A stretch of 64,000 nt of DNA from Schmidtea polychroa (lineage: Eukaryota), in assembly GCA_044892525.1 (NCBI GenBank), contig CM097885.1, positions 3,660,001 through 3,724,000 of the forward strand. Direction: 5' to 3'. Under the pieces are notes generated by a model. The model searched no databases, had not been told where the DNA came from, and saw only the letters and a list, made by a program, of their open reading frames with translations. Positions 1 through 64,000 of this stretch are shown in pieces. The translations under genes and the position numbers were made by a program. Numbering within the stretch: the stretch's first letter is position 1; every line of letters starts with the position of its first letter.

Positions 1-1643
1 GATTTTTACAGGAGATTCTGTTAGGTTCTAACAAACCTTTCCTATACACACCAACATTAATTAATATACAAACAATAGTAAACATTATAATTAAATTTCA
101 AGAATTACAACATAACACCAGCTTTAGACAGTTTATCCATGGTATCAAATATTCCATCAGGGATCCATTTTATTGAAGATATATTTTTTTGGAAACGATT
201 TAAAATTGAATGGATTTCTAATTCAAATTCATGAAATGATTTAGCGTTTACATTTCTTGAAGATGATCCCGATGTTTTATTAATGGTACATTCAGATATA
301 AATATTCTTAAATGCATTTCGTTTCATTGAAAAGATCTTGTCAGTCGTCATTCAAATCTATTTATCACGATTCGTTGAAATGTTCATCAAATTATGGAAT
401 TTCAAATAATGTAGCATAACAGATTGAAGACCAATTTAGTAATCTCCAAAACCGTAAAGATTTATCAGAGCCATTGTCTAACAATGACAATCCAATTTCC
501 TCCGAAGACGGAGATGACTGCTCGACCATGAATACGGCACTGATGAATATGATGATAGATAAGATAGATGCTGAAATGTTTCTAGATCGTTTTTGTATGA
601 AAAGAATATTTAAACAATAGTTTTAATTTAATTAATTTTATAATATATTTTAAGTTTAATTATTAAGTTGATATTTTTATTAATGTGGAAGTGAGAGGCA
701 CTACAATATCCACTTGATTATAAAACATTTGGCTATGGATGGTATAATTACATTCTAAGTTATTGGAAAAACAAAAGTTAAATATAAATGCGTAGAGTAT
801 GAATGTCTAAGATTCATCGAATATTTGAACTTCATATCAATAATTTTAGACCGGTGATTCCCAACATATTCTAGCCCAGGAAACACCAAAAATAGATTTT
901 TTTTCATGGAAAGCCTAAACAAAAAATTATGTAGTTGTTTACTTTCTAAAGTTTAAATTTTATACTATCGCATTTAGATTTGAAGATATAAATTTTGAAT
1001 TCATATTTTTAACCATTATTGAAGAGAAAAACATTGAAAAAAATACAAGAGGTATTCAAAAAATTATAATTTAAAACTGAAAATGCTGCGAATAAGTTGC
1101 AGAAAAAATAAATTTCCAATATAGGAAGCATAAGCTTTGGAATGATAAAAGATAAATGTATCTTAGTATTTTGAAAGGTCCTGAAGGGCAGGAGTTCGTT
1201 TTTTTATTTTTCTATTTATTTTTTCTTCTTTATATTTAGCCCATGGAAAATCTGTAAGTTTAGAACTTGCTTGTTGCAGCTCACTATCAGAATATATGCC
1301 GCTATTCTTTTGGTGCATTTTAGTTTTTTTCATGTTTTGCTTTGTGATTTTTTGAAAGGTTTTCAGTATAAATTGACAATAAGTGACAGTATGTGTATGC
1401 AAATTCACTTTATAAGAATTACTCTGAGGATATTACTGAAATTAATGATGTAAGTATGAAAGGGCTGATTCTTGGTGCATAAATACGACATCAAGACTGT
1501 AGGGGTATTTGAATTCTCTGTGAGTAGTTTTGTTTTCATTTAATCTTGCCATGAGGCAGTCGCTGCTTTGCAGATGATGTGGTACAATGTCCAATAATGG
1601 TTTAGGATCTTTGAAAGGAGCTAACTTGTTTTAGTTGTTAGTA

Positions 1644-1748
<105 letters not shown>

Positions 1749-2459
1749 CATTATTATTTTGTTTTACTTACAATAGTCATCAAAATGATATGAAATATTT
1801 TGAAGTTGACCCATTATAGAATAAATGTTTACCTTTGTTGACTTGTAAACATCCGTAATGCATTTTTCTAATTAGTAAACACTATTACACTGATTTTCCA
1901 TTTGTTTGCTGATATAATAATTGTTTCCTGACATTCAGATTAATTTTTTTCTAGAAAAATTAATTAATTAAAAATTTTTTAATTTCAGTTAAATTTAATT
2001 TTTCATCGATTTAACTATGATCCCGTCTGTGTATTAAAACAAACAAAGTTCCATTTGCTAGATTCCATAACAAAAATTTATCATGAGATATCCTAGCTGA
2101 ACCTCGGGAGCTCTCTGTGGACAAAACTAAATTTGACATCATGTGACACGAATTTCCCCTTGGGGCTCCATTAACTTTAAATTTTATTTTCAGGAAAAAA
2201 ATTATAAATTTTTTTTAACAATCTTTCATTATGAATTATTATTATTTATTATTTCATTACGAGTCCGCAGATTTTCTTATTTCTGCGGGAGATAAAATCA
2301 TTGAAATTAGTATATTTCTTTTCTCCTGGATTCTCGGATGAATTTCCATAATTTGAATTATTAATAGGAAAAATATTAATCGAAAAAGTTTATAATAATA
2401 ATAATAATTATTGCTGTTATTATTATTATTATTATTATATTTATTATTATTATTATTAA

Positions 2460-2490
<31 letters not shown>

Positions 2491-2571
2491 TATTATTATT
2501 ATTATTATTATTATATTTATTATTATTATTATTATTATTAATATTATTATTATTATTATTATTTATTATTA

Positions 2572-2747
<176 letters not shown>

Positions 2748-2754
2748 GTTGTTA

Positions 2755-3010
2755 TAATCGAAAATCACCAACTAAGTATATTAAAATGAAACATTGCTAT
2801 ATATTGCGACCATCTAACAGTCTTCTTCAGGCTAGGATTCGTATTAATCACAACTAAATGAAAACAATAATATTTAAACAAATTAACAACTAATAATCGT
2901 AATAAAATTGTTTCAAAAGATATTTTAATAATATTTTGAAATATATAACAATATACTTAGTTGGTGATTTTCTATTATAAAAACTTTGCCTTCGTATTTT
3001 GATTATTTAT
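2755..3010. mobile_element. Penelope-like pseudo-LTR (pLTR) 3'-end remnant in inverted duplication, next to a (TTA)n tract
   Basis: The minus-strand copy (2755-2860) and the plus-strand copy (~2937-2985) share AATATACTTAGTTGGTGATTTT. The minus copy holds a hammerhead-like core and resembles the PLE 3' end at 5190-5250. Confidence 0.55.
2796..2832 (-). ncRNA. Degenerate minimal hammerhead ribozyme (PLE type)
   Basis: Minus strand reads gc-CTGAAGA-a-gactg-ttaga-tggtc-GCAA-TATATA-gc; GAAA is mutated to GCAA. Confidence 0.5.
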
Positions 3011-3299
3011 ATAAGAATTATACTTCTGCGGTTCCAGTATTCAAAGGATTGCTGGGGAAATTTATTTTAATTACAAGAATCGAACTAGACATTAGTTTCC
3101 TAGAAACCTGTTAGGATGATGAGATGATTCCTTCTTTTATTTTCACAGTGAAGTTGAGTAGTTATCAATGTACCGAAAATCACTGAAGAAAAAGAAACGT
3201 TTAATGGACAGAGAATTAAATCTAATAATATTGTCTTTGATCTAGTTAATTTGTAATTTTCGTTTAAAATACTGTATCAAATGATGTATAAATGTTTCT

Positions 3300-5268
3300 G
3301 TTATAAAATTAAAGTACAAATAGGATAGCCATATTCAGAAATTAAATAATTTATGGAGATTATATGGTATTTATAAATTTGACGTTAAGGATATTATATT
3401 AAATATAAGCAAAATTGCTTTATCGAAGCAGGAGGAATGGGCGTTGGAATTCGGCATTAATCAAGACACAAAAAGAATTGATAAATTATTCGCAAAAATT
3501 GAAAGTTTGTATTATATGATGTGTGTGTGTGTGTGTCTAATAAGGATATTGATAATAACTATGAATGTTTGCACTACTGATTATGTTATTAAAAATAAAA
3601 AACAGGATATTAAGGACTTTGTGGTACTGAAAGGTCTATCTAAAGAAGATATCAATGATAAATGCAAAGCTTTAGTTATTTTGGACGTTTATATGTTTTA
3701 TTAGCTCCACAATTTATGAAAATTGGGATAACCTGTATTAATTGGAATTTACCACCGATGAAGGATGAATTGGTTTTGTTCAAACTGCTAAAGGAATTAT
3801 CAGTTAGGAAAATATGGACGTTGACTTGGCTTAGTCTATTCAATCGAAAGGCTCCCAACCACCAAAGATAAAATGCCAATGACTCCAAGAATGACATTTA
3901 TTTTCATGTCAAGTTTAGAAAAGAAAATTTCATCATACAATTTAACTAAACCAACTGTGTATAAACGATATGTTGATGATATTTTTTGATGTTTGAGAAT
4001 CGTGATTTGCATAAGAATATTAAATATATGTGTGAAGAAAAAATGTCTATGATACCGTTTTTGGACCTGCTTATTCAACCAAAGGAATAAATAATATCAG
4101 ACTGAAATATACAGAAGAGAGACTGATACTGGACTTTATACTACTCCTGATAGCTTTTGTGATTATAAATACAAGCGAAATATGTAGAGAGGATTAGTTT
4201 TTCGTGCATGGTCTTTATCATTCACGTTTATCAATTTAGTGGAAAGTATTGATTTCTGGTTGTGATGCTTCTTAAAAATGAATATTCTCTAAATTTTTTC
4301 TTGAGCGCATGACAAAAGATAGCGTTTATAAATGGATTTTGAATACTCATGATCCTTGAATGGGTTTATCTGAAGGTAATTATCCTATTTTTTATGTTAA
4401 TATTTTGTCAAGTTCGTAAGATGAAAAAATCAGATTGAAGCACATTTTAATACCTTATTCTGAAGGTTTCAGAGAATTCAAGCATAAGATCCTTAAACAT
4501 GTAGATATGACTATATTTAGGATTGTTTCAATGTCTTGTAAAGTTGGTAGCATGTTCACTAATAAGTCACCAATTCCAGTTGGTCTGTGATCAGAACTCG
4601 TGGAACTCGTGTATCAATTTTCATATAATTATGTAATGGCCAAACATTGGAGAGACTGCCTATCATTTCTGCATTCGTGTTCTTGACGACGGAATGGATT
4701 GACCTACATTAGTGATCATTTTAGGAAGCGTACCAATAAAATAATAAGTATTTCTGATTTTAAGATCTTTTCGAAGAGTTTCAGTAATTACTGGGAACAA
4801 GCAACGTGCGAGGCGTTGTTAATTAGATCTTCAAATCCTATAATTAATATTCAAAGAGCCCTGTCTACAGGGATTCTGAATGTATTTAAATAATTTAACT
4901 TGTATATTTACTATTTGGGATGATGTTGTTGTTTGTTAAATTTTTTGGGTGTAAACAATTTTTAATTTTTAAATTTAAATTAATTTTTTTTATATTCATT
5001 TAAACAAAATTTTTTGTATGAGAAAATTAACAATTTGTGCGTTTTTAAAATTAAAATAATTTTTATATGATTAAACAAAAAATGTTTATCAAAATTTTAT
5101 TAAAATATCTTTTGATACAATTTGATTACGATTATTAGTTGTTAATTTGTTTGAAAATTCTTATTGTTATTTTGTTATTATTTTGTTGTTAAACGGTCGA
5201 AATATATAGCAATGTTATATTTTAATATATTTAGTTGCCGATTTTCTATAAACTTTTACTTCTTTCTT

Positions 5269-5270
<2 letters not shown>
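3300..5270 (+). mobile_element. Decayed Penelope-like retroelement (RT + GIY-YIG endonuclease)
   Basis: Fragments DKCKALVILD, FMSSLEKK...VYKRYVDDIF, TEIYRRETDTGLY, HIGETA and NYWEQATCEALLIRSSNPIIN, all matching the better copies at 24.5-30.6 kb. Hammerhead 3' half GTCGAAATATATAGC at ~5196. Many stops and frameshifts; 5' boundary approximate. Confidence 0.85.
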
Positions 5271-5333
<63 letters not shown>

Positions 5334-5366
5334 TTATATATTATTATTATTGTTATTATTATTATA

Positions 5367-5418
<52 letters not shown>

Positions 5419-6893
5419 TTATATATTATTATTATTGTTATTATTATTATATTTTATTATTATGATTATTATGAAGTTTATTATGCGTTATAAAAAGATT
5501 CAACTAGCTCATAAAACTTTCCGCATAAAATGACTGTGATATCATATGTAAAGTCCTGTAAAGAAACAGCATCCGATCTAATTGCCCATTGATGTAATTA
5601 CCGCAACTGAGCGATGGGATAGATTACATTTTCAATTCACTGGCATACGAAACGAATAAAAATTCCTATTCATAATCCTTGAAAGAGCCTGGAGAAAATC
5701 AGTCACTTGACTACAACTCGTTTAATCATAACCTCACCCCATTAAGTGCGTCGAGGAGCCCTTTATTCTATTTGAGCAATTTAACTTGATGTCTTTAACA
5801 GTCCTCGAAGATGACTTGATTTTCTCCAGTCTATTGTTACACAAGTAGCTTCTGAAGATTTGTTCAGCCGAAGTCGAGTAGGATAGATAATTTAATATTA
5901 TTCACAGAAGGCCGCGGTTTGTAGCCGAGCAACGGGGGTATATGCTAATTCTGATTCAGTTCAGTGCAAGAATTGGCATGGTATCCCAACCGTTGTTGAC
6001 TCGAGAGGAGAGATACCAACAGACGGGGAATGAATTTATTGAAAACAGTCGTAATAGAATCATTAATAGTGCATTTTCCTCTCGCTGTTTATTTCTCGTA
6101 ATCTCCATCATTGTTAGCGAGTATTTATCCGCTGGGCAATTAGATTTTCTGCTCCCCTTTTTCATTTACGTTTCAACTTCATTTCACTACCAAATTATTC
6201 ACATCGCTATAAATTACATATATAAACAGTTAAATGTTGGGTTTGTTGTTTGAAAATTTCTTAACAAATTCCAGGTTTTAATACCTCCTAGATTAAGCTA
6301 AATAAACCCTCCTTCAGCATTCATTGTGCTAAATACATTTTAAATAATTTATTTCATACAACTCATCAACCAATAAAATTAATCTAAAATATAATTTAAA
6401 TAATTCGCGTTCACGTGTGTAAATAACTATTGACATCATCAAGTTGTTCACTTCGAATGGCCGCAAAGGTATTGAAGAGATTGCTTTGGGGCGCAAATAA
6501 AAATAGACAGAATAAATTTTATTTAATATTTTGATTTTATCTCAGTATTTTATTATCAAATAGAATTTGATAAGTAAAATTTTAATAAATCAAAATTTAA
6601 ATATAAACAGACAAAAAGTTAATTTTCAGAAATAATAATAATAATAATAATAATAATCTCTCTATATATAAAAAAGCTAAGGGTTCCCTCCATCCGAATT
6701 TTACTTTTTTTTAATTTTAATATTTTTTTTAAATTTTTCTTTAAAATTTTTTTTAAAATTTTTTTTTATATTTTTATTTATTATTATTTTTTTTTTTGGT
6801 TTTTAATTATTTATTTTTTTTTATTTTATTATTTTTATTATTATTTTATTTTTTTTTTAAATTTTTTTTCCCGCTATAATAATAATAATAATG

Positions 6894-6981
<88 letters not shown>

Positions 6982-7329
6982 TATACAAAAAAGATACGCA
7001 AAAAGAAACTATTTTGACAAAATTTAAAAGAAAGTTTCTTTATTTTCTTTTTCTTTTTTCGATAAAAATTACATTTTGAGAGATATTCGATAACAAATGC
7101 ATATATTATTATAGACATATAAATACATATATTTATACTTAACAAATAAAAATATATTCGAACAAGAAAAATTACTTCCCAATCTTTTTTCAAGATTTCC
7201 TTTTCTCTGATATTTCGAAGAAATAATTTATCAGAAATATGTAAATTACTTTAGGCCAAATTTAGACTAAGATTTATGGGTCTGAGAGCTTTATCAGCGT
7301 GAACGCATAAACTGTAATTATTACTATCT

Positions 7330-8620
7330 GCTTCACTGATGTTAATATTTTCGATTATGTCTTCATCAGTTATAACCGATCTAGACCTTCATTGGCTCTA
7401 CTTGCACAATCAATTATCTGATTATCATTTATGTTATTCTCTGGAATTACTAGGGGGTAAAGTTCTATCAATGGAACATCGTGTACAAACCGAAAAATAA
7501 TTCAATGGTAAATTAAAGTTTGGTTCATCAACTGAACCAAAAGATGTTTAAAGCCATTTATTATCGTTTGAATGTTAACCTCATCCCATGCTTCAATCAG
7601 CATCAAAACAACATCCTCCAATGTGATAGATTTTGGGCTTCAACTAAATTTTCTTTATTCCTTGATATTAAATTGATTATAAGTTTCTTGCGATATAAAG
7701 TTTTTAAGGATTTTAAGGTAATTTGACCGACTGGTTGCAATCTTTGGTGGAAAAACATAACTGTTATGTTCATTTGTTCTCCAAAGCAGTGACTGTTGGC
7801 ATTATCTAGTAATAAAATGGCTTTCGGTGCCAAATGTTTCCGTTCCAAATTGGTTTTTACTTCTGGTACAAATCCTTTATGAAACTATTCTTTAAAAGGT
7901 TTTCTGGTTTGCCATGCATTTTTCGATGATCGGTAATGTATGTTGGGTAGATTCACATTTTTAAAAGAACGTGGATGTTTTGATCACCCTATTACCATCA
8001 ATGGTAATGTTTGCTGACCAGTCGCATTCACATGAGACATTACAGTAATCCGTTCTTTACTATTTTTCCTACCTTTTCTTCTGCAGTCACTAAAGTTTTC
8101 ATATTAAGATTTTTGAAAATCAATCCGGTTTCATCAGCACTGTTTATTTGTTATGGGTGCATTGTACATTCTTCAAGCTGATTCTTAAACCTCGCAATAA
8201 ATTCAGGCACGTCTGCATCATTAGCAGATAGTTTTTCTCCACTGGCTTTAAGAATTCGAATTGAATGTCTTTTATTAAAGTTCTGAATCACGCCATGGCT
8301 GGCCATAAATAAAATATCAGAATTCAAATGTTGGTGAAACTCTTAAGCTTTAATCCTAAGCATTTTATCATTAACTAAGTTATGCATCAGCCTTTCATTT
8401 AACAACCACTGATAGAGTGCATTTTCAATATCTGATAATTTTACAGTAGAGATGCGCCTAATTTTACTTATACGTTTTATGGATATTTTGGGAAAGTCCT
8501 GCATATTTTCTTTGTTATTTCTATTTTTAGAAATTGTACTTTTATTAACTCTATATTACTTTTTTTCTTCGATTTGGGTACGCAGGCCTTTTCGATAGGC
8601 TTTTAGATGTTGAATCTCAT
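7330..8620 (-). mobile_element. Decayed Tigger/pogo (Jerky/TIGD-like) DDE transposase
   Basis: Minus-strand pieces FMASHGVIQNFNKRHSIR, DETGL, SKERITVMSHVNATG, AILLLDNANSH. A possible terminus CCGAATCTTTACTG-TA at ~11744-11759 would place the hAT at 8923-11517 inside its 5' region. Confidence 0.75.
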
Positions 8621-8922
8621 CTAAGATTAAAATTAACCAACAGAGAACCAAATTATGATGAATTATTATCTCAGCATAAGCAATTTCACCCTTCTCATTA
8701 ATTACAATAAATTATGTACAGTATTTTTTATTTTACAATATTTCAGTTATAAAAGTATTTAATTTTTCATTAATGCTGTTAATTTAAAGGTCGTATATAT
8801 TTTAAAAAAGATATTATAAAAATATTTAATCATTATATAAAATTTTAAAGCAAAGGGGTACATTATATAATGAAAATGATCAAGGTGGTACGCAGTACCA
8901 AAAGTTTGGGAAACACTTATAC

Positions 8923-11517
8923 CAGGGATGGCAATTACATGGCACGCGTGCCAAACTTGGCACGCAGACAAAAAACTTCTGGCACTCTAAGAAATTTAAA
9001 AAAAGAAGTAGAAAAAATTCTTATTATAAAATAATTACTGCTTTTTAAAAAAAAATTTGGACCCAAAATTTTAATCAACGGCTTTGAATTGAATTCTATA
9101 TTTTTTTCTCTAGTTGGCTTTGCGTTATTAAATAACGCAATTAATTATTAAATTTAGTTTATTTTGGCACTTTGATAAAAACCTATTTGCCAAAATAACG
9201 GTTATTTTGTACATACGTATATGGTTGTGTTATAATTCTTGTATATTCTTACATCAGTTTTTAGTTTTGTTTTAACTTGTGCAGTTCAATAAAATTTGTG
9301 TTTAATTTTAAATAAAATTTATTTTTTGCTGAATTAAAATGGTACCAAAAAAACCAAAACTACAAGATATTCGTAGCTTTGTACTCTCCTGGACTGTTGA
9401 TTAAGGTTTTGTTAAACATGGAGATAAAAGTCGGTGCGGTCTGTGCTCTGAAATTATTGTATGTCGAACGTCTTCTATTAAGCGACATTTTGAAACCAAC
9501 CATAAAGAAATTGCCGAAAAAAATATTGAAGAAAGAAAAGAACTAATTTCTCAACGATTAAAGATAGCTGAAAATCAATCGAATTCATTATCAAAATTTG
9601 TAAAAACCAACAGCAATGTTACAGAAGCTAGTTTTGAAATTTCTTATTTGATTGCTAAGCAATCAAAACCATTTTCTGATGGAGAGTTTGTAAAACCGGT
9701 TATGTTAAAAGCGGCCGAAAGTTTGTTTCAAGATTTTAATAATAAAGAAAAGATTATTCAAAGAATTCGAGAAGTCCAGCTAAGCCGAAATTCAGTTAAA
9801 GATAGAATTTTAAAAATAAGTGCGAATATTTCTGATCAACTTTACAACGATGTTAATAGCTGTGACTACATTTCAATTTGCCTCGATGAATCAACAGATA
9901 TTAAGTCATCTGCCCGATTAGCAATCATTGCACGTTATCCGAAAGATAATGAAATGCACGAAGAACTTTTAAAATTAGCAAATATCCCAGAAAGAACAAG
10001 AGGTAGTGATATTTGTGAAGTTGTATTCAATGAATTAAACAAACTTAAAATAAATATTAAAAAAATCATTTCTGTAACGACAGATGGAGCTCCTAATATG
10101 ACTGGACCAGAGATAGGTTTTGTTAATTTATTTCAAAACCTAGTTGGTCATCCAATAATAGGCTTTCATTGCATTATTCATCAGCAAGTTCTTTGTGCAA
10201 AATTCGGAACTAGCGATTTCAAAGAAATATCAGAACAAGTTAATAAAATCATAAATTTTGTAGTTGCACGCGACATGCATAAAAGACAATTTAAAAAACT
10301 TTTAAATGATATGGATTGCGAATACGATACTCTCTTAATGTGCAAAAGTGTACGTTGGCTAAGTCGAGCGACATCCTTAGAACGATTTGTGAATTGCTTG
10401 GAAGAAATTCGACTTTTTTACACGAATTCGACAGGGATCGTTTTAAAGAATTATATGATACAGAATGGTTAACAAAATTAATGTTTTTTACCGACGTAAC
10501 ATTACATTTAAACGTTCTTAATAAAAAATTGCAAGGACGAGGAAAAACAATCGAAGTTATGTTTGGATTGATAAAGGGGTTTGAAATTAAATTAGATATT
10601 TTTGCTAGAGATATCGCATCTGGAAAACATAATAATTTTCCGAAATTTAAAAGTTTTTTAAATGAATCTACAATTTTCAAAAAAACTATTTGGAATTTTA
10701 ATTACGAATTTTCTAAAGTTCTTGAAACTATAAAAGAACAATTTTCAAATCGATTTAAAGATTTTAAAAGAATTGATAGGCTGTTGAAAATTGTAAATTA
10801 TCCGGACTTATTCGATATACAGGATTTCGATAACAACCTTATTAATTGGATGAAATTTGAAAATTTAGAAATGCAGACAGTAGATTTGCAATCTAATCCT
10901 ATTTGGACACAAAAATTTGTGAATATGCGAAAAAATATAGAAGAATTGGAATATCATCGATTGTCACAGGATGGAGAGTCGGAATGCCGCATTGAAAACT
11001 TGATATTGGAAGTGTGGAATAGTATGCCAGAAGCATTTGCTTCTGTAAAAAAATTAGCAATCGCAATGTTAACCATTTTCGCATCCACTTATTACTGTGA
11101 GAGTCTTTTTTCTGTACTTAATCATGTACTATCAAAGACAAGAAACAGATTAACAGAAGAAGACTCAGCAGCTTGTATTACCTTACAATCGACAACATAC
11201 CATCCTGATATTAAAAACCTTGCAAGTAATATGAAGCAAAAAACTTCTAACAAAATTTAAGAATTTTTTATTAAATTTATTATTAAACTTTATAATTTTT
11301 TTTACTATTTCTTTATATTGAATAAATATTATCACATGAACTCAAATATTGAAATTTATTTCTGTTTTCTTGTGAATAAAAAAATGAATAAAAAAATGAA
11401 TAAAAAATGTATATATAGGTACATATAACAAATAAAAGTTACGAGGGCACGAGAAAAAAATTGAATTTAAATTTAGTTTATTTTGGCACTTTGATAAAAA
11501 CCTATTTGCCATCCCTG
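8923..11517 (+). mobile_element. Full-length hAT (Buster/SPIN, GTF2IRD2-like) DNA transposon
   Basis: 12-bp terminal inverted repeat (TIR) CAGGGATGGCAA / TTGCCATCCCTG. Perfect 8-bp TSD ACTTATAC (8915-8922, 11518-11525). Confidence 0.95.
9339..11260 (+). pseudogene. hAT transposase, disrupted
   Basis: BED-like CxxC...KRHF, SICLDESTD, VTTDGAPNM, HCIIHQ, VRWLS, FASTYYCESLFS. Stop near 9401 and frameshift near 10415 (ORFs 9648-10472 and 10316-11260). Confidence 0.9.
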
Positions 11518-12522
11518 ACTTATACTATAATTAAATAATAATTATTGTCATTTTTATACCTACATTAACAGTTAATTATTAATGTTTTATGGATTTTAAA
11601 ACTGTTGCATATTTTTTTTTATTTAAGGATTTTACAACATAAAAATTAAAAAAAATTCGAAGGTTGTTTTTTGTGAAATAAATTTTAAATTGGAATCAAA
11701 AAAAGTTTTTTTGTGTTAGTTTCTTTTTTTGAAGTTTCCTTTTCCGAATCTTTACTGTATTAGTAAAGATTCGATTCTCAATATGGCTTGTTGTGTTCAG
11801 TAGAATAATCACAGAAAACCCAACAAAATAAAATTTATTTATTGATTACTAGAAGATATGCTCCATTCACAATTATTTTTATTTGATATTGATTAGTGGT
11901 TTTCCTTTATTTCTTTCCTAGATATACACTTTACTCTTCTAACGTAAAGTGGAAAATTTACGTATTTATTGTTTTTATTTATGCAAATTAGCTATCATAA
12001 ATCATTGTTACCAATGACCTCCTAGTATTTTTATGTAGGTCAACCCAAGTATTTAGAAAAATATTTTTAAAATATGTAGGTCAACTCAAATTTTATGTAG
12101 GTCAAGTTGAATTTAGAAGTAAGAGCCCGCTAACTCAAAGTAGGTAAAGTAACAAAAATATCAAGGTTAGAAAAACTGACTGTATGTGTGCATGTGTGTA
12201 ATAGTCAATAAATAAGGGATAGTTCAACACATTTAAGAATCGCTAAATTTTATGAAAAATTATATCGTGAGAAATCGACATTAGAAGTAGGGGCACGCTA
12301 ACTCATAGTTGATTATTAAGAGTTCCTGACACAGCATACTCAAGGTACCCGAATGTTAATTGTGATGATCCAATGTATTGCAATGGTATTAAAAGGGTTA
12401 TTTTCAAGTGTTTTATGGACGGTCAAACTTATATAACCATGCAGGTATACTCTTATTCAACAATTATCTGTTTAACAAATATGTGTGCAAGATTTTTAGT
12501 TATACTCTTATAACTACTATTC

Positions 12523-12605
<83 letters not shown>

Positions 12606-12969
12606 ATCATCATCATCATTAATAATATAATTGTAATTATAATGATATAGATAACAACATAAACATATACATAAACTAATTTACATATTTGATCACAAAT
12701 ATCCTCATCAGTAAGGGAAAAGACAATGTAGATTTTAAAATTGATAATTCAAACAAGTTTTGAAAATGCATAAATCAAATAATAATTTGTTTAAATATGT
12801 TTAAACAAATATATACAAATTTAAACAATTGAAAATTGAAAATTTATTAAATTTAATAATTTTTATATTTTAACTTATTTTGAAATAAAAATTCAAAGCA
12901 AAAGTATCCACATCATTTGGCAGATAAGTTTCAATATACCAGTCAATTTTAATAATGATATACAAACAC

Positions 12970-13468
<499 letters not shown>

Positions 13469-14579
13469 GTTATTATTATTAATATTATTATTAATATTAT
13501 TATTATTATTATTAGTGATACTATTAAGTATTATTTATCAATATAATTATTATAATTATTATTAATATTTATTATTATTATGGGAGAAGATCTCGTATAG
13601 ATGGAAATAAAATATAAATAAAAAATTATTCTAAATGAAAAATGCTAATATCAAATGACATGAATCTGTATGATTATGATTAATATCTAAAACTAAATAC
13701 CGATTTCATGTACGCTTCGGTGATTATATGGGATAAATGGGGCCCAATTCATGGGAATCCGTTTCATTGCTTAATAATGGATTTCATAGCCCCCCGAAGC
13801 TAAAAGAATTCAATATTAGTAATTCTATCAAATGTCGAATATAAAAACCTAATAAATGGTGAGCATTACAATTAATATGGGCATGTATAAATGCATGATA
13901 TGTAACAAATTAATTAAAGTACAAAGCGGTCCCATGTTAGAATATAAAAGGATTACTGAGAAAGAAATAAATATAAATAAATAAATAAAACAAGCTCATT
14001 TGTGATTGGTTGATATATCTTGAAATATTTGATTGGACGACTGACCGCATGATCCTTTCACATAACATTCGCAATCATAAGCAATTTCCTTTTTGATCTG
14101 TTCTGAAATATCCCATGAATTACAATGTACGTGGTGTACTTATCCAAATTCAAAATGAGAAAGAAATTGTGATTGAAGAATTACTAGCTGCTTACACGTT
14201 GTCCACTTACTACAAGAAGACTCAAGCACATCCCAGTATTTATCATGGTCCGCAAATTGTACGAAATTGTGAGCAATCTAGGATATATCATGAAACACAT
14301 TTGAACCATAAAAACACAAAGATGATTGATAAGGACGAAAATAAAAGTGTCAAAATTTAATAATAGAAAACTTATCAAGGTATGAAATAGAGATTTCTCA
14401 TAATAATTATGGGCCCCCGGGAGTGAACGAAACAACAGAATTATTTAAAAGCTAATTTCACCAAAAGAAATTAAAACCTTTGCAGATAATTCTATACATT
14501 TTGATGAACATGAGGGAATTGTTGAGAAAGTATACGCCTTGGTATTAGAGGTTCACTTAATAATAATAATTGGTAACTA

Positions 14580-14957
14580 TTATCGATATGCAATGCTGAT
14601 TCTTTCGAAACGAATAAATTCAAGATATATTTCCATGAAATTATTTGGGAAATGGATGAGGCTTTTTGGAATTCTCTGAAATTTACAATCTGTAAAATGT
14701 ACTTTAGAGCTTTGCTTCTCCTTATTACCACCAGGAGAACGGATTGATAGAAAGTTTTCTGTAAGTTGGTTTGAACCATTGCTATTTTTTGAAATAGGAA
14801 TGAGGGTATCGTGAAATAAAACTTTAAAACATTCATCTGGTGAAGTAGTTTTCTGGAAGCGAATGATGTTTACACTTTTTTTGTCCCTTCTATTCGCTGT
14901 TTCCCTAACTGTCTCAAAGAGAGGAAAAAGTATAAAAAGTGTACAAGACATCAACAT
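14580..14957 (-). CDS. Possible lineage-specific protein with hydrophobic N-terminus (may be a fragment)
   Basis: 125-aa ORF with ATG and a signal-like N-terminus. Weak similarity (FKVLFHD; NNFMEIYLEFIRFERI) to the ORF split by the Polinton-type element. Confidence 0.35.
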   Translation of the reverse strand: MLMSCTLFILFPLFETVRETANRRDKKSVNIIRFQKTTSPDECFKVLFHDTLIPISKNSNGSNQLTENFLSIRSPGGNKEKQSSKVHFTDCKFQRIPKSLIHFPNNFMEIYLEFIRFERISIAYR

Positions 14958-15389
14958 TTTATATATAAAATATAGCTCGTGCTGACACCTTTTTAAATTT
15001 TGTTAAAGTTCGGTAAGTATCTTAGAATTTACGGGCTTCTCGGAGAGTTTTTTTTCGGAACTTCGGGCTAGAAACTCGTTAACGGTGAAAATATTCATTA
15101 CTCCTAACGCCTGACAACCCTATGTTATATAAATAAGTTCAAATTAAAATAAAATACGAAAATAAAAAATCGATTACGACTCTAAGCAAGCAATTACAAA
15201 ATTACAAACTAATTAATTAATAATTTTTGTCGACATTAATTATTTCAGTAAGAAAAAAAAATCTCAAATCTTAACAGATATAATATCGGCCTGCAAGGTC
15301 GCGGTTTGAATGATAATTGATATGGCTCGCAGGTGAATATGATTAATGTCGCTGTAGCCAAATTAGCCAAAAGTAGCCAATTCGTACAT

Positions 15390-15765
15390 CTTTTTCACTA
15401 TATATTTCGATAGCATCACTATCATCATCAGGTTACCTACATTCACGACGGATGAATAACTATACTATATTGATAATATATAAACAAATTATAAAATCTA
15501 TAAATTTTAAATTATAAATAAAAAGTTTTAAAATTTTTATATATTTAAACTTTTAAAATTATTTAAAAAATATTATTTTAATTATTTAACATAACTATTA
15601 TTCAATATACATCAACATACAAAATTTTAATTAGAAACATTCAACACACACGTATTCACTACATTCTGCACATTGATTTTAGGATTAAAAGTTCTTATCA
15701 ATAATGTTTCACATATCACACGCTCAAAACAATTATCAAAATTTTTTGATAAGATTTTAAAATTA
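15390..15765 (-). mobile_element. Penelope-like 3' remnant (GIY-YIG C-terminus + 3' UTR + hammerhead)
   Basis: Minus strand FKILSKNFDNCFERVICETLLIRTFNPKINVQN, close to 27883-28221. Confidence 0.85.
15396..15434 (-). ncRNA. Minimal type I hammerhead ribozyme, intact core
   Basis: aac-CTGATGA-t-GATAG-tgatg-CTATC-GAAA-TATATA-gtg: canonical core, 5-bp stem II, palindromic stem III, at the 3' end of a PLE. Confidence 0.8.
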
Positions 15766-15789
15766 TGGTATTGCTAGCTTTGTTTGATC

Positions 15790-16410
15790 CACTTATCGAA
15801 AGATTAAAGACAACAAAGCGCATATACATAATCTAGTCAAGGTCATACAGACTGAAATAATTTAGTTTTTATCCAATGCAATAAAACAAAATATTCTAGC
15901 TAAAAACTTTCAATAATTCTAGATTGCATACCAGCTGTTTGTCAAATGTTGAACAAATGACCATGATCATTCGCTTTGTGGATGTGATTTCAAATCCAGA
16001 AACTGAAATTGCAGCAGCAGCATTTATAGAAAAAGAAGAAAAAATTTTCATACAAATGAGATGATGACGAACTTATTCAGGATCCAAAAGATAAATTGAA
16101 AGTAAACTTTTACTTAACTGTACTTGACACGCCAATATAATCGGTTGGAGATTCACTCTGATCCAAAAAAATAGTTCGGTGTTTGGGTTGCTATAGGATG
16201 TTCACAGTTTGCAGAATAAAACTAACAGAGAGGTTATGGAACATTTCTTGAATCTTGTAAAAGCTTTGCAACATATATCCTCTTTTAGTACATTGCCTTT
16301 ATACTTAAAAATAACCTAAAATATAGGGTCTCCAACACTGTTATAGCTCAGCAGATTCTCTTGACACTCCCAGCGGCTGTGGCTAATGGTGAGCAAAGGT
16401 TCCCAAGTCC
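15790..16410 (+). mobile_element. Decayed hAT (ZMYM1-like) transposase fragments
   Basis: EQMTMIIRFVD, DPKDKLKVNFYLTVLD, ILLTLPAAVANGEQRF (dimerisation domain). Confidence 0.65.
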
Positions 16411-16429
16411 ATTCTATAAGAAAGAATTG

Positions 16430-16840
16430 TTGAACTAACTAATTCCCAATATTCAAAGACATCACCGAAAACTATATATAAAGCATTGAAACTCCACATC
16501 ATATAATCCTCAGCAAATGGTTAATTAGAAAGATTTCACAGCACTTTGAAAACCTCTTTTAGATTATACTCGATTTCAAAATGTTGCACGAAATCATTAC
16601 ATATTGCACAACAGTTTTTCACATCAGCTACAGAATCAACCCCGTCACAACTATTATTTGTAACACAAACTTGGTTACTATCTGAGATCATTGATTTTGG
16701 AAATACCAAACTTCAGAGGAACTCGAATCAGCAGGTGCACATTTCTTCCTTATAAATTTAGATCTTCAACTCACCACAATTACCAACAACAAGTGTTGGA
16801 TGATGTGGTTAGACCCATCGATACATTCGCCCTATCTAAA
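16430..16840 (+). mobile_element. Decayed Gypsy integrase fragment
   Basis: TSTSYNPQ...LERFHSTLKTS near 16490-16560. Confidence 0.5.
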
Positions 16841-16849
16841 TACTATAAG

Positions 16850-16896
<47 letters not shown>

Positions 16897-17689
16897 CTCA
16901 ATATCAATTTAATAAATCACCGTCTTCACGATATCAATCAACAACTCAATCTCAATTCATTCACCATCAATCATCAATCAATCAATCAATCAATCCAACT
17001 CCTCATATCAAAGTCAATTAAAAATGAGCATTTGACAATATTGATTTTATTAGACAATATTTTGGTTTATTTTGACATTTTATTTTCATGGTAAACATTA
17101 TTGTATGATGATAGTGAGATGGTCCTATTTATATTTTATAGTATATTATTTTTATTCAGCATGTAAATAATACATAATTAATTATTAAGGTACAAATACA
17201 AAATAAAATAATAAAAATTAATTGGAAAAGGGAAAATCGATTTATGTAAGTGTAGATATTTTAATTTGGTGTTGACATTCTGAGTTCGGTTAAATGGGGA
17301 AAATCATTCGAGTGCTGAGAGTTGTGCAAGTGTAAATATTCAGGTCATGGGGATTAAACAGATGGTTGGCTAAATAAATATTTGATAGAAATTTAAAATA
17401 TCTTAAGTGTTTAAAGTGCTAGAAACATTTAATATAAATAGAGACACAAAAGATGACAGAACCACCACAAATTGAAATCACTAAATTTTAGCGCAATTTC
17501 AAATTGAATTGTCTTAGGGTATTCCTAAACAATCCTTAATAATTTTTTTTTAAATCATTGCAAGCCACACATCACTCACACAAGAAGACATATATAAGGC
17601 ACTCATTAGAAATCTACATAAGTACATTTTTACAATTGAATTATAATGAACAAAAGTTTAATTTTTATTGAAGGTAAATTTTGATAGTA

Positions 17690-19948
17690 CACCCAACTCT
17701 TTTTTTACACGTTAGATACGTTCGAACGAAATCGTGTAAAAAATGACATGTTAAGCATAGTAAAATTGAGGATGTGTTCTACAATTATAGAAAACCGTGT
17801 AAAATAGAAAAAGGAACCATTAGTTGTTCTAAAAAACCGTGCAAAGAAAAAGTAAATCTTGGAATCATATTATATAAGTTTTAGAAAATATAATCCATAC
17901 ATGTTTTTATTAAAAATAGATAATATTAGTAATTTTAGTCCATAAGTAAAAAACAAATAAAATTTTTGTTCATAAATACATATAAATTAAATTCAAATTG
18001 GAAATATAAGTCTTATTTAGCAACTAATATTTATTATCACTACTTTATAATAAGCGTGCACGTTTATTATAGACTGGCTAAAATTACTTTACTCACTTAG
18101 GTCTACCAAATCTGATATTGGTTTTCTTATGATAAAATCTGTTATAAGCTGCTGGGTTTTGCCTTTTTAACTTCATTATAAAGTTTTTGATAGCCAGCCA
18201 TACAAACCTGTAAATTCCGTTGGAATTTTAATGTACGTTCCACGTTAGGATCATGAGTGAGAAAAATTTGTTCCATACTGGTACCAAATTTTAAGCCATC
18301 GCGAATTAAATCAGAAGTTAGTTGATGAATTTCACCTTCACCTTCGCCTTCATCACTATGTTTCTCATTAATACCATTAACTGTTATAGCTTCAATCAAA
18401 TCCTCATCATCTAAAGGCTTTCCAAGCATTAACCCCTCTATATCCGCAACTTGCATATTTTCAAAGCCCTCACCACCAATTTCGTGTGAAAGCGTTACAA
18501 TTTCAGAACACACAACTACATTTTGTATTACAGAGTTACTAATTTTAAAACATGCTGGCCATATTTTCTTCCAACAAGCATTTAAGGTAGAAGTCCGCAG
18601 TTGTTTTATGGCAAATGAAGCATATGTAATAAAATCCATAATCGTATAACTTTTCCATGCTTCGACAACCGTCAAATTTCTGTCTTCGATTGAATCCAAA
18701 ATATATTTTATGTAATAGACTTTAAAGGTTGCTATTATACCCTGATCCAATGGTTGGATCAAATAAGTGATGTTAGGCTCCAATAATACCAACTCAATAT
18801 TTGGATGGTGTAGTACAGGATGGCTGCGTGCATTATCGACGAGTAAGAGTACTTTGAATTGAAGACCCTTTTGTTCCATATATTTTTGAACTTCAGGAAC
18901 GAATCATTCTTGGAACCATTTTGTAAAGACTTATCCTGTCATCCACGCCTTTCTATTAGCCATCCAATGGACTGGCAGCTGTTTAATATTCTTGCCTTTC
19001 AAAGCTCGTGGCATTAATGACCTGTTGATTAACAGTGGCTTTAAAATCTTATCTCCAGATGTGTTACTACACAATAAAAACGTTACTCGATCCTTAGCGG
19101 CTTTGAAACCACCAGCAAATTTTTCTGATTTAGCAATGTAGGTCCTGGAGGGCATTTTTTCCGGAATAATCCCGTCTCACCGGCATTAAATACCTGGTCT
19201 GGCGTATTATTTTTATGAATTTTTCTGGAAACCTCTTTGCAGCATTTTCATCTGCTGATGCTACTTCTCCTTTTATTTTTACATTATGAAATACTTGCCT
19301 TTTTAGGAATCCTTTAGGCATTTTAGGAATGCTTTTAAAATCCTTTTAAGAATGCCTTTTTAGGCATTGACACATGTTGGTGGCTCCAATTCCCGAAGTC
19401 GTTTGTATATTCTAAGGGCTTTTTCCTTTATAATTTTTCCATCTATAGGTATTTTTTTCTGCAGCAAATCCTCTATCCAAACCACTAAACATTTTTCCAT
19501 TTCCTCCAAGATAATATTTTTTTATGGTTCTGATAGTCGCTTCACTTAAACTAAGATCTTTGCCAACAGATGTGGGACCTACGCCTCTCTCAAGACTGTC
19601 TAAGATTTTTATTTTAGTTTCCAAAGAAATCGCTTGTCGCTTCCGATTATTTTTCGTTGGTTTAGACATCATATTAATCGGCTATAATAAAAATTAAAAT
19701 AAAAACACTTAATAAAAAATTTTTAAATCTAAAAAAATAACATTACCAGTTTATTAAAATTTCCTTATGTAAGTAAAGTTTTCTAAAAAAATATTTGTCA
19801 AAATAACAATAAAAACAAAATTAAAACAATTTTTTTTTGGAAATAGTGTTAAACCGAATATTTCGTGCAAAAAAGATTTGTTCCTTTTTTGTGGACCGTG
19901 TTATTTCAAAATTGTGTAAAAAAAGACCGTGTAAAAAAGACTTGGGTG
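17690..19948 (-). mobile_element. Full-length Tigger/pogo (TIGD1-like) transposon with pseudogenised transposase
   Basis: TIRs CACCCAACTCTTTTTTTACACG / CGTGTAAAAAAGACTTGGGTG with TA TSDs. ORF pieces KRQAISLETKIKILDSLERG (HTH), MPSRTYIAKSEKFAGGFKAAKDRVTFLLC, LLVDNARSH, LIQPLDQGII. Confidence 0.92.
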
Positions 19949-21096
19949 TATTAGGATTCTCATCCGTTAAACCATTAATATCTGTTTACAAATCACTAAA
20001 TAATTCCATAAATTTTATTTAATAAATTATATACTCAAAACTTATCTTTCCTTTTGTTTCTTATTTAAACAAATTTCAATCTTTCTTAAAAAATATTTTT
20101 CGATAAAAATATTTTTAAAATTTAACAAAATTTCTAATAAAAACTTTTAGAATCTTTCATCTTCCTCATAGATAGTTTGATAAAAGTTTCATGAAGGGAT
20201 TTTGTTTTTATTGATTTATTGATATAAGAATCACCCCCAAGTTGGGATTTCGAATAGAAATATTTGAAACCTCAACACAAACCCTATGTATCACAAGCTT
20301 TTGAAAAAACAACTCATGTTTGGAACCACATGCGATTCTGTCTTAAAAACCGAAATATCTAGGTCCGTAAAACCTTTTAAAGATCCTTGACAATTATACA
20401 TAAGCCATCTTTGGTGGACAAAATCAAACAATAAGAATAGAACAAATGAACAAGGTTCTAAGAAAAACTCAAAAAAAGTCTACATCAATCTAAAAAAACT
20501 CTAATTCATAATAAAATGAATGGTAGCGAAACAAGCTCATCAATTCTAAATAATACTTAAAATTTCGAAAGTACTTGCCATCCGAGATCAGATCAGACAA
20601 AAATAAGCAACACCTAAAAAACAACACATGAAATAAAACAAAGGATTTAAATATTCAAAAAACAAATAAAAATCCTATTTAGAAAAGACTTAACAAAATA
20701 GACCTTCAGCAAATGTAAGATCCAAAAAGACATCTTTCACATATTTGGTATGCACAAGGACCATCGGATAATAAAAGAACACTCCTTTACGGTTGCTCCG
20801 CATCATTAAGTAACCCGTATCATAATACAACCTCCAATCTATATATTTCTCCTAATTAAATTCCAAAAACTTCAATTTTTCTCTTATATTTTTTCAACGC
20901 TGTCACAAAGCTGTACATATCTGTAAATATATGGTCTGTACTTTTTCTGTGGGGCTTAATGCAATAAACTCTTTCTAACATTTTGTTGCGCTTGTTGTTT
21001 AAATAAATAAAAAATGTAAAAATAACAAGATATCAAAAAAGTAATCAATTATTTAATAAATATTATTCTATATATTCTTATACATTACATCAAAAT

Positions 21097-21235
21097 CACT
21101 TGATAAAGGCAGTGCTGAAAATTCGTGAACTTCACAAAAACATCGATATCATTATTGATTCGTAGTCAAGCTTTTTAATAAATATTATGTCAATGGAAAT
21201 GAAATCAGAGGTGAAAATTGAAAAAAGTTCTTATA
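21097..21235 (+). mobile_element. Single-arm family B PLE-like 3' end with U3:A8 hammerhead motif
   Basis: cac-TTGATAA-a-ggc-agt-gct-GAAA-ATTC-gtg (21097-21127), followed by the same arm and tail sequence as 63125-63258. Confidence 0.65.
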
Positions 21236-21739
21236 TTATTATACATTATAAATTATGATTAATTAATTAATTAATTAAAATTAATTATAATCCTCCTTGA
21301 GAATATGGAATACTTCGTCGTAGAAATTATATATATAATATATAATATGTATGGAAATTCTTAAAAAATGTCTATAATGATTTTCTAGTACAAAAATCCG
21401 AATAGATTGAGACATCAAGAATCATGATTCAGGTATTCCCGGGATATTAATTGATATACTTCACTACGACCCCCCCATTCCTTGCTCCCCTTGTTGACTA
21501 ATAATTTAGCGTATTTTTGAACCGGTTGTGATGATATGGGTCATATTAGCCAGCTTGATAATATTTTGCTAATAAATTCCAAAGAAATAAATCTGAAAAG
21601 GAAAATGGACCCGGAAAAAAAGAAATTAATTGTCGAATGGAAATTTTTGCAATTATTTTATTAATTTTTTTTTTAACAGAAATCAATATTTTTAATTTTT
21701 TCACAACATTATTCCTAATCGGGAATCGATTAAATGCAG

Positions 21740-21848
21740 TGCCGGTCCATGGGAATTTCACCGCCAGTCCATGGCAATTTCTCCGCCAGTCCATGGCAAT
21801 TTCTCCGCCAGTCCACGGCAATTTCTCCGCCGGTCCGCGACAATTCCC
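21740..21848. repeat. GC-rich 22-bp tandem repeat, about 5 copies
   Basis: Unit CCGCCAGTCCATGGCAATTTCT. Confidence 0.9.
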
Positions 21849-21984
21849 CCCGCCCCCAGTTGCAGCCTAATCCCGGCCCAGAGTATAAAGAGATTAAAAT
21901 TCTCAATTACTCAATCGTAATTACGAATTTGGACAAATGAAAAGTTTGCAAATTCAATCAATTTATTCAAAGCTATTTTCTGTT

Positions 21985-22121
21985 GATTTGATTGGCTGAA
22001 ACAAAATGAGATTGGAATAGTCCATTTTTTGATCCAGTTTGATTGGATCCGATCATTTCATTGTTGTATTTAAGCAGATTTTGACAATTTCGATGGTATG
22101 AAATCTTGACAAGACTCAAAA
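21985..22121 (+). promoter_or_regulatory. Putative promoter and 5' UTR exon of the neuropeptide gene
   Basis: Three GATTGG (reverse CCAAT) boxes, TATTTAAG near 22067, donor GTAAGT at 22122 splicing to the acceptor TTTCAG ending at 22282. Confidence 0.5.
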
Positions 22122-22294
22122 GTAAGTAAATGAGCTTTGGATTCTTTGGTTTGTTGGTATTAAGCCCGTTTATCTAAATGTTTCAATGAGGAGGGAGGAG
22201 GAATGAATTTGGGCCCAGGAGACAACCATTTTATTCAAAGTTTCTCATGGAAAATTATTAAATTTTTGTTTTAATATTTCAGGTGGCCATCAGA

Positions 22295-22950
22295 ATGATA
22301 TTTCAGTTCCTATTTTTGCTATTCATCACAACCGTTTGGACAGATTCCGAATCAGATTGCGAAATTTGCGAGTAAATTATCTTTTATAATTATTTATAAG
22401 AATTTTAATATTTTTTGTTTAAATTGATGAAATATTGATTTTTTCTTTTTAATTCTGTGAGTCTTTTATTTGTAAATGTGTTTATATAATTACAGGATAT
22501 GCGAGGCTGGGGGGTTCATGGACAGTACGGAATGTTGCCTCAGTAACGTCCTCTACAAGATTTGCGAAAGCAAATTAGAAATCAGTAAGAATTCTTTCTC
22601 ATTTCTTTAATCAACTTTATATAATTTATTATTAGAAAAATTATTAAATTTTGTTTAAATTAATAGCTTTTAGAAAAATCGAAAATAATTAGTAAAATCA
22701 ATTTTCCTTTCACTCTATTCCTGTTTTTATGAATTTCACTTTAGGCCGGGATAAACGAAGAGGGCTAATTGGGAAACGACGAGGTCTAATTGGAAAACGA
22801 CGAGGTCTGATAGGGAAACGACGAGGATTAATTGGGAAAAGGCGTGGACTAATTGGGAAGAGGCGAGGCTTAATCGGGAAAAGGCGTGGATTGATAGGTA
22901 AAAGACAATTACTTAGCGGCAAGCAAAGTATTTTTCAAGATGAGTATTAA
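22295..22950 (+). CDS. npp-2: Neuropeptide precursor with 7 copies of RGLI-amide (flatworm NPP-2-like), 123 aa, 3 coding exons
   Basis: Exons 22295-22371, 22496-22584 and 22745-22950 with GT-AG introns splice in frame to MIFQFLFLLFITTVWT-DSESDCEICEICEAGGFMDSTECCLSNVLYKICESKLEISRDKR-(RGLIGKR)x7-QLLSGKQSIFQDEY. Signal peptide, dibasic sites, amide-donor Gly; repeats differ only synonymously. The gene name is recalled from flatworm RGLI/RGMI-amide precursors, not searched. Confidence 0.88.
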
Positions 22951-23423
22951 CAATACTTTTTGTAATTTTAAATGAATATATAATTATTCCTTTCGTTTAT
23001 TTTTTTATTTCAAACAAACAATAATTAATATCAACAACTTACATATTTGACAACTGTTTAGATATTGTCTATAAATTACCATTAGTAGTGATGATCTCGG
23101 AACCCTTTTATTGCTTCGTAATATTCCTTCCTTATTCTTGGAAACCATCTTCCGACAGATTCTTTAAATGTATGCTAGGAAATCGAAGGAATCAAAAAAA
23201 GGAAGTGAAAAGTCAAATTTACCTTAAATCACCTTTGCAGTCAAACCTTTGAATAAATTTAACCTAATATTAGAAATTGAACCTTCGATGAATAATTTTA
23301 ATCCTTCTTGGAACCAATGTTTCCTCTAAGCTGCGCGCTTTCAAAAATTTTAAATTTAAAAACTTCATAGTCTTGTATCAATTTAGATAGAAATCGATAT
23401 TATTATTATTATTATTATTATTA

Positions 23424-23469
<46 letters not shown>

Positions 23470-24942
23470 ACCAGAAAATTATATTAGCACTTCAGTAACT
23501 GAGTGGTCACAATTTTATAAAACTAAGTTGTCAATCGTTTACTGTCGTAAATTCGTAACATTGTTAAGGTATTGGATGTATTGATTATATTTACATTAAT
23601 ATTGGAATATGAATACGATAATCATTTAAGTTAATAAAATATGACTAGCTGGTAACAAATAAATGGTTTATTGTGAGTTTATTAATTTTACTTGGTGTGC
23701 ACAAATATTTTACCTTTTCAAAAATGTTTTTGGCTCCCACAAACTCTTAAAATTCGAGGGAACATTGTTTGGAACCCATTTGCTGAAATTCCAAGACATT
23801 TGAAACAATCAAGATAAATCTTTCCATAGCAAGAAATGTCATAACCAAAATTATGTCAAGGTCGAATCAATTAATATTTTACATTCAGTAGAGTAGATGG
23901 ATTGGTCACCGCTGGAACAAGTCACTTCTGGTACAGTACTAATTTAGAAAAAAAATTTTTGAACTTTTCTTTTCAAAGTCAAATTTTAAAGAAAGACAAT
24001 GACTTAATCAAAGTCATTTAAACAAAGACAATGACTCATCTGAGGTCATATTATTATTTAAAAAAATATTATTAGTGCTCTAGCTGTGACCAACTTTTTT
24101 TCATAATCTATCCAAAAATTTGGCTATTTTATACTGGGCAATGCAAATCATGGATAAAACAGGTCTCATAGGCACGACATCTTTATGGATTTTTGGAAGC
24201 CCATACATTTTTGCAGGTTGTGATTACATTGGGCGAATAGATTTAAACAACTCTTCATCAATTTGCTTATTTTTAATTAATTTATTCATTATTTCTTTCA
24301 ACAAATTCTCCTCCTTAAGAGGAGGCTGTATTCCATTTTTTCGAGAAATCTCTATTTTCACAAAACATCATTAAGCTTATTTACATATACATCGTGGTCG
24401 AGAATTACCAATCCATTTCCTTTGTCAAACTTGCATATATTGATGTCTTTATTGATGTCTTATTGAAACCATTACATTCGATCAGAATTTGAATGTAAAG
24501 ATAGTTTTGAATTTGTTTCCTACATTGCACAATATGATAGACAAAGTATGAATGAAATTATGGTTTCGTTTGATGTTTGTAGTCTGTTTACTAATATACC
24601 ATTGGTTGAAACAATTGAATTATGTTGCTTGTTATGGAATGAAAATATTTCTGAACATCATATTTTGGATAGAACAGCATTTCGTGAACTTCTTGTATTT
24701 GCAACTTCAAAAATCAATTTTCTTTTCAATAATGAACGGTATCAACAAATAGATGGAGTTGCTATGGGTTCTCCTTTAGCACCAACGATGGCTTCAATTT
24801 TTTTAACAAGCTTAGAAAAGAAAATTGCATCTTTCCAAGGTATGAAACCCACTGTTTATATACGGTATGTGGATGATATTTTTCTTATATTTGAAAATCA
24901 GAGGCATGTAGACCCGTTTTTGCATTTTATGAATAGTCTACA

Positions 24943-27340
24943 ATGTCCCCATCTCATCATTTTCTGTGGCCTATTAACAAAATAAAAATATCTGTATAAT
25001 GGAATTTTTTTTAAAAATTTTTGTCAATTTTAAATATGACCAGCATTATATCAGTAATATTATTTGTCTTATTTTTCTTTCTAATCTAGTTTTTGTCATG
25101 AAACTTTACTGATCTATATTTAAAATTGTAAACGTTGTTTAATTACGTACAATGAAATACATATGTATTTAAAATCTGTAAACGCGTGTTTGATTGTTTT
25201 TATTGTGAAATTTTATTTGCTTAATATACACATAAAATTAGGTAAGTACATTTAAAAAATTTGGTATTTAATTTTTTTTTTAATTTTTTAGTTTTTTATT
25301 ATTTCAAGCGAACTTATTTTATTATTTAAAATTTACAAATATTAATATTTACTACTGTCATAAAATGAATGCAAAAAAAAACGAGAAATTACGAGTGAGA
25401 ATCGGGAATTTAAAGAACGATGGGAAATTGATTATATGTTTGTGAAGCAGAAAGAAATTTATCTGTGTTTGATATGCCGGATGAATACTACTATATGTAA
25501 AGAATATAATCTGAAGCGTCATTATCAATCACAGCATGCAGACAAATATTCGAAATATAATGGTGAGTCGAGAATCGTCATACTAGAAAATTTAAAAAAA
25601 CAATTTAAGCAGCAAACATCAATTATCCCCCTCGCATGTAAGGCTCAGGATGCATCTGTTTATGCTTCTTATGCAGTTGCAAAAGAAATTGCCAAAGCCA
25701 AAAAGCCATTTACTGATGGTGAAATTATTAAGAAGTGTGCAATTAAAATGACTCAAGCATTTGGAGATGATAAAATGGCAAAACAGTTCGAGTCAGTTTC
25801 TCTTTCTCACCAAACCGTTGCAAGACGAATCTTAAATATGGACACCTTCTTAGTTGAAAAATTAGCAGACATAGTAAAAAATTGTATATATTTTTCAATT
25901 GCGCTTGATGAAAGCACCGACATATCTCATACCAGCCAAATGCTGATTTTTGTACGAACAGTGGATGGTGATTTTAATGTTTCGGAGGAGTTACTGAAAT
26001 TGGCTTCCCTACATTCAACAACAAAAGGTGTAGATATTTATGAGGAACTCAAAAATGTTGTTTGCATGTATGGTGGTTTTGAAAAATGCACTGCCATTGT
26101 AACTGATGGAGGAAAATTAATGGTCGGGAAAAATATAGGACTCGCTGGACTGCTAAAACAAAATGGTATTAATTGTCAAATGTTGCATTGCTTTATTCAC
26201 CAGCAAGCTTTATGTGGAAACATTATGGGATTAAGTTGCACGATGAGTACAATTATTAAAATAACAAATGCAATAAGAGGCGGAAACCGTGCACTCATTC
26301 ATCGTAAATTCAACAATTTCTTGAAGAACTTGATGCCCAATATGGTGATCTACTTTTGCATAGCCAAGTTCGCTGGTTAAGTGCAGGGAAATGCCTTAAA
26401 AGATTTTTTCAACTTCGTAAAGAAATTAAACTTTTTCTTATGGAAACAGAATTGGATTCGTCATTTATAGCCAGTTTTAATGAAAAAAACATTTTTAATT
26501 TCATTAGCATTTTTAGCAGATATTACCGAATATTTGAATGTTTTGAACAAAACTTGCAAGGCAAAGACCAAAACATAAGTCATCTGGTAAGCCATATCAT
26601 CGGATTCCGCAATAAGTTACGTTTGCTTCGGTCGCATTTGATTAACAACAATTTGGTGCACTTCGAGTGTTGTAATGAACTTGCTATCGAAATGCAAGAA
26701 ATCGGTCAACAATTAAACATGAAAGATTATGTACCCATGTTGGACAAATTGGTTGAAGATTTTGATGCCAGATTTTCTGATTTTGATGCAATTAAACCAG
26801 AACTAAAATTATTTAATAATCCGACTACCATCGACGTTGAAGAAACCGATATTAAATATCAAATGGAATTATGTGAATTGCAAGCTGACGAATTTTTTAA
26901 ATCAAGGCTGGAGACAGGGGTAAATTTATTCAAAATGTTTCCAAACGACAAATATCCAAAATTGCGCGATTTGGGCTTAAAATTAATTTCTATGTTTGGT
27001 AGTACATATATTTGTGAACGAGCATTTTCTGACATGAAATATATCAAATCTATATATAGAAATTCAATGACCGACAAAACACTGGAAGAAATTTTAAGAA
27101 TTTCCTCAACTAAAATTGATATAAATATCGAAGTTCTTGTAGCTGCCCATATAAATAAGCAGTTTTCACATTAATAAATATTATGTTAATATTTTTTTTC
27201 TTTTTTTTCTTGAACAATGAACTAATAAAATACTAAAAAAAATTATAAATGACTTTTAATTAAAATTTATAGTATATGGCCCGCCAAACCTACAAAAAGA
27301 TAAAATTGGCACACATGTACAGAAAAGTTGGACAGCGCTG
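24943..27340 (+). mobile_element. hAT (SPIN/Buster) element nested in the PLE RT, left terminus deleted
   Basis: Transposase CLIC..YNLKRHY, FSIALDESTD, VTDG, HCFIHQ, VRWLS, MFGSTYICERAFS with frameshifts. Right end ...AAGTTGGACAGCGCTG followed by GTCTACAT; GTCTACA also at 24936-24942. Removing it restores RT MNSLHKNI. Confidence 0.9.
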
Positions 27341-28480
27341 GTCTACATAAAAACATTGTATTCATATGTGAAACGAAGAAAAAATCATAGCTTGCTTTCT
27401 TGGATCTGTTAATACAATGCAAAGAGAAACACTATGAGACAGAGATTTATAGAAAACCAACTGATACTGGTCTCTATACTTTTTCCGAAAGTTTTTGTGA
27501 ATTCAAGTATAAAAGAAATATGGTGAAGGGGTTGATTTATCGTGCATGGTCTTTGTCTTCTACTTTTAAAAATTCAGTAAAAAGTGTTGACATATTGGTT
27601 GAATTGTTAATGAAGAACGGTTATTCAAAATCCTTTTTAGTAATTATGGTGAAAGAGACTGTTGACAAATTTATTAAAAATTCTAAGGATCCATGTTTAA
27701 GAAAATCTGTGGTGTGATCTTGTTGAGGTATGAGAGTCTGATGAGTTAAATAAATTAAATAGTGTGAGCAAGGATGATGAGCCTAAATTTGTGTTAGTAT
27801 TGCCGTACTCAGAAGGTTTTAAGGATTATAAAGTGAAGGTAAGAAAGCAGTTAGGGAATTTAAACTATAGGATAGTATCAATATGTTTATTAATAAGTCA
27901 AAAACTCCGGTTGAATTGTGTTCCGATCTCGTTTATCAGTTTACATGTAATGGGTGTAATGCCACGTACATTGGAGAGACTTCCCGTCATCTCTGTATTC
28001 GAGTTCGAGAACATTGTAGACCGAAGGCTTTGACCCATATTGATGAGCACAATAAGGGCTATAAGATTAAAATAGGTATGTCTGATTTTAAAATTTTATT
28101 AAAAAATTTCGATAATTATTGGGAACGTGTGATATTTGAGGCGTTGTTGATAAAATCATTGAATCCGAAAATTAATGTGCAGAATGCAGTAAATACTTGT
28201 GTTTTAAGTGTTTTTAAATAAGTTTTTAAATAGGTTTTCTTATATTGTATGTATTAATTGTTGTATTAAATTAAATAATTAATAAAAATTTTTTAAATTA
28301 ATAAATTAAATTTTAGATGCTAAATGTTTAAAAAAATAATATATTAATTTAAGTATAATTTTTTTAAAAATAATTAAATGTTTTTATAAAATAAAAAACT
28401 TTTTTATATATAAATAATCAAAAAAACGTGGCAATGATTTAATAATACAGAAACGCCAACTCAATAAATTCAACATAAAC

Positions 28481-28517
28481 GCAATATATTTCAATTGTAC
28501 AACAATCTTCGTCAGGC
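28481..28517 (-). ncRNA. Minimal hammerhead ribozyme in pLTR
   Basis: gc-CTGACGA-a-gattg-ttgta-caatt-GAAA-TATATT-gc. Confidence 0.7.
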
Positions 28518-30859
28518 CGCAATCTGGATAATCAATAATAAGACATAAAATATGCAATATCTAAACATATTAACTAATAATAATCATCTCCAAACTGTAT
28601 CAAAAATTTTAAAAAAAAATATTTCAAACAAAAAAAAATATTTTAAAAAACCAAACCATATTTAACATAGCCCCACATACATATTATTTTAAAATTAAAT
28701 TTTAATTTAATAACATTTAACATTCAACATAAAATTAACAAATTTAAAAAAATTACATAGTTTACAAAACACAAACATAATTATACCACAAACAAGACTC
28801 CCAACCTTCATCCTTCAATTACTTAAACACATTCAAAATCTCCGTGGAACGGGCAACTTGATCATTTATTTTTGGATTTAAATATCTAATCAACAATGCC
28901 TCACAAGTTACTCGTTCCCAATAATTACTTAAACCTTTTGAAATAATTTTAAAATCAGAGATACCTATTTTTTACTGACACATTTCCTAACATGATTACT
29001 AATATTAGTCAATGCTTTTGGTCGACAGTGTTCAAGAACTCGGGTGCAGAGATGGCGGGCAGTCTCTCCAATGTATGTGGCATTACACTCATTACATGAA
29101 AATTGATACACGAGCTCAGAACACAAACCAATTGGCGTTGGACATTTACTAGTAAACATACTGCTAACTTTGCAAGAAGTGGAAACAATCATGAATTGAT
29201 CCTTGTCTACATATTTGAAAATTTTATGTTTAAATTCTCTGAAATCCTCAGAATAAGGCAATACTAACACATATTTCGGCTCCATGCGATTGGATCGATC
29301 CTTGTCACTTTCCGAATTTAACATAGTACTTTCCTCAGGATCAATAGGTACCTCAGATTCAGACGTACGCATACCAACGTTATCAGCTTTAAACATTAAC
29401 TTATCCACGGTCACTTTTGTCATTTTCTCAAGAAAAGATTTAGAGTAGCCATTTTTAAGTAACAACTCAACCAATACATCAATACTTTTTACTGAATTAG
29501 CAAACGTGGAGGATAGTGGCCACGCACGAAACACTAATCCTCTCACCATATTCCTTTTATATTTAAACTCACAAAAACTATCAGGCGTTGTATATAAACC
29601 AGTATCCGTCGACTTTCTATATATTTCAGTCTCATAATGTTTCGATTTACGTTGAATAAGTAAATCTAAAAACGCAATCGATGACCATTTTTCTTCTTCA
29701 CATGTGAATTTAATATTCATATGCAAATCATTCATAAAATTTAAAAACGGCATTACATGCTCACGACTCTCAAACACCAAAAAAATATCATCCACATACC
29801 GTTTGTACACACTAAGTTTAACAAGATGGCATGAAGACATTTTCTTTTCCAAACTAGACATAAAAATAGAAGCCATAGTTGGGGCTAATGGAGAACCCAT
29901 AGCAACACCATCCACTTGTTTATACCATTCATTATTAAACAAAAAGTTAACCTTCGACGTTGAAAATTCAAGCAATTTGCGAAAAGCAATTTTATCCATA
30001 TTCTTATGTTCAGACTCATTATTATTTCACATTTCACAACATAAATCAATCGTTTCCGCCAATGGAACATTAGTAAAAAGACTACACACATCAAACGAAA
30101 CCATCATTTCATCATCAGAACTTTTCTTCAGTGCAGCAATGAATGAAGCAAATTCAAAGCTATCCTTACATTCGAACTCAGACTGGATTGTTTCCACTTC
30201 TTGCAAAGTTAGCAGTATGTTTACTAGTAAATGTCCAACGCCAATTGGTTTGTGTTCTGAGCTCGTGTATCAATTTTCATGTAATGAGTGTAATGCAACA
30301 TACATTGGAGAGACTGCCCGTCATCTCTGCACCCGAGTTCTTGAACACTGTCGACCAAAAGCATTGACTAATATTAGTAATCATGTTAGGAAATGTGTCA
30401 GTAAAAAAATAGGTATCTCTGATTTTAAAATTATTTCAAAAGGTTTAAGTAATTATTGGGAACGAGTAACTTGTGAGGCATTGTTGATTAGATATTTAAA
30501 TCCAAAAATAAATGATCAAGTTGCCCGTTCCACGGAGATTTTGAATGTGTTTAAGTAATTGAAGGATGAAAGTTGGGAGTCTTGTTTGTGGTATAATTAT
30601 GTTTGTGTTTTGTAAACTATGTAATTTTTTTAAATTTGTTAATTTTATGTTGAATGTTAAATGTTATTAAATTAAAATTTAATTTTAAAATAATATGTAT
30701 GTGGGGCTATGTTAAATATGGTTTGGTTTTTTAAAATATTTTTTTTTGTTTGAAATATTTTTTTTTAAAATTTTTGATACAGTTTGGAGATGATTATTAT
30801 TAGTTAATTTGTTTAGATATTGCATATTTTATGTCTTATTATTGATTATCCAGATTGCG

Positions 30860-30896
30860 GCCTGACGAAGATTGTTGTACAATTGAAATATATCGC
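30860..30896 (+). ncRNA. Minimal hammerhead ribozyme in inverted pLTR
   Basis: gc-CTGACGA-a-gattg-ttgta-caatt-GAAA-TATATC-gc, with AUC triplet. Confidence 0.72.
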
Positions 30897-30968
30897 GTTT
30901 ATGTTGAATTTTTTATATATAATTAATAAATTTGTTTAAAATCCTTAATTTAATGAGTTATTATATCC

Positions 30969-31006
30969 CACCTATGATGACAGGAAAACTGTCGAAATAT
31001 ATCGTG
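30969..31006 (+). ncRNA. Hammerhead ribozyme remnant lacking core G5
   Basis: CAC-CT(-)ATGA-t-GACAG-gaaaa-CTGTC-GAAA-TATATC-GTG: stems I and II are perfect, with a one-base deletion in CUGAUGA. Confidence 0.65.
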
Positions 31007-31066
31007 AAAAGAATGTTTGATTGGCGTTATCTTATAATTAAATCATTGCCATTTATGTTTAACTAT

Positions 31067-31201
<135 letters not shown>

Positions 31202-31219
31202 ATAATAATAATAATTATT

Positions 31220-31310
31220 ATTTATTAAAAAGAGCTTGAGGACTATAAATCAGTTTATATATCGATGTTATTGTTATTCACAAATTTTCGGCACAACTTT
31301 TTTCACTTCT
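31220..31310 (-). mobile_element. Family B fold-back element, one arm only
   Basis: Matches 63031-63122 (TTTATTAAAAAGAG...GACTATAAATCAG...ATTTTCGGCAC); follows (TAA)n and is cut by Gypsy sequence. Confidence 0.65.
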
Positions 31311-34300
31311 ACTAGGTGTACCTTGGGAGGTCAGAAAAAGGCAGATTGTTAAACAAATTTGGAGAGAATGTGATATCGAATAATCAATGAGAATTTTGGT
31401 AGACAACAAGAGCGATACGAAGCATGGAATGGTTATCAAGGAACAAGAATGGAGACAAGACAAGCAGACAAGAGATACGTTGCATTCATTGACGAACCAA
31501 GTGATGAAAAAATAGAAAATAAATACAGAGAATACCCAAATATCAACGCCCCGATAGAAAAGGAGATGGATGGGGCAGTGTTTTAACAGAAATGCTGACT
31601 CCCAAATTATTAATTATTATAATAAAAGTAAAATATCATGTATTATAGAAAACGATGTGAAAGATACAGTGGTAACGGAAGAGGAAAATAATGTAATAAG
31701 GAAAGTAAACAGATTTATAAAAAAGGATTTGCAAAAAGAGAAAGAGCAAAAATACAAATACTCACATTAGATGAATGGAAAAATAATATTATTAGTTATG
31801 ATAAAATGCTAGGCCGACCAAGTGTAACTATTAGAATACAAGACCAGAAGATGGAATGCTTGCTCGATACAGGAGGAATCATGAGTTGGAGTAAATTTGA
31901 GAAACTTAAAGATGTAGAACAGGTTTGTCCAACCCGCGGCCCAAAGACAAATCGTAAACTTCCACAAATTATGAGTGATTTCGACTGCAAATACCATTAA
32001 TAAGACTATAAATGAAACTTCAACTTAATGAAGCTATTAATTTATAATAATTCATAAAATTATTCTCAAACAATCTCTAATCATTCTGTTAGTGCTGTTG
32101 CGTTTAATCTTCAATGTGCTCTTGTACCAGTTTTTCACTTGTACCATGGGGTTTTTAAGTCTAAAGCACGCGGTAACTCGCTTTGCTGATATCTGGCAAA
32201 CAGGCAGTGCTACCGTTTCAGTACAATTGTACTGAATCCAGTACACTGTTATGAGATTCAGTACGTGAGTACAACATTTTGAAATATGTGCATTTTTCAG
32301 TACATTTTTGTGCTTCTGAAATTTTTATAAATAAAATTTAAAAAATCTTTTAGTAATCTTAAAACCTGTTAATAAATTTTAGAATTTGATACAACGAAAA
32401 TATTTTTATTTAATTTATACACGTATTGATAATACACTGTCAGCTACGAAATTAGCCGTTAAATTTAACCATCATTATTATTTAACAATTTATTTACTGC
32501 TTTTAACCACTCAAGGAATGGATTAATTTTGAATTTTAGATCCAAAAGTGATTGAAATTTGTTTTTCATGAAAATTTAGTACTTAGGTATCCGTAATAAA
32601 AAGTCAAAAAAAATGCGGTTAAATTAGAAAAAAAACAGCATACAAAATGCTTTCAAATTTAACGTTTATTGGCATTACCATTTTTAAAATATTTATCAAT
32701 CTTTTTAATTTCAGCATGGCTTCCACAGCGCCACAAAAAGAAACGGAACGAAAAAGAAAGAGAAAGATTTTGGAAGAAAGAAGATTGTTCAACGAAAAGT
32801 GGACAGATGAACACTTTTTTGTTGAGGCAAATACTAAGGCAATGTGCTTAATCTGTCGGGAATTTGTACATGTTTTCAAAGACTAAAATTTGAAGAGGCA
32901 TTATATGCAAAAACATGCTAGTAAATTTAATTCATATCAAGGAATGTGTCGTAAAGACCAAATATCAGAATTGAAAAAATGTCTATCATCTCAACAAAGT
33001 ATTTTTAAAAAAATTACAACTCAAAAGGATTCTACCGTAAAAGCTAGTTATGTGGTTTCAAATTTCATAGCATAAAACTCCAAACCATTTACTGATGATA
33101 AGTTTATTAAGCTATGAATGGAAAGCGTTGCAGATATGATTTGCCCCGATAAAAAAAGAATTTTCTAAAATCAGTTTGTCTCATCAGACAATAGCTAAGC
33201 GAATTGAAGAAATCGGAAAATCTGTCGAAGCAGGTTTGGAGAGTAGAGCAGCTAATTTTAAATTTTACGCTTTGGCGATAGACGAAAGTACTGATGCTAC
33301 TGACGCAGCTCAATTGGCAAGGTATTGATGAAGAATATAATGTCACTGAACAATTTGGTATACAACTAAAATGTCTAGTAGAAGGGGTCGAGAAAACGAA
33401 GCAAGAGCTCATATGCAGTATCGAAGCCAAATTTGGAAAGACAATAACGGAGATGGAACGATTTCAAAGAGCAAAAAGTATTTAAAAGATAAATAATCCG
33501 ATAATATTGAACATTGTAAAAAAGAATCAAAATGTTTTTATGGCTGATAAATGGGACATTGGCTGCACAAACCTGTTGAAGCATAAAATAGAAACTCAGG
33601 GAAAACCGATAAATATTAAACCTTGGAGACAACCAGTCAACTTGGAAGGTAAAATAGATGTAGCGATAAAAAACTTATGGGAAAACAATATTATCACAAA
33701 GTGTAATTCGCCATGGAACACTCCATTAATATGTGTATTGAAGAAAGAAAAGCAATATATCAGATTATGCCTTTATTTCAGGCAATTAGACCTAGTAACA
33801 GAGAGACAGACGTTCACTATGCCGAATATAGCAGAGATGTTAGATAAATTGGGTCGAGCAAAGTATTTCAGTTCCATAGATCTTGGAAATGCATATTATC
33901 AAGTAGAACTAGAAGATGAATCAAAGCTAAAAACGGCGTTTCAACCAAATCAGGGCAATACTGTTTTAACAGAATGCCACTTGGAATAGCAGCGGCACCA
34001 GGTACGTTTAAGGAACTGATGGGAAAAGTATTAATGGGTACGAGATATGCAGCAGTATACCTAGGCGATATTTTGATATTTACAGAAACTATCAATCACC
34101 ACTACGAAGTTTTAAATGGAGTGCTAGACAAAATTGGAAAGGCGGGTCTTAGGATAAACCCTGAAAGGTGTCATATCTTTAAAGAGGAATACAAAATAAT
34201 GCAGAAGGTTCCATGATCGCCGATATCTACTACAAGACCAAAATGGGAAAATGCTTCAAAGAAATGTTGAAAAGATGAAGAAATTTCATAAAGAAAGGGG

Positions 34301-34330
34301 ATGTGAGGTGTTTTCAGCTGAGAGTTAAAT
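31310..34330 (+). mobile_element. Decayed Gypsy LTR retrotransposon (gag/protease/RT) with nested hAT fragment
   Basis: Protease GRPSVTIRI..CLLDTG. RT SPWNTPL, FSSIDLGNAYYQV, MPLGIAAAPGTF, VYLGDILIF (YxDD mutated). Confidence 0.85.
31920..33350 (+). mobile_element. 5' half of a hAT (SPIN-like) element
   Basis: Terminus CAGGTTTGTCCAACCCGCGGCCC. Transposase RLFNEKWTDEHFFVE..AMCLIC..NLKRHY, LAIDESTD; truncated. Confidence 0.8.
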
Positions 34331-34699
34331 ATTTCAATGATTTATTAAATTAATTTTAAATGATAAATAATGGACTATTAAAATAAGTTTTAAAATAATT
34401 TTTAAATTGAAAATAGATTTTGTTAAAGATAAATTTTAAATAAATAAGTTTTTTATAAGAAGTTTTATTAGTAAATAATTTTTCAATAAATATATTTTAA
34501 ATATTGAAATTTTAATAAACGGTTTTGAAAATATTTTATTCAACGCTGAAAATTAGTTTGGAAATTATACAATATTTCATTAAATAAATACTTGGAATTA
34601 TGACGTTAACTTTTAAACCTGATTTAAAAAATAATTTAGAAGATGTTCTAGCAGCTTCTAATAATAATAATAAATAATAATATTTATATTAATAATATT

Positions 34700-34840
34700 A
34701 TAAGAACTTCTTTTTCCAATTTCATCACTGGTTTTTTCCATTGAATTTAATCAAAAGAGCTTGAAGACTATAAATTAGTAAACATATCAAAAACATCGAT
34801 ATATTTATTGGTTTATAGTGTTCAAGCTCTTTTTAATAAA
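34700..34840. mobile_element. Family B fold-back element with central deletion
   Basis: Inverted repeat AAAAGAGCTTGAAGACTATAAA / TTTATAGTGTTCAAGCTCTTTT, plus the reverse complement of the family B tail at 34700-34740. Confidence 0.7.
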
Positions 34841-35094
34841 TAATAATAATAATAATACAATATTTTATTTTTCAATATTTTCCTTGATAAAAATTGGTTT
34901 ATGCAAATTATTCTTATTTTTTACTTCTTATGTAACATTTTGTTTAACTTTATATTATTTTTATTTGAATATTCCTTGAATAAAATTGAATATTTTCATT
35001 ATTCTTAATTGATTTTAAAATAAATGAAATATATCACTTTATAATAAAATGCATTTAATTTACTAACAATGAATCTCCAATTTCTGTATATTAA

Positions 35095-35255
35095 CCGTTT
35101 GTGGACTGAATTAATTTTAATAAGTAGTATATATTTTAGCATAATTTTTCAGTATACGAATGCCCGATATCGTGGTATGATTTTTTTAAGTTTGGCCAGC
35201 ACAGCTGGCCATTATACATTGTAGAACGTCTGGAACAAAATTCGTCCGCAAACGG
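35095..35255. mobile_element. piggyBac-type MITE, 161 bp
   Basis: TTAA-CCGTTTGTGGAC ... GTCCGCAAACGG-TTAA. Confidence 0.8.
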
Positions 35256-35494
35256 TTAATGTTTTTTAATTTTTAAAAATTAATTATTTTTATTTAAACT
35301 TAGTTAATATCATCACTTCTTTCGTTGAGAAATTTTACATGGGGAAAATCATTTATTATTGCAGAATGGGTTTCGGATTGAAATTGTGAAGATTACTGTT
35401 TGTGTAAAAAATGTTGATAAGATAACTAAAAGAAAAACTAATTTTCGAAGAGAAAATTTGGGAAAGTTCGTGTAGGAAACAACAAAAATAACAC

Positions 35495-37296
35495 TGTAGT
35501 GAGCCGTTACACGGCCTTAACAAAATCTATATAAATATTATATTATTTTTCAGTGCATCGATTGTCAACAACACAAGATCACTAGACACACTAAGCCACA
35601 GATGATTCACTATCCAACCGGAAATATGTTCGAAATTCTTCAAATCGACCTGGTCGGTCCTTTGCCTTCTGATCGCGGTTTTTTTACTTATTAAAGCATT
35701 TCTGCTGAAATTGTAGCAAATTCAATTTTGCAACATTGGATTTCTAGATACGGTGTTCCGAAATCAATAATCACAGACAGGGGAACTCAGTTTGAATCCC
35801 AGTTATTTCAACATCTAACTGAAAAGCTCGGTATGCAACACCTCCGTTCAACTGCTTACCATCCTCAGACAAACGGCGTGATCGAATAATTTCACCGTAC
35901 TTTGAAGACAAGCTTTGAAGAAAGCTTTACCTTTTGTTCTTCTTGGTTGGCGGAACACACCCTCCAGGACTACCGGAACTACACCGGCACAGTTACTTTT
36001 CGGTTCTTCAATATCATTACCTAACGAATTAGTTGATTTCGATAACGCTTCTACCTTTTGAGGAATTAGATATGGCTAGAGATCATTTTCTTTCGATCGA
36101 TAGCAACCCACAGTTTTCTTATGCTTCCTCATATACACCGTATGTCCCAAAGTCCTTCAAGGACGAAACTCACGTTTATCTTCGTAATATTACGGATTCA
36201 GGTCTCAAACCGAGATATTCGGGTCCTTACAAATTGATCGACATTAAGGATAACAATGCCCACATCGTTATCAACGGTGTTACCGAAAATATAAATTTGT
36301 GCCGACTTAAACCGGCTTTCATGATTTCTGATGACGTGGATGAAGATAAACTTCTGATTTAGAGAAAGTTTCAGTCGAACCCATTTCAACTACGTCGAAC
36401 GAAAACCTTTCAGTAGAATCTACCATGGACTCAAACGAAATCGCGCAAACCTTGATCACAAACTACCAACGCGATGAAAATTTAGCTACAGAGAATAGAC
36501 ATTCAGCAACAACAAATCCACCAAATCTTCGCTCAATTGTTTCGAAACCCGATAAGCAGCGACCCGCAAAAAATGTGAAACATAATGATAAGATTTGGGT
36601 GCGCCAAATTGGTGAAGACACTTCCAAACCTCCAAGACTTGCCAGTCTATTCAATGAAAACTTGACACATCTGATGCTGAAATTCACTTAGCTTTATTCC
36701 ATTTAATCATTAAATTCATTAATCGCCGAATTTCTTTCTAGACACTATCCACCTTTGATAAACTGTCACTACACTTTGATTTACAGCTTGTTCCTATTAG
36801 ACCTTTCATCAACCTCTATTCTTGGGTCCCTGTGCGCTCCGTGACTTCCCGTGGGGCTGATGTAGTTAGCCGTTACGCGGCCTTAACAATAACTATATAA
36901 ATATTATATTATATTATATTATATTATATGTAAATGGGCGATCATTAGCGAATAAGGATCAATCAGAACACAATTATGGCCAATCAAATATCACCTATAA
37001 TTGCACATTAGCTGGAACATCGCAGTCTACTCTATCTCATTCTAAGAGTCAATCAAAATTCAGGCAATCAGCTAATACTTCTGCTTATCAATCAGGCTCT
37101 ATTAATCAATCTTAGACGAGTACAGCAAATTCGATGCATGTTATTATTATCAAGATTAATTGTATTCGGCCCCTAATAGTTTTAGTGTTGGCTCTCATTC
37201 ATCCATTAGCTCTCTTCATCCATTATAATTCGCGAAATATGTAACAAATCCTAACAATAATATGAACCCGAATAGATTTGTTATCCAACCACTACA
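35495..37296 (+). mobile_element. Internally deleted Gypsy element: 5' LTR stub, integrase, 3' LTR (36861-37296)
   Basis: TGTAGTGAGCCGTTACACGGCCTTAACAA at 35495 is repeated at 36861; LTR ends ACTACA. Integrase QIDLVGPLP, RYGVPKSIITDRGTQF, TAYHPQTNG, PRYSGPY. Confidence 0.85.
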
Positions 37297-37637
37297 CAAA
37301 TCAATTATGGATCCAAGAAATAACGAACAAATAATTTGATTGGGATATCTGAATAAATTGGAAGCTTGATAATTAATTGTTACTTTTTATGATCAGTAGT
37401 GAACTATTAAATACATTTTTTTGTTGATCAAGGAATATCGTATTTTTTTGAGTTATAATGCTTTATAAACAAATCATTTTTATTTTTATTTATTGATGGT
37501 AAGAAAAAGTTTGTTTTACTTTTACCAGTAAATTAGAGAATTTTGAAATCATTCTTAAGAAGCTTTGTAATTTAAAAATATTTGGAAATTAAATGTTTTC
37601 TCGTTTATTTTGTAGTTATATTAATATTTGTGACTTC

Positions 37638-38063
37638 ATGACTTCATCATCTAATTCTTTAAAAGCAAGGAAACCAGATTTGCTTAATAAATTCAGAAAA
37701 TTTGAGTGTGATATTAACTATACATTTATTATTCCCAATGAAGATATTGTAATTGTTCTTGCGGAGAATAGAAGTGTTAAAATCTATATTAAAAGAGAGG
37801 CTGGTGGCTATTGCAATGTCAATAAACATATTTTCATAGGGTGCGATAACGGAACTATCATGGAGTTTAAATTAAAAGATGATTTCAATGCTATAGTTAC
37901 TATAGTAAATAATAATAACTATAGTATAGTACATAGACGTGACTACTTGCCTCATGTAGCCAGGGTTACGGAGCTGATTACATCACAAAAATCTAATTGG
38001 TTGCTTTCAGCGTTCTTAACAATGATTGAATTTAACTCCACCACAAACACATTATTCAGTTAA
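37638..38063 (+). pseudogene. WDFY2: WDFY1/WDFY2-like N-terminal WD40 fragment
   Basis: ARKPDLLNKF..INYTFIIPNEDIVIVLAENRSVKIYIKRE.G.Y..IGCDNGTIMEFKLKDDFN..HVARVT..WLLS resembles, from memory, the WDFY1/2 N-terminus. Internal gaps; no FYVE part seen. Confidence 0.65.
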
Positions 38064-39289
38064 GATCAATAAATGTTTTAGGAATCAAATTAAATCAAAA
38101 ATTTAATTTAATAGATTATATATTATTAAATTTTGTATTTAATGTGATTATTATATGTAAATAAAAATTGTAAATAATGTATTTATAAGTAAATATAATT
38201 ATAATATTAATCTGTAATATAGAATAATAGAATGTCTTTAGAATGAAGTGTTAAATGTTTTCATGCTTAATGTGATTTTAATGTTTTCTTTGTTTAAACA
38301 TAGTTGATAAACTATATAATTTTCAAAATCTTATATGGATACAAAGATACTACAGCTACACTGTCTAACAAATGCTTTCAGTAAAATCTCAAATATTAAT
38401 GAATCTATTATTTATTTAGTATTAAAACTTCTTTGATAATAACGAATATAATATTTATATTAATAATCAGATTATTTCTGTATCGCAGTCTGGAATAGGA
38501 ACTCGGATTCATCAGCTTTTCATATTCAAAAAATCAAAAATAGCATTATCAAATAATGATGATAAGCACGCCTGGGTAGGAAAATATACAAGTTTTGCAT
38601 TTGGTCACTATTTAGGAGTTGATCTCATTGATGAAGATCAAATATTGGACGAAGTTGGTTCAGAATCCGATGGCGCAAGCCCAAGTTTCGATGATAGTTC
38701 CTGGAATGAAGAAACCCCGGTAATGTATAGTTTAAGTCCGGAGATTTTATATTTAATAAAGATTGTAAAAAACTCAAAAATGACTTTTAATGTGTTGATT
38801 TTTATTTATAAATTATTGAAACTTTTTATTGTGTCAAAGTTTAAAAACATTTTTATTCATTGACTTTAATGATATTTTAAGGAATTTGTAAGAACATTTT
38901 CTAAGTTTAAATGCTTTTGTAGTATTTAAAAATATAATTTTGCGAAAAATATTAACATGTAATAATAATTGAAAGTGTAGAATTCACGTTTAAGTTAAAA
39001 CGGAACATTGCTAATAAACATTTAAATTGTATTTATCAGATTGCATAAATTTTTATATAAATATTTAAATTAATAAATTAAAGTAAGTTTAAAATATAAA
39101 AATAAATTAAGCGAGCATTGAAATCAGCATCAAAATTAAAATAAAAAGCCTCGAAGATATTTTTGTTTGAACATTACGAAAAGCGCAGTTTTTTGAATAA
39201 AATAAATTTTAGTGAAGTAATTTTATTTGGTAATTTTATTAATTGATTTTATGGAATTTGAAAACGAATTTGATGTTGTTGCGGCTAAC

Positions 39290-39825
39290 ATGGCGACCAC
39301 ACCAACAAACTTATTGATTAGCAGGTTGCTACCAGAAAGATTTCACAGAGACGACGACCTGGAAGAATTCATCAAAGAATGCCAAAGTTTTTTTTAATAT
39401 TAAGAAAACATCTGTCAAAATGCAGATGATTCTGGTTGCCACAATGTCCAAAATCATTATTCGAAGATTTAAAGGAAGCTCTAAATTCGATTCAGCAGAC
39501 CGCTTTATCGAAAAAGCAGAGAAATTAACCAAAAGATTACTACCACATGATTGGAACGAAGAAGAAATTAAAAAGTGCCTGCTCATGAATGGGGCTCGAG
39601 AGAAAAAAGGTAAAAAGGAAATAGAAATGCAAGAACTAAAGACGTCAGAAGAAATTAAAAGCACAATTAAAACAGTTGAGAAAAAGAATATACAGTGATA
39701 AGTGAATACGGACGCAAGTTTCGATACAATCGGCGCAGTCTTATCACAGAAGGATGACATGGAATATACGCAAGTTATTGCATATGGATCACATGCGATG
39801 AATGATCACGAAAGAGGCTATTGGT
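39290..39825 (+). mobile_element. Gypsy remnant (gag start + RNase H)
   Basis: Primer-binding-site-like TGGCGACC; LPERFHRDDDLEEFIKEC; VNTDASFDTIGAVLSQ..VIAYGS. Confidence 0.7.
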
Positions 39826-40049
39826 TTTTAATTCAAATTTTTTGATGTGACCTTGTAAATTTTCAATGATCTTGAATGACTCATATTGCCTTGGAGGAGT
39901 CATCAAGGTCATTGGGTGACTCATAAAAATAGCTGGTCACCACTAGTACACTAATAATATTTTTTTAAATGATAATATGACTTGGAATGATATATTTTTG
40001 CTTTTCCATTAACATTGTATATCAAATCAGTGCCACTCTTACATGAAGC

Positions 40050-40340
40050 AAAACGCTAAATACTACAAGACGCATTCAAAACTACATAACAAAGTTTAGC
40101 TGCGGAAACTCATTATCAAAAAACACAATGATTACCTAAACCATACCTAAAATTAAAATTAACCAATACAATCAATAAAAAATATAAAATACATTAATTT
40201 TTTCTATATTCTTTTCTAAAATCAATAGATGATGATCAAAATCACTTTAAAAGGCAGTTCCTACAATTTTTGAATATCAAAAAAACATCGATATATAAAT
40301 GATTCATAGTAAATCTTTTTAATAAATAAAATTTCAATTA
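40050..40340 (+). mobile_element. PLE 3' remnant of family B
   Basis: GIY-YIG-like end AET(L)IIKKHNDYLN across a frameshift, AT-rich UTR, then CAAAATCACTTTAAAAGGCAGTTCC...AACATCGATAT matching the family B arm. Confidence 0.5.
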
Positions 40341-40570
40341 TTATTATTATGATTAATATTAATATTATTATTATGACTGTTTCCGCCGATTTGGTGTGGT
40401 TTTGTATAGCGTCTGTGTGCGCGGTATGGTTAGACCGATTCTTTTTAGTGTGCGCACACAGACGCGAGTAATAGGTATTTTTCATATTATTTTATTAATT
40501 AGCTTTTGTAATTTTGAGTTATAGAGTTGCAGAATTTGTTTTAACTGGGAGTTTTTGGTGAATTTTTAAA

Positions 40571-41089
40571 ATGAAGAACCTTAAAGAATCGTCGGAAAAT
40601 GTTCTTAAATCATCTGGTGAATATTATGACACTTCTATTAGACCAAGTGTTGACAGAATAATTGCTGCAAAAGATAGTGCTATATATGCTACTGGAACTC
40701 CGTTTAGAATTACAAGTCAAACCATAGAATTTTCGTCAAATGCCACTAATAGTTTTGTTCATCGTTTTATGTCAAAGAATAATAAAGCAGAATATGGAAC
40801 TGCCGAAAAGAAGGAATATGATATTCTATTTAATCGAGCTCTTAAAAAAATAAACACAATTCAAATGTTTACTAGCAAGAGTGTTGAACATCTATCCAAT
40901 GTTTTGAATTCAATATACGATCAATCAGTGACAAAAAACAAAGAATGGTTGAAACAATATTATGATGACTTCAAAGATGAAATGATAACAGTTGTGTTGG
41001 ATTATATTTCCAAAGTTAATAAAGAAATTCTACTTCTGGGTTTTAATGTTTTCAGTAAACAATCACTATTTTTATTCTTATTATTATGA
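40571..41089 (+). CDS. Probable host protein exon of unknown function (amphipathic-helical; perilipin-like is only a guess)
   Basis: 172-aa ATG-initiated ORF of normal composition in AT-rich DNA; its 3' end runs into (TTA)n. Confidence 0.4.
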   Translation: MKNLKESSENVLKSSGEYYDTSIRPSVDRIIAAKDSAIYATGTPFRITSQTIEFSSNATNSFVHRFMSKNNKAEYGTAEKKEYDILFNRALKKINTIQMFTSKSVEHLSNVLNSIYDQSVTKNKEWLKQYYDDFKDEMITVVLDYISKVNKEILLLGFNVFSKQSLFLFLLL

Positions 41090-41115
41090 TTATTATAATT
41101 ATTATTATTATTATA

Positions 41116-41226
<111 letters not shown>

Positions 41227-41754
41227 ATTATAACACGATATCCAATATTCAATATATATAATATAATCACATTGGAAATTTCTTAGAAAATTCATAAAAC
41301 AGATTTATTTCTAATGCAAAAAGAAAAGTAAGATCAATGAAACAGAGTAAAAATGTCATTTCCGGTCCAACTAAATGCCAGCTTACCCCTACATTGAACA
41401 GGTCCATCACCAAATTCCTTAGATAATTCAATAGAAAATTAAGTCAGACCCTCCCAAAAGACGACTTGCTAGTCTGGCTTGCAATAATTATCAAAAAAAT
41501 TTTAATTATGTAGTCAAATGCCAAATTTGCCTTATTTTCCTTATGAAGTAACTGTTAATTTATTCATTTATTTGTTTATTTCTATTACAGCTTGTTTACT
41601 TGCCTCATTTGTCTGTCACGCCCATATCATTTTGCACTTCAATAGTTGTTTTTCGTTTGAATTATATTTAATCTTGTTGTTATTCATAGGTTCTTTGACA
41701 TGACTCTTTCTTCGACAATCACATTTTACTACATGAAGCAGTATATTAATAATT

Positions 41755-41901
<147 letters not shown>

Positions 41902-42699
41902 TTAATAATATAATCTTGTAAATTTTTTTTCGGATGTCTTACACTTTAAAATAAACAGCACAAGTTTTGTGATACCAAGTGCAAATCCTGTGACTTGTTA
42001 AATAATTCAAAGTCTGGTATATTCTGAAATCTATTTTATTACATAACAGTTCATGTATTTATCTTTTTAGAATCGAAGACTATTATGAAATAATGAACAT
42101 GAAATATGAGACAGGTTTCAAACGTACAATAACATCCACACATGCATCAAATCATTCACGATAATTATTAATTAGGTAATTAAATTATTAGATTACTTAT
42201 ATCACCCGCTTTAAAAGGCTTCCATCATTCAATATTCGAATGATCGTAGAACCTGAATTATTTAACATTTCTTAACACTTTTTATGTATTTTCTTTCTTA
42301 TTTCCATGGGATTTTTATATCGATTATCATGTTAATTTCGTAAATCTCTTTTAACTAATACTTTATTTCCAATGTTGAAATTTCAATGAATTTTTTTATA
42401 ATTGTCGTAACGGTTGGTGTTATAACGCTCTTTAATTTCTTGTTTTACTCACTGCTGGTTCCTATTGATATTTTTGATATAGTCAGGCATGTTTTTTTGC
42501 TATTATGTCACGTCGTATTAGTATTAGTCTTTATTAGTTTGCCAAATATAGGTTCTACATGAAGAATGTTTAATAATCTTCTGAATTGTGGCATTTAATG
42601 TATTCTATATATATTCTATATATATTCTATATTCTATTTAAGGTAGTGCATCTACCCAGTTTTTGTATAACCTATCATTAATACAACACTGTATTCAAT

Positions 42700-44143
42700 C
42701 TCTTATTGTTCGAAATTGTCTTTCCCTCTTCCATTTTCCACAAACATATTTTTTGCATGTAGAACAAAGGTTTATGGTTTTATTTTTTTGCAATATCCAA
42801 TTTGACACGTTTTTCGTCTTTCAGAAATTGTAGTGGAATCTGCTGAAGTTGTCGCCTTACTTTCCCTATTTTCTTGTTCATGTATATCGCGGTATTCGGT
42901 GGCAAGTTCCTCTGTCAACTGAAATAAATATTCTTGTCGTGATATCCTTTCTCCAGTTGTTTGCTTATATAAAATCCAAGCATTTATAGCAGCTAAATCC
43001 AGAATGTTGAAAAATACCTGGACAGGCCATCTATTAGATTTAGATTTTGTGCTGTACTTTCTAGCAATTTGATCCGTCATATCGACGCCAAAAAATAATT
43101 TACCTGTTTCTTTAATTTTTACATATCTATGCTTCGAACTTAGTAAGAGAACTTTTTTTTTCGGTTTGCTTTTGTAAATTATTAGAGTACAATTATTTGA
43201 TTTGTAAAGCTACGTTGAAATACGTGCCATTTTGTCTTTCTTTTCTTTTGCAAGTTTGGGTAATTCCCTCTTATTCGCCCGAATAGTTCCTACTAAGGTA
43301 GTTCTTTTTGATAAAGGTTTTGTTGCTAAAAATGTGCTTGTAAAAATAAATATTTCTTCCGCACCCTATAAATGGTTCAATGAGTTTGAGATCAACAAAT
43401 TCACTAAGTGGTATTGTTGATGGCCTCGTTTCATCTTTTCCCAAATACGGAAATCCATTCACAATATATTTACTTTTAACATCCGATGTCAACCAGAACT
43501 TGATCCCGAACTTATCGGGTTTATTGAGCATATATTGTGTAAATTGGCATCTTGATTTTGTCGCAAATAGCTGTTCATCAATAGTAATATTTGCATCTAG
43601 TTTGTAGCAGTTTTGACTATTTTCTATAAATGCGTTCCATACCTTGGAGATGAGAGCAAATTTGTCAGTCTGCAGACGCTGGCTCCGCTCGCTTCTTCTA
43701 TTAAAACGAATAAATCGCATAATTTCTGTGAAACGATTTCTGTTCATTGTTCGTGAAAAAATGCAGGACCCCATTTTTTTATTCCATAAATATGAAACGT
43801 TCAAGTTTCTTGTTTCATATGCACCTTGTTTCATATAAAATTGCTATGAAAGCATCTAACTCTTCTAAAATTATACTCCATTCGGATCCTAAAACTCGAC
43901 GTGCTTCTGATACTGTGCATATATATTCTAGCGGTCAAAAGACCGCTAAGGGTAGACAACGGTAGAGTACATATTATTATCAGGAAAAACGAAAAAAAAA
44001 GAAAAATATATATTGAAAAATTAAACAGCTATATATTATAGAAAAACTCGTGCAGTAAGTTCAAGAAAAATAAAAACCTGGAATTTAACAATTTCGATTA
44101 AAGTCTCAAAAGCGGTCATTTGATCTCTCTGTTAGGTTTAGTG
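42700..44143 (-). mobile_element. Decayed piggyBac (PGBD4-like) element
   Basis: MNRNRFTEIMRFIRF, TIDEQL, KPDKFGIKFW, RWPVQVFFNILDLAAINAWILY, C-terminal Cys motif. One terminus ...GGTTTAGTG-TTAA at 44143. Confidence 0.88.
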
Positions 44144-45232
44144 TTAAAAAGGCAGAAACTATTTAATAGAATATGAATTAATTATAAAGGTCAACAACTG
44201 TTTAATAAAACATAAATTAGTAATTATAAAGGTTAGGAGCATGATGAAATATAATTTAATAAATAAACATGCGGTAAACGCATATAGTAAGAAAAATAAA
44301 TATTTATATTAATTACTTAAAATTTAGTATATAAACGATCACCAAAATGAGTCTATTCGGCCAAAAATTAAATCTAGCACTTGAATCTTGGAAAGGTAAT
44401 CTTTATGATATTTCAAAATAGGCCAGTTCAGAAAAGTCTAACAGAATTCTTTTGCATTCACAATAAAACACGCACTTCAAAACATACAACAGAAACATAA
44501 CCAGCATCTGTTTTATATAAATTTAATATCGAAATTTCAGAAAAAACAAATCGAGCTGTAATTTTTTTAAAAGGTGAATTTTATTTTCGAATAAATTTTA
44601 GTAATCGGGTGTTATTGTTATTCGATCATTTATATAAGAACCAGTAAGTTAAGAATCTCATATTGTGAGACCTCAACATATTTATTACAATTTCAGTGAT
44701 TTCATTTTATAACGGAACCAAAAATATATTTCTAATGTAATCTTTAGTCTTCTTTTCAATACCGGCTTGACAAAGTTCTTTGAGAATTTCTTATATGAAG
44801 GTTTTACTCTTTTACTCCTTTAGAAATATAAATTTTATTTTCATATTTAATCAAATTGTCACTTGGTTATATTGTGCTAAAGTACATTGATCCACGTCTA
44901 CATCGACGCTGCCATCGTAAATATCTGGGATCATTTTATTGATCATTGCCAGGGTCGCCATGTTAATAATAAACGCTTAACAATATACAAATATATATTT
45001 TAATACAAATTATTGCCTAAATCTGGTATTATTAAAACACCCGATTTAAATGGCGAATTAATTAATTTAATAATAATGCTAATTATGCGTGCCAGCATTT
45101 ATACTTTTACTATATAATAGTATTTGATACTTATAATACAATATATATTTTATTTATAAATTAATTATTTAGATATCCCTAACATAGAGTATGATGGTAG
45201 TGAATAGAAAGGTTTGCGTAGTGGATGAAGAT

Positions 45233-46454
45233 CATGGCGTCCACATGGGGAGACTGACAAGGCTTTAGCCCTAGGGCCCGGGATTAATGGGGCCCGCCGT
45301 GGCAGGTCGGTTAGCTAAATGAGAAACTTATTAAATATTGACTTTTGTTTTGTACATATCAACTAAAATTTATTAATTTTCCACGAGATCGGTTAACATG
45401 GAGTGCATCAAAAGAAGCTCTCTTCTGTCTACCATTTCGTATTTGTTGTGACCAAATTAGCAAAAACTTAAGCAGTTTAGCCCAAGAAGGATTTTTGCCT
45501 AGAAATAAACCTTGGAAAAAGTTGTATGATATTTTGCCTCCTCATGAAAATAGTGCTCACCATAGAAAACATGATTTATCATGGAAATTCTTATTGCAGA
45601 CATTAAAAGGATATGGAATAGATAAAGATTTACAACGGCAAATTCAATGGGAGACAACTTATTGGAAAGCACTTCAGAAACGGATTGTAGATGTAACATT
45701 ATTTTTATCATCAAGAGGTTTAGCTTATCAGGGATATAACACTCATATTGGTGATGTTCATAATTGGAATTTCTTAGAAATTTTAGAATTGATTGGAAAA
45801 TATGATGAAGTGACACAACTTACCGCAAAAGCATCAAAGCTTGTAAAAACATATGAGTCAGATCTGTCAGAAGACTTACTGCACGAATTTCTTCCCCTTA
45901 AAAGTATTCACAAAACAGTTTTCGGAACTAAAAGAAGTCCAGTTAAACTTCTGAATGCAATTTATGACAAAAAACTGCAAGGTACATTTGCTAATATCTG
46001 CCTCGCCATTCAACTGTTTTGTACCGTACCAGTTACGGTTTCTTCAGCTGAAAGATCATTCAGAAGGCTGGCAAATTCAATAAAAACATGGCAAAGAAGC
46101 ACAACTAGTCAAGATCGACTCAATCATCTAGCAATTTTAAGTATCGAAAATGATTTAGCAAAGAAATTTGATTTTAATGATGTCATTGAAAAATTTGCAT
46201 TGACATAAGCTAGAAAATATAGTCTACTTTGAGATAATTTTTGATATTATTGTAAGTTTTTACCATAGTCTATGTTTTTTAAAATGTAAAGCTGAAAGCT
46301 GTAGTTTATTTTTAATAAATTTTTAATGTTACTTTCTTGCCATCATTTATCCGCCCTTTTTTATTCTAATTCCTATAGAGCATCAAGTGGTATATAGTTT
46401 GGGGGCCCGCGAAAATCCTGGCCTGGGGGTCCCCTTTAGGATGTGGGGGTCATG
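45233..46454 (+). mobile_element. Internally deleted hAT (ZMYM1-like) element
   Basis: TIR CATGGCGTCCACAT / ATGTGGGGGTCATG. Perfect 8-bp TSD ATGAAGAT (45225-45232, 46455-46462). ORF 45345-46208 joins the N-terminal part directly to the dimerisation domain (TVPVTVSSAERSF). Confidence 0.9.
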
Positions 46455-46487
46455 ATGAAGATGCTTACTTTTTGAATATATGTCAGT

Positions 46488-46705
46488 ACATAGTAGTTGG
46501 TAGTTAGTTGTTGGTACTTATTTGTTAGTACCTAGTTATAAATACTTAGTAGCTGGTAATTATTACCCGTTGTTGATACTTGTTATCTGCTTGTAAATAC
46601 TTAGTTGTTTATACTTAGTTGTTAGCTGGTTGTTAGTACCTAGTTGTTAGTACCAAATTGTTAGTACTTAATAATTGGTACCCAGTAGTTGGTTTAATTG
46701 TCTAG
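46488..46705. repeat. Degenerate ~14-bp tandem repeat
   Basis: Unit approximately TAGTTGTTAGTAC(C/T). Confidence 0.7.
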
Positions 46706-47685
46706 TGGATTTTGTGGTTTGTGCAAATCAATTAAATTTAACTTGTTTTCTTAGATGTAGATGCTGTCAAGAATACAAGAAGAAAGAAATAGTATACATT
46801 CTACTTGCTGAATTAAGAAGAACTTCATTATAAGCAAATATGTGATGAAGAATAAACGTTGCATCTTTATTTTGCTTTTAATTATTATTATTTTTATGTG
46901 TTTGTTAGTACTTGGTGGTTGATGTAGTGCCTCTGACTTCTACATTAATAAAAATATCAACTTAATAATTAAACTTAAAATATATTATTAAATTAATTAT
47001 ATTAAAATGATTGTTTATATATTCTTTTTTTTCAAAAAACATCATAAACAATTCATGCATCTTTCGACATCTCAATGGTTAACTCTCATAAAATGAATAT
47101 AAAATATCTGGCAAACATTCGAGAAGATGAAACATTTGTTTTCCTATCTGAGATCAATTTAATCAGTTTGATCATCAACCCCTTCTATTCAACCAAAGAA
47201 ATTTTCCATAAAGAAATTTTCTTTAGAATACTAGTAGTCATCCCAATGTCCAGATCAAATATAGGTCAATCGAATCATTTTATTTATTTATTTATTTTTT
47301 TTTTAAATTTATTTAATTCTATTTAATTTTTTTTAATTTAATAATTAATTATTTTATTAGGTTTTTTGTTTTAATTAATTACTTTAGTTAATTTTAATAT
47401 TCTAGTTAATATTCTAACAAGAGTGTAAATTGTAACAATATTATTTCAATTTGAATAAAATTTTAATTAGTAATAATCATAAAATAAAGCTGTGTTAATT
47501 TAAAATAAAATGGGCATTAATTTTTCAAAACAAAGTAAAGTTTTTCATGATAAATAATAATTCTTACTTGAAACTAATTATCTAAATTAATTGCACAAAT
47601 GAATTATTAAATGATAAAACATATTTTAATTAACGAAGTCAAATAATTCACAATATATATTTTATTATTCACATAAATTTAATTG

Positions 47686-50600
47686 TTAAAGTGCTTGTTT
47701 CGATTTGCATTCATTTCTAGACATAGCAGTTGCAATATGCATTTGACGAATCTTATAGTGACCGTAGGCATAGCTTTCATTAGAATTGAACCAATACCTT
47801 TTATCATCCAAACATTGGAGAGCTCGTTTTTCTGTAATGAAAGTATACAACTGATGATTAACACTTCCTATTCTCTTTTGTTGAATGCTCACTGTTCCAC
47901 CATCAGTATACACTTTTTTATAGGCTTCATGGGTGATATTAGAATTTGTAAGACTTATTCCTTTGGCTTTTAGAGTGTTTTTATCGCCTTGGAGGGAGTA
48001 GCATTTGGGTCGAAGAAACACCCATTCTTTATATTGATTTCCTTTATTCTCATCCTTAACTTTCCCGATTACCGAACAAATTTTATCTGAGAACAATGGA
48101 TCAGTCACTGGATAATTTGAAGTATCTAGGAGCCCATCGGCAATCATTTATGGATACAGTTGTAAGCGTAAATCAACATTTTTACACTCTAAAAAGAAGG
48201 AATCTGTGTCACCACCTACGATATTAATTTGACAATTGAATTCTTCTCTATAACTCTGTAGTTCTTTATATTGAAACTGGTACATGCGAAGTTTAGATAA
48301 ATCAAGTACGGTTTGTCCAATATACATTGGTCTATCTAAACACACAATTTCCTTATTGAGTAAAACAGCAATGAGATCATCCGCAATCTTGATGCTACGA
48401 CGAAACATAGGATGACTACAATAAGTTATCAATCTTTTGCTTTTGTTGCATAATCTCAAATTTATACGTTTCTTCAAGTTTTCCACAGTTTTACCGTATA
48501 AACTGTTGTTCTTTAACTTATAATAATCTCGCTGAAACGAATCCGTACTAGCTGCTCTCATTTTGGTATTGTAATCAATATATCCTTTGAAAATAGCCAC
48601 TTGCTTGAATTCTACAGCACGATTAACTTTTGTGACTTTTGCGCCGTAACTCAACCACTCTGTCAAAACTCTACCATTAACTACATAGTTTTTCTTAGGC
48701 TCATGAGTTAACAACAGCTTTTCAACTTTACTACCAGGTGGATAACAAAGCTCAGGAGCTATAGGTAAATCATCTAGCTTATCTTGTATACTATCAGGAA
48801 TGACGATGTCAACCTCTAGAACATATCCACGATCTCCATCAAACTCATCCCCATTTGCACATCTTTCAACAATACCATTCATTTCAGTCTGATCATTTAT
48901 CCATCTAAATTCACCAACAGGAAGTTTTTGCGACAGTGCCCATCCATATAAATTATTAACATCTAGGTATGACATTTGTGTTGATTCATCAGCTTCAACA
49001 TGATGTTTGTTGATAAATGTCATTCCACCACGAATACCAGCTTCAAATAAACGGTAAAGCTCTGGATCTTGAATAAGTTCTACCGGTTCAGGTAACTGTT
49101 TAATAGCTGATGCCCAACTTAATCCGGGTATGGAAACAAACGATAGAGCCTCAAGTCCGTCTTCGTCAAATGTTTTTTCTCTGAAAGCTTCAAAAACATC
49201 GGCCAACAGAAAAACATCCAGCTTGAGATATACTAGCATGTAATCTAGCAGTGTCTCACAGTTGTATTGTTGCCAGATTCGATTTGCATGTATATAATCT
49301 TCTTGACTAACTCCTTCCCAAATCGGTGGTAATTCTCTTATTGACTGTAAAACATCCATTGATGTAGCTATATCATAAGGAAAAATGGTTTTACAAGTCA
49401 TCATCTGTGATTCGAAAACATCTGAGGTCAGTGGAAGACATGGTAAATTTTTTGATAAATTTGCCAAGCTGCTATTTAAAAATTGTAAAGAATCAATGAA
49501 TCTAATTCTTCTGCCTTTCGATGTCGCTGTAAGTGTGAGAAACTTTTCTGTTGATTGAGGAATAACATTTAAATTCCAATCGGGGAATTTTCCAATTGCA
49601 TATTTTAATATATGATGAATGTCATATCCACGAAGATTGTGAAATACAACAGGTAAAGACGGATTGATTCTTCTAGCCAAATTACAATCTTGACACGCTG
49701 CTCCGAGATATTGACTGGTAAAATGATCATGATCCCGAACAGGTATATTGATAATCTTTTTACAAAGGTAGCAATGAGTTTGGTTTGTGAATTCTTCCTG
49801 CTGTTCCCAAGTGAGTTCCATCATTTCCTTTGATCCATTAATTTTATACCACGGATAAACTATGTCTGTAGCTATATCATCCAATGCTTGTATAAACTGA
49901 ATGATACAGTTTTTCCCAACAAATGTTTCATTTCGGATCGGACAACCTTGATGAAGAAGCACAAATTCAGATGCAATCGGCTCATGTTTTTGGAAGTGCT
50001 TGCCATCTAGAGGTAATATCGATTCAAAGTCCGCGTAGACAACAAACTGCTGTTTTATAGTTTTACTCCAGTCTTTAAATTCGATCTATTTATTCTCTGG
50101 CATTGAGTATAGAGTCGTCCGCTCCACATTCTTCCTACAAAGACATATATGTCTTTCAAAAGCAGGACGTTTTCGAAACCCATGAAGACATGTATGACAC
50201 CATTGTGATTGGATTCTGACTCCTTCTACTTTATCTCTGTAATTCAGCAGTCGATCGCGATTGGTTACAGCCAAAAAATGATAATTTAATTCTAAAATTT
50301 AGTTAATATTTTAATGATTAATAGAAATATTACCTTCTTCAATCAATAGGAGATATATCTGAGATCCCGTCGGAGTACTTCTATATACCAAGTCAACGAA
50401 CGGATTCTTGAAAATATCATAAGTTTTTTGTTTAATTGGATCCTTATTATATTTGAGAACATTGATCGATAGATTAGGATTCATTGCCTCAAATTGGCAA
50501 ATGTTAACCAACTTTATTGGAAACCAATCTGATTTCCATTTTAGCTCTAAATATATATATATATATTTTTTTTTCTTAGAATGATATAAATATATATTAC

Positions 50601-51675
50601 CACTTAAATTATATTTCATTACTCTTTCTCTGTAGTGTTTTATGTCATCATAATGTAATACAGCCAGTATGCTATATAAAAAACAGAATTGATCATTGTT
50701 TTGAACATTAACTAAAGCCTTGCAGTTTTTCAGGTAATTTGGCGTTTTAATGTAACTTGAACCTAAGTAAATATCTTGATTTATATATATATAATAATGT
50801 AAATAAACTTACCAGATACATGTATTATGTCTGATAATTTAGTTAAAATCATAGTAACTTCTAATATTTTATGAATTCTCCACCCACTACTTTGTTGAGT
50901 GTATTTCTCCAACTTTTCTTTTAATTTTTCAATTCCATCATTAATAAATGAAGATGACATTGTAATTGCTTTATTCGACAAACACCATTTTTTATTTTCA
51001 CCATCCTCTTTGATAAACTCTGCACAAAGTCCAAATTGGATTTTTACTGTCCCCATTCGTTGAATATGATCTTCTATTTCTTTGATGAGACAATCTGGAA
51101 CAACAATGTCAGGAGAATTAATTGCAGATACATCGCTTGTCAATTCAACTCGAGAACCATTTAAGTCAGACTCCCGACGTGGACACAATTGTATGTTAGA
51201 GTCTCCATTTCCGTAAAATATTGACTTTCGTTTTGTGGTGCCAGAGTTTTGTCTAACTATATTTATAATTAATATTAAACAACTTAAATAACATAACTTG
51301 TAACATATTCTTTAATCTGCTAAGGATCGTATGATGTATTCATTTTCGATTGTACTATAAACAATTAATAATTGTTAATAGTAGAAAGAGTATTACTTTT
51401 AGTGATCATCCTGCCCTTCGTTTCTTCGAATCTTCTAAGATGGTGTCCGTGTTGTCGTACAAACATTAACCACCTACTTGGTGTTATAATGAGACATTCC
51501 GGACATATGTAACCCGATAAGGTAGAGTCATTTATCTTGAAATATGATGATGTAACTGATTTACAGTTCTCCACATCTTCATGACTTTCGGCAATACAAA
51601 ATTTATATAAACTGCATCCGTTCACTAAAAGAAAATAATCATTAATATTAGATAGAGAATAAAAAATTATTCACT
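47686..51675 (-). pseudogene. Protein-primed family B DNA polymerase, left arm, 7 exons, 1236 codons plus stop
   Basis: Exons 51675, 51624-51397, 51354-51298, 51256-50813, 50762-50601, 50546-50334, 50291-47686 splice in one frame. Motifs GSSYIKTP..NNDQFCF, YADFES, VRDHDH..GAACQDCNL, FHNLRGYD, YLDVNNLYG, KLKNNSLYGK, GDTDS. Three nonsense codons (51320-22, 50086-88, 48148-50). Confidence 0.9.
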
Positions 51676-51747
51676 TATATAAGTTAAATTAAAAGTTTAA
51701 ATGACAAACATTTGAAAAGTTACTGCTTATATATTACACATGATTAA

Positions 51748-51881
51748 ATTCTGACTGATCAAAATCAAGGAAGGGGTAGGAAAAATAAATATATTCTGAC
51801 CAATCAAAATCAAGGAAGGGGTAGGGAAATTAAATACATTCTGACCAATCAAAATCAAGGAAGGGGTAGGAAAAATAAATG
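51748..51881 (-). promoter_or_regulatory. Triplicated ~45-bp CCAAT-containing unit upstream of the pPolB TATA box
   Basis: TTCTGACCAATCAAAATCAAGGAAGGGGTAGG x3 here and x1 in the right arm (55147-55190). TATATAAG lies about 15 bp toward the gene. Confidence 0.6.
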
Positions 51882-52159
51882 CATTACGTTGCAGTATTTT
51901 AAAACACATTTTGATGCTAAAGTTGACTTATTTAACATTTTCATAATAATTTAATAAAAAATAATGTGATGAACACACAAAGTAATATCATTTTTCATCA
52001 AATTGCAAAACAGTAATAACGTTTTCATAAAATTATAACAAAGTAATAACATATTTCAAATAAATTTTCAACAGTTGTAAAATATTTAAGCAAATTGTTA
52101 TAAGATTATAAAAATATTGCAACAAAGTAATAAAATAATACAACATTTTAAACTCTAGA

Positions 52160-52600
52160 TCAATCCATTTTATAGAAAATTAAATTTTATCTCTATAATA
52201 TATGAATAAATATACAAGGAAATTACGTTAACGTATAATAAATACAAGTTTATCGTAAAAACATGTGTGTATTACACACAAAACAAGATACATAATTTCT
52301 AATCAATCCATTTTATAGAAAATTAAATTTTATCTATATATTATATGAATAAAATCCTAAGAAAATTACGTTAACCGCGCGAAAAATACAAATTTATCGT
52401 AAAAACATGTGTGTATTACACACAAAGCGACAAACTAAAATTGTAATTGAGCCATTTTATAGAAAATTAAATTTTATCTATATAATATATGAATAAAAAT
52501 CCAAGAAAATTACGTTAACCGCGCGAAAAATACAAATTTATTGTAAAAACATATGTGTATTACACACTAAACACCAAACTAAAATTGTAATTGAGACATG
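52160..52600. repeat. ~145-bp tandem repeat, 3 units (2 units in the right arm, 54570-54868)
   Basis: Unit starts CCATTTTATAGAAAATTAAATTTTATCT and contains the near-palindromes TACGTTAACGTA and TGTGTGTATTACACACA. Confidence 0.9.
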
Positions 52601-53859
52601 TTGTAGAGAATTAAATTCTGCCTATACATGGTTACACTTAAATCCCAATCGGACAAAGAGAAAAGAGAGAAAAAGAGAGAGAAAAACAGTAGAGGAGGGT
52701 ATTGTGTGGAGCCGGGAACAAGGACATATGACGTCATCGATGACGTCACAAGGACGTATGACGCATACCCCCCACCCCTCGGGGAGGGGGGTTTTTTTAA
52801 TTTTTTTTAATATATTACGTTGCGGTATTTTAAAATTTATATTACGTTGCGGTATTTTAAAATTTATGTTGAGGTTCCAAGAATCTCAACTTGATGATCT
52901 TATATAAATAAATAAGTCAAACACTGGTTCTTTCAAGACTTTTATTTGATAACAATAATGATATATTACAAAATAAAATATTCACCTTTTCACACAGTCA
53001 ATTATGTAATTTTATATAGGGTTGTCTTGTTGTCTTGTTTTCTTTGCTAATAGTCTCTAGATGCTATTACCTGAGCTCGGTTATGTAAATCTGTATGCTC
53101 AAATTATATTGCAATATCAATTACTGAATTTGCAACTCTTCTTCGCAAATGATTTTTTTGGGTGAGTTGACTGAAATATCAGTCTGTATATATACCAATT
53201 TTTTGTTGACACCCCATTTGGAGTGTCAACATACCTATTTTATTTTCCCTGGTATTTTGTTTATTTTAAATGCGATTTTCTTGGTTTTGTTTGTTTGGTT
53301 GGTTTCCATTTGAAATCGTTACAGTTTTGAATGAAATTGAAATTAAATATATTTTGCATTATTTATTTTGATTGATATTTTCGAGAATATTTACAATATC
53401 GATTTCAATAAATCCTAATCATGTGTTGTTTAAATAGGAACTCGATTTGCAATTTGCTCAATATTTGCAAAAGCAGTCGTTTCAAGGAGTAGATTCCCAA
53501 ATACTTATTATTCAATTTTGTTTTATTGAATTAATCTAAAAATATTTTGCTTAACATTTTAATAAGCCTTTATTATTATTATTGTTTATTTTATCAAAGT
53601 CCAAAACGATTAAAATTGGATCAGTAGCATCTCTCATAACGCAACACTGTTTCGATCGCGCATAGAATGAATATGATACGACGAATAAATAAATCATTAG
53701 CAACAAAAATAAAAATCGTAAAGCAACAACAACAAAATAACCCAAAACCACATTTTATGTTTGAAATTGTTGAAAATTTTTCTAATGCAAACAATATGCA
53801 CTTAGTGCAATAAAATAAACATTCAACCAACTGGTTGATTTTTTTTTAAAAAATAATTG

Positions 53860-53964
<105 letters not shown>

Positions 53965-53977
53965 TAATAATAATAAC

Positions 53978-54051
<74 letters not shown>

Positions 54052-54064
54052 TAATAATAATAAC

Positions 54065-54130
<66 letters not shown>

Positions 54131-55261
54131 TTCACCATAAAAATAAAAACAATCGATGTTATAATCAAATAATTTAATCAATATAGTCATAATTGTCGAT
54201 AGATCACCAAATTGTCATCATCTTGTATTCGAATCAATTTTCATTAACTTATTTCTGAATATGTATATTTATTCTATATCTATCTGCCCCTATTGTATAA
54301 TATTTTAATTTTAAAATTTTTAGGATTCTCCCATCTTCTAACATTTATATTACGTTGCGGTATTTTAATATATTACGTTGCGGTATTTTAAAATTTAAAT
54401 TTATTTTATTCACATCATTCGAAAGGTCTTGAAGAGATCTATGCAAAGGTTTCACCCGGCTCCACACAAAACCCTACTCTACTGTTTTTCTCTCTCTTTT
54501 TCTCTCTTTTCTCTTTGTCCGATTGGGATTTAAGTGTAACCATGTATAGGCAGAATTTAATACTCTACAACATGGCTCAATTACAATTTTAGTTTGGTGT
54601 TTAGTGTGTAATACACACATGTTTTTACGATAAATTTGTATTTTTCATACAGTTAACGTAATTTTCTTAGGATTTTATTCATATAATATATAGATAAAAT
54701 TTAATTTTCTATAAAATGGATTGATTAGAAATTATGTATCTTGTTTTGTGTGTAATACACACATGTTTTTACGATAAATTTGTATTTATTATACGTTAAC
54801 GTAATTTCCTTGTATATTTATTCATATATTATAGAGATAAAATTTAATTTTCTATAAAATGGATTGATCTAGAGTTTAAAATGTTGTATTATTTTATTAC
54901 TTTGTTGCAATATTTTTATAATCTTATAACAATTTGCTTAAATATTTTACAACTGTTGAAAATTTATTTGAAATATGTTATTACTTTGTTATAATTTTAT
55001 GAAAACGTTATTACTGTTTTGCAATTTGATGAAAAATGATATTACTTTGTGTGTTCATCACATTATTTTTTATTAAATTATTATGAAAATGTTAAATAAG
55101 TCAACTTTAGCATCAAAATGTGTTTTAAAATACTGCAACGTAATGCATTTATTTTCCCTACCCCTTCCTTGATTTTGATTGGTCAGAATTTAATCATGTG
55201 TAATATATAAGCAGTAACTTTTCAAATGTTTGTCATTTAAACTTTTAATTTAACTTATATA

Positions 55262-58200
55262 AGTGAATAATTTTTTATTCTCTATCTAATATTAATGATT
55301 ATTTTCTTTTAGTGAACGGATGCAGTTTATATAAATTTTGTATTGCCGAAAGTCATGAAGATGTGGAGAACTGTAAATCAGTTACATCATCATATTTCAA
55401 GATAAATGACTCTACCTTATCGGGTTACATATGTCCGGAATGTCTCATTATAACACCAAGTAGGTGGTTAATGTTTGTACGACAACACAGACACCATCTT
55501 AGAAGATTCGAAGAAACGAAGAGCAGGATGATCACTAAAAGTAATACTCTTTCTACTATTAACAATTATTAATTTTTTATAGTACAATCGAAACTGAATA
55601 CATCATACGATCCTAAGCAGATTAAAGAATATGTTACAAGTTATGTTATTTAAGTTGTTTAATATTAATTATAAATATAGTTAGACAAAACTCTGGCACC
55701 ACAAAACGAAAGTCAATATTTTACAGAAATGGAGACTCCAACAATTGTGTCTACGTCGGGAGTCTGACTTAAATGGTTCTCGAGTTGAATTGACAAGCGA
55801 TGTATCTGCAATTAATTCTCCTGACATTGTTGTTCCAGATTGTCTCATCAAAGAAATAGAAGATCATATTCAACGAATGGGGACAGTAAAAATCCAATTT
55901 GGACTTTGTGCAGAGTTTATCAAAGAGGATGGTGAAATTAAAAAATGGTGTTTGTCGAATAAAGCAATTACAATGTCATCTTCATTTATTAATGATGGAA
56001 TTGAAAAATTAAAAGAAAAGTTGGAGAAATACACTCAACAAAGTAGTGGGTGGAGAATTCATAAAATATTAGAAGTTACTATGATTTTAACTAAATTATC
56101 AGACATAATACATGTATCTGGTAAGTTTATTTACATTATTATATATATATAAATCAAGATATTTACTTAGGTTCAAGTTACATTAAAACGCCAAATTACC
56201 TGAAAAACTGCAAGGCTTTAGTTAATGTTCAAAACAATGATCAATTCTGTTTTTTATATAGCATACTGGCTGTATTACATTATGATGACATAAAACACTA
56301 CAGAGAAAGAGTAATGAAATATAATTTAAGTGGTAATATATATTTATATCATTCTAAGAAAAAAAAATATATATATATATATTTAGAGCTAAAATGGAAA
56401 TCAGATTGGTTTCCAATAAAGTTGGTTAACATTTGCCAATTTGAGGCAATGAATCCTAATCTATCGATCAATGTTCTCAAATATAATAAGGATCCAATTA
56501 AACAAAAAACTTATGATATTTTCAAGAATCCGTTCGTTGACTTGGTATATAGAAGTACTCCGACGGGATCTCAGATATATCTCCTATTGATTGAAGAAGG
56601 TAATATTTCTATTAATCATTAAAATATTAACTAAATTTTAGAATTAAATTATCATTTTTTGGCTGTAACCAATCGCGATCGACTGCTGAATTACAGAGAT
56701 AAAGTAGAAGGAGTCAGAATCCAATCACAATGGTGTCATACATGTCTTCATGGGTTTCGAAAACGTCCTGCTTTTGAAAGACATATATGTCTTTGTAGGA
56801 AGAATGTGGAGCGGACGACTCTATACTCAATGCCAGAGAATAAATAGATCGAATTTAAAGACTGGAGTAAAACTATAAAATAGCAGTTTGTTGTCTACGC
56901 GGCCTTTGAATCGATATTACCTCTAGATGGCAAGCACTTCCAAAAACATGAGCCGATTGCATCTGAATTTGTGCTTCTTCATCAAAATTGTCCGATCCGA
57001 AATGAAACATTTGTTGGGAAAAACTGTATCATTCAGTTTATACAAGCATTGGATGATATAGCTACAGACATAGTTTATCCGTGGTATAAAATTAATGGAT
57101 CAAAGGAAATGATGGAACTCACTTGGGAACAGCAGGAAGAATTCACAAACCAAACTCATTGCTACCTTTGTAAAAAGATTATCAATATACCTGTTCGGGA
57201 TCATGATCATTTTACCGGTCAATATCTCGGAGCAGCGTGTCAAGATTGTAATTTGGCTAGAAGAATCAATCCGTCTTTACCTGTTGTATTTCACAATCTT
57301 CGTGGATATGACATTCATCATATATTAAAATATGCAATTGGAAAATTCCCCGATTGGAATTTAAATGTTATTCCTCAATCAACAGAAAAGTTTCTCACAC
57401 TTACAGCGACATCGAAAGGCAGAAGAATTAGATTCATTGATTCTTTACAATTTTTAAATAGCAGCTTGGCAAATTTATCAAAAAATTTACCATGTCTTCC
57501 ACTGACCTCAGATGTTTTCGAATCACAGATGATGACTTGTAAAACCATTTTTCCTTATGATATGGCTACATCAATGGATGTTTTACAGTCAATAACAGAA
57601 TTACCACCGATTTGGAAGGAGTTAGTCAAGAAGATTATATACATGCAAATCGAATCTGGCAACAATACAACTGTGAGACACTGCTAGATTACATGCTAGT
57701 ATATCTCAAGCTGCATGTTTTTCTGTTGGCCGATGTTTTTGAAGCTTTCAGAGAAAAAACATTTGACGAAGATGGACTTGAGGCTCTATCGTTTGTTTCC
57801 ATACCCGGATTAAGTTGGGCATCAGCTATTAAACAGTTACCTAAACCGGTAGAACTTATTCAAGATCCAGAGCTTTACCGTTTATTTGAAGCTGGTATTC
57901 GTGGTGGAATGACATTTATCAACAAACATCATGTTGAAGCTGATGAATCAACACAAATGTCATACCTAGATGTTAATAATTTATATGGATGGGCGCTGTC
58001 GCAAAAACTTCCTGTTGGTGAATTTAGATGGATAAATGATCAGACTGAAATGAATGGTATTGTTGAAAGATGTGCAAATGGGGATGAGTTTGATGGAGAT
58101 CGTGGATATGTTCTAGAGGTTGACATCGTCATTCCTGATAGTATACAAGATAAGCTAGATGATTTACCTATAGCTCCTGAGCTTTGTTATCCACCTGGTA

Positions 58201-59246
58201 GTAAAGTTGAAAAGCTGTTGTTAACTCATGAGCCTAAGAAAAACTATGTAGTTAATGGTAGAGTTTTGACAGAGTGGTTGAGTTACGGCGCAAAAGTCAC
58301 AAAAGTTAATCGTGCTGTAGAATTCAAGCAAGTGGCTATTTTCAAAGGATATATTGATTACAAAACCAAAATGAGAGCAGCTAGTACGGATTCGTTTCAG
58401 CGAGATTATTATAAGTTAAAGAACAACAGTTTATACGGTAAAACTGTGGAAAACTTGAAGAAACGTATAAATTTGAGATTATGCAACAAAAGCAAAAGAT
58501 TGATAACTTATTGTAGTCATCCTATGTTTCATCGTAGCATCAAGATTGCGGATGATCTCATTGCTGTTTTACTCAATAAGGAAATTGTGTGTTTAGATAG
58601 ACCAATGTATATTGGACAAACCGTACTTGATTTATCTAAACTTCGCATGTACCAGTTTCAATATAAAGAACTACAGAGTTATAGAGAAGAATTCAATTGT
58701 CAAATTAATATCGTAGCTGGTGACACAGATTCCTTCTTTTTAGAGTGTAAAAATGTTGATTTACGCTTACAACTGTATCCAAAAATGATTGCCGATGGGC
58801 TCCTAGATACTTCAAATTATCCAGTGACTGATCCATTGTTCTCAGATAAAATTTGTTCGGTAATCGGGAAAGTTAAGGATGAGAATAAAGGAAATCAATA
58901 TAAAGAATGGGTGTTTCTTCGACCCAAATGCTACTCCCTCCAAGGCGATAAAAACACTCTAAAAGCCAAAGGAATAAGTCTTACAAATTCTAATATCACC
59001 CATGAAGCCTATAAAAAAGTGTATACTGATGGTGGAACAGTGAGCATCCAACAAAAGAGAATAGGAAGTGTCAATCATCAGTTGTATACTTTCATTACAG
59101 AAAAACGAGCTCTCCAATGTTTGGATGATAAAAGGTATTGGTTCAATTCTAATGAAAGCTATGCCTACGGTCACTATAAGATTCGTCAAATGCATATTGC
59201 AACTGCTATGTCTAGAAATGAATGCAAATCGAAACAAGCACTTTAA
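55262..59246 (+). pseudogene. Protein-primed family B DNA polymerase, right arm
   Basis: Exons 55262, 55313-55540, 55583-55639, 55681-56120, 56171-56332, 56387-56599, 56642-59246. Lesions: 4-bp deletion near 55742, TAG 56845-47 (shared with the left arm), TAG 56881-83, ExoI D>A, 1-bp deletion near 57614. Confidence 0.9.
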
Positions 59247-60136
59247 CAATTAAATTTATGTGAATAATAAAATATATATTGTGAATTATTTGACTTCGTT
59301 AATTAAAATATGTTTTATCATTTAATAATTCATTTGTCCAATTAATTTAGATAATTAGTTTTAAGTAAGAATTATTATTTATCATGAAAAACTTTGCTTT
59401 GTTTTGAAAAATTAATGCCCATTTTATTTTAAATTAACACAGCTTTATTTTATGATTATTACTAATTAAAATTTTATTCAAATTGAAATATTATTGTTAC
59501 AATTTACACTCTTAAAACAATAAATGCTGCTACCAAGCAATCATCATTTTATAATTTACACTCTTGTTAGAATATTAACTAGAATATTAAAATTAACTAA
59601 AGTAATTAATTAAAACAAAAAACCTAGTAAAATAATTAATTATTAAATTAAAAAAAAAATTAAATAGAATTAAATAAATTTAAAAAAAATAAATAAATAA
59701 AATGATTCGATTGACCTATATTTGATCTGGACATTGGGATGACCTTGAAAGTGTCCTGGAGTCCTCACTACATACTACTAATACTAATTCACGATTCTAG
59801 TGATTCTCATGATAAAGTTCATTAAGAGAGCCAAACTGACCTATCCGTCTCCGATTGCCAAAAGGAGTTAATAATCGAAGTTATTACAGATAAAGATTTC
59901 AATACTTTCACATCGTACGATACTGGAGCTGAAATTCCCAAATGTGAGATCATCAACAAACTCAGTATATTCGCCAGATCAAAGTCCGATGCTTTCGTTG
60001 GAAAATTAACTGCTGGAGCCAATATTTCTATGATCGCTTTCAATGTCGTTTTCAATAAAAACTTTATGCAAATTCGTTTCGAGTCTATACAGTTGACACT
60101 TGGTTGTTGATTGAATTATTATTATTATTATTACTT

Positions 60137-60298
60137 AAAACAATAAAGTGATAATTTAAGCGTTTTGCTGCGAATAATGTATTCAATGAAAAAATTTTCG
60201 ACTATAAGATAGATTGACAAGCACTATCTTATAGTCGAAATTTTTTCACGAAATACATTATTCGCAGCAAAAGACTTAAATTATCATTTTATTTTTTT
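60137..60298. mobile_element. Fold-back mini-element, family A, second copy, between (TTA)n tracts
   Basis: Same arms as 13209-13393; TTGACAA-g-cACTAT-ctt-ATAGTC-GAAA at 60214-60240. Confidence 0.75.
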
Positions 60299-60306
60299 TA
60301 TTATTA

Positions 60307-60384
<78 letters not shown>

Positions 60385-60799
60385 GATTATTATTATTATT
60401 ATTATTATTATTCACAAAAACCTTGCTTTAAAAATATCCTTTGAAAATTATTCATAAAAATTTGCATTTAAAATTTCTTTACTTTTTTAAAATTCTCAGT
60501 GGCTTCAGTTTTTCAAAATATGTTACAATAAATTTAAAATCCAATACTTATTTTTAAATATTATCTTAATTTACTTTAATTTATTTAATCTTAAATATTA
60601 TTTTATTTCTTTTAAAATTATTACTTAGTTAAAAATTAATTTATCCAAAATCTCGAAACTAGTCTACTATTGGGATTTGCTTTGGGTTTCACAAAGCTTG
60701 TGCTATTTATATTATTCAAGTGTAAGACAACCGAAAAAAATCTTACACCATTACATTATTATTATTATTTATTTTATTAAGAAGAACATGATCAAAATT

Positions 60800-61010
60800 T
60801 ACGAGACTTTCTTCAAGCCGCTCACCTTAACAACCTTCAAATTAAAGAAGACAAAAGTAATTTCCTACAGTCAGTTATTCAAGCCAGATTCAATACAATT
60901 CAAAGCACTCCTCAAATATCCAACACCAAGCACCATGAAACAAATTGGACACCTAATTGAACTTTTTTCATATTATGCCAAATGGATTCAAAATCGGACC
61001 CTTGAGAAGG
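60800..61010 (+). mobile_element. Gypsy RT C-terminal fragment
   Basis: KPDSIQFKALLKYPTPSTMKQIGHLIELFSYYAKWIQN. Confidence 0.65.
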
Positions 61011-62016
61011 ATAGGTTTTATTTCCTTTGTAACTTAGTGACTGAAATAAAGTAACGCTGTCCGAGTAAGCATGAATGTTTTATTATTGGTTCAAAATATT
61101 TTTTTATCAAGTAGACAATTTTTTATGGGGGAAGAGAGTTGAAAAAAAATGCATGTGTATAATAAATATTTGGGGCATTAAAGGACTTTTTTTTCGTTTA
61201 TTTACAAAATAGAACACTTTTTTTAAAACCAGAACGTCAGTTAATATTGAAAGTTTTTATACAAATAAAATGAGTTGAAATCATTGATTTCCAGATATAA
61301 TTAGAAATGCAGGGGGGGGGGGGCAAGTCTCCTCACTTGCTCCCTTTGCGGACGCCCATGGATGTCATTATTATTATTATCATTATAATTATTTCTAACC
61401 AATCAAATGATTTTATAATTTATTGTCTAATTACTAATTAATAAAAAATATTAAAAAAATTGATAAAATGGACACTTAAATAAATTTGCAGGACTGACAT
61501 TGTATTTTCAAGGCCAAAAATATATTCCAGAAACCCATACAACTTGACGTTTCATTCCATCCTCCTCCTAGTATTATTTACAGACTTAATCCTAAGTCGC
61601 ATTTTTTGTACGATCTGGACCCCCCTTCAACCCGTAATTCATGATCATTGATTTGAGAAATAGCAATCAGCCAAGTTTTCCATTATAATTTAAATGAGTG
61701 TCAAAAGAAATAAGAAAATATATTTATAATTATTATTATAATTATTACCCTAAATTGGACATAGTCGAGACTGCCAGCAGAAATAGGGAAACTCCTCTTC
61801 AATTGATCCAGTTCAACAGATATTAAGAAAACTAAATTATTGTCATTTTCCTAATCTAACCATGAAACTGTTTCTGGATTTGCATTTTTTGGCACATTTT
61901 CCTTATCGCATTTTACTCTCAAATGCAACTTTTTACGCTTCATTGAATTCGTTTAATTTTTCATTCACAAATATATTCATAAAATTTTCACTCCATCTTT
62001 GCTTTTAATATTATTA

Positions 62017-62171
<155 letters not shown>

Positions 62172-62962
62172 ATTATTATTATTATTTATTAATTAAAATT
62201 ATAATAATGGTGATATTAAATTTTGCTACATTCATAATGGCTAAAAGCTTTATTTTAATTCAACAATACGCAGGAAATTTTCTTTAGTCGTCAGACTAAT
62301 GGTTTCATTACGGACTGAGCTGGGTCTTCCTGTGTCCTCAAAGCAAACTAATTAACAAAAGATTCAACCTGTAAGAAAAACAAAAAAAATTATTAATAGT
62401 TTTTTATATTTATTTAAGGCCTTCTTGCACTGTAGTTAAGAAATAATGAAAAGAAATTTGAAGTTCTCATTGAAGCCAAGTTTGAATGAGCCTGAATCTC
62501 ATCTATGAAATTTATGCATTCAATTATGCGGGAGTAATTGCCAGTTGTTGCACTAAGGTTCCTAAGGCTTCGGGTGGGTAATCATTCAAATTTATTCTTA
62601 TTCGGCATTGGTGTCCAATTTGTGAGTTTCTCGAGATCGGCGGCCTCATTTCATTATTCTTTGCTTGCAGTCTCTCGGCCGGCTTGGTAAATGGGGCTAA
62701 TGGACAGATGTTGATCGGGGATAATTAATTGGGTTTCTCGGGAGAAATTGCAACTGATTATTGTTGGTGATTATGTTGCTTCAGGGGCCTTTCAATGCTG
62801 TTGAAATTATTAATCAAAACGAATAATAATTTTTACAGATTATTGACAGCTCATTTTGGACATTACTTTGGCCAATATTGGGAAACCAGTTGAAATCTTT
62901 GCCAACAATTATAAACCAAAATCAAAGATTTCTTTTTCTCATTCATCAAAATTTATAATATG

Positions 62963-63025
<63 letters not shown>

Positions 63026-63027
<2 letters not shown>

Positions 63028-63258
63028 TGAATTTATTAAAAAGAGAGTGTGAAGACTATAAATCAGTAATAAATCGATGATTGTTGATACTCACGAATTT
63101 TCGGAACTGCCTTTTTCAAGTGAAAAAAAGGCAGTGCCGAAAATTTGTGAGTATTAACAATCATCGATATATTACTGATTTATAGTCTTCACACTCTTTT
63201 TAATAAATTCAATGGAAAAATAGTCAGTGGTGAAATTGGAAGAAAAGAAAGTTCTTAA
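63026..63258. mobile_element. Fold-back mini-element, family B, complete, between (TAA)n tracts
   Basis: Inverted repeat 63026-63213 plus a one-sided tail at 63214-63258. Minus strand 63092-63122 reads CAC-TTGAAAA-a-ggc-agt-tcc-GAAA-ATTC-GTG. Confidence 0.78.
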
Positions 63259-63274
63259 TATAAATTAATAATAA

Positions 63275-63407
<133 letters not shown>

Positions 63408-64000
63408 TTTATTGGCAGCTGAAATATGTAGGGAATAGAAAGGTTTTCGTCACGCTTTGTTGAACCTGGAAGACAATGAAGGAAACCCTTGCCTAAAATT
63501 GGAAGATATTGCTATTATTACCAGAAATTATTTTGCCAACGAGATGCAGTTGATATTTGTTTTACTGAGTAATTGAAAAATATTAAAAAATATTAACTAA
63601 AAAATCGTAATTAATTTATTTTTGGACTTCTTGCAATCCAATGAGCTGTTGAGAGCAAAAGTGATAATGGAAACTGTTTTCTTCTTCCTGCTTCTAATGT
63701 TTCTGATAATGGGAATCAACGTATTTTAATAAGTTCCTTTTTTGTCACTGATTTCATTCGATTTCTAGCTCTTGCAATGTTTGGGCTCTTTATTTGTCAG
63801 TTACACTAGGAACGAATTGCCATGAATCCTCCAGTATTGCTTGTGGCGTATTATGCAGGGATTATAAATACTATATCCTTTCAATGCAGATATTATTCAT
63901 TTAATTTTTATCAATAAAATTTTGAACTAGTTGTGTTGTCTGTGAATTTGGATATTAACAATTTTTGTTTGACGTGAAGTTTTCTTACACCGGTTTATTG

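Follow-up and report, generated by a model that had tools for sequence, protein, structure and literature searches.

Polintons, in the definition given in PMC5499653, encode both a polymerase and an integrase. The polymerase of these Polinton/Maverick elements is a protein-primed family-B enzyme (pPolB), their 5'-AG...CT-3' tips are bordered by 6-bp target-site duplications, and their morphogenesis set comprises a double jelly-roll capsid, a penton, an A32-type ATPase and an adenain-type protease. The Bidnaviridae (bidensoviruses) are small linear units of ~6 kb with inverted ends and a Polinton-type pPolB; they combine this polymerase with parvovirus-type capsid and NS1 genes on a pair of linear single-stranded segments, and are thought to derive from a free-standing module of polymerase plus inverted ends. 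Linear pPolB plasmids, known from the yeast cytoplasm and from the mitochondria of fungi and plants, combine inverted ends with a pPolB whose long N-terminal extension supplies the terminal protein; they usually carry an RNA polymerase too, are extrachromosomal and show no 6-bp duplications. Adenoviruses use protein priming from reiterated ends and repair their inverted repeats through a panhandle. Among transposons, foldback elements have very long inverted arms made of non-coding repeats, and non-autonomous DNA transposons, such as MITE-type derivatives, normally keep only their ends, lose every gene and rely on an enzyme supplied in trans. Snap-back or copy-back defective genomes, among them defective adenovirus DNA bearing long inverted repeats, are described in PMC13506859 as highly symmetric palindromes in which one genome end is copied in reverse complement.

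The window analysed here comprises 64,000 nucleotides of the Schmidtea polychroa genome (contig CM097885.1, positions 3,660,001 to 3,724,000 of the forward strand) and contains an integrated element that shares with Polintons/Mavericks a pPolB of the same broad clade, a 6-bp target-site duplication and 5'-AG...CT-3' tips. The element proper spans 12,547 bp (47233-59779) and is flanked by the hexamer AATACT on its left (47227-47232) and by the identical hexamer on its right (59780-59785), with AGTAGT (47233-47238) and ACTACT (59774-59779) as its tips. It is built from a left arm of 5.5 kb (47233-52716) and an inverted right arm of 5.3 kb (54455-59779), the latter ending in ...CCTCACTACATACTACT. 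In a self-BLAST comparison, 47419-51790 aligned with 59513-55147 at 99.154% identity over 4,372 nt (32 mismatches and 3 gaps), and identity further inward was 97.65% over the next 639 nt and 91.2% over the innermost 422 nt. The left terminus (47233-47320, plus strand) begins with AGTAGT and continues into an AT-rich stretch; it lacks 32 nt that directly follow AGTAGT in the right tip and in other copies, and the 56-nt terminus pattern of the window is matched by the right tip only. The flanking hexamers, the tips and the two inverted arms of ~5.3-5.5 kb reported in a preliminary description of this locus were confirmed on both sides.

In contrast with Polintons/Mavericks, the window element has no rve integrase, capsid, ATPase or protease gene: Pfam searches of the element returned no match to integrase, ATPase, protease or capsid families and revealed none of the morphogenesis set listed above, and the same searches do detect morphogenesis genes in a complete Polinton resident in this genome. 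Also in contrast with Polintons, the inverted repeats (5.3-6.4 kb) make up nearly the whole element and hold its sole gene. The left pPolB pseudogene (47686-51601, ~1,200 codons) lies on the minus strand and the right one (55336-59246) on the plus strand, so that both read outward; PF03175 (DNA_pol_B_2) matched the left arm with an E-value of 5.9e-31 and the right arm with one of 9.6e-8. The gene lies in several frames, intronless relatives aligning to 51601-51422, 51185-50811 and 50763-47755, and short introns are therefore likely. In-frame stops are found at 50086-50088 and 48148-48150 in the left copy and at 56845-56847 (the mirror of the left 50086-50088 stop) and 56881-56883 in the right copy, which also carries a frameshift between 57615 and 57642. 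The stop at 50086-50088 is present in both arms, and nearly all family contigs from four runs have a different base at position 50086. The outward orientation ascribed earlier to a whole pPolB in each arm is thus upheld, but neither gene is whole.

The arms are separated by 1,738 bp (52717-54454), previously presented as a 1.74-kb spacer without integrase, ATPase, protease or capsid genes. This absence stood, but most of the spacer proved to be a later insertion: a native centre of ~260 bp is interrupted there by a microsatellite and by a nested repeat that is unrelated to the element. The left part of the native centre (52717-52867) carries two TGACGTCA sites, a G+C hairpin and 23-27-nt repeats (TATATTACGTTGCGGTATTTTAA), and its right part (54346-54454) carries the same 23-nt repeats. 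The nested insertion (52868-54345) consists of an unrelated ~980-bp repeat (~52860-53847), (ATA)n at 53862-54130 and a tail; elsewhere in the genome this repeat yielded 1,660 first-look candidates, and four other places matched it at 97-98% identity over ~930-980 nt. The centres of other family copies measure only ~0.2-0.7 kb. Tandem repeats of 144 nt occupy the inner left arm (52165-52674, ~3 copies), with a mirror array in the right arm (54598-54873, ~1.9 copies).

A genome-wide search with the 56-nt terminus, allowing up to 3 mismatches, returned 181 matches (77 forward, 104 reverse) in the 781-Mb genome against 0 for the reversed control. From these at least 181 termini, we examined 19 copies picked for paired tips. 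Target-site duplications were perfect over 6 bp in 15 of the 19, matched at 5/6 positions in one and were missing in three. Long arms (3.8-6.4 kb, 98.8-99.8% identity) were retained by seven copies, the remainder being internally deleted. No integrase or capsid gene was encoded among the 19, and large frames (at least 250 aa) other than pPolB occurred in only two, where they represent nested LTR retroelements; larger relatives that bear an integrase behind this very tip may have escaped a sample of this kind. An intact member is a near-perfect palindrome of ~12.4-13 kb, in which each arm runs from a conserved ~85-nt tip opening with the reiterated triplet AGTAGT, through ~270 nt of very AT-rich DNA and an outward-reading pPolB of ~1,200 codons, to the upstream 144-nt tandem repeats, the two arms joining at a centre of 0.2-0.7 kb. 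The window copy is an old, dead and decayed member of this multi-copy, polymerase-only family of Polinton/Maverick derivatives.

A second family, whose polymerase shares 53.6% identity with that of the window family, follows the same two-arm design. One of its copies has 7,014-nt arms at 99.24% identity with 1,301-codon frames reading outward; the other measures 12,595 nt, with 6,116-nt arms at 99.79% identity, the target-site duplication TACTTA and the tips AGTAGG...CCTACT. Neither of these two copies contains an integrase. The 144-nt repeat stretch of the window matches the inner arm of this second family at 90-94% identity.

Long-read libraries are known to yield palindromic chimeras, and the layout could in principle reflect chimeric reads or wrongly joined haplotypes, as might be the case for one aberrant locus (C3:19025365, discussed below). 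Such an origin is nevertheless extremely unlikely, as 32 substitutions and 3 indels separate the window arms, which carry arm-private stops and a frameshift, an identical hexamer stands at both ends of the element, and the layout recurs at at least seven loci, and at two of the second family, with their own duplications and arm divergences of 0-1.2%. The preliminary description had disfavoured a read chimera on similar grounds. It had also considered that each arm might be a separate truncated insertion, but the duplications match across the outer ends and not around each arm. Because such matching outer-end duplications are found in 15 of the 19 copies, the one-off, chimeric and two-insertion readings are all unsupported.

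The pPolB of these elements opens with a zinc finger, followed by a little-finger-like domain and a putative OTU-like Cys/His domain, then a C2HC finger, an exonuclease domain carrying an HNH-type insert and, last, the polymerase domain. The catalytic residues of motifs Exo I-III and Pol A-C are invariant across 25 aligned relatives, all of which retain the HNH-type Cys/His/Asn pattern and the OTU-like Cys/His pair; Cys260 and His363 are invariant in 24 sequences. The best viral matches of the polymerase model (pLDDT 88) were polymerases of the adintovirus and bidnavirus types, and Foldseek comparisons with viral models gave E-values of 1e-57 to 4e-43 for Polinton, adintovirus and bidnavirus polymerases and of 1e-30 for adenovirus. 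The window-family polymerase groups with the polymerases of Polintons, adintoviruses and bidnaviruses. Bidnaviral polymerases were among the best structural matches (E-values of 4e-43 and 5e-38, 21-22% identity); the window element differs from bidnaviruses in having no parvovirus-type capsid or NS1 and in being integrated with duplications.

The predicted N-terminal model matched the little-finger fold of Y-family polymerases at Z 8.4. Residues 239-372 of the model matched more than 20 OTU entries among the 50 matches listed at Z 4.5-7.1, a range common for chance matches, and Foldseek returned nothing at E <= 1e-3. The element resembles linear pPolB plasmids as a minimal replicon of inverted ends and pPolB, and differs from them in that the N-terminal part of its polymerase is predicted to resemble little-finger and OTU-like domains. 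Between lineages, dN/dS ranged from 0.16 to 0.38 (in one example, 52 synonymous versus 51 non-synonymous differences), indicating, as judged from these sequence comparisons, that pPolB has evolved under purifying selection. The family thus departs both from foldback transposons, whose similarly long arms are non-coding, and from MITE-type derivatives, which it would resemble in using an enzyme in trans but which keep no polymerase. Two metagenome relatives (L066 and L067) adjoin an rve integrase and an A32-type ATPase.

The complete Polinton resident in the same genome is 14.9 kb long and is represented by ~1,500 terminus pairs. It encodes a double jelly-roll capsid (PF21738, 1.3e-20), a PLA2+rve integrase fusion, an A32 ATPase and its own pPolB, and its 24-nt tip has 3,085 genome matches versus 0 for the control. 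Perfect 6-bp duplications were present in seven of eight copies checked, and the integrase was free of stops at 64 of 88 scored places. Its tip, AGTAGT...AGTGAGGA, is related to that of the window family: the two share AGTAGT and 11 of 12 further nucleotides (TAGTGAGGA.TC), ~17-20 nt in all, and beyond the tip no nucleotide similarity was found between the window element and the 18.6 kb of Polinton compared. The resident pPolB is only 30-35% identical to the window-family polymerase and, with respect to its nearest end, runs in the opposite direction; the window family therefore did not arise recently from this Polinton. Ordinary Polintons do occur in this genome, but as a different family, and the other copies of the window element are not ordinary Polintons. 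The resident Polinton, abundant and equipped with integrase and capsid genes, 6-bp duplications and a related tip, is a plausible helper that could mobilise the window family in trans.

Strand-displacing polymerases can switch templates. The symmetric palindrome of the window is what would be expected of a one-off snap-back defective Polinton genome, as such genomes are portrayed in PMC13506859, and the preliminary description had offered this reading alongside that of a distinct family of polymerase-only satellites. Such a single accident, or a head-to-head pair of truncated insertions, is exceedingly improbable. Many copies, each bordered by a duplication of its own, occupy unrelated sites, and their differing flanks exclude segmental duplicates of one event; furthermore, no full-length parent with the window polymerase was found, the resident Polinton polymerase being 30-35% identical. 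What distinguishes the window family from snap-back genomes is that it is a heritable, integrated, multi-copy lineage; the selection acting on its gene between lineages and the divergent second family of the same plan indicate that it is not the by-product of one infection. The satellite-family alternative is instead borne out by the recurrence of the layout, with its own 6-bp duplications, at independent loci and in the second family.

We compared eight copies with both arms in a 1.6-kb region. Within-copy arm distance was 0-0.0062 in seven of the eight, compared with a between-copy median of 0.0275 (223 pairs), and in six of the eight the two arms of a copy were mutual nearest neighbours; in one (C2_122) they were 2.2% apart and not nearest neighbours. 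In nearly every case, an arm is most closely related to the other arm of its own copy. This sister relation could come from chromosomal gene conversion instead of a replication cycle, as in sex-chromosome palindromes, whose arms are kept alike by gene conversion. A one-armed insertion might have undergone inverted duplication in the chromosome, with conversion homogenising its arms thereafter, a scenario consistent with the private stop common to both window arms and with the copy at C3:19025365. This copy lies within a ~26-kb palindrome that takes in its flanks, with 9,162-nt arms (99.47% identity) extending 2.85 kb past both tips, and its flanking hexamers are reverse complements and not direct repeats, which shows that a palindrome can also arise by growth at its locus or by mis-assembly. 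As a general origin, however, duplication in place is very unlikely, for it predicts inverted flanks, whereas direct 6-bp duplications lie outside the arms in 15 of the 19 copies and in a second-family copy, and none of the 19 was a full-length one-armed insertion bearing its own duplication. Moreover, the window arms retain private stops and a frameshift, so that conversion in place is at most weak. In some copies, arm identity drops toward the centre, a fall that full copy-back in each cycle does not predict.

We consider it probable that these elements are self-replicating satellites that keep only their polymerase and are integrated in trans by a Polinton integrase. The polymerase would copy the element outside the chromosome, with protein-primed initiation at either of the two identical ends, and the displaced single strand would fold back on itself, so that each cycle would correct one arm against the other, or rebuild both from a single template, leaving them identical at the moment of insertion. 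The rve integrase of complete Polintons, recognising the related tip, would insert the element with a 6-bp duplication, and packaging in the capsids of complete Polintons is possible. How the element replicates, how its arms are homogenised and which element helps it are all inferred.

Alternatively, the elements might be autonomous transposons whose own multi-domain polymerase makes a cut in the target, staggered by 6 bp, and then joins the target or primes from it. Conservation of the HNH-type pattern and of the OTU-like Cys/His pair in the 25 aligned relatives is compatible with this, as are the modelled resemblance of the N-terminal part to little-finger (Z 8.4) and OTU folds (Z 6-7, with more than 20 of the 50 matches listed), the selection on the sole gene and the absence of an integrase from 19 copies of the window family and two of the second. 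The HNH-type insert is, however, also present in the integrase-bearing resident Polinton and in the metagenome relatives adjoining rve integrases, and is therefore not tied to integrase loss. Since the 6-bp duplication and AG...CT tip are characteristic of Polinton insertion by an rve integrase, and the resident Polinton has them too, autonomy is quite unlikely.

If the proposed mechanism is correct, Polinton-type replication and integration would be divisible between separate, co-evolving genomes, the arms could be used as an insertion-age clock, like the LTRs of retroelements, and the family would provide a natural system for studying how protein-primed replicons homogenise their ends. A stronger version, which we hold only tentatively and as rather unlikely, is that an obligate Polinton satellite exists in integrated form as these palindromes. 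Extrachromosomally it would be a linear molecule or a self-complementary hairpin, replicated by its own protein-primed polymerase, packaged in helper Polinton capsids and inserted by the helper integrase; it would then be the animal equivalent of a virophage-type parasite, exploiting a virus-like element, and a living example of a free-standing 'polymerase plus inverted ends' module. The family also offers a concrete candidate for the module of polymerase and inverted repeats from which bidnaviruses and linear plasmids have been proposed to originate. We found no description of a palindromic, polymerase-only architecture in the literature searched. Where non-autonomous transposons keep their ends, the window lineage discarded the integrase and capsid module and kept, duplicated and conserved a replication enzyme inside its inverted repeats. 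Palindromes of 12 kb are hard to assemble and easily mis-annotated, and repeat annotations that group such elements under "Maverick", as has been done for planarian genomes (10.64898/2025.12.11.693146), conceal two very different sorts of element.

The termini reported in the preliminary description are present in the window: the target-site duplication AATACT flanks the element on both sides (47227-47232 and 59780-59785), and the element itself opens with AGTAGT at 47233 and closes with ACTACT at 59779, but its left tip lacks 32 nt immediately behind AGTAGT that the right tip and other copies possess. Self-comparison confirmed the two inverted arms (left, 47233-52716; right, 54455-59779), the outer parts of which are 99.154% identical over 4,372 nt, with 32 mismatches and 3 gaps, followed by 639 nt at 97.65% and by an innermost 422 nt, made up of 144-nt tandem repeats, at 91.2%.

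As described, each arm carries one gene for a family-B protein-primed polymerase (pPolB), transcribed toward the tip on its own side (PF03175 at E 5.9e-31 and 9.6e-8), but neither gene is whole. The left gene has in-frame stops at 50086-88 and 48148-50, and the right has the mirror of the first of these (56845-47), a stop of its own at 56881-83 and, near 57615-57642, a frameshift. Relatives that lack introns, 1,178-1,256 residues long, align to several separate frames (51601-51422, 51185-50811 and 50763-47755), which makes short introns likely. The claim that the 1.74-kb spacer holds no integrase, ATPase, protease or capsid gene stood, since a profile search of the whole window element returned no match to any of these families; the spacer itself, however, is mostly a secondary insertion. 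The native centre amounts to about 260 bp (52717-52867 plus 54346-54454), with two TGACGTCA sites, a G+C hairpin and 23-27-nt repeats. These repeats are interrupted at 52868-54345 by an inserted block consisting of a repeat unrelated to the element, about 980 bp long, together with (ATA)89 and a tail. The centres of other family copies measure about 0.2-0.7 kb. The nested repeat (52860-53847) has four other genomic places at 97-98% identity over about 930-980 nt, and its first ~375 nt have many more matches (1,660 first-look candidates). Given the 0.85% divergence of the arms, the two broken genes, the damaged tip and the nested insertion, the window copy is old and inert. The window, C1:3660001-3724000 of the assembly, is AT-rich (GC 0.20-0.35), and other transposon remnants are abundant elsewhere in it, including three hAT dimerisation domains, a piece of DDE_1 transposase and a reverse transcriptase (9405-11260, 18142-18903, 25364-27174, 28965-30026 and 45342-46208).

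The genome-wide terminus search proposed in the preliminary description identified a multi-copy family. A 56-nt tip pattern, allowing up to 3 mismatches, matched 181 places (77 forward and 104 reverse) in the 781-Mb assembly of four chromosome-sized contigs, and its reversed control matched none; the 86-nt right end gave 1,439 first-look candidates across the genome. Pairing forward and reverse tips among the 100 of the 181 matches that were listed yielded 18 copies in addition to that of the window, the 19 together ranging from 3.6 to 16.6 kb. Checking these copies for duplications and a layout of their own, as also proposed, revealed perfect 6-bp direct duplications, all different, in 15 of the 19, with 5 of 6 positions matching in one further copy and no duplication in three. 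Seven copies have arms of at least 3.8 kb: the window copy, C2_102 (C2:102367502-102384140, L018+L019; 16.6 kb, arms 6,364 nt at 98.8%), C3_190 (6,309 nt, 99.4%), C1_1272 (6,178 nt, 99.5%), C1_194 (5,062 nt, 99.5%), C1_214 (4,257 nt, 99.4%) and C1_252 (3,857 nt, 99.8%). The copies without long arms are internal-deletion forms that retain shorter inverted ends. None of the 19 contains an integrase or capsid frame, and non-polymerase frames of at least 250 codons occur in only two of them, where they belong to nested LTR retroelements (gag, protease, RT and RNase H). The longest polymerase frame, the 870-codon last exon of pPolB, is uninterrupted in five arms of three copies.

This recurrence at independent sites contradicts the snap-back that the preliminary description had offered as a one-off event, and equally the possibility of two separate insertions, both of which we regard as very improbable. 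It likewise contradicts the reading in which the inverted layout is an artefact of assembly, which is scarcely to be credited. Data from 24 sequencing runs were available as Logan contigs, and four runs were aligned to window positions 46500-53800, yielding pieces of 86-333 nt, none of which reaches across a junction or the centre. The arms are very high-copy in the runs of organism A, and the spacer part at 53332-53800 is low-copy. Run X14, labelled organism B, contains pieces at least 95% like pPolB parts of window 47500-51300, with patchy cover. Among the family copies, the palindrome of C2_102 has an extra, third partial arm of 2.7 kb (99.9%) inserted near its centre. Between C1:822212 and C1:1220774 one family tip, always in one orientation and with an identical pair of mismatches, is repeated in runs at intervals of 4.4-4.6 kb, suggestive of tandem amplification of a block close to the beginning of the contig.

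At C3:19019110-19045535 (L028, L009, L010 and L029), a palindrome of about 26 kb has a family copy in its middle; its arms, 9,162 nt at 99.47%, extend over 2.85 kb of flanking DNA to either side, and the structure is either the product of fold-back duplication in place or mis-assembled. Palindromes might more generally form in place in the chromosome, their arms being kept alike by gene conversion, and this locus (C3:19025365) fits such an origin: its palindrome extends beyond the tips, and the hexamers beside the tips are each other's reverse complement. The direct duplications at 15 of 19 copies, however, speak against formation in place as the rule, and we consider it quite unlikely as an account of the family.

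We compared the arms over 1.6 kb that 22 of them have in common, among these both arms of eight copies. Distances between the arms of one copy were 0-0.0062 in seven of these eight, against a median of 0.0275 (223 pairs) between copies, indicating that the arms were identical or nearly so at landing or were homogenised later. In six of the eight copies the two arms are mutual nearest neighbours. In one other, arms 0.0019 apart are nonetheless slightly nearer to a very recent sister copy, and in C2_122 the arms, 0.0219 apart, come from different lineages; this copy is probably a recombinant. The stop at 50086-88 is present in both window arms, and nearly all family contigs of the four runs have a different base; the stop therefore arose in the direct line of the window copy and reached both arms. 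Between lineages, pPolB shows dN/dS values of 0.16-0.38 (in one example pair, 52 synonymous and 51 non-synonymous differences, with dS 0.10 and dN 0.025); the spreading lineages possessed a working polymerase.

Relatives of this polymerase number more than 5,000 in metagenomes and genomes, and their Atlas clusters are mostly eukaryotic, chiefly from arthropods and molluscs. The pPolB model (pLDDT 88) has its nearest viral counterparts in polymerases labelled adintovirus, MELD virus, bidensovirus and bird-associated "densovirus", with E values of 1e-57 to 4e-43 at 18-24% identity; adenovirus (1e-30), tectiviruses and phi29-type phages rank behind all of them. A PDB sequence search with pPolB gave no match, and no relative was found among 68 pattern matches in IMG/VR viral contigs. 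In the model of the 440-residue N-terminal extension (pPolB-related protein P0003, L063:486-1805; window 50311-51601), a domain resembling the little finger of Y-family polymerases (Z 8.4, rmsd 2.6 over 93 residues) comes first; next is an OTU-like domain (Z up to 7.1), in which one Cys and one His are invariant, and a C2HC finger comes after it. Foldseek comparison of the N-terminal model with the PDB returned nothing at E <= 1e-3. Two metagenome contigs encode polymerases 49-53% identical to P0003 together with an rve integrase, in one case with a chromodomain, and an A32-type ATPase, so this pPolB clade does occur in ordinary Polintons. Large inverted arms were absent from the 30 metagenome loci of at least 5 kb, but short-read contigs cannot hold such arms.

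An element with integrase and capsid genes, of the kind that the preliminary description had suggested seeking, resides in the same genome and is the likely helper: a complete Polinton of about 14.9 kb (L045+L046, C3:134897272-134909271). It encodes a double jelly-roll (DJR) capsid protein (PF21738, 1.3e-20), an A32 ATPase and, in a frame of 482 codons, an rve integrase fused to a parvovirus-type PLA2 domain (PF08398, 2.2e-8). Its pPolB, 30-35% identical to the window's, has the same DHDH...C..CN insert, and further frames are protease-like, penton-like and fibre-like. Its 24-nt tip, AGTAGTGAGGAATCTATGCACCCC, matched 3,085 places (control, 0), forming units 14.3-15 kb apart, and perfect 6-bp duplications flank seven of eight checked copies, two of the seven sharing flanks and hence representing one event. 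No internal stop was found at 64 of 88 scored integrase places, and many of the Polinton polymerase frames reach 1,400-1,490 codons. The tips of the window family share with those of the Polinton AGTAGT and 11 of 12 nt of TAGTGAGGA.TC; no further nucleotide likeness between the two elements was detected in the 18.6 kb compared. It is unlikely that the window family is autonomous and inserts by means of the HNH-type insert of its polymerase, needing no integrase; integrase-bearing Polintons have that insert in their polymerases as well. At each Polinton end the 24-nt tip stands twice, in inverted orientation, 222-246 nt apart (for example, L044:2831-3000 plus L045:1-86), the interior of the unit not being palindromic, and at C3:134890690-134909271 two Polinton copies, 94-95% identical, stand head to head with one such double-tip unit in common. 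Apparent tRNA-like stretches upstream of the capsid gene were rejected, as ARAGORN found none.

A satellite that keeps its own polymerase and borrows an integrase could be propagated as follows. Adenovirus and phi29-type phages start replication by protein-primed initiation with sliding or jumping back, and such initiation would fit three features of the family: AGTAGT, reiterated at either end; a conserved tip of 85 nt, inside of which lie about 270 nt of AT-rich DNA; and a polymerase under selection. The displaced strand of a near-perfect palindrome would fold into a long hairpin, the duplex end of which would be a normal origin, and the similarity of the arms would be maintained by mismatch correction in this hairpin or by copy-back synthesis. 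The inverted repeats of adenovirus are repaired through a panhandle, and homogenisation of the arms may be a long-arm analogue of that repair. A 2026 preprint (10.64898/2026.07.28.741278) proposes priming by hairpins in virophages and in Polinton-like viruses whose termini are palindromic. Insertion would be performed by an rve integrase, as indicated by the 6-bp duplications and AG...CT tips, and its supply in trans is the simplest reading for an element without integrase in a genome full of rve integrases. Polinton capsids could possibly act as helper as well.

The component parts of the element are Polinton parts; what is unusual is the polymerase-only gene content, the coding inverted repeats that form the element and the sharing of tasks with a helper that its structure implies. 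The literature searched contained no account of a Polinton derivative that is palindromic and has a polymerase as its only gene. A nematode Polinton census is limited to polymerases linked with integrase (PMC10748475), a 2014 capsid paper mentions Polintons that have lost capsid, protease and ATPase genes together (PMC4028283), and a study of planarian genomes gives "DNA/Maverick" expansions only as a repeat class (10.64898/2025.12.11.693146).

A second family has the same plan. Searching the genome with PF03175 gave 8,820 first-look candidates, of which 91 places were scored; the larger figure, at first taken as polymerase-only elements, is not a count of these, because many of the long frames (1,400-1,490 codons) are the polymerase of the complete Polinton. 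Five close pairs occurred among the scored places, all divergent (minus then plus), and two were retrieved. That at C3:32531000-32548999 has arms of 7,014 nt at 99.24% with uninterrupted outward frames of 1,301 codons. The other, at C1:139676500-139691500, is 12,595 nt long, with arms of 6,116 nt at 99.79%, frames of 1,214 codons, tips AGTAGGTAGTTAGTGG...CCTACT and the duplication TACTTA; of the two copies, it is this one that gave exact tips and a duplication. Its 1,214-codon frame had no PF03175 row by hmmscan, yet the PF03175 profile search scored the place at 3.8e-30. The tips of the two families differ, and their polymerases are 53.6% identical in amino acids (BLASTP against the window-family protein P0001) and their genes about 65% in nucleotides. 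The inner-arm region of 144-nt repeats (window 52088-52700; L042/L043 7527-8135; L143/L144 7480-7865) is nevertheless 90-94% identical in nucleotides between the families, a level of similarity that may reflect a shared cis element or recent exchange.

Follow-up and report, generated by a model that had tools for sequence, protein, structure and literature searches.

Six tiny introns in the polymerase gene of a palindromic, polymerase-only Polinton derivative from a planarian

A palindromic element built around pPolB

The window, a 64,000-nt stretch of Schmidtea polychroa DNA, contains a polymerase-only, palindromic Polinton derivative of 12,547 nt (positions 47233 to 59779, no strand assigned) with the ends AGTAGT...ACTACT, flanked by the two copies of a 6-bp TSD, AATACT (47227 to 47232 and 59780 to 59785, both on the plus strand). 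The right arm (54455 to 59779, plus strand) comprises 144-bp repeats, a promoter region, an outward-pointing pPolB gene, and a terminal repeat. The left arm (47233 to 52716, minus strand) is 99.3% identical to it, differing at 37 of 5,235 positions, and its terminus lacks a short stretch immediately inside AGTAGT. The pPolB genes sit inside these 5.3-kb inverted arms, which are separated by a center (52717 to 54454, no strand assigned) that differs among copies and has neither a Polinton gene nor an Rfam match; Rfam gave no match anywhere within 47000 to 60000.

At least 1,000 candidate genomic matches to the family were found. A search with exon 2 of pPolB gave 3,697 candidates, and among the best 150 of these approximately 114, counted by eye, form 57 back-to-back pairs. 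No processed, intron-less copy was present among the best 150 of the 3,697, and the open frames around exon 2 were 91 to 133 amino acids long. All four elements checked had a 6-bp TSD and terminal inverted repeats beginning with AG. An assembly fold-back artifact was ruled out by the differences between the arms, the flanking TSD, and the back-to-back pairs elsewhere. In seven of nine arm pairs the partner arm was closer than any other copy, with a tie in the other two, and inactivating lesions are common to both arms. The arms may stay alike through TP-primed, strand-displacement self-copying.

Searches for the Polinton integrase, capsid, ATPase, and protease gave no match in the window element or in 40 family and sister loci, save one match in L056; this integrase match was weak and located in an inserted LTR retroelement, and integrase was not matched in the window element, L055, or L057. 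Queries for the major and minor capsid proteins, the packaging ATPase, and the maturation protease matched none of 41 subjects from the family and its sisters; most of the 30 search loci are 4.5-kb pieces, and full-length gene absence applies to the window element, L055 to L057, and the L031-L034 composite. Both controls scored in this search; the L060 control matched the capsid, penton-like, and protease queries, and the ATPase query had no control match. A 30-kb pair that was a candidate for a full-length element is actually a nested composite carrying transposase-like open reading frames, which we take to be of the hAT type. A further locus, L058, is unrelated DNA. We also rejected a segmented virus with its capsid on a second element with common ends: the capsid loci are ordinary Polintons with their own polymerase, and the longest DNA that they have in common with the window element is a single 28-nt match.

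The same genome holds a full Polinton whose pPolB is 55% identical; it also encodes integrase, ATPase, and protease, has AGTAG ends, and carries a 6-bp TSD. The pPolB gene of the window belongs to a high-copy, mostly palindromic Polinton derivative that has no integrase or capsid gene, and its integrase would be borrowed from the full Polintons of the same genome.

Structure of the gene and its predicted protein

The right-arm gene lies on the plus strand. Exon 1 (55235 to 55262, approximately 28 nt from a presumed 5' end) is noncoding apart from its final nucleotide, which is the start-codon A, and intron 1 (55263 to 55312, 50 nt) lies within that codon, as A/TG. Exon 2 (55313 to 55540, 228 nt) provides the TG of the start codon and encodes one Cys/His zinc-finger-like module, whose residue pattern suggests metal binding. 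After intron 2 (55541 to 55582, 42 nt, phase 1), exon 3 (55583 to 55639, 57 nt), which has a stop codon in the left-arm copy, encodes a linker with no detected homolog, and is followed by intron 3 (55640 to 55680, 41 nt, phase 1). Exon 4 (55681 to 56120) covers the entire TP domain, with a predicted LF/PAD fold and the presumed linking Ser in SGW, and has a frameshift near 55740; intron 4 (56121 to 56170, 50 nt, phase 1) interrupts the codon for the GSSY Gly, where TP gives way to vOTU. The first part of vOTU, including the presumed catalytic Cys, is encoded by exon 5 (56171 to 56332, 162 nt) and the middle of vOTU by exon 6 (56387 to 56599, 213 nt), with intron 5 (56333 to 56386, 54 nt, phase 1; 39 to 61 nt across copies) between them, within vOTU. 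Intron 6 (56600 to 56641, 42 nt, phase 1) lies a few codons upstream of the presumed catalytic vOTU His, which is encoded by exon 7 (56642 to 59246) together with an exonuclease region bearing an endonuclease-VII-like insert and the family B polymerase. An AATAAA polyadenylation signal follows (59266 to 59271).

The left-arm gene (47686 to 51675, minus strand) has the same six introns (51674-51625, 51396-51355, 51297-51257, 50812-50763, 50600-50547, and 50333-50292), which differ from those of the right arm at 1 base in total. Its internal exons, of 228, 57, 444, 162, and 213 nt, all have lengths divisible by 3; the 444-nt exon is 440 nt long in the right arm, which is frameshifted. Exons 2, 4, 5, and 6 of the left arm are stop-free solely in the phase-1 entry frame, the other frames each having 4 to 15 stops; in exon 3, all three frames contain one stop apiece. 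Both window copies of the gene are broken, and the 2.6-kb last exon is disrupted in both arms: in the right arm exon 7 has a stop approximately 70 codons in, common to both arms, and a frameshift near 57614, and the left-arm gene has stops in exons 3 and 7. The original prediction of six GT-AG, phase-1 introns of 50, 42, 41, 50, 54, and 42 nt is borne out at the DNA level in both arms. Its argument that both arms keep all splice sites is true but carries little weight, as the arms differ at just the 37 positions given above.

The claim that splicing creates the ATG gains DNA-level support from 30 of 30 copies and from relatives with an unsplit ATG in the same register, since the starts of L059 (MNTC), L060 (MSNC), and L062 (MNC) match the split M-N-G-C. 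In all 31 copies an in-frame stop lies 8 codons 5' of the start-codon A, with no Met codon and no AG acceptor between them, and an A is present at -3. Upstream is a putative Pol II promoter (55177 to 55238, plus strand) composed of what we take to be a reverse CCAAT box (55177 to 55182), a TATA box (55204 to 55211; 31 of 31 copies), and an initiator-like TCATTT (55233 to 55238; 30 of 31 copies), at which transcription presumably starts; the intron-free L059 has similar promoter motifs upstream. Host Pol II would most likely transcribe the gene from this TATA/initiator promoter, and removal of intron 1 would restore an inherited start codon.

In three runs presumed to be RNA and one of unknown kind, no predicted junction matched among the 15 listed of 83 joints. 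Low-depth contigs from the three presumed-RNA runs, which may be DNA, cross introns 2 and 3 unspliced (records 1, 9, 10, and 17). X2 and X3 coverage was zero before approximately 55294 and after 59262, while X6 continues, which is at most a weak hint of a transcript.

Identity as a Polinton-type pPolB is supported, and a PF03175 match (E value of 5.8e-31, above the cutoff) marks a protein-primed family B polymerase. Pfam named nothing in exons 2 to 6, and viral contigs searched with the relative P0001 gave no match. A model of P0001 had phi29 polymerase as its best match. In the folded TP-vOTU region of the sister L051, not the window gene, residues 9 to 117 matched LF/PAD 4ir1 (Z of 8.0, rmsd of 2.5, 93 aligned) and residues 130 to 259 matched OTU 4bop (Z of 7.3, rmsd of 3.1, 103 aligned), Z-scores of 7 to 8 being middling, and Foldseek found no match to this model at E<=0.001. 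The fold assignment agrees with bioRxiv 10.1101/2024.03.18.585575, and the Ser, Cys, and His are present in window exons 4, 5, and 7, respectively. Exon 2 matches the N termini of P0002, P0003, L050, L051, L059, and L062, and as a sole query found no database homolog; exon 3 had no homology support. All introns had been placed in the N-terminal, TP part of the protein, which fits introns 1 to 4, as they flank the zinc-finger/TP region, but not introns 5 and 6, which split the vOTU protease. Similarly, the GSSY, CFLY, and HF motifs, quoted as pPolB motifs, belong to the vOTU domain. Sequence and models together indicate that the gene is a protein-primed DNA polymerase with the predicted order zinc finger, TP, vOTU, exonuclease, polymerase.

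Conservation and gain of the introns

All 12 splice sites and the A/TG are kept in 30 of 30 genomic copies, which are 95 to 100% identical. The introns are approximately 86 to 93% A+T (measured one base off), compared with an exon GC of 0.28 to 0.36. None of the 24 splice-dinucleotide positions varied, against 56 of 255 other intron positions, and across 29 copies gaps occupied 235 of 8,091 intron positions and 3 of 31,900 exon positions; exon frames are preserved while intron lengths vary by non-multiples of 3. Substitution rates are similar in introns (3.2%) and exons (2.9%). Shared variants in exons 2 to 6 give a pN/pS of 0.29 (21 nonsynonymous and 18 synonymous); exons 2 and 3 alone have no purifying signal (1 synonymous and 3 nonsynonymous in exon 2, 0 and 3 in exon 3). 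The GT-AG ends, the AT/pyrimidine-rich 3' end, and the conserved sites are those of U2-type introns. Three introns (41 to 42 nt) fall below the reported planarian intron-length peak of 45 to 85 nt (PMC13594981). We propose that these are six minimal host-type introns that would be removed constitutively. The alternative, unspliced AT-rich insertions that became fixed in an inactivated founder and were passively spread with it, would agree with the unmatched junctions among the listed joints, the unspliced contigs, and the broken state of both window copies. We regard this as very improbable, as it is at odds with six exact GT-AG insertions whose removal restores colinearity to the codon, invariant splice dinucleotides, exon frames held through changes in intron length, and the low pN/pS.

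Comparison of intron positions with relatives showed that intron-free relatives are colinear to the codon across introns 1, 4, and 6. In L059, exon 2 begins at residue 2, exon 4 ends at residue 235 and exon 5 begins at 237, and exon 6 ends at 364 and exon 7 begins at 366; the same one-codon gaps occur in L060 and, for introns 4 and 6, in P0001. Intron 5 is colinear within 2 to 3 residues, and introns 2 and 3, both within a variable linker, have positions that homology does not fix. The window family groups with L059, L060, P0001, and P0021 (SH-aLRT of 95) in a quick tree without bootstrap, in which branching around the window family is provisional; the nearest sequence relatives are capsid-bearing Polintons. 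Outside that group, L050, L051, P0002, and P0003 are continuous at intron positions 2 to 6. L051 has three leader introns, all phase 1, and L062 has five introns of its own, with phases 1, 0, 0, 0, and 0. Intron-free relatives are colinear and begin with an unsplit ATG in register, so the most likely history is gain of all six introns on the branch of the window family, to which parsimony would assign them. They would persist since the element presumably copies DNA to DNA without a cDNA step.

Old introns could alternatively have been lost in the relatives by recombination with cDNA, 3' first. Such 3'-biased loss is expected to leave a 5' cluster, and all six introns do lie within the first 30% of the coding sequence (chance of 7e-4); by eye, intron 2 is approximately 4 nt from the second intron of L062. 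However, the relatives would have had to lose precisely all six introns in L059 and L060, introns 4 to 6 in P0001, and introns 2 to 6 in L050, L051, P0002, and P0003, the intron positions of L051 and L062 differ from those of the window family, and intact vertebrate Mavericks are reported to be intron-free (PMC8097293). We consider this account quite unlikely and favor gain.

Intron phase, position, and comparison with known systems

The uniform phase had been suggested to serve exon skipping, and retention of intron 1 to act as an off-switch. Neither suggestion found support, given the mixed phases in L062 and given that retention of intron 1, 2, 3, or 6 produces a stop in 30 of 30 copies, so that intron 1 is not special. 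Skipping exon 4 or exon 5 in frame would cost the protein its entire TP or its catalytic Cys, respectively. Free TP arising from retention of intron 4 was rejected as not conserved, with a stop in 20 of 30 copies and in-frame read-through in 10. These observations, together with introns 5 and 6 cutting vOTU and no skipped junction among the 15 listed of 83 joints, argue against regulated alternative splicing in which skipping yields a polymerase that lacks TP or cannot be cleaved, and in which the gene is turned off, or TP freed, when intron 1 or 4 is retained. Intron definition favors retention over skipping. Intron definition is assumed for short planarian introns (PMC13594981), a further point against such regulation, which is unlikely in our view even though exon 2 corresponds to a single zinc-finger module and exon 4 to the complete TP, with intron 4 at the border between TP and vOTU, introns 2 and 3 are kept in the low-depth presumed-RNA contigs, and adenovirus makes pTP and Pol from distinct spliced mRNAs (PMC11304566).

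In these AT-rich genes, 42 to 53% of G-containing insertion sites are at codon position 1. Against this account, the chance of six of six introns in phase 1 is still 0.6 to 2.2% under the codon-bias model, and three of the six junctions have A rather than G before the intron. We still take the phase-1 uniformity to be mostly a by-product, in part of codon base bias, and a new exon arising inside an existing intron would have to retain its phase. Duplication within the gene, or template switching while it is copied by strand displacement, might also have multiplied the introns, each new one inheriting the phase of the first. Same-phase runs (six of phase 1 here, three of phase 1 in L051, four consecutive of phase 0 in L062) and the duplicated look of the L062 linker exons (KLNED, KLNEE) are compatible with this, as is a weak similarity between introns 1 and 2 (p of approximately 0.01, 1 of 15 pairs). 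The latter is unremarkable in 15 tests, however, the other 14 intron pairs being no more similar than shuffles, as would not be expected of an introner-like family, and introns 4 to 6 interrupt conserved coding sequence and have no visible flank duplications. Spread of this kind appears improbable to us as the source of the shared phase. The introns are restricted to the first 30% of the coding sequence, a pattern repeated in two other lineages that carry introns of their own; this suggests selection for 5' introns with a positive effect on expression, to which we give an about even chance.

The best explanation of the whole, held with moderate confidence, is that a non-autonomous Polinton derivative with a borrowed integrase, residing as integrated copies in an AT-rich animal genome, gained six introns that are constitutively spliced. 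A bolder proposal, which we offer only tentatively and think rather doubtful, is a satellite of planarian Polintons with TP-capped linear replication and strictly splicing-dependent expression, in which 5' micro-introns, gained repeatedly and independently in this pPolB clade by a process with a tendency to preserve phase, license the message as host-like, for export and for escape from the silencing of intron-less foreign genes.

Intron gain is rarely caught in animals, and at the DNA level this appears to be a compact natural case. Six gains probably took place on a single branch of one gene family, two related lineages add three and five more, and intron-free relatives are at hand for comparison, together with many candidate genomic matches, in a probably lab-tractable animal; this makes it possible to test the origin of new introns and their bias in phase and toward the 5' end. 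A capsid-less, polymerase-only palindrome that seemingly borrows integrase adds a form to Polinton biology. In the literature searched, which did not extend to Repbase reports, we found no description of such an element, and a prior description is possible.

Polintons/Mavericks (eupolintoviruses, animal adintoviruses) have the same TP-vOTU-EXO-PALM order in pPolB, according to bioRxiv 10.1101/2024.03.18.585575, and also share AG-starting terminal repeats and 6-bp TSDs. Unlike autonomous members, the window element lacks integrase, capsid, ATPase, and adenain-type protease, and unlike the intact vertebrate Mavericks covered in PMC8097293, its pPolB has six predicted spliceosomal introns. Within the same genome, the sister pPolB families of L051 and L050 (the latter a full Polinton) likewise have a 5' spliced start with a phase-1 acceptor directly before the zinc finger, and the L051 palindrome, also of a mostly palindromic family, has the 144-bp repeats and upstream region in common with the window element at 88 to 93%. 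In the sisters, however, a coding leader ahead of the zinc finger holds the introns and the remainder is one open frame, whereas in the window family one intron interrupts the start codon and the other five fall in the body of the protein.

Adenovirus E2B (pTP and Ad-pol) also uses spliced messages for a protein-primed replication set, as predicted for the window gene, and in the siadenovirus THEV splicing assembles the IVa2 start codon from the two sides of a junction (PMC11304566). In adenovirus, TP and polymerase are separate proteins made from alternative 3' exons, vOTU is inactive, and the introns are long; in the window gene, TP and polymerase are fused, the vOTU Cys and His are kept, and the introns are 41 to 54 nt. 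Linear plasmids and transpovirons are likewise capsid-less replicons built on a TP-fused pPolB, but the window element, seen as integrated copies, is nuclear, integrated with a 6-bp TSD, predicted to be spliced, and mostly palindromic. Spliceosomal introns gained by integrated or nuclear double-stranded DNA viruses are described, in PMC12166617 and PMC12768974, for dinoflagellate eupolintoviral elements with introners and for intron-rich mirusviruses; unlike introners, the window introns form no repeat family, are tiny, and lie in an animal Polinton polymerase.

Conservation of the intron sites and the split start codon

The original prediction placed six introns in pPolB, and their positions, GT-AG ends and phase were all borne out by the sequence. 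In the right arm, introns 1 to 6 occupy positions 55263-55312, 55541-55582, 55640-55680, 56121-56170, 56333-56386 and 56600-56641 on the + strand, each interrupting the frame after codon position 1. The internal exon lengths are divisible by three; exon 4 measures 444 nt in the left arm and 440 nt in the right arm, where it is frameshifted. Left-arm exons 2, 4, 5 and 6 are free of stops in the phase-1 frame only. Because the arms differ at only 37 of 5,235 positions, they are weak witnesses for intron conservation, and family copies provide stronger evidence. Searching the 781-Mb genome, with its four large contigs, for the 1.5-kb intron region returned 1,047 candidates, 40 of which were scored. 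All 12 splice sites and the A|TG were intact in 30 of 30 fetched copies. No splice-dinucleotide position varied (0/24, versus 56/255 other intron positions), gaps affected 235/8,091 intron positions versus 3/31,900 exon positions, and shared exon variants gave a pN/pS of 0.29. Similar substitution rates in introns (3.2%) and exons (2.9%) count against an intron/exon contrast, and the purifying signal was absent from the family-copy variants of exons 2 and 3 taken alone. At the DNA level, these data confirm the six predicted introns.

Alignment with L059, a metagenomic locus whose pPolB is fully continuous, starts exon 2 at residue 2 (intron 1), ends exon 4 at residue 235 and starts exon 5 at 237 (intron 4), and ends exon 6 at residue 364 and starts exon 7 at 366 (intron 6). 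The same one-codon gaps were found in metagenomic L060, also fully continuous, and, at introns 4 and 6, in the relative P0001; the match at intron 5 is good to two or three residues. Because the 19-codon linker between introns 2 and 3 has no homologue, those two introns are supported only by frame and site conservation.

Splicing of intron 1 had been proposed to create the start codon, and this proposal is backed by the 30 copies and by the relatives. The pPolBs of L059, L060 and L062 (metagenomic) begin MNTC, MSNC and MNC, respectively; in all three the ATG is unsplit and lines up in register with the window's M-N-G-C. We regard this comparison as decisive support for the predicted split start codon; since the unsplit ATGs align with it, intron 1 lies inside the inherited start codon. 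Eight codons upstream of the start-codon A, 31/31 copies have an in-frame stop, with neither a Met nor an acceptor between. What we take to be a TATA box precedes pPolB in all 31, and a TCATTT that we presume to be initiator-like in 30; their positions imply a putative first exon of approximately 28 nt. In unspliced RNA, the first six ATGs are all out of frame and open for 4 to 16 codons.

Exon skipping and an intron-1 retention switch had also been suggested, and nothing in our results supports either. Retention of intron 1 leads to a stop in 30/30 copies, as does that of intron 2, 3 or 6; retained intron 4 gives a stop in 20/30 and read-through in 10/30. Among four sequencing runs, none recorded as RNA but three guessed to be so, none of the 15 listed joints (of 83) matches a predicted junction, and low-depth contigs of the three guessed-RNA runs cross introns 2 and 3 unspliced. 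Short planarian introns are described, in the available text of PMC13594981, as peaking at 45-85 nt and thought to be intron-defined; three of the six window introns fall slightly below this peak. Overall, the earlier interpretation is partly supported.

Encoded domains, intron phase and direction of change

The intron-bearing region had been read as the terminal-protein (TP) third of pPolB; a TP is included, but the region as a whole comprises a zinc finger, the TP and a viral OTU protease domain (vOTU). We modeled the intron-free stretch of L051, a palindromic sister family of the same genome, that corresponds to the TP-vOTU region (pLDDT 94). Residues 9-117 matched the LF/PAD fold (4ir1; Z 8.0, rmsd 2.5, 93 aligned) and residues 130-259 the OTU fold (4bop; Z 7.3, rmsd 3.1, 103 aligned), with many more OTU matches. 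These scores are middling, yet the modeled folds agree with the TP and vOTU assigned in pPolB in the available text of bioRxiv 10.1101/2024.03.18.585575. Exon 2 is one Cys/His module, repeated in tandem in some relatives. Mapped back from the model, exon 4 is the entire TP, intron 4 interrupts the Gly codon of GSSY at the boundary of TP and vOTU, the presumed catalytic Cys of the vOTU is in exon 5, and intron 6 immediately precedes its His. Exon 7 matches PF03175 (E 5.8e-31) and holds an endonuclease-VII-like insert scoring slightly below the cut-off; the best match of a P0001 structure model was the phi29 polymerase.

Given the phase shares of animal introns, the chance of six of six introns in phase 1 is about 0.07%, and that of any uniform phase about 1.2%. 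The usual excess is of phase 0 (PMC3488318, available text). Codon position 1 holds 42-53% of the G, AG or G|R sites in the AT-rich pPolB ORF, which raises the chance of six phase-1 introns to 0.6-2.2%. A new exon born within an existing intron must keep phase, and such an origin may cover introns 2 and 3. All three leader introns of L051 are in phase 1; L062 (1590-2243) carries five introns of its own, 42-46 nt long, within the zinc finger and linker, and their phases 1,0,0,0,0 disfavor a phase-1 rule. Common to the window family, L051 and L062 (a partial contig, its 3' end outside it) is the 5' intron position, and in the window the coding sequence has all six introns in its first 30% (chance 7e-4). 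Selection for expression is, in our reading, the probable cause of the 5' bias, whereas the uniform phase seems largely incidental, with an unexplained residue. The six introns do not form an introner family, 14 of 15 intron pairs being no more alike than shuffles.

In a quick tree of 19 rows, the family clusters with L059, L060, P0001 and the predicted protein P0021 (SH-aLRT 95; inner fork open). L050 (sister pPolB of a full Polinton), L051, P0002 and P0003 fall outside, all continuous at intron positions 2-6. Parsimony favors six putative intron gains on the window family's branch. P0021 begins mid-vOTU after an unrelated 14-residue head, which may reflect an intron at another position.

The carrier element and its surroundings

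Each 5.3-kb arm of the 12,547-nt palindrome (47233-59779) carries a pPolB gene; the element ends in AGTAGT and has a 6-bp target duplication, present in 4/4 elements checked. Genome-wide, approximately 114 of the top 150 matches to exon 2 (counted by eye) form back-to-back pairs; the family is mostly palindromes of two outward-pointing pPolB genes. There is also a one-gene form, L055, between 280-bp terminal repeats, and a terminal-sequence search of the genome gave 1,430 candidates. In the center there is a short palindromic motif, along with a 27-nt unit repeated at both inner ends (52717-52870, 54340-54454); L055 has these pieces at one of its ends.

Polinton integrase, capsid, ATPase and protease gave no match in the window element and 40 family or sister loci, most of them partial, the sole exception being an LTR insertion in the family copy L056; both controls scored. 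In seven of nine pairs each arm is most similar to its partner arm, with two ties. One stop is common to both window arms and one frameshift to the arms of another pair; as arms share inactivating lesions, copying of defective elements in trans is probable. A plausible helper for the polymerase-only element is a full Polinton of the same genome, which encodes a 55%-identical pPolB together with integrase, ATPase and protease and has AGTAG ends and a 6-bp duplication. In this Polinton (L052, L050 and L053; G000:C2, ~50.146-50.163 Mb) the protease is of the adenain type, and there are also capsid-like ORFs and homologues of TBP and Bcl-2.

Between L051 (1784-2819) and the window (54474-55191), 144-bp repeats and the upstream region are 88-93% identical and the polymerases only 54%, which suggests polymerase swapping on a common frame between the two palindromic families. 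L051-type matches occur in pairs in 28 of the best 40 (counted by eye). The Polinton load of the genome, whose size and base composition suggest that the host is probably a planarian, is very heavy: a first look gave 8,820 PF03175 candidates, and 2,527 for the double-jelly-roll capsid family (candidates, not copy numbers).

Elsewhere in the window, an exon at 22746-22951 (+) encodes seven tandem KRRGLIG units, whose dibasic sites and amidation glycines we take to resemble a neuropeptide prohormone. The segments 9405-11260, 25364-27174, 45342-46208, 18142-18903 and 27339-30914 contain broken hAT transposases, one of which includes a Spin-doc zinc finger, as well as a DDE_1 transposase and fragments of reverse transcriptase in an inverted arrangement. 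Locus L058 (1200-1496) contains a small Cys-rich gene of two exons, presumably resembling the LITAF family.

Comparison with known systems

The element is Polinton-like in its polymerase, ends and target duplication but does not belong with autonomous Polintons. In the literature covered, which did not extend to Repbase and two key papers, we found no description of the family or of any Polinton that is both palindromic and polymerase-only, and the available text of PMC6431247 and PMC12220804 held nothing relevant. Intact vertebrate Mavericks are without introns (PMC8097293, available text), and the accessible portions of the adintovirus and nematode Polinton papers make no mention of spliceosomal introns in pPolB. 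That a polymerase-only satellite repeatedly gained 5' micro-introns because they were adaptive seems to us an unlikely, if conceivable, reading. Parts of the system have precedents in the portions of the literature available: introners in dinoflagellate eupolintoviral elements (PMC12166617), the intron-rich mirusviruses (PMC12768974), the splicing of the adenovirus messages for pTP and Pol and the IVa2 start codon made by splicing (PMC11304566), and the integrase-less pPolB beside a terminal repeat in C. elegans (10.1101/2024.01.15.575659).
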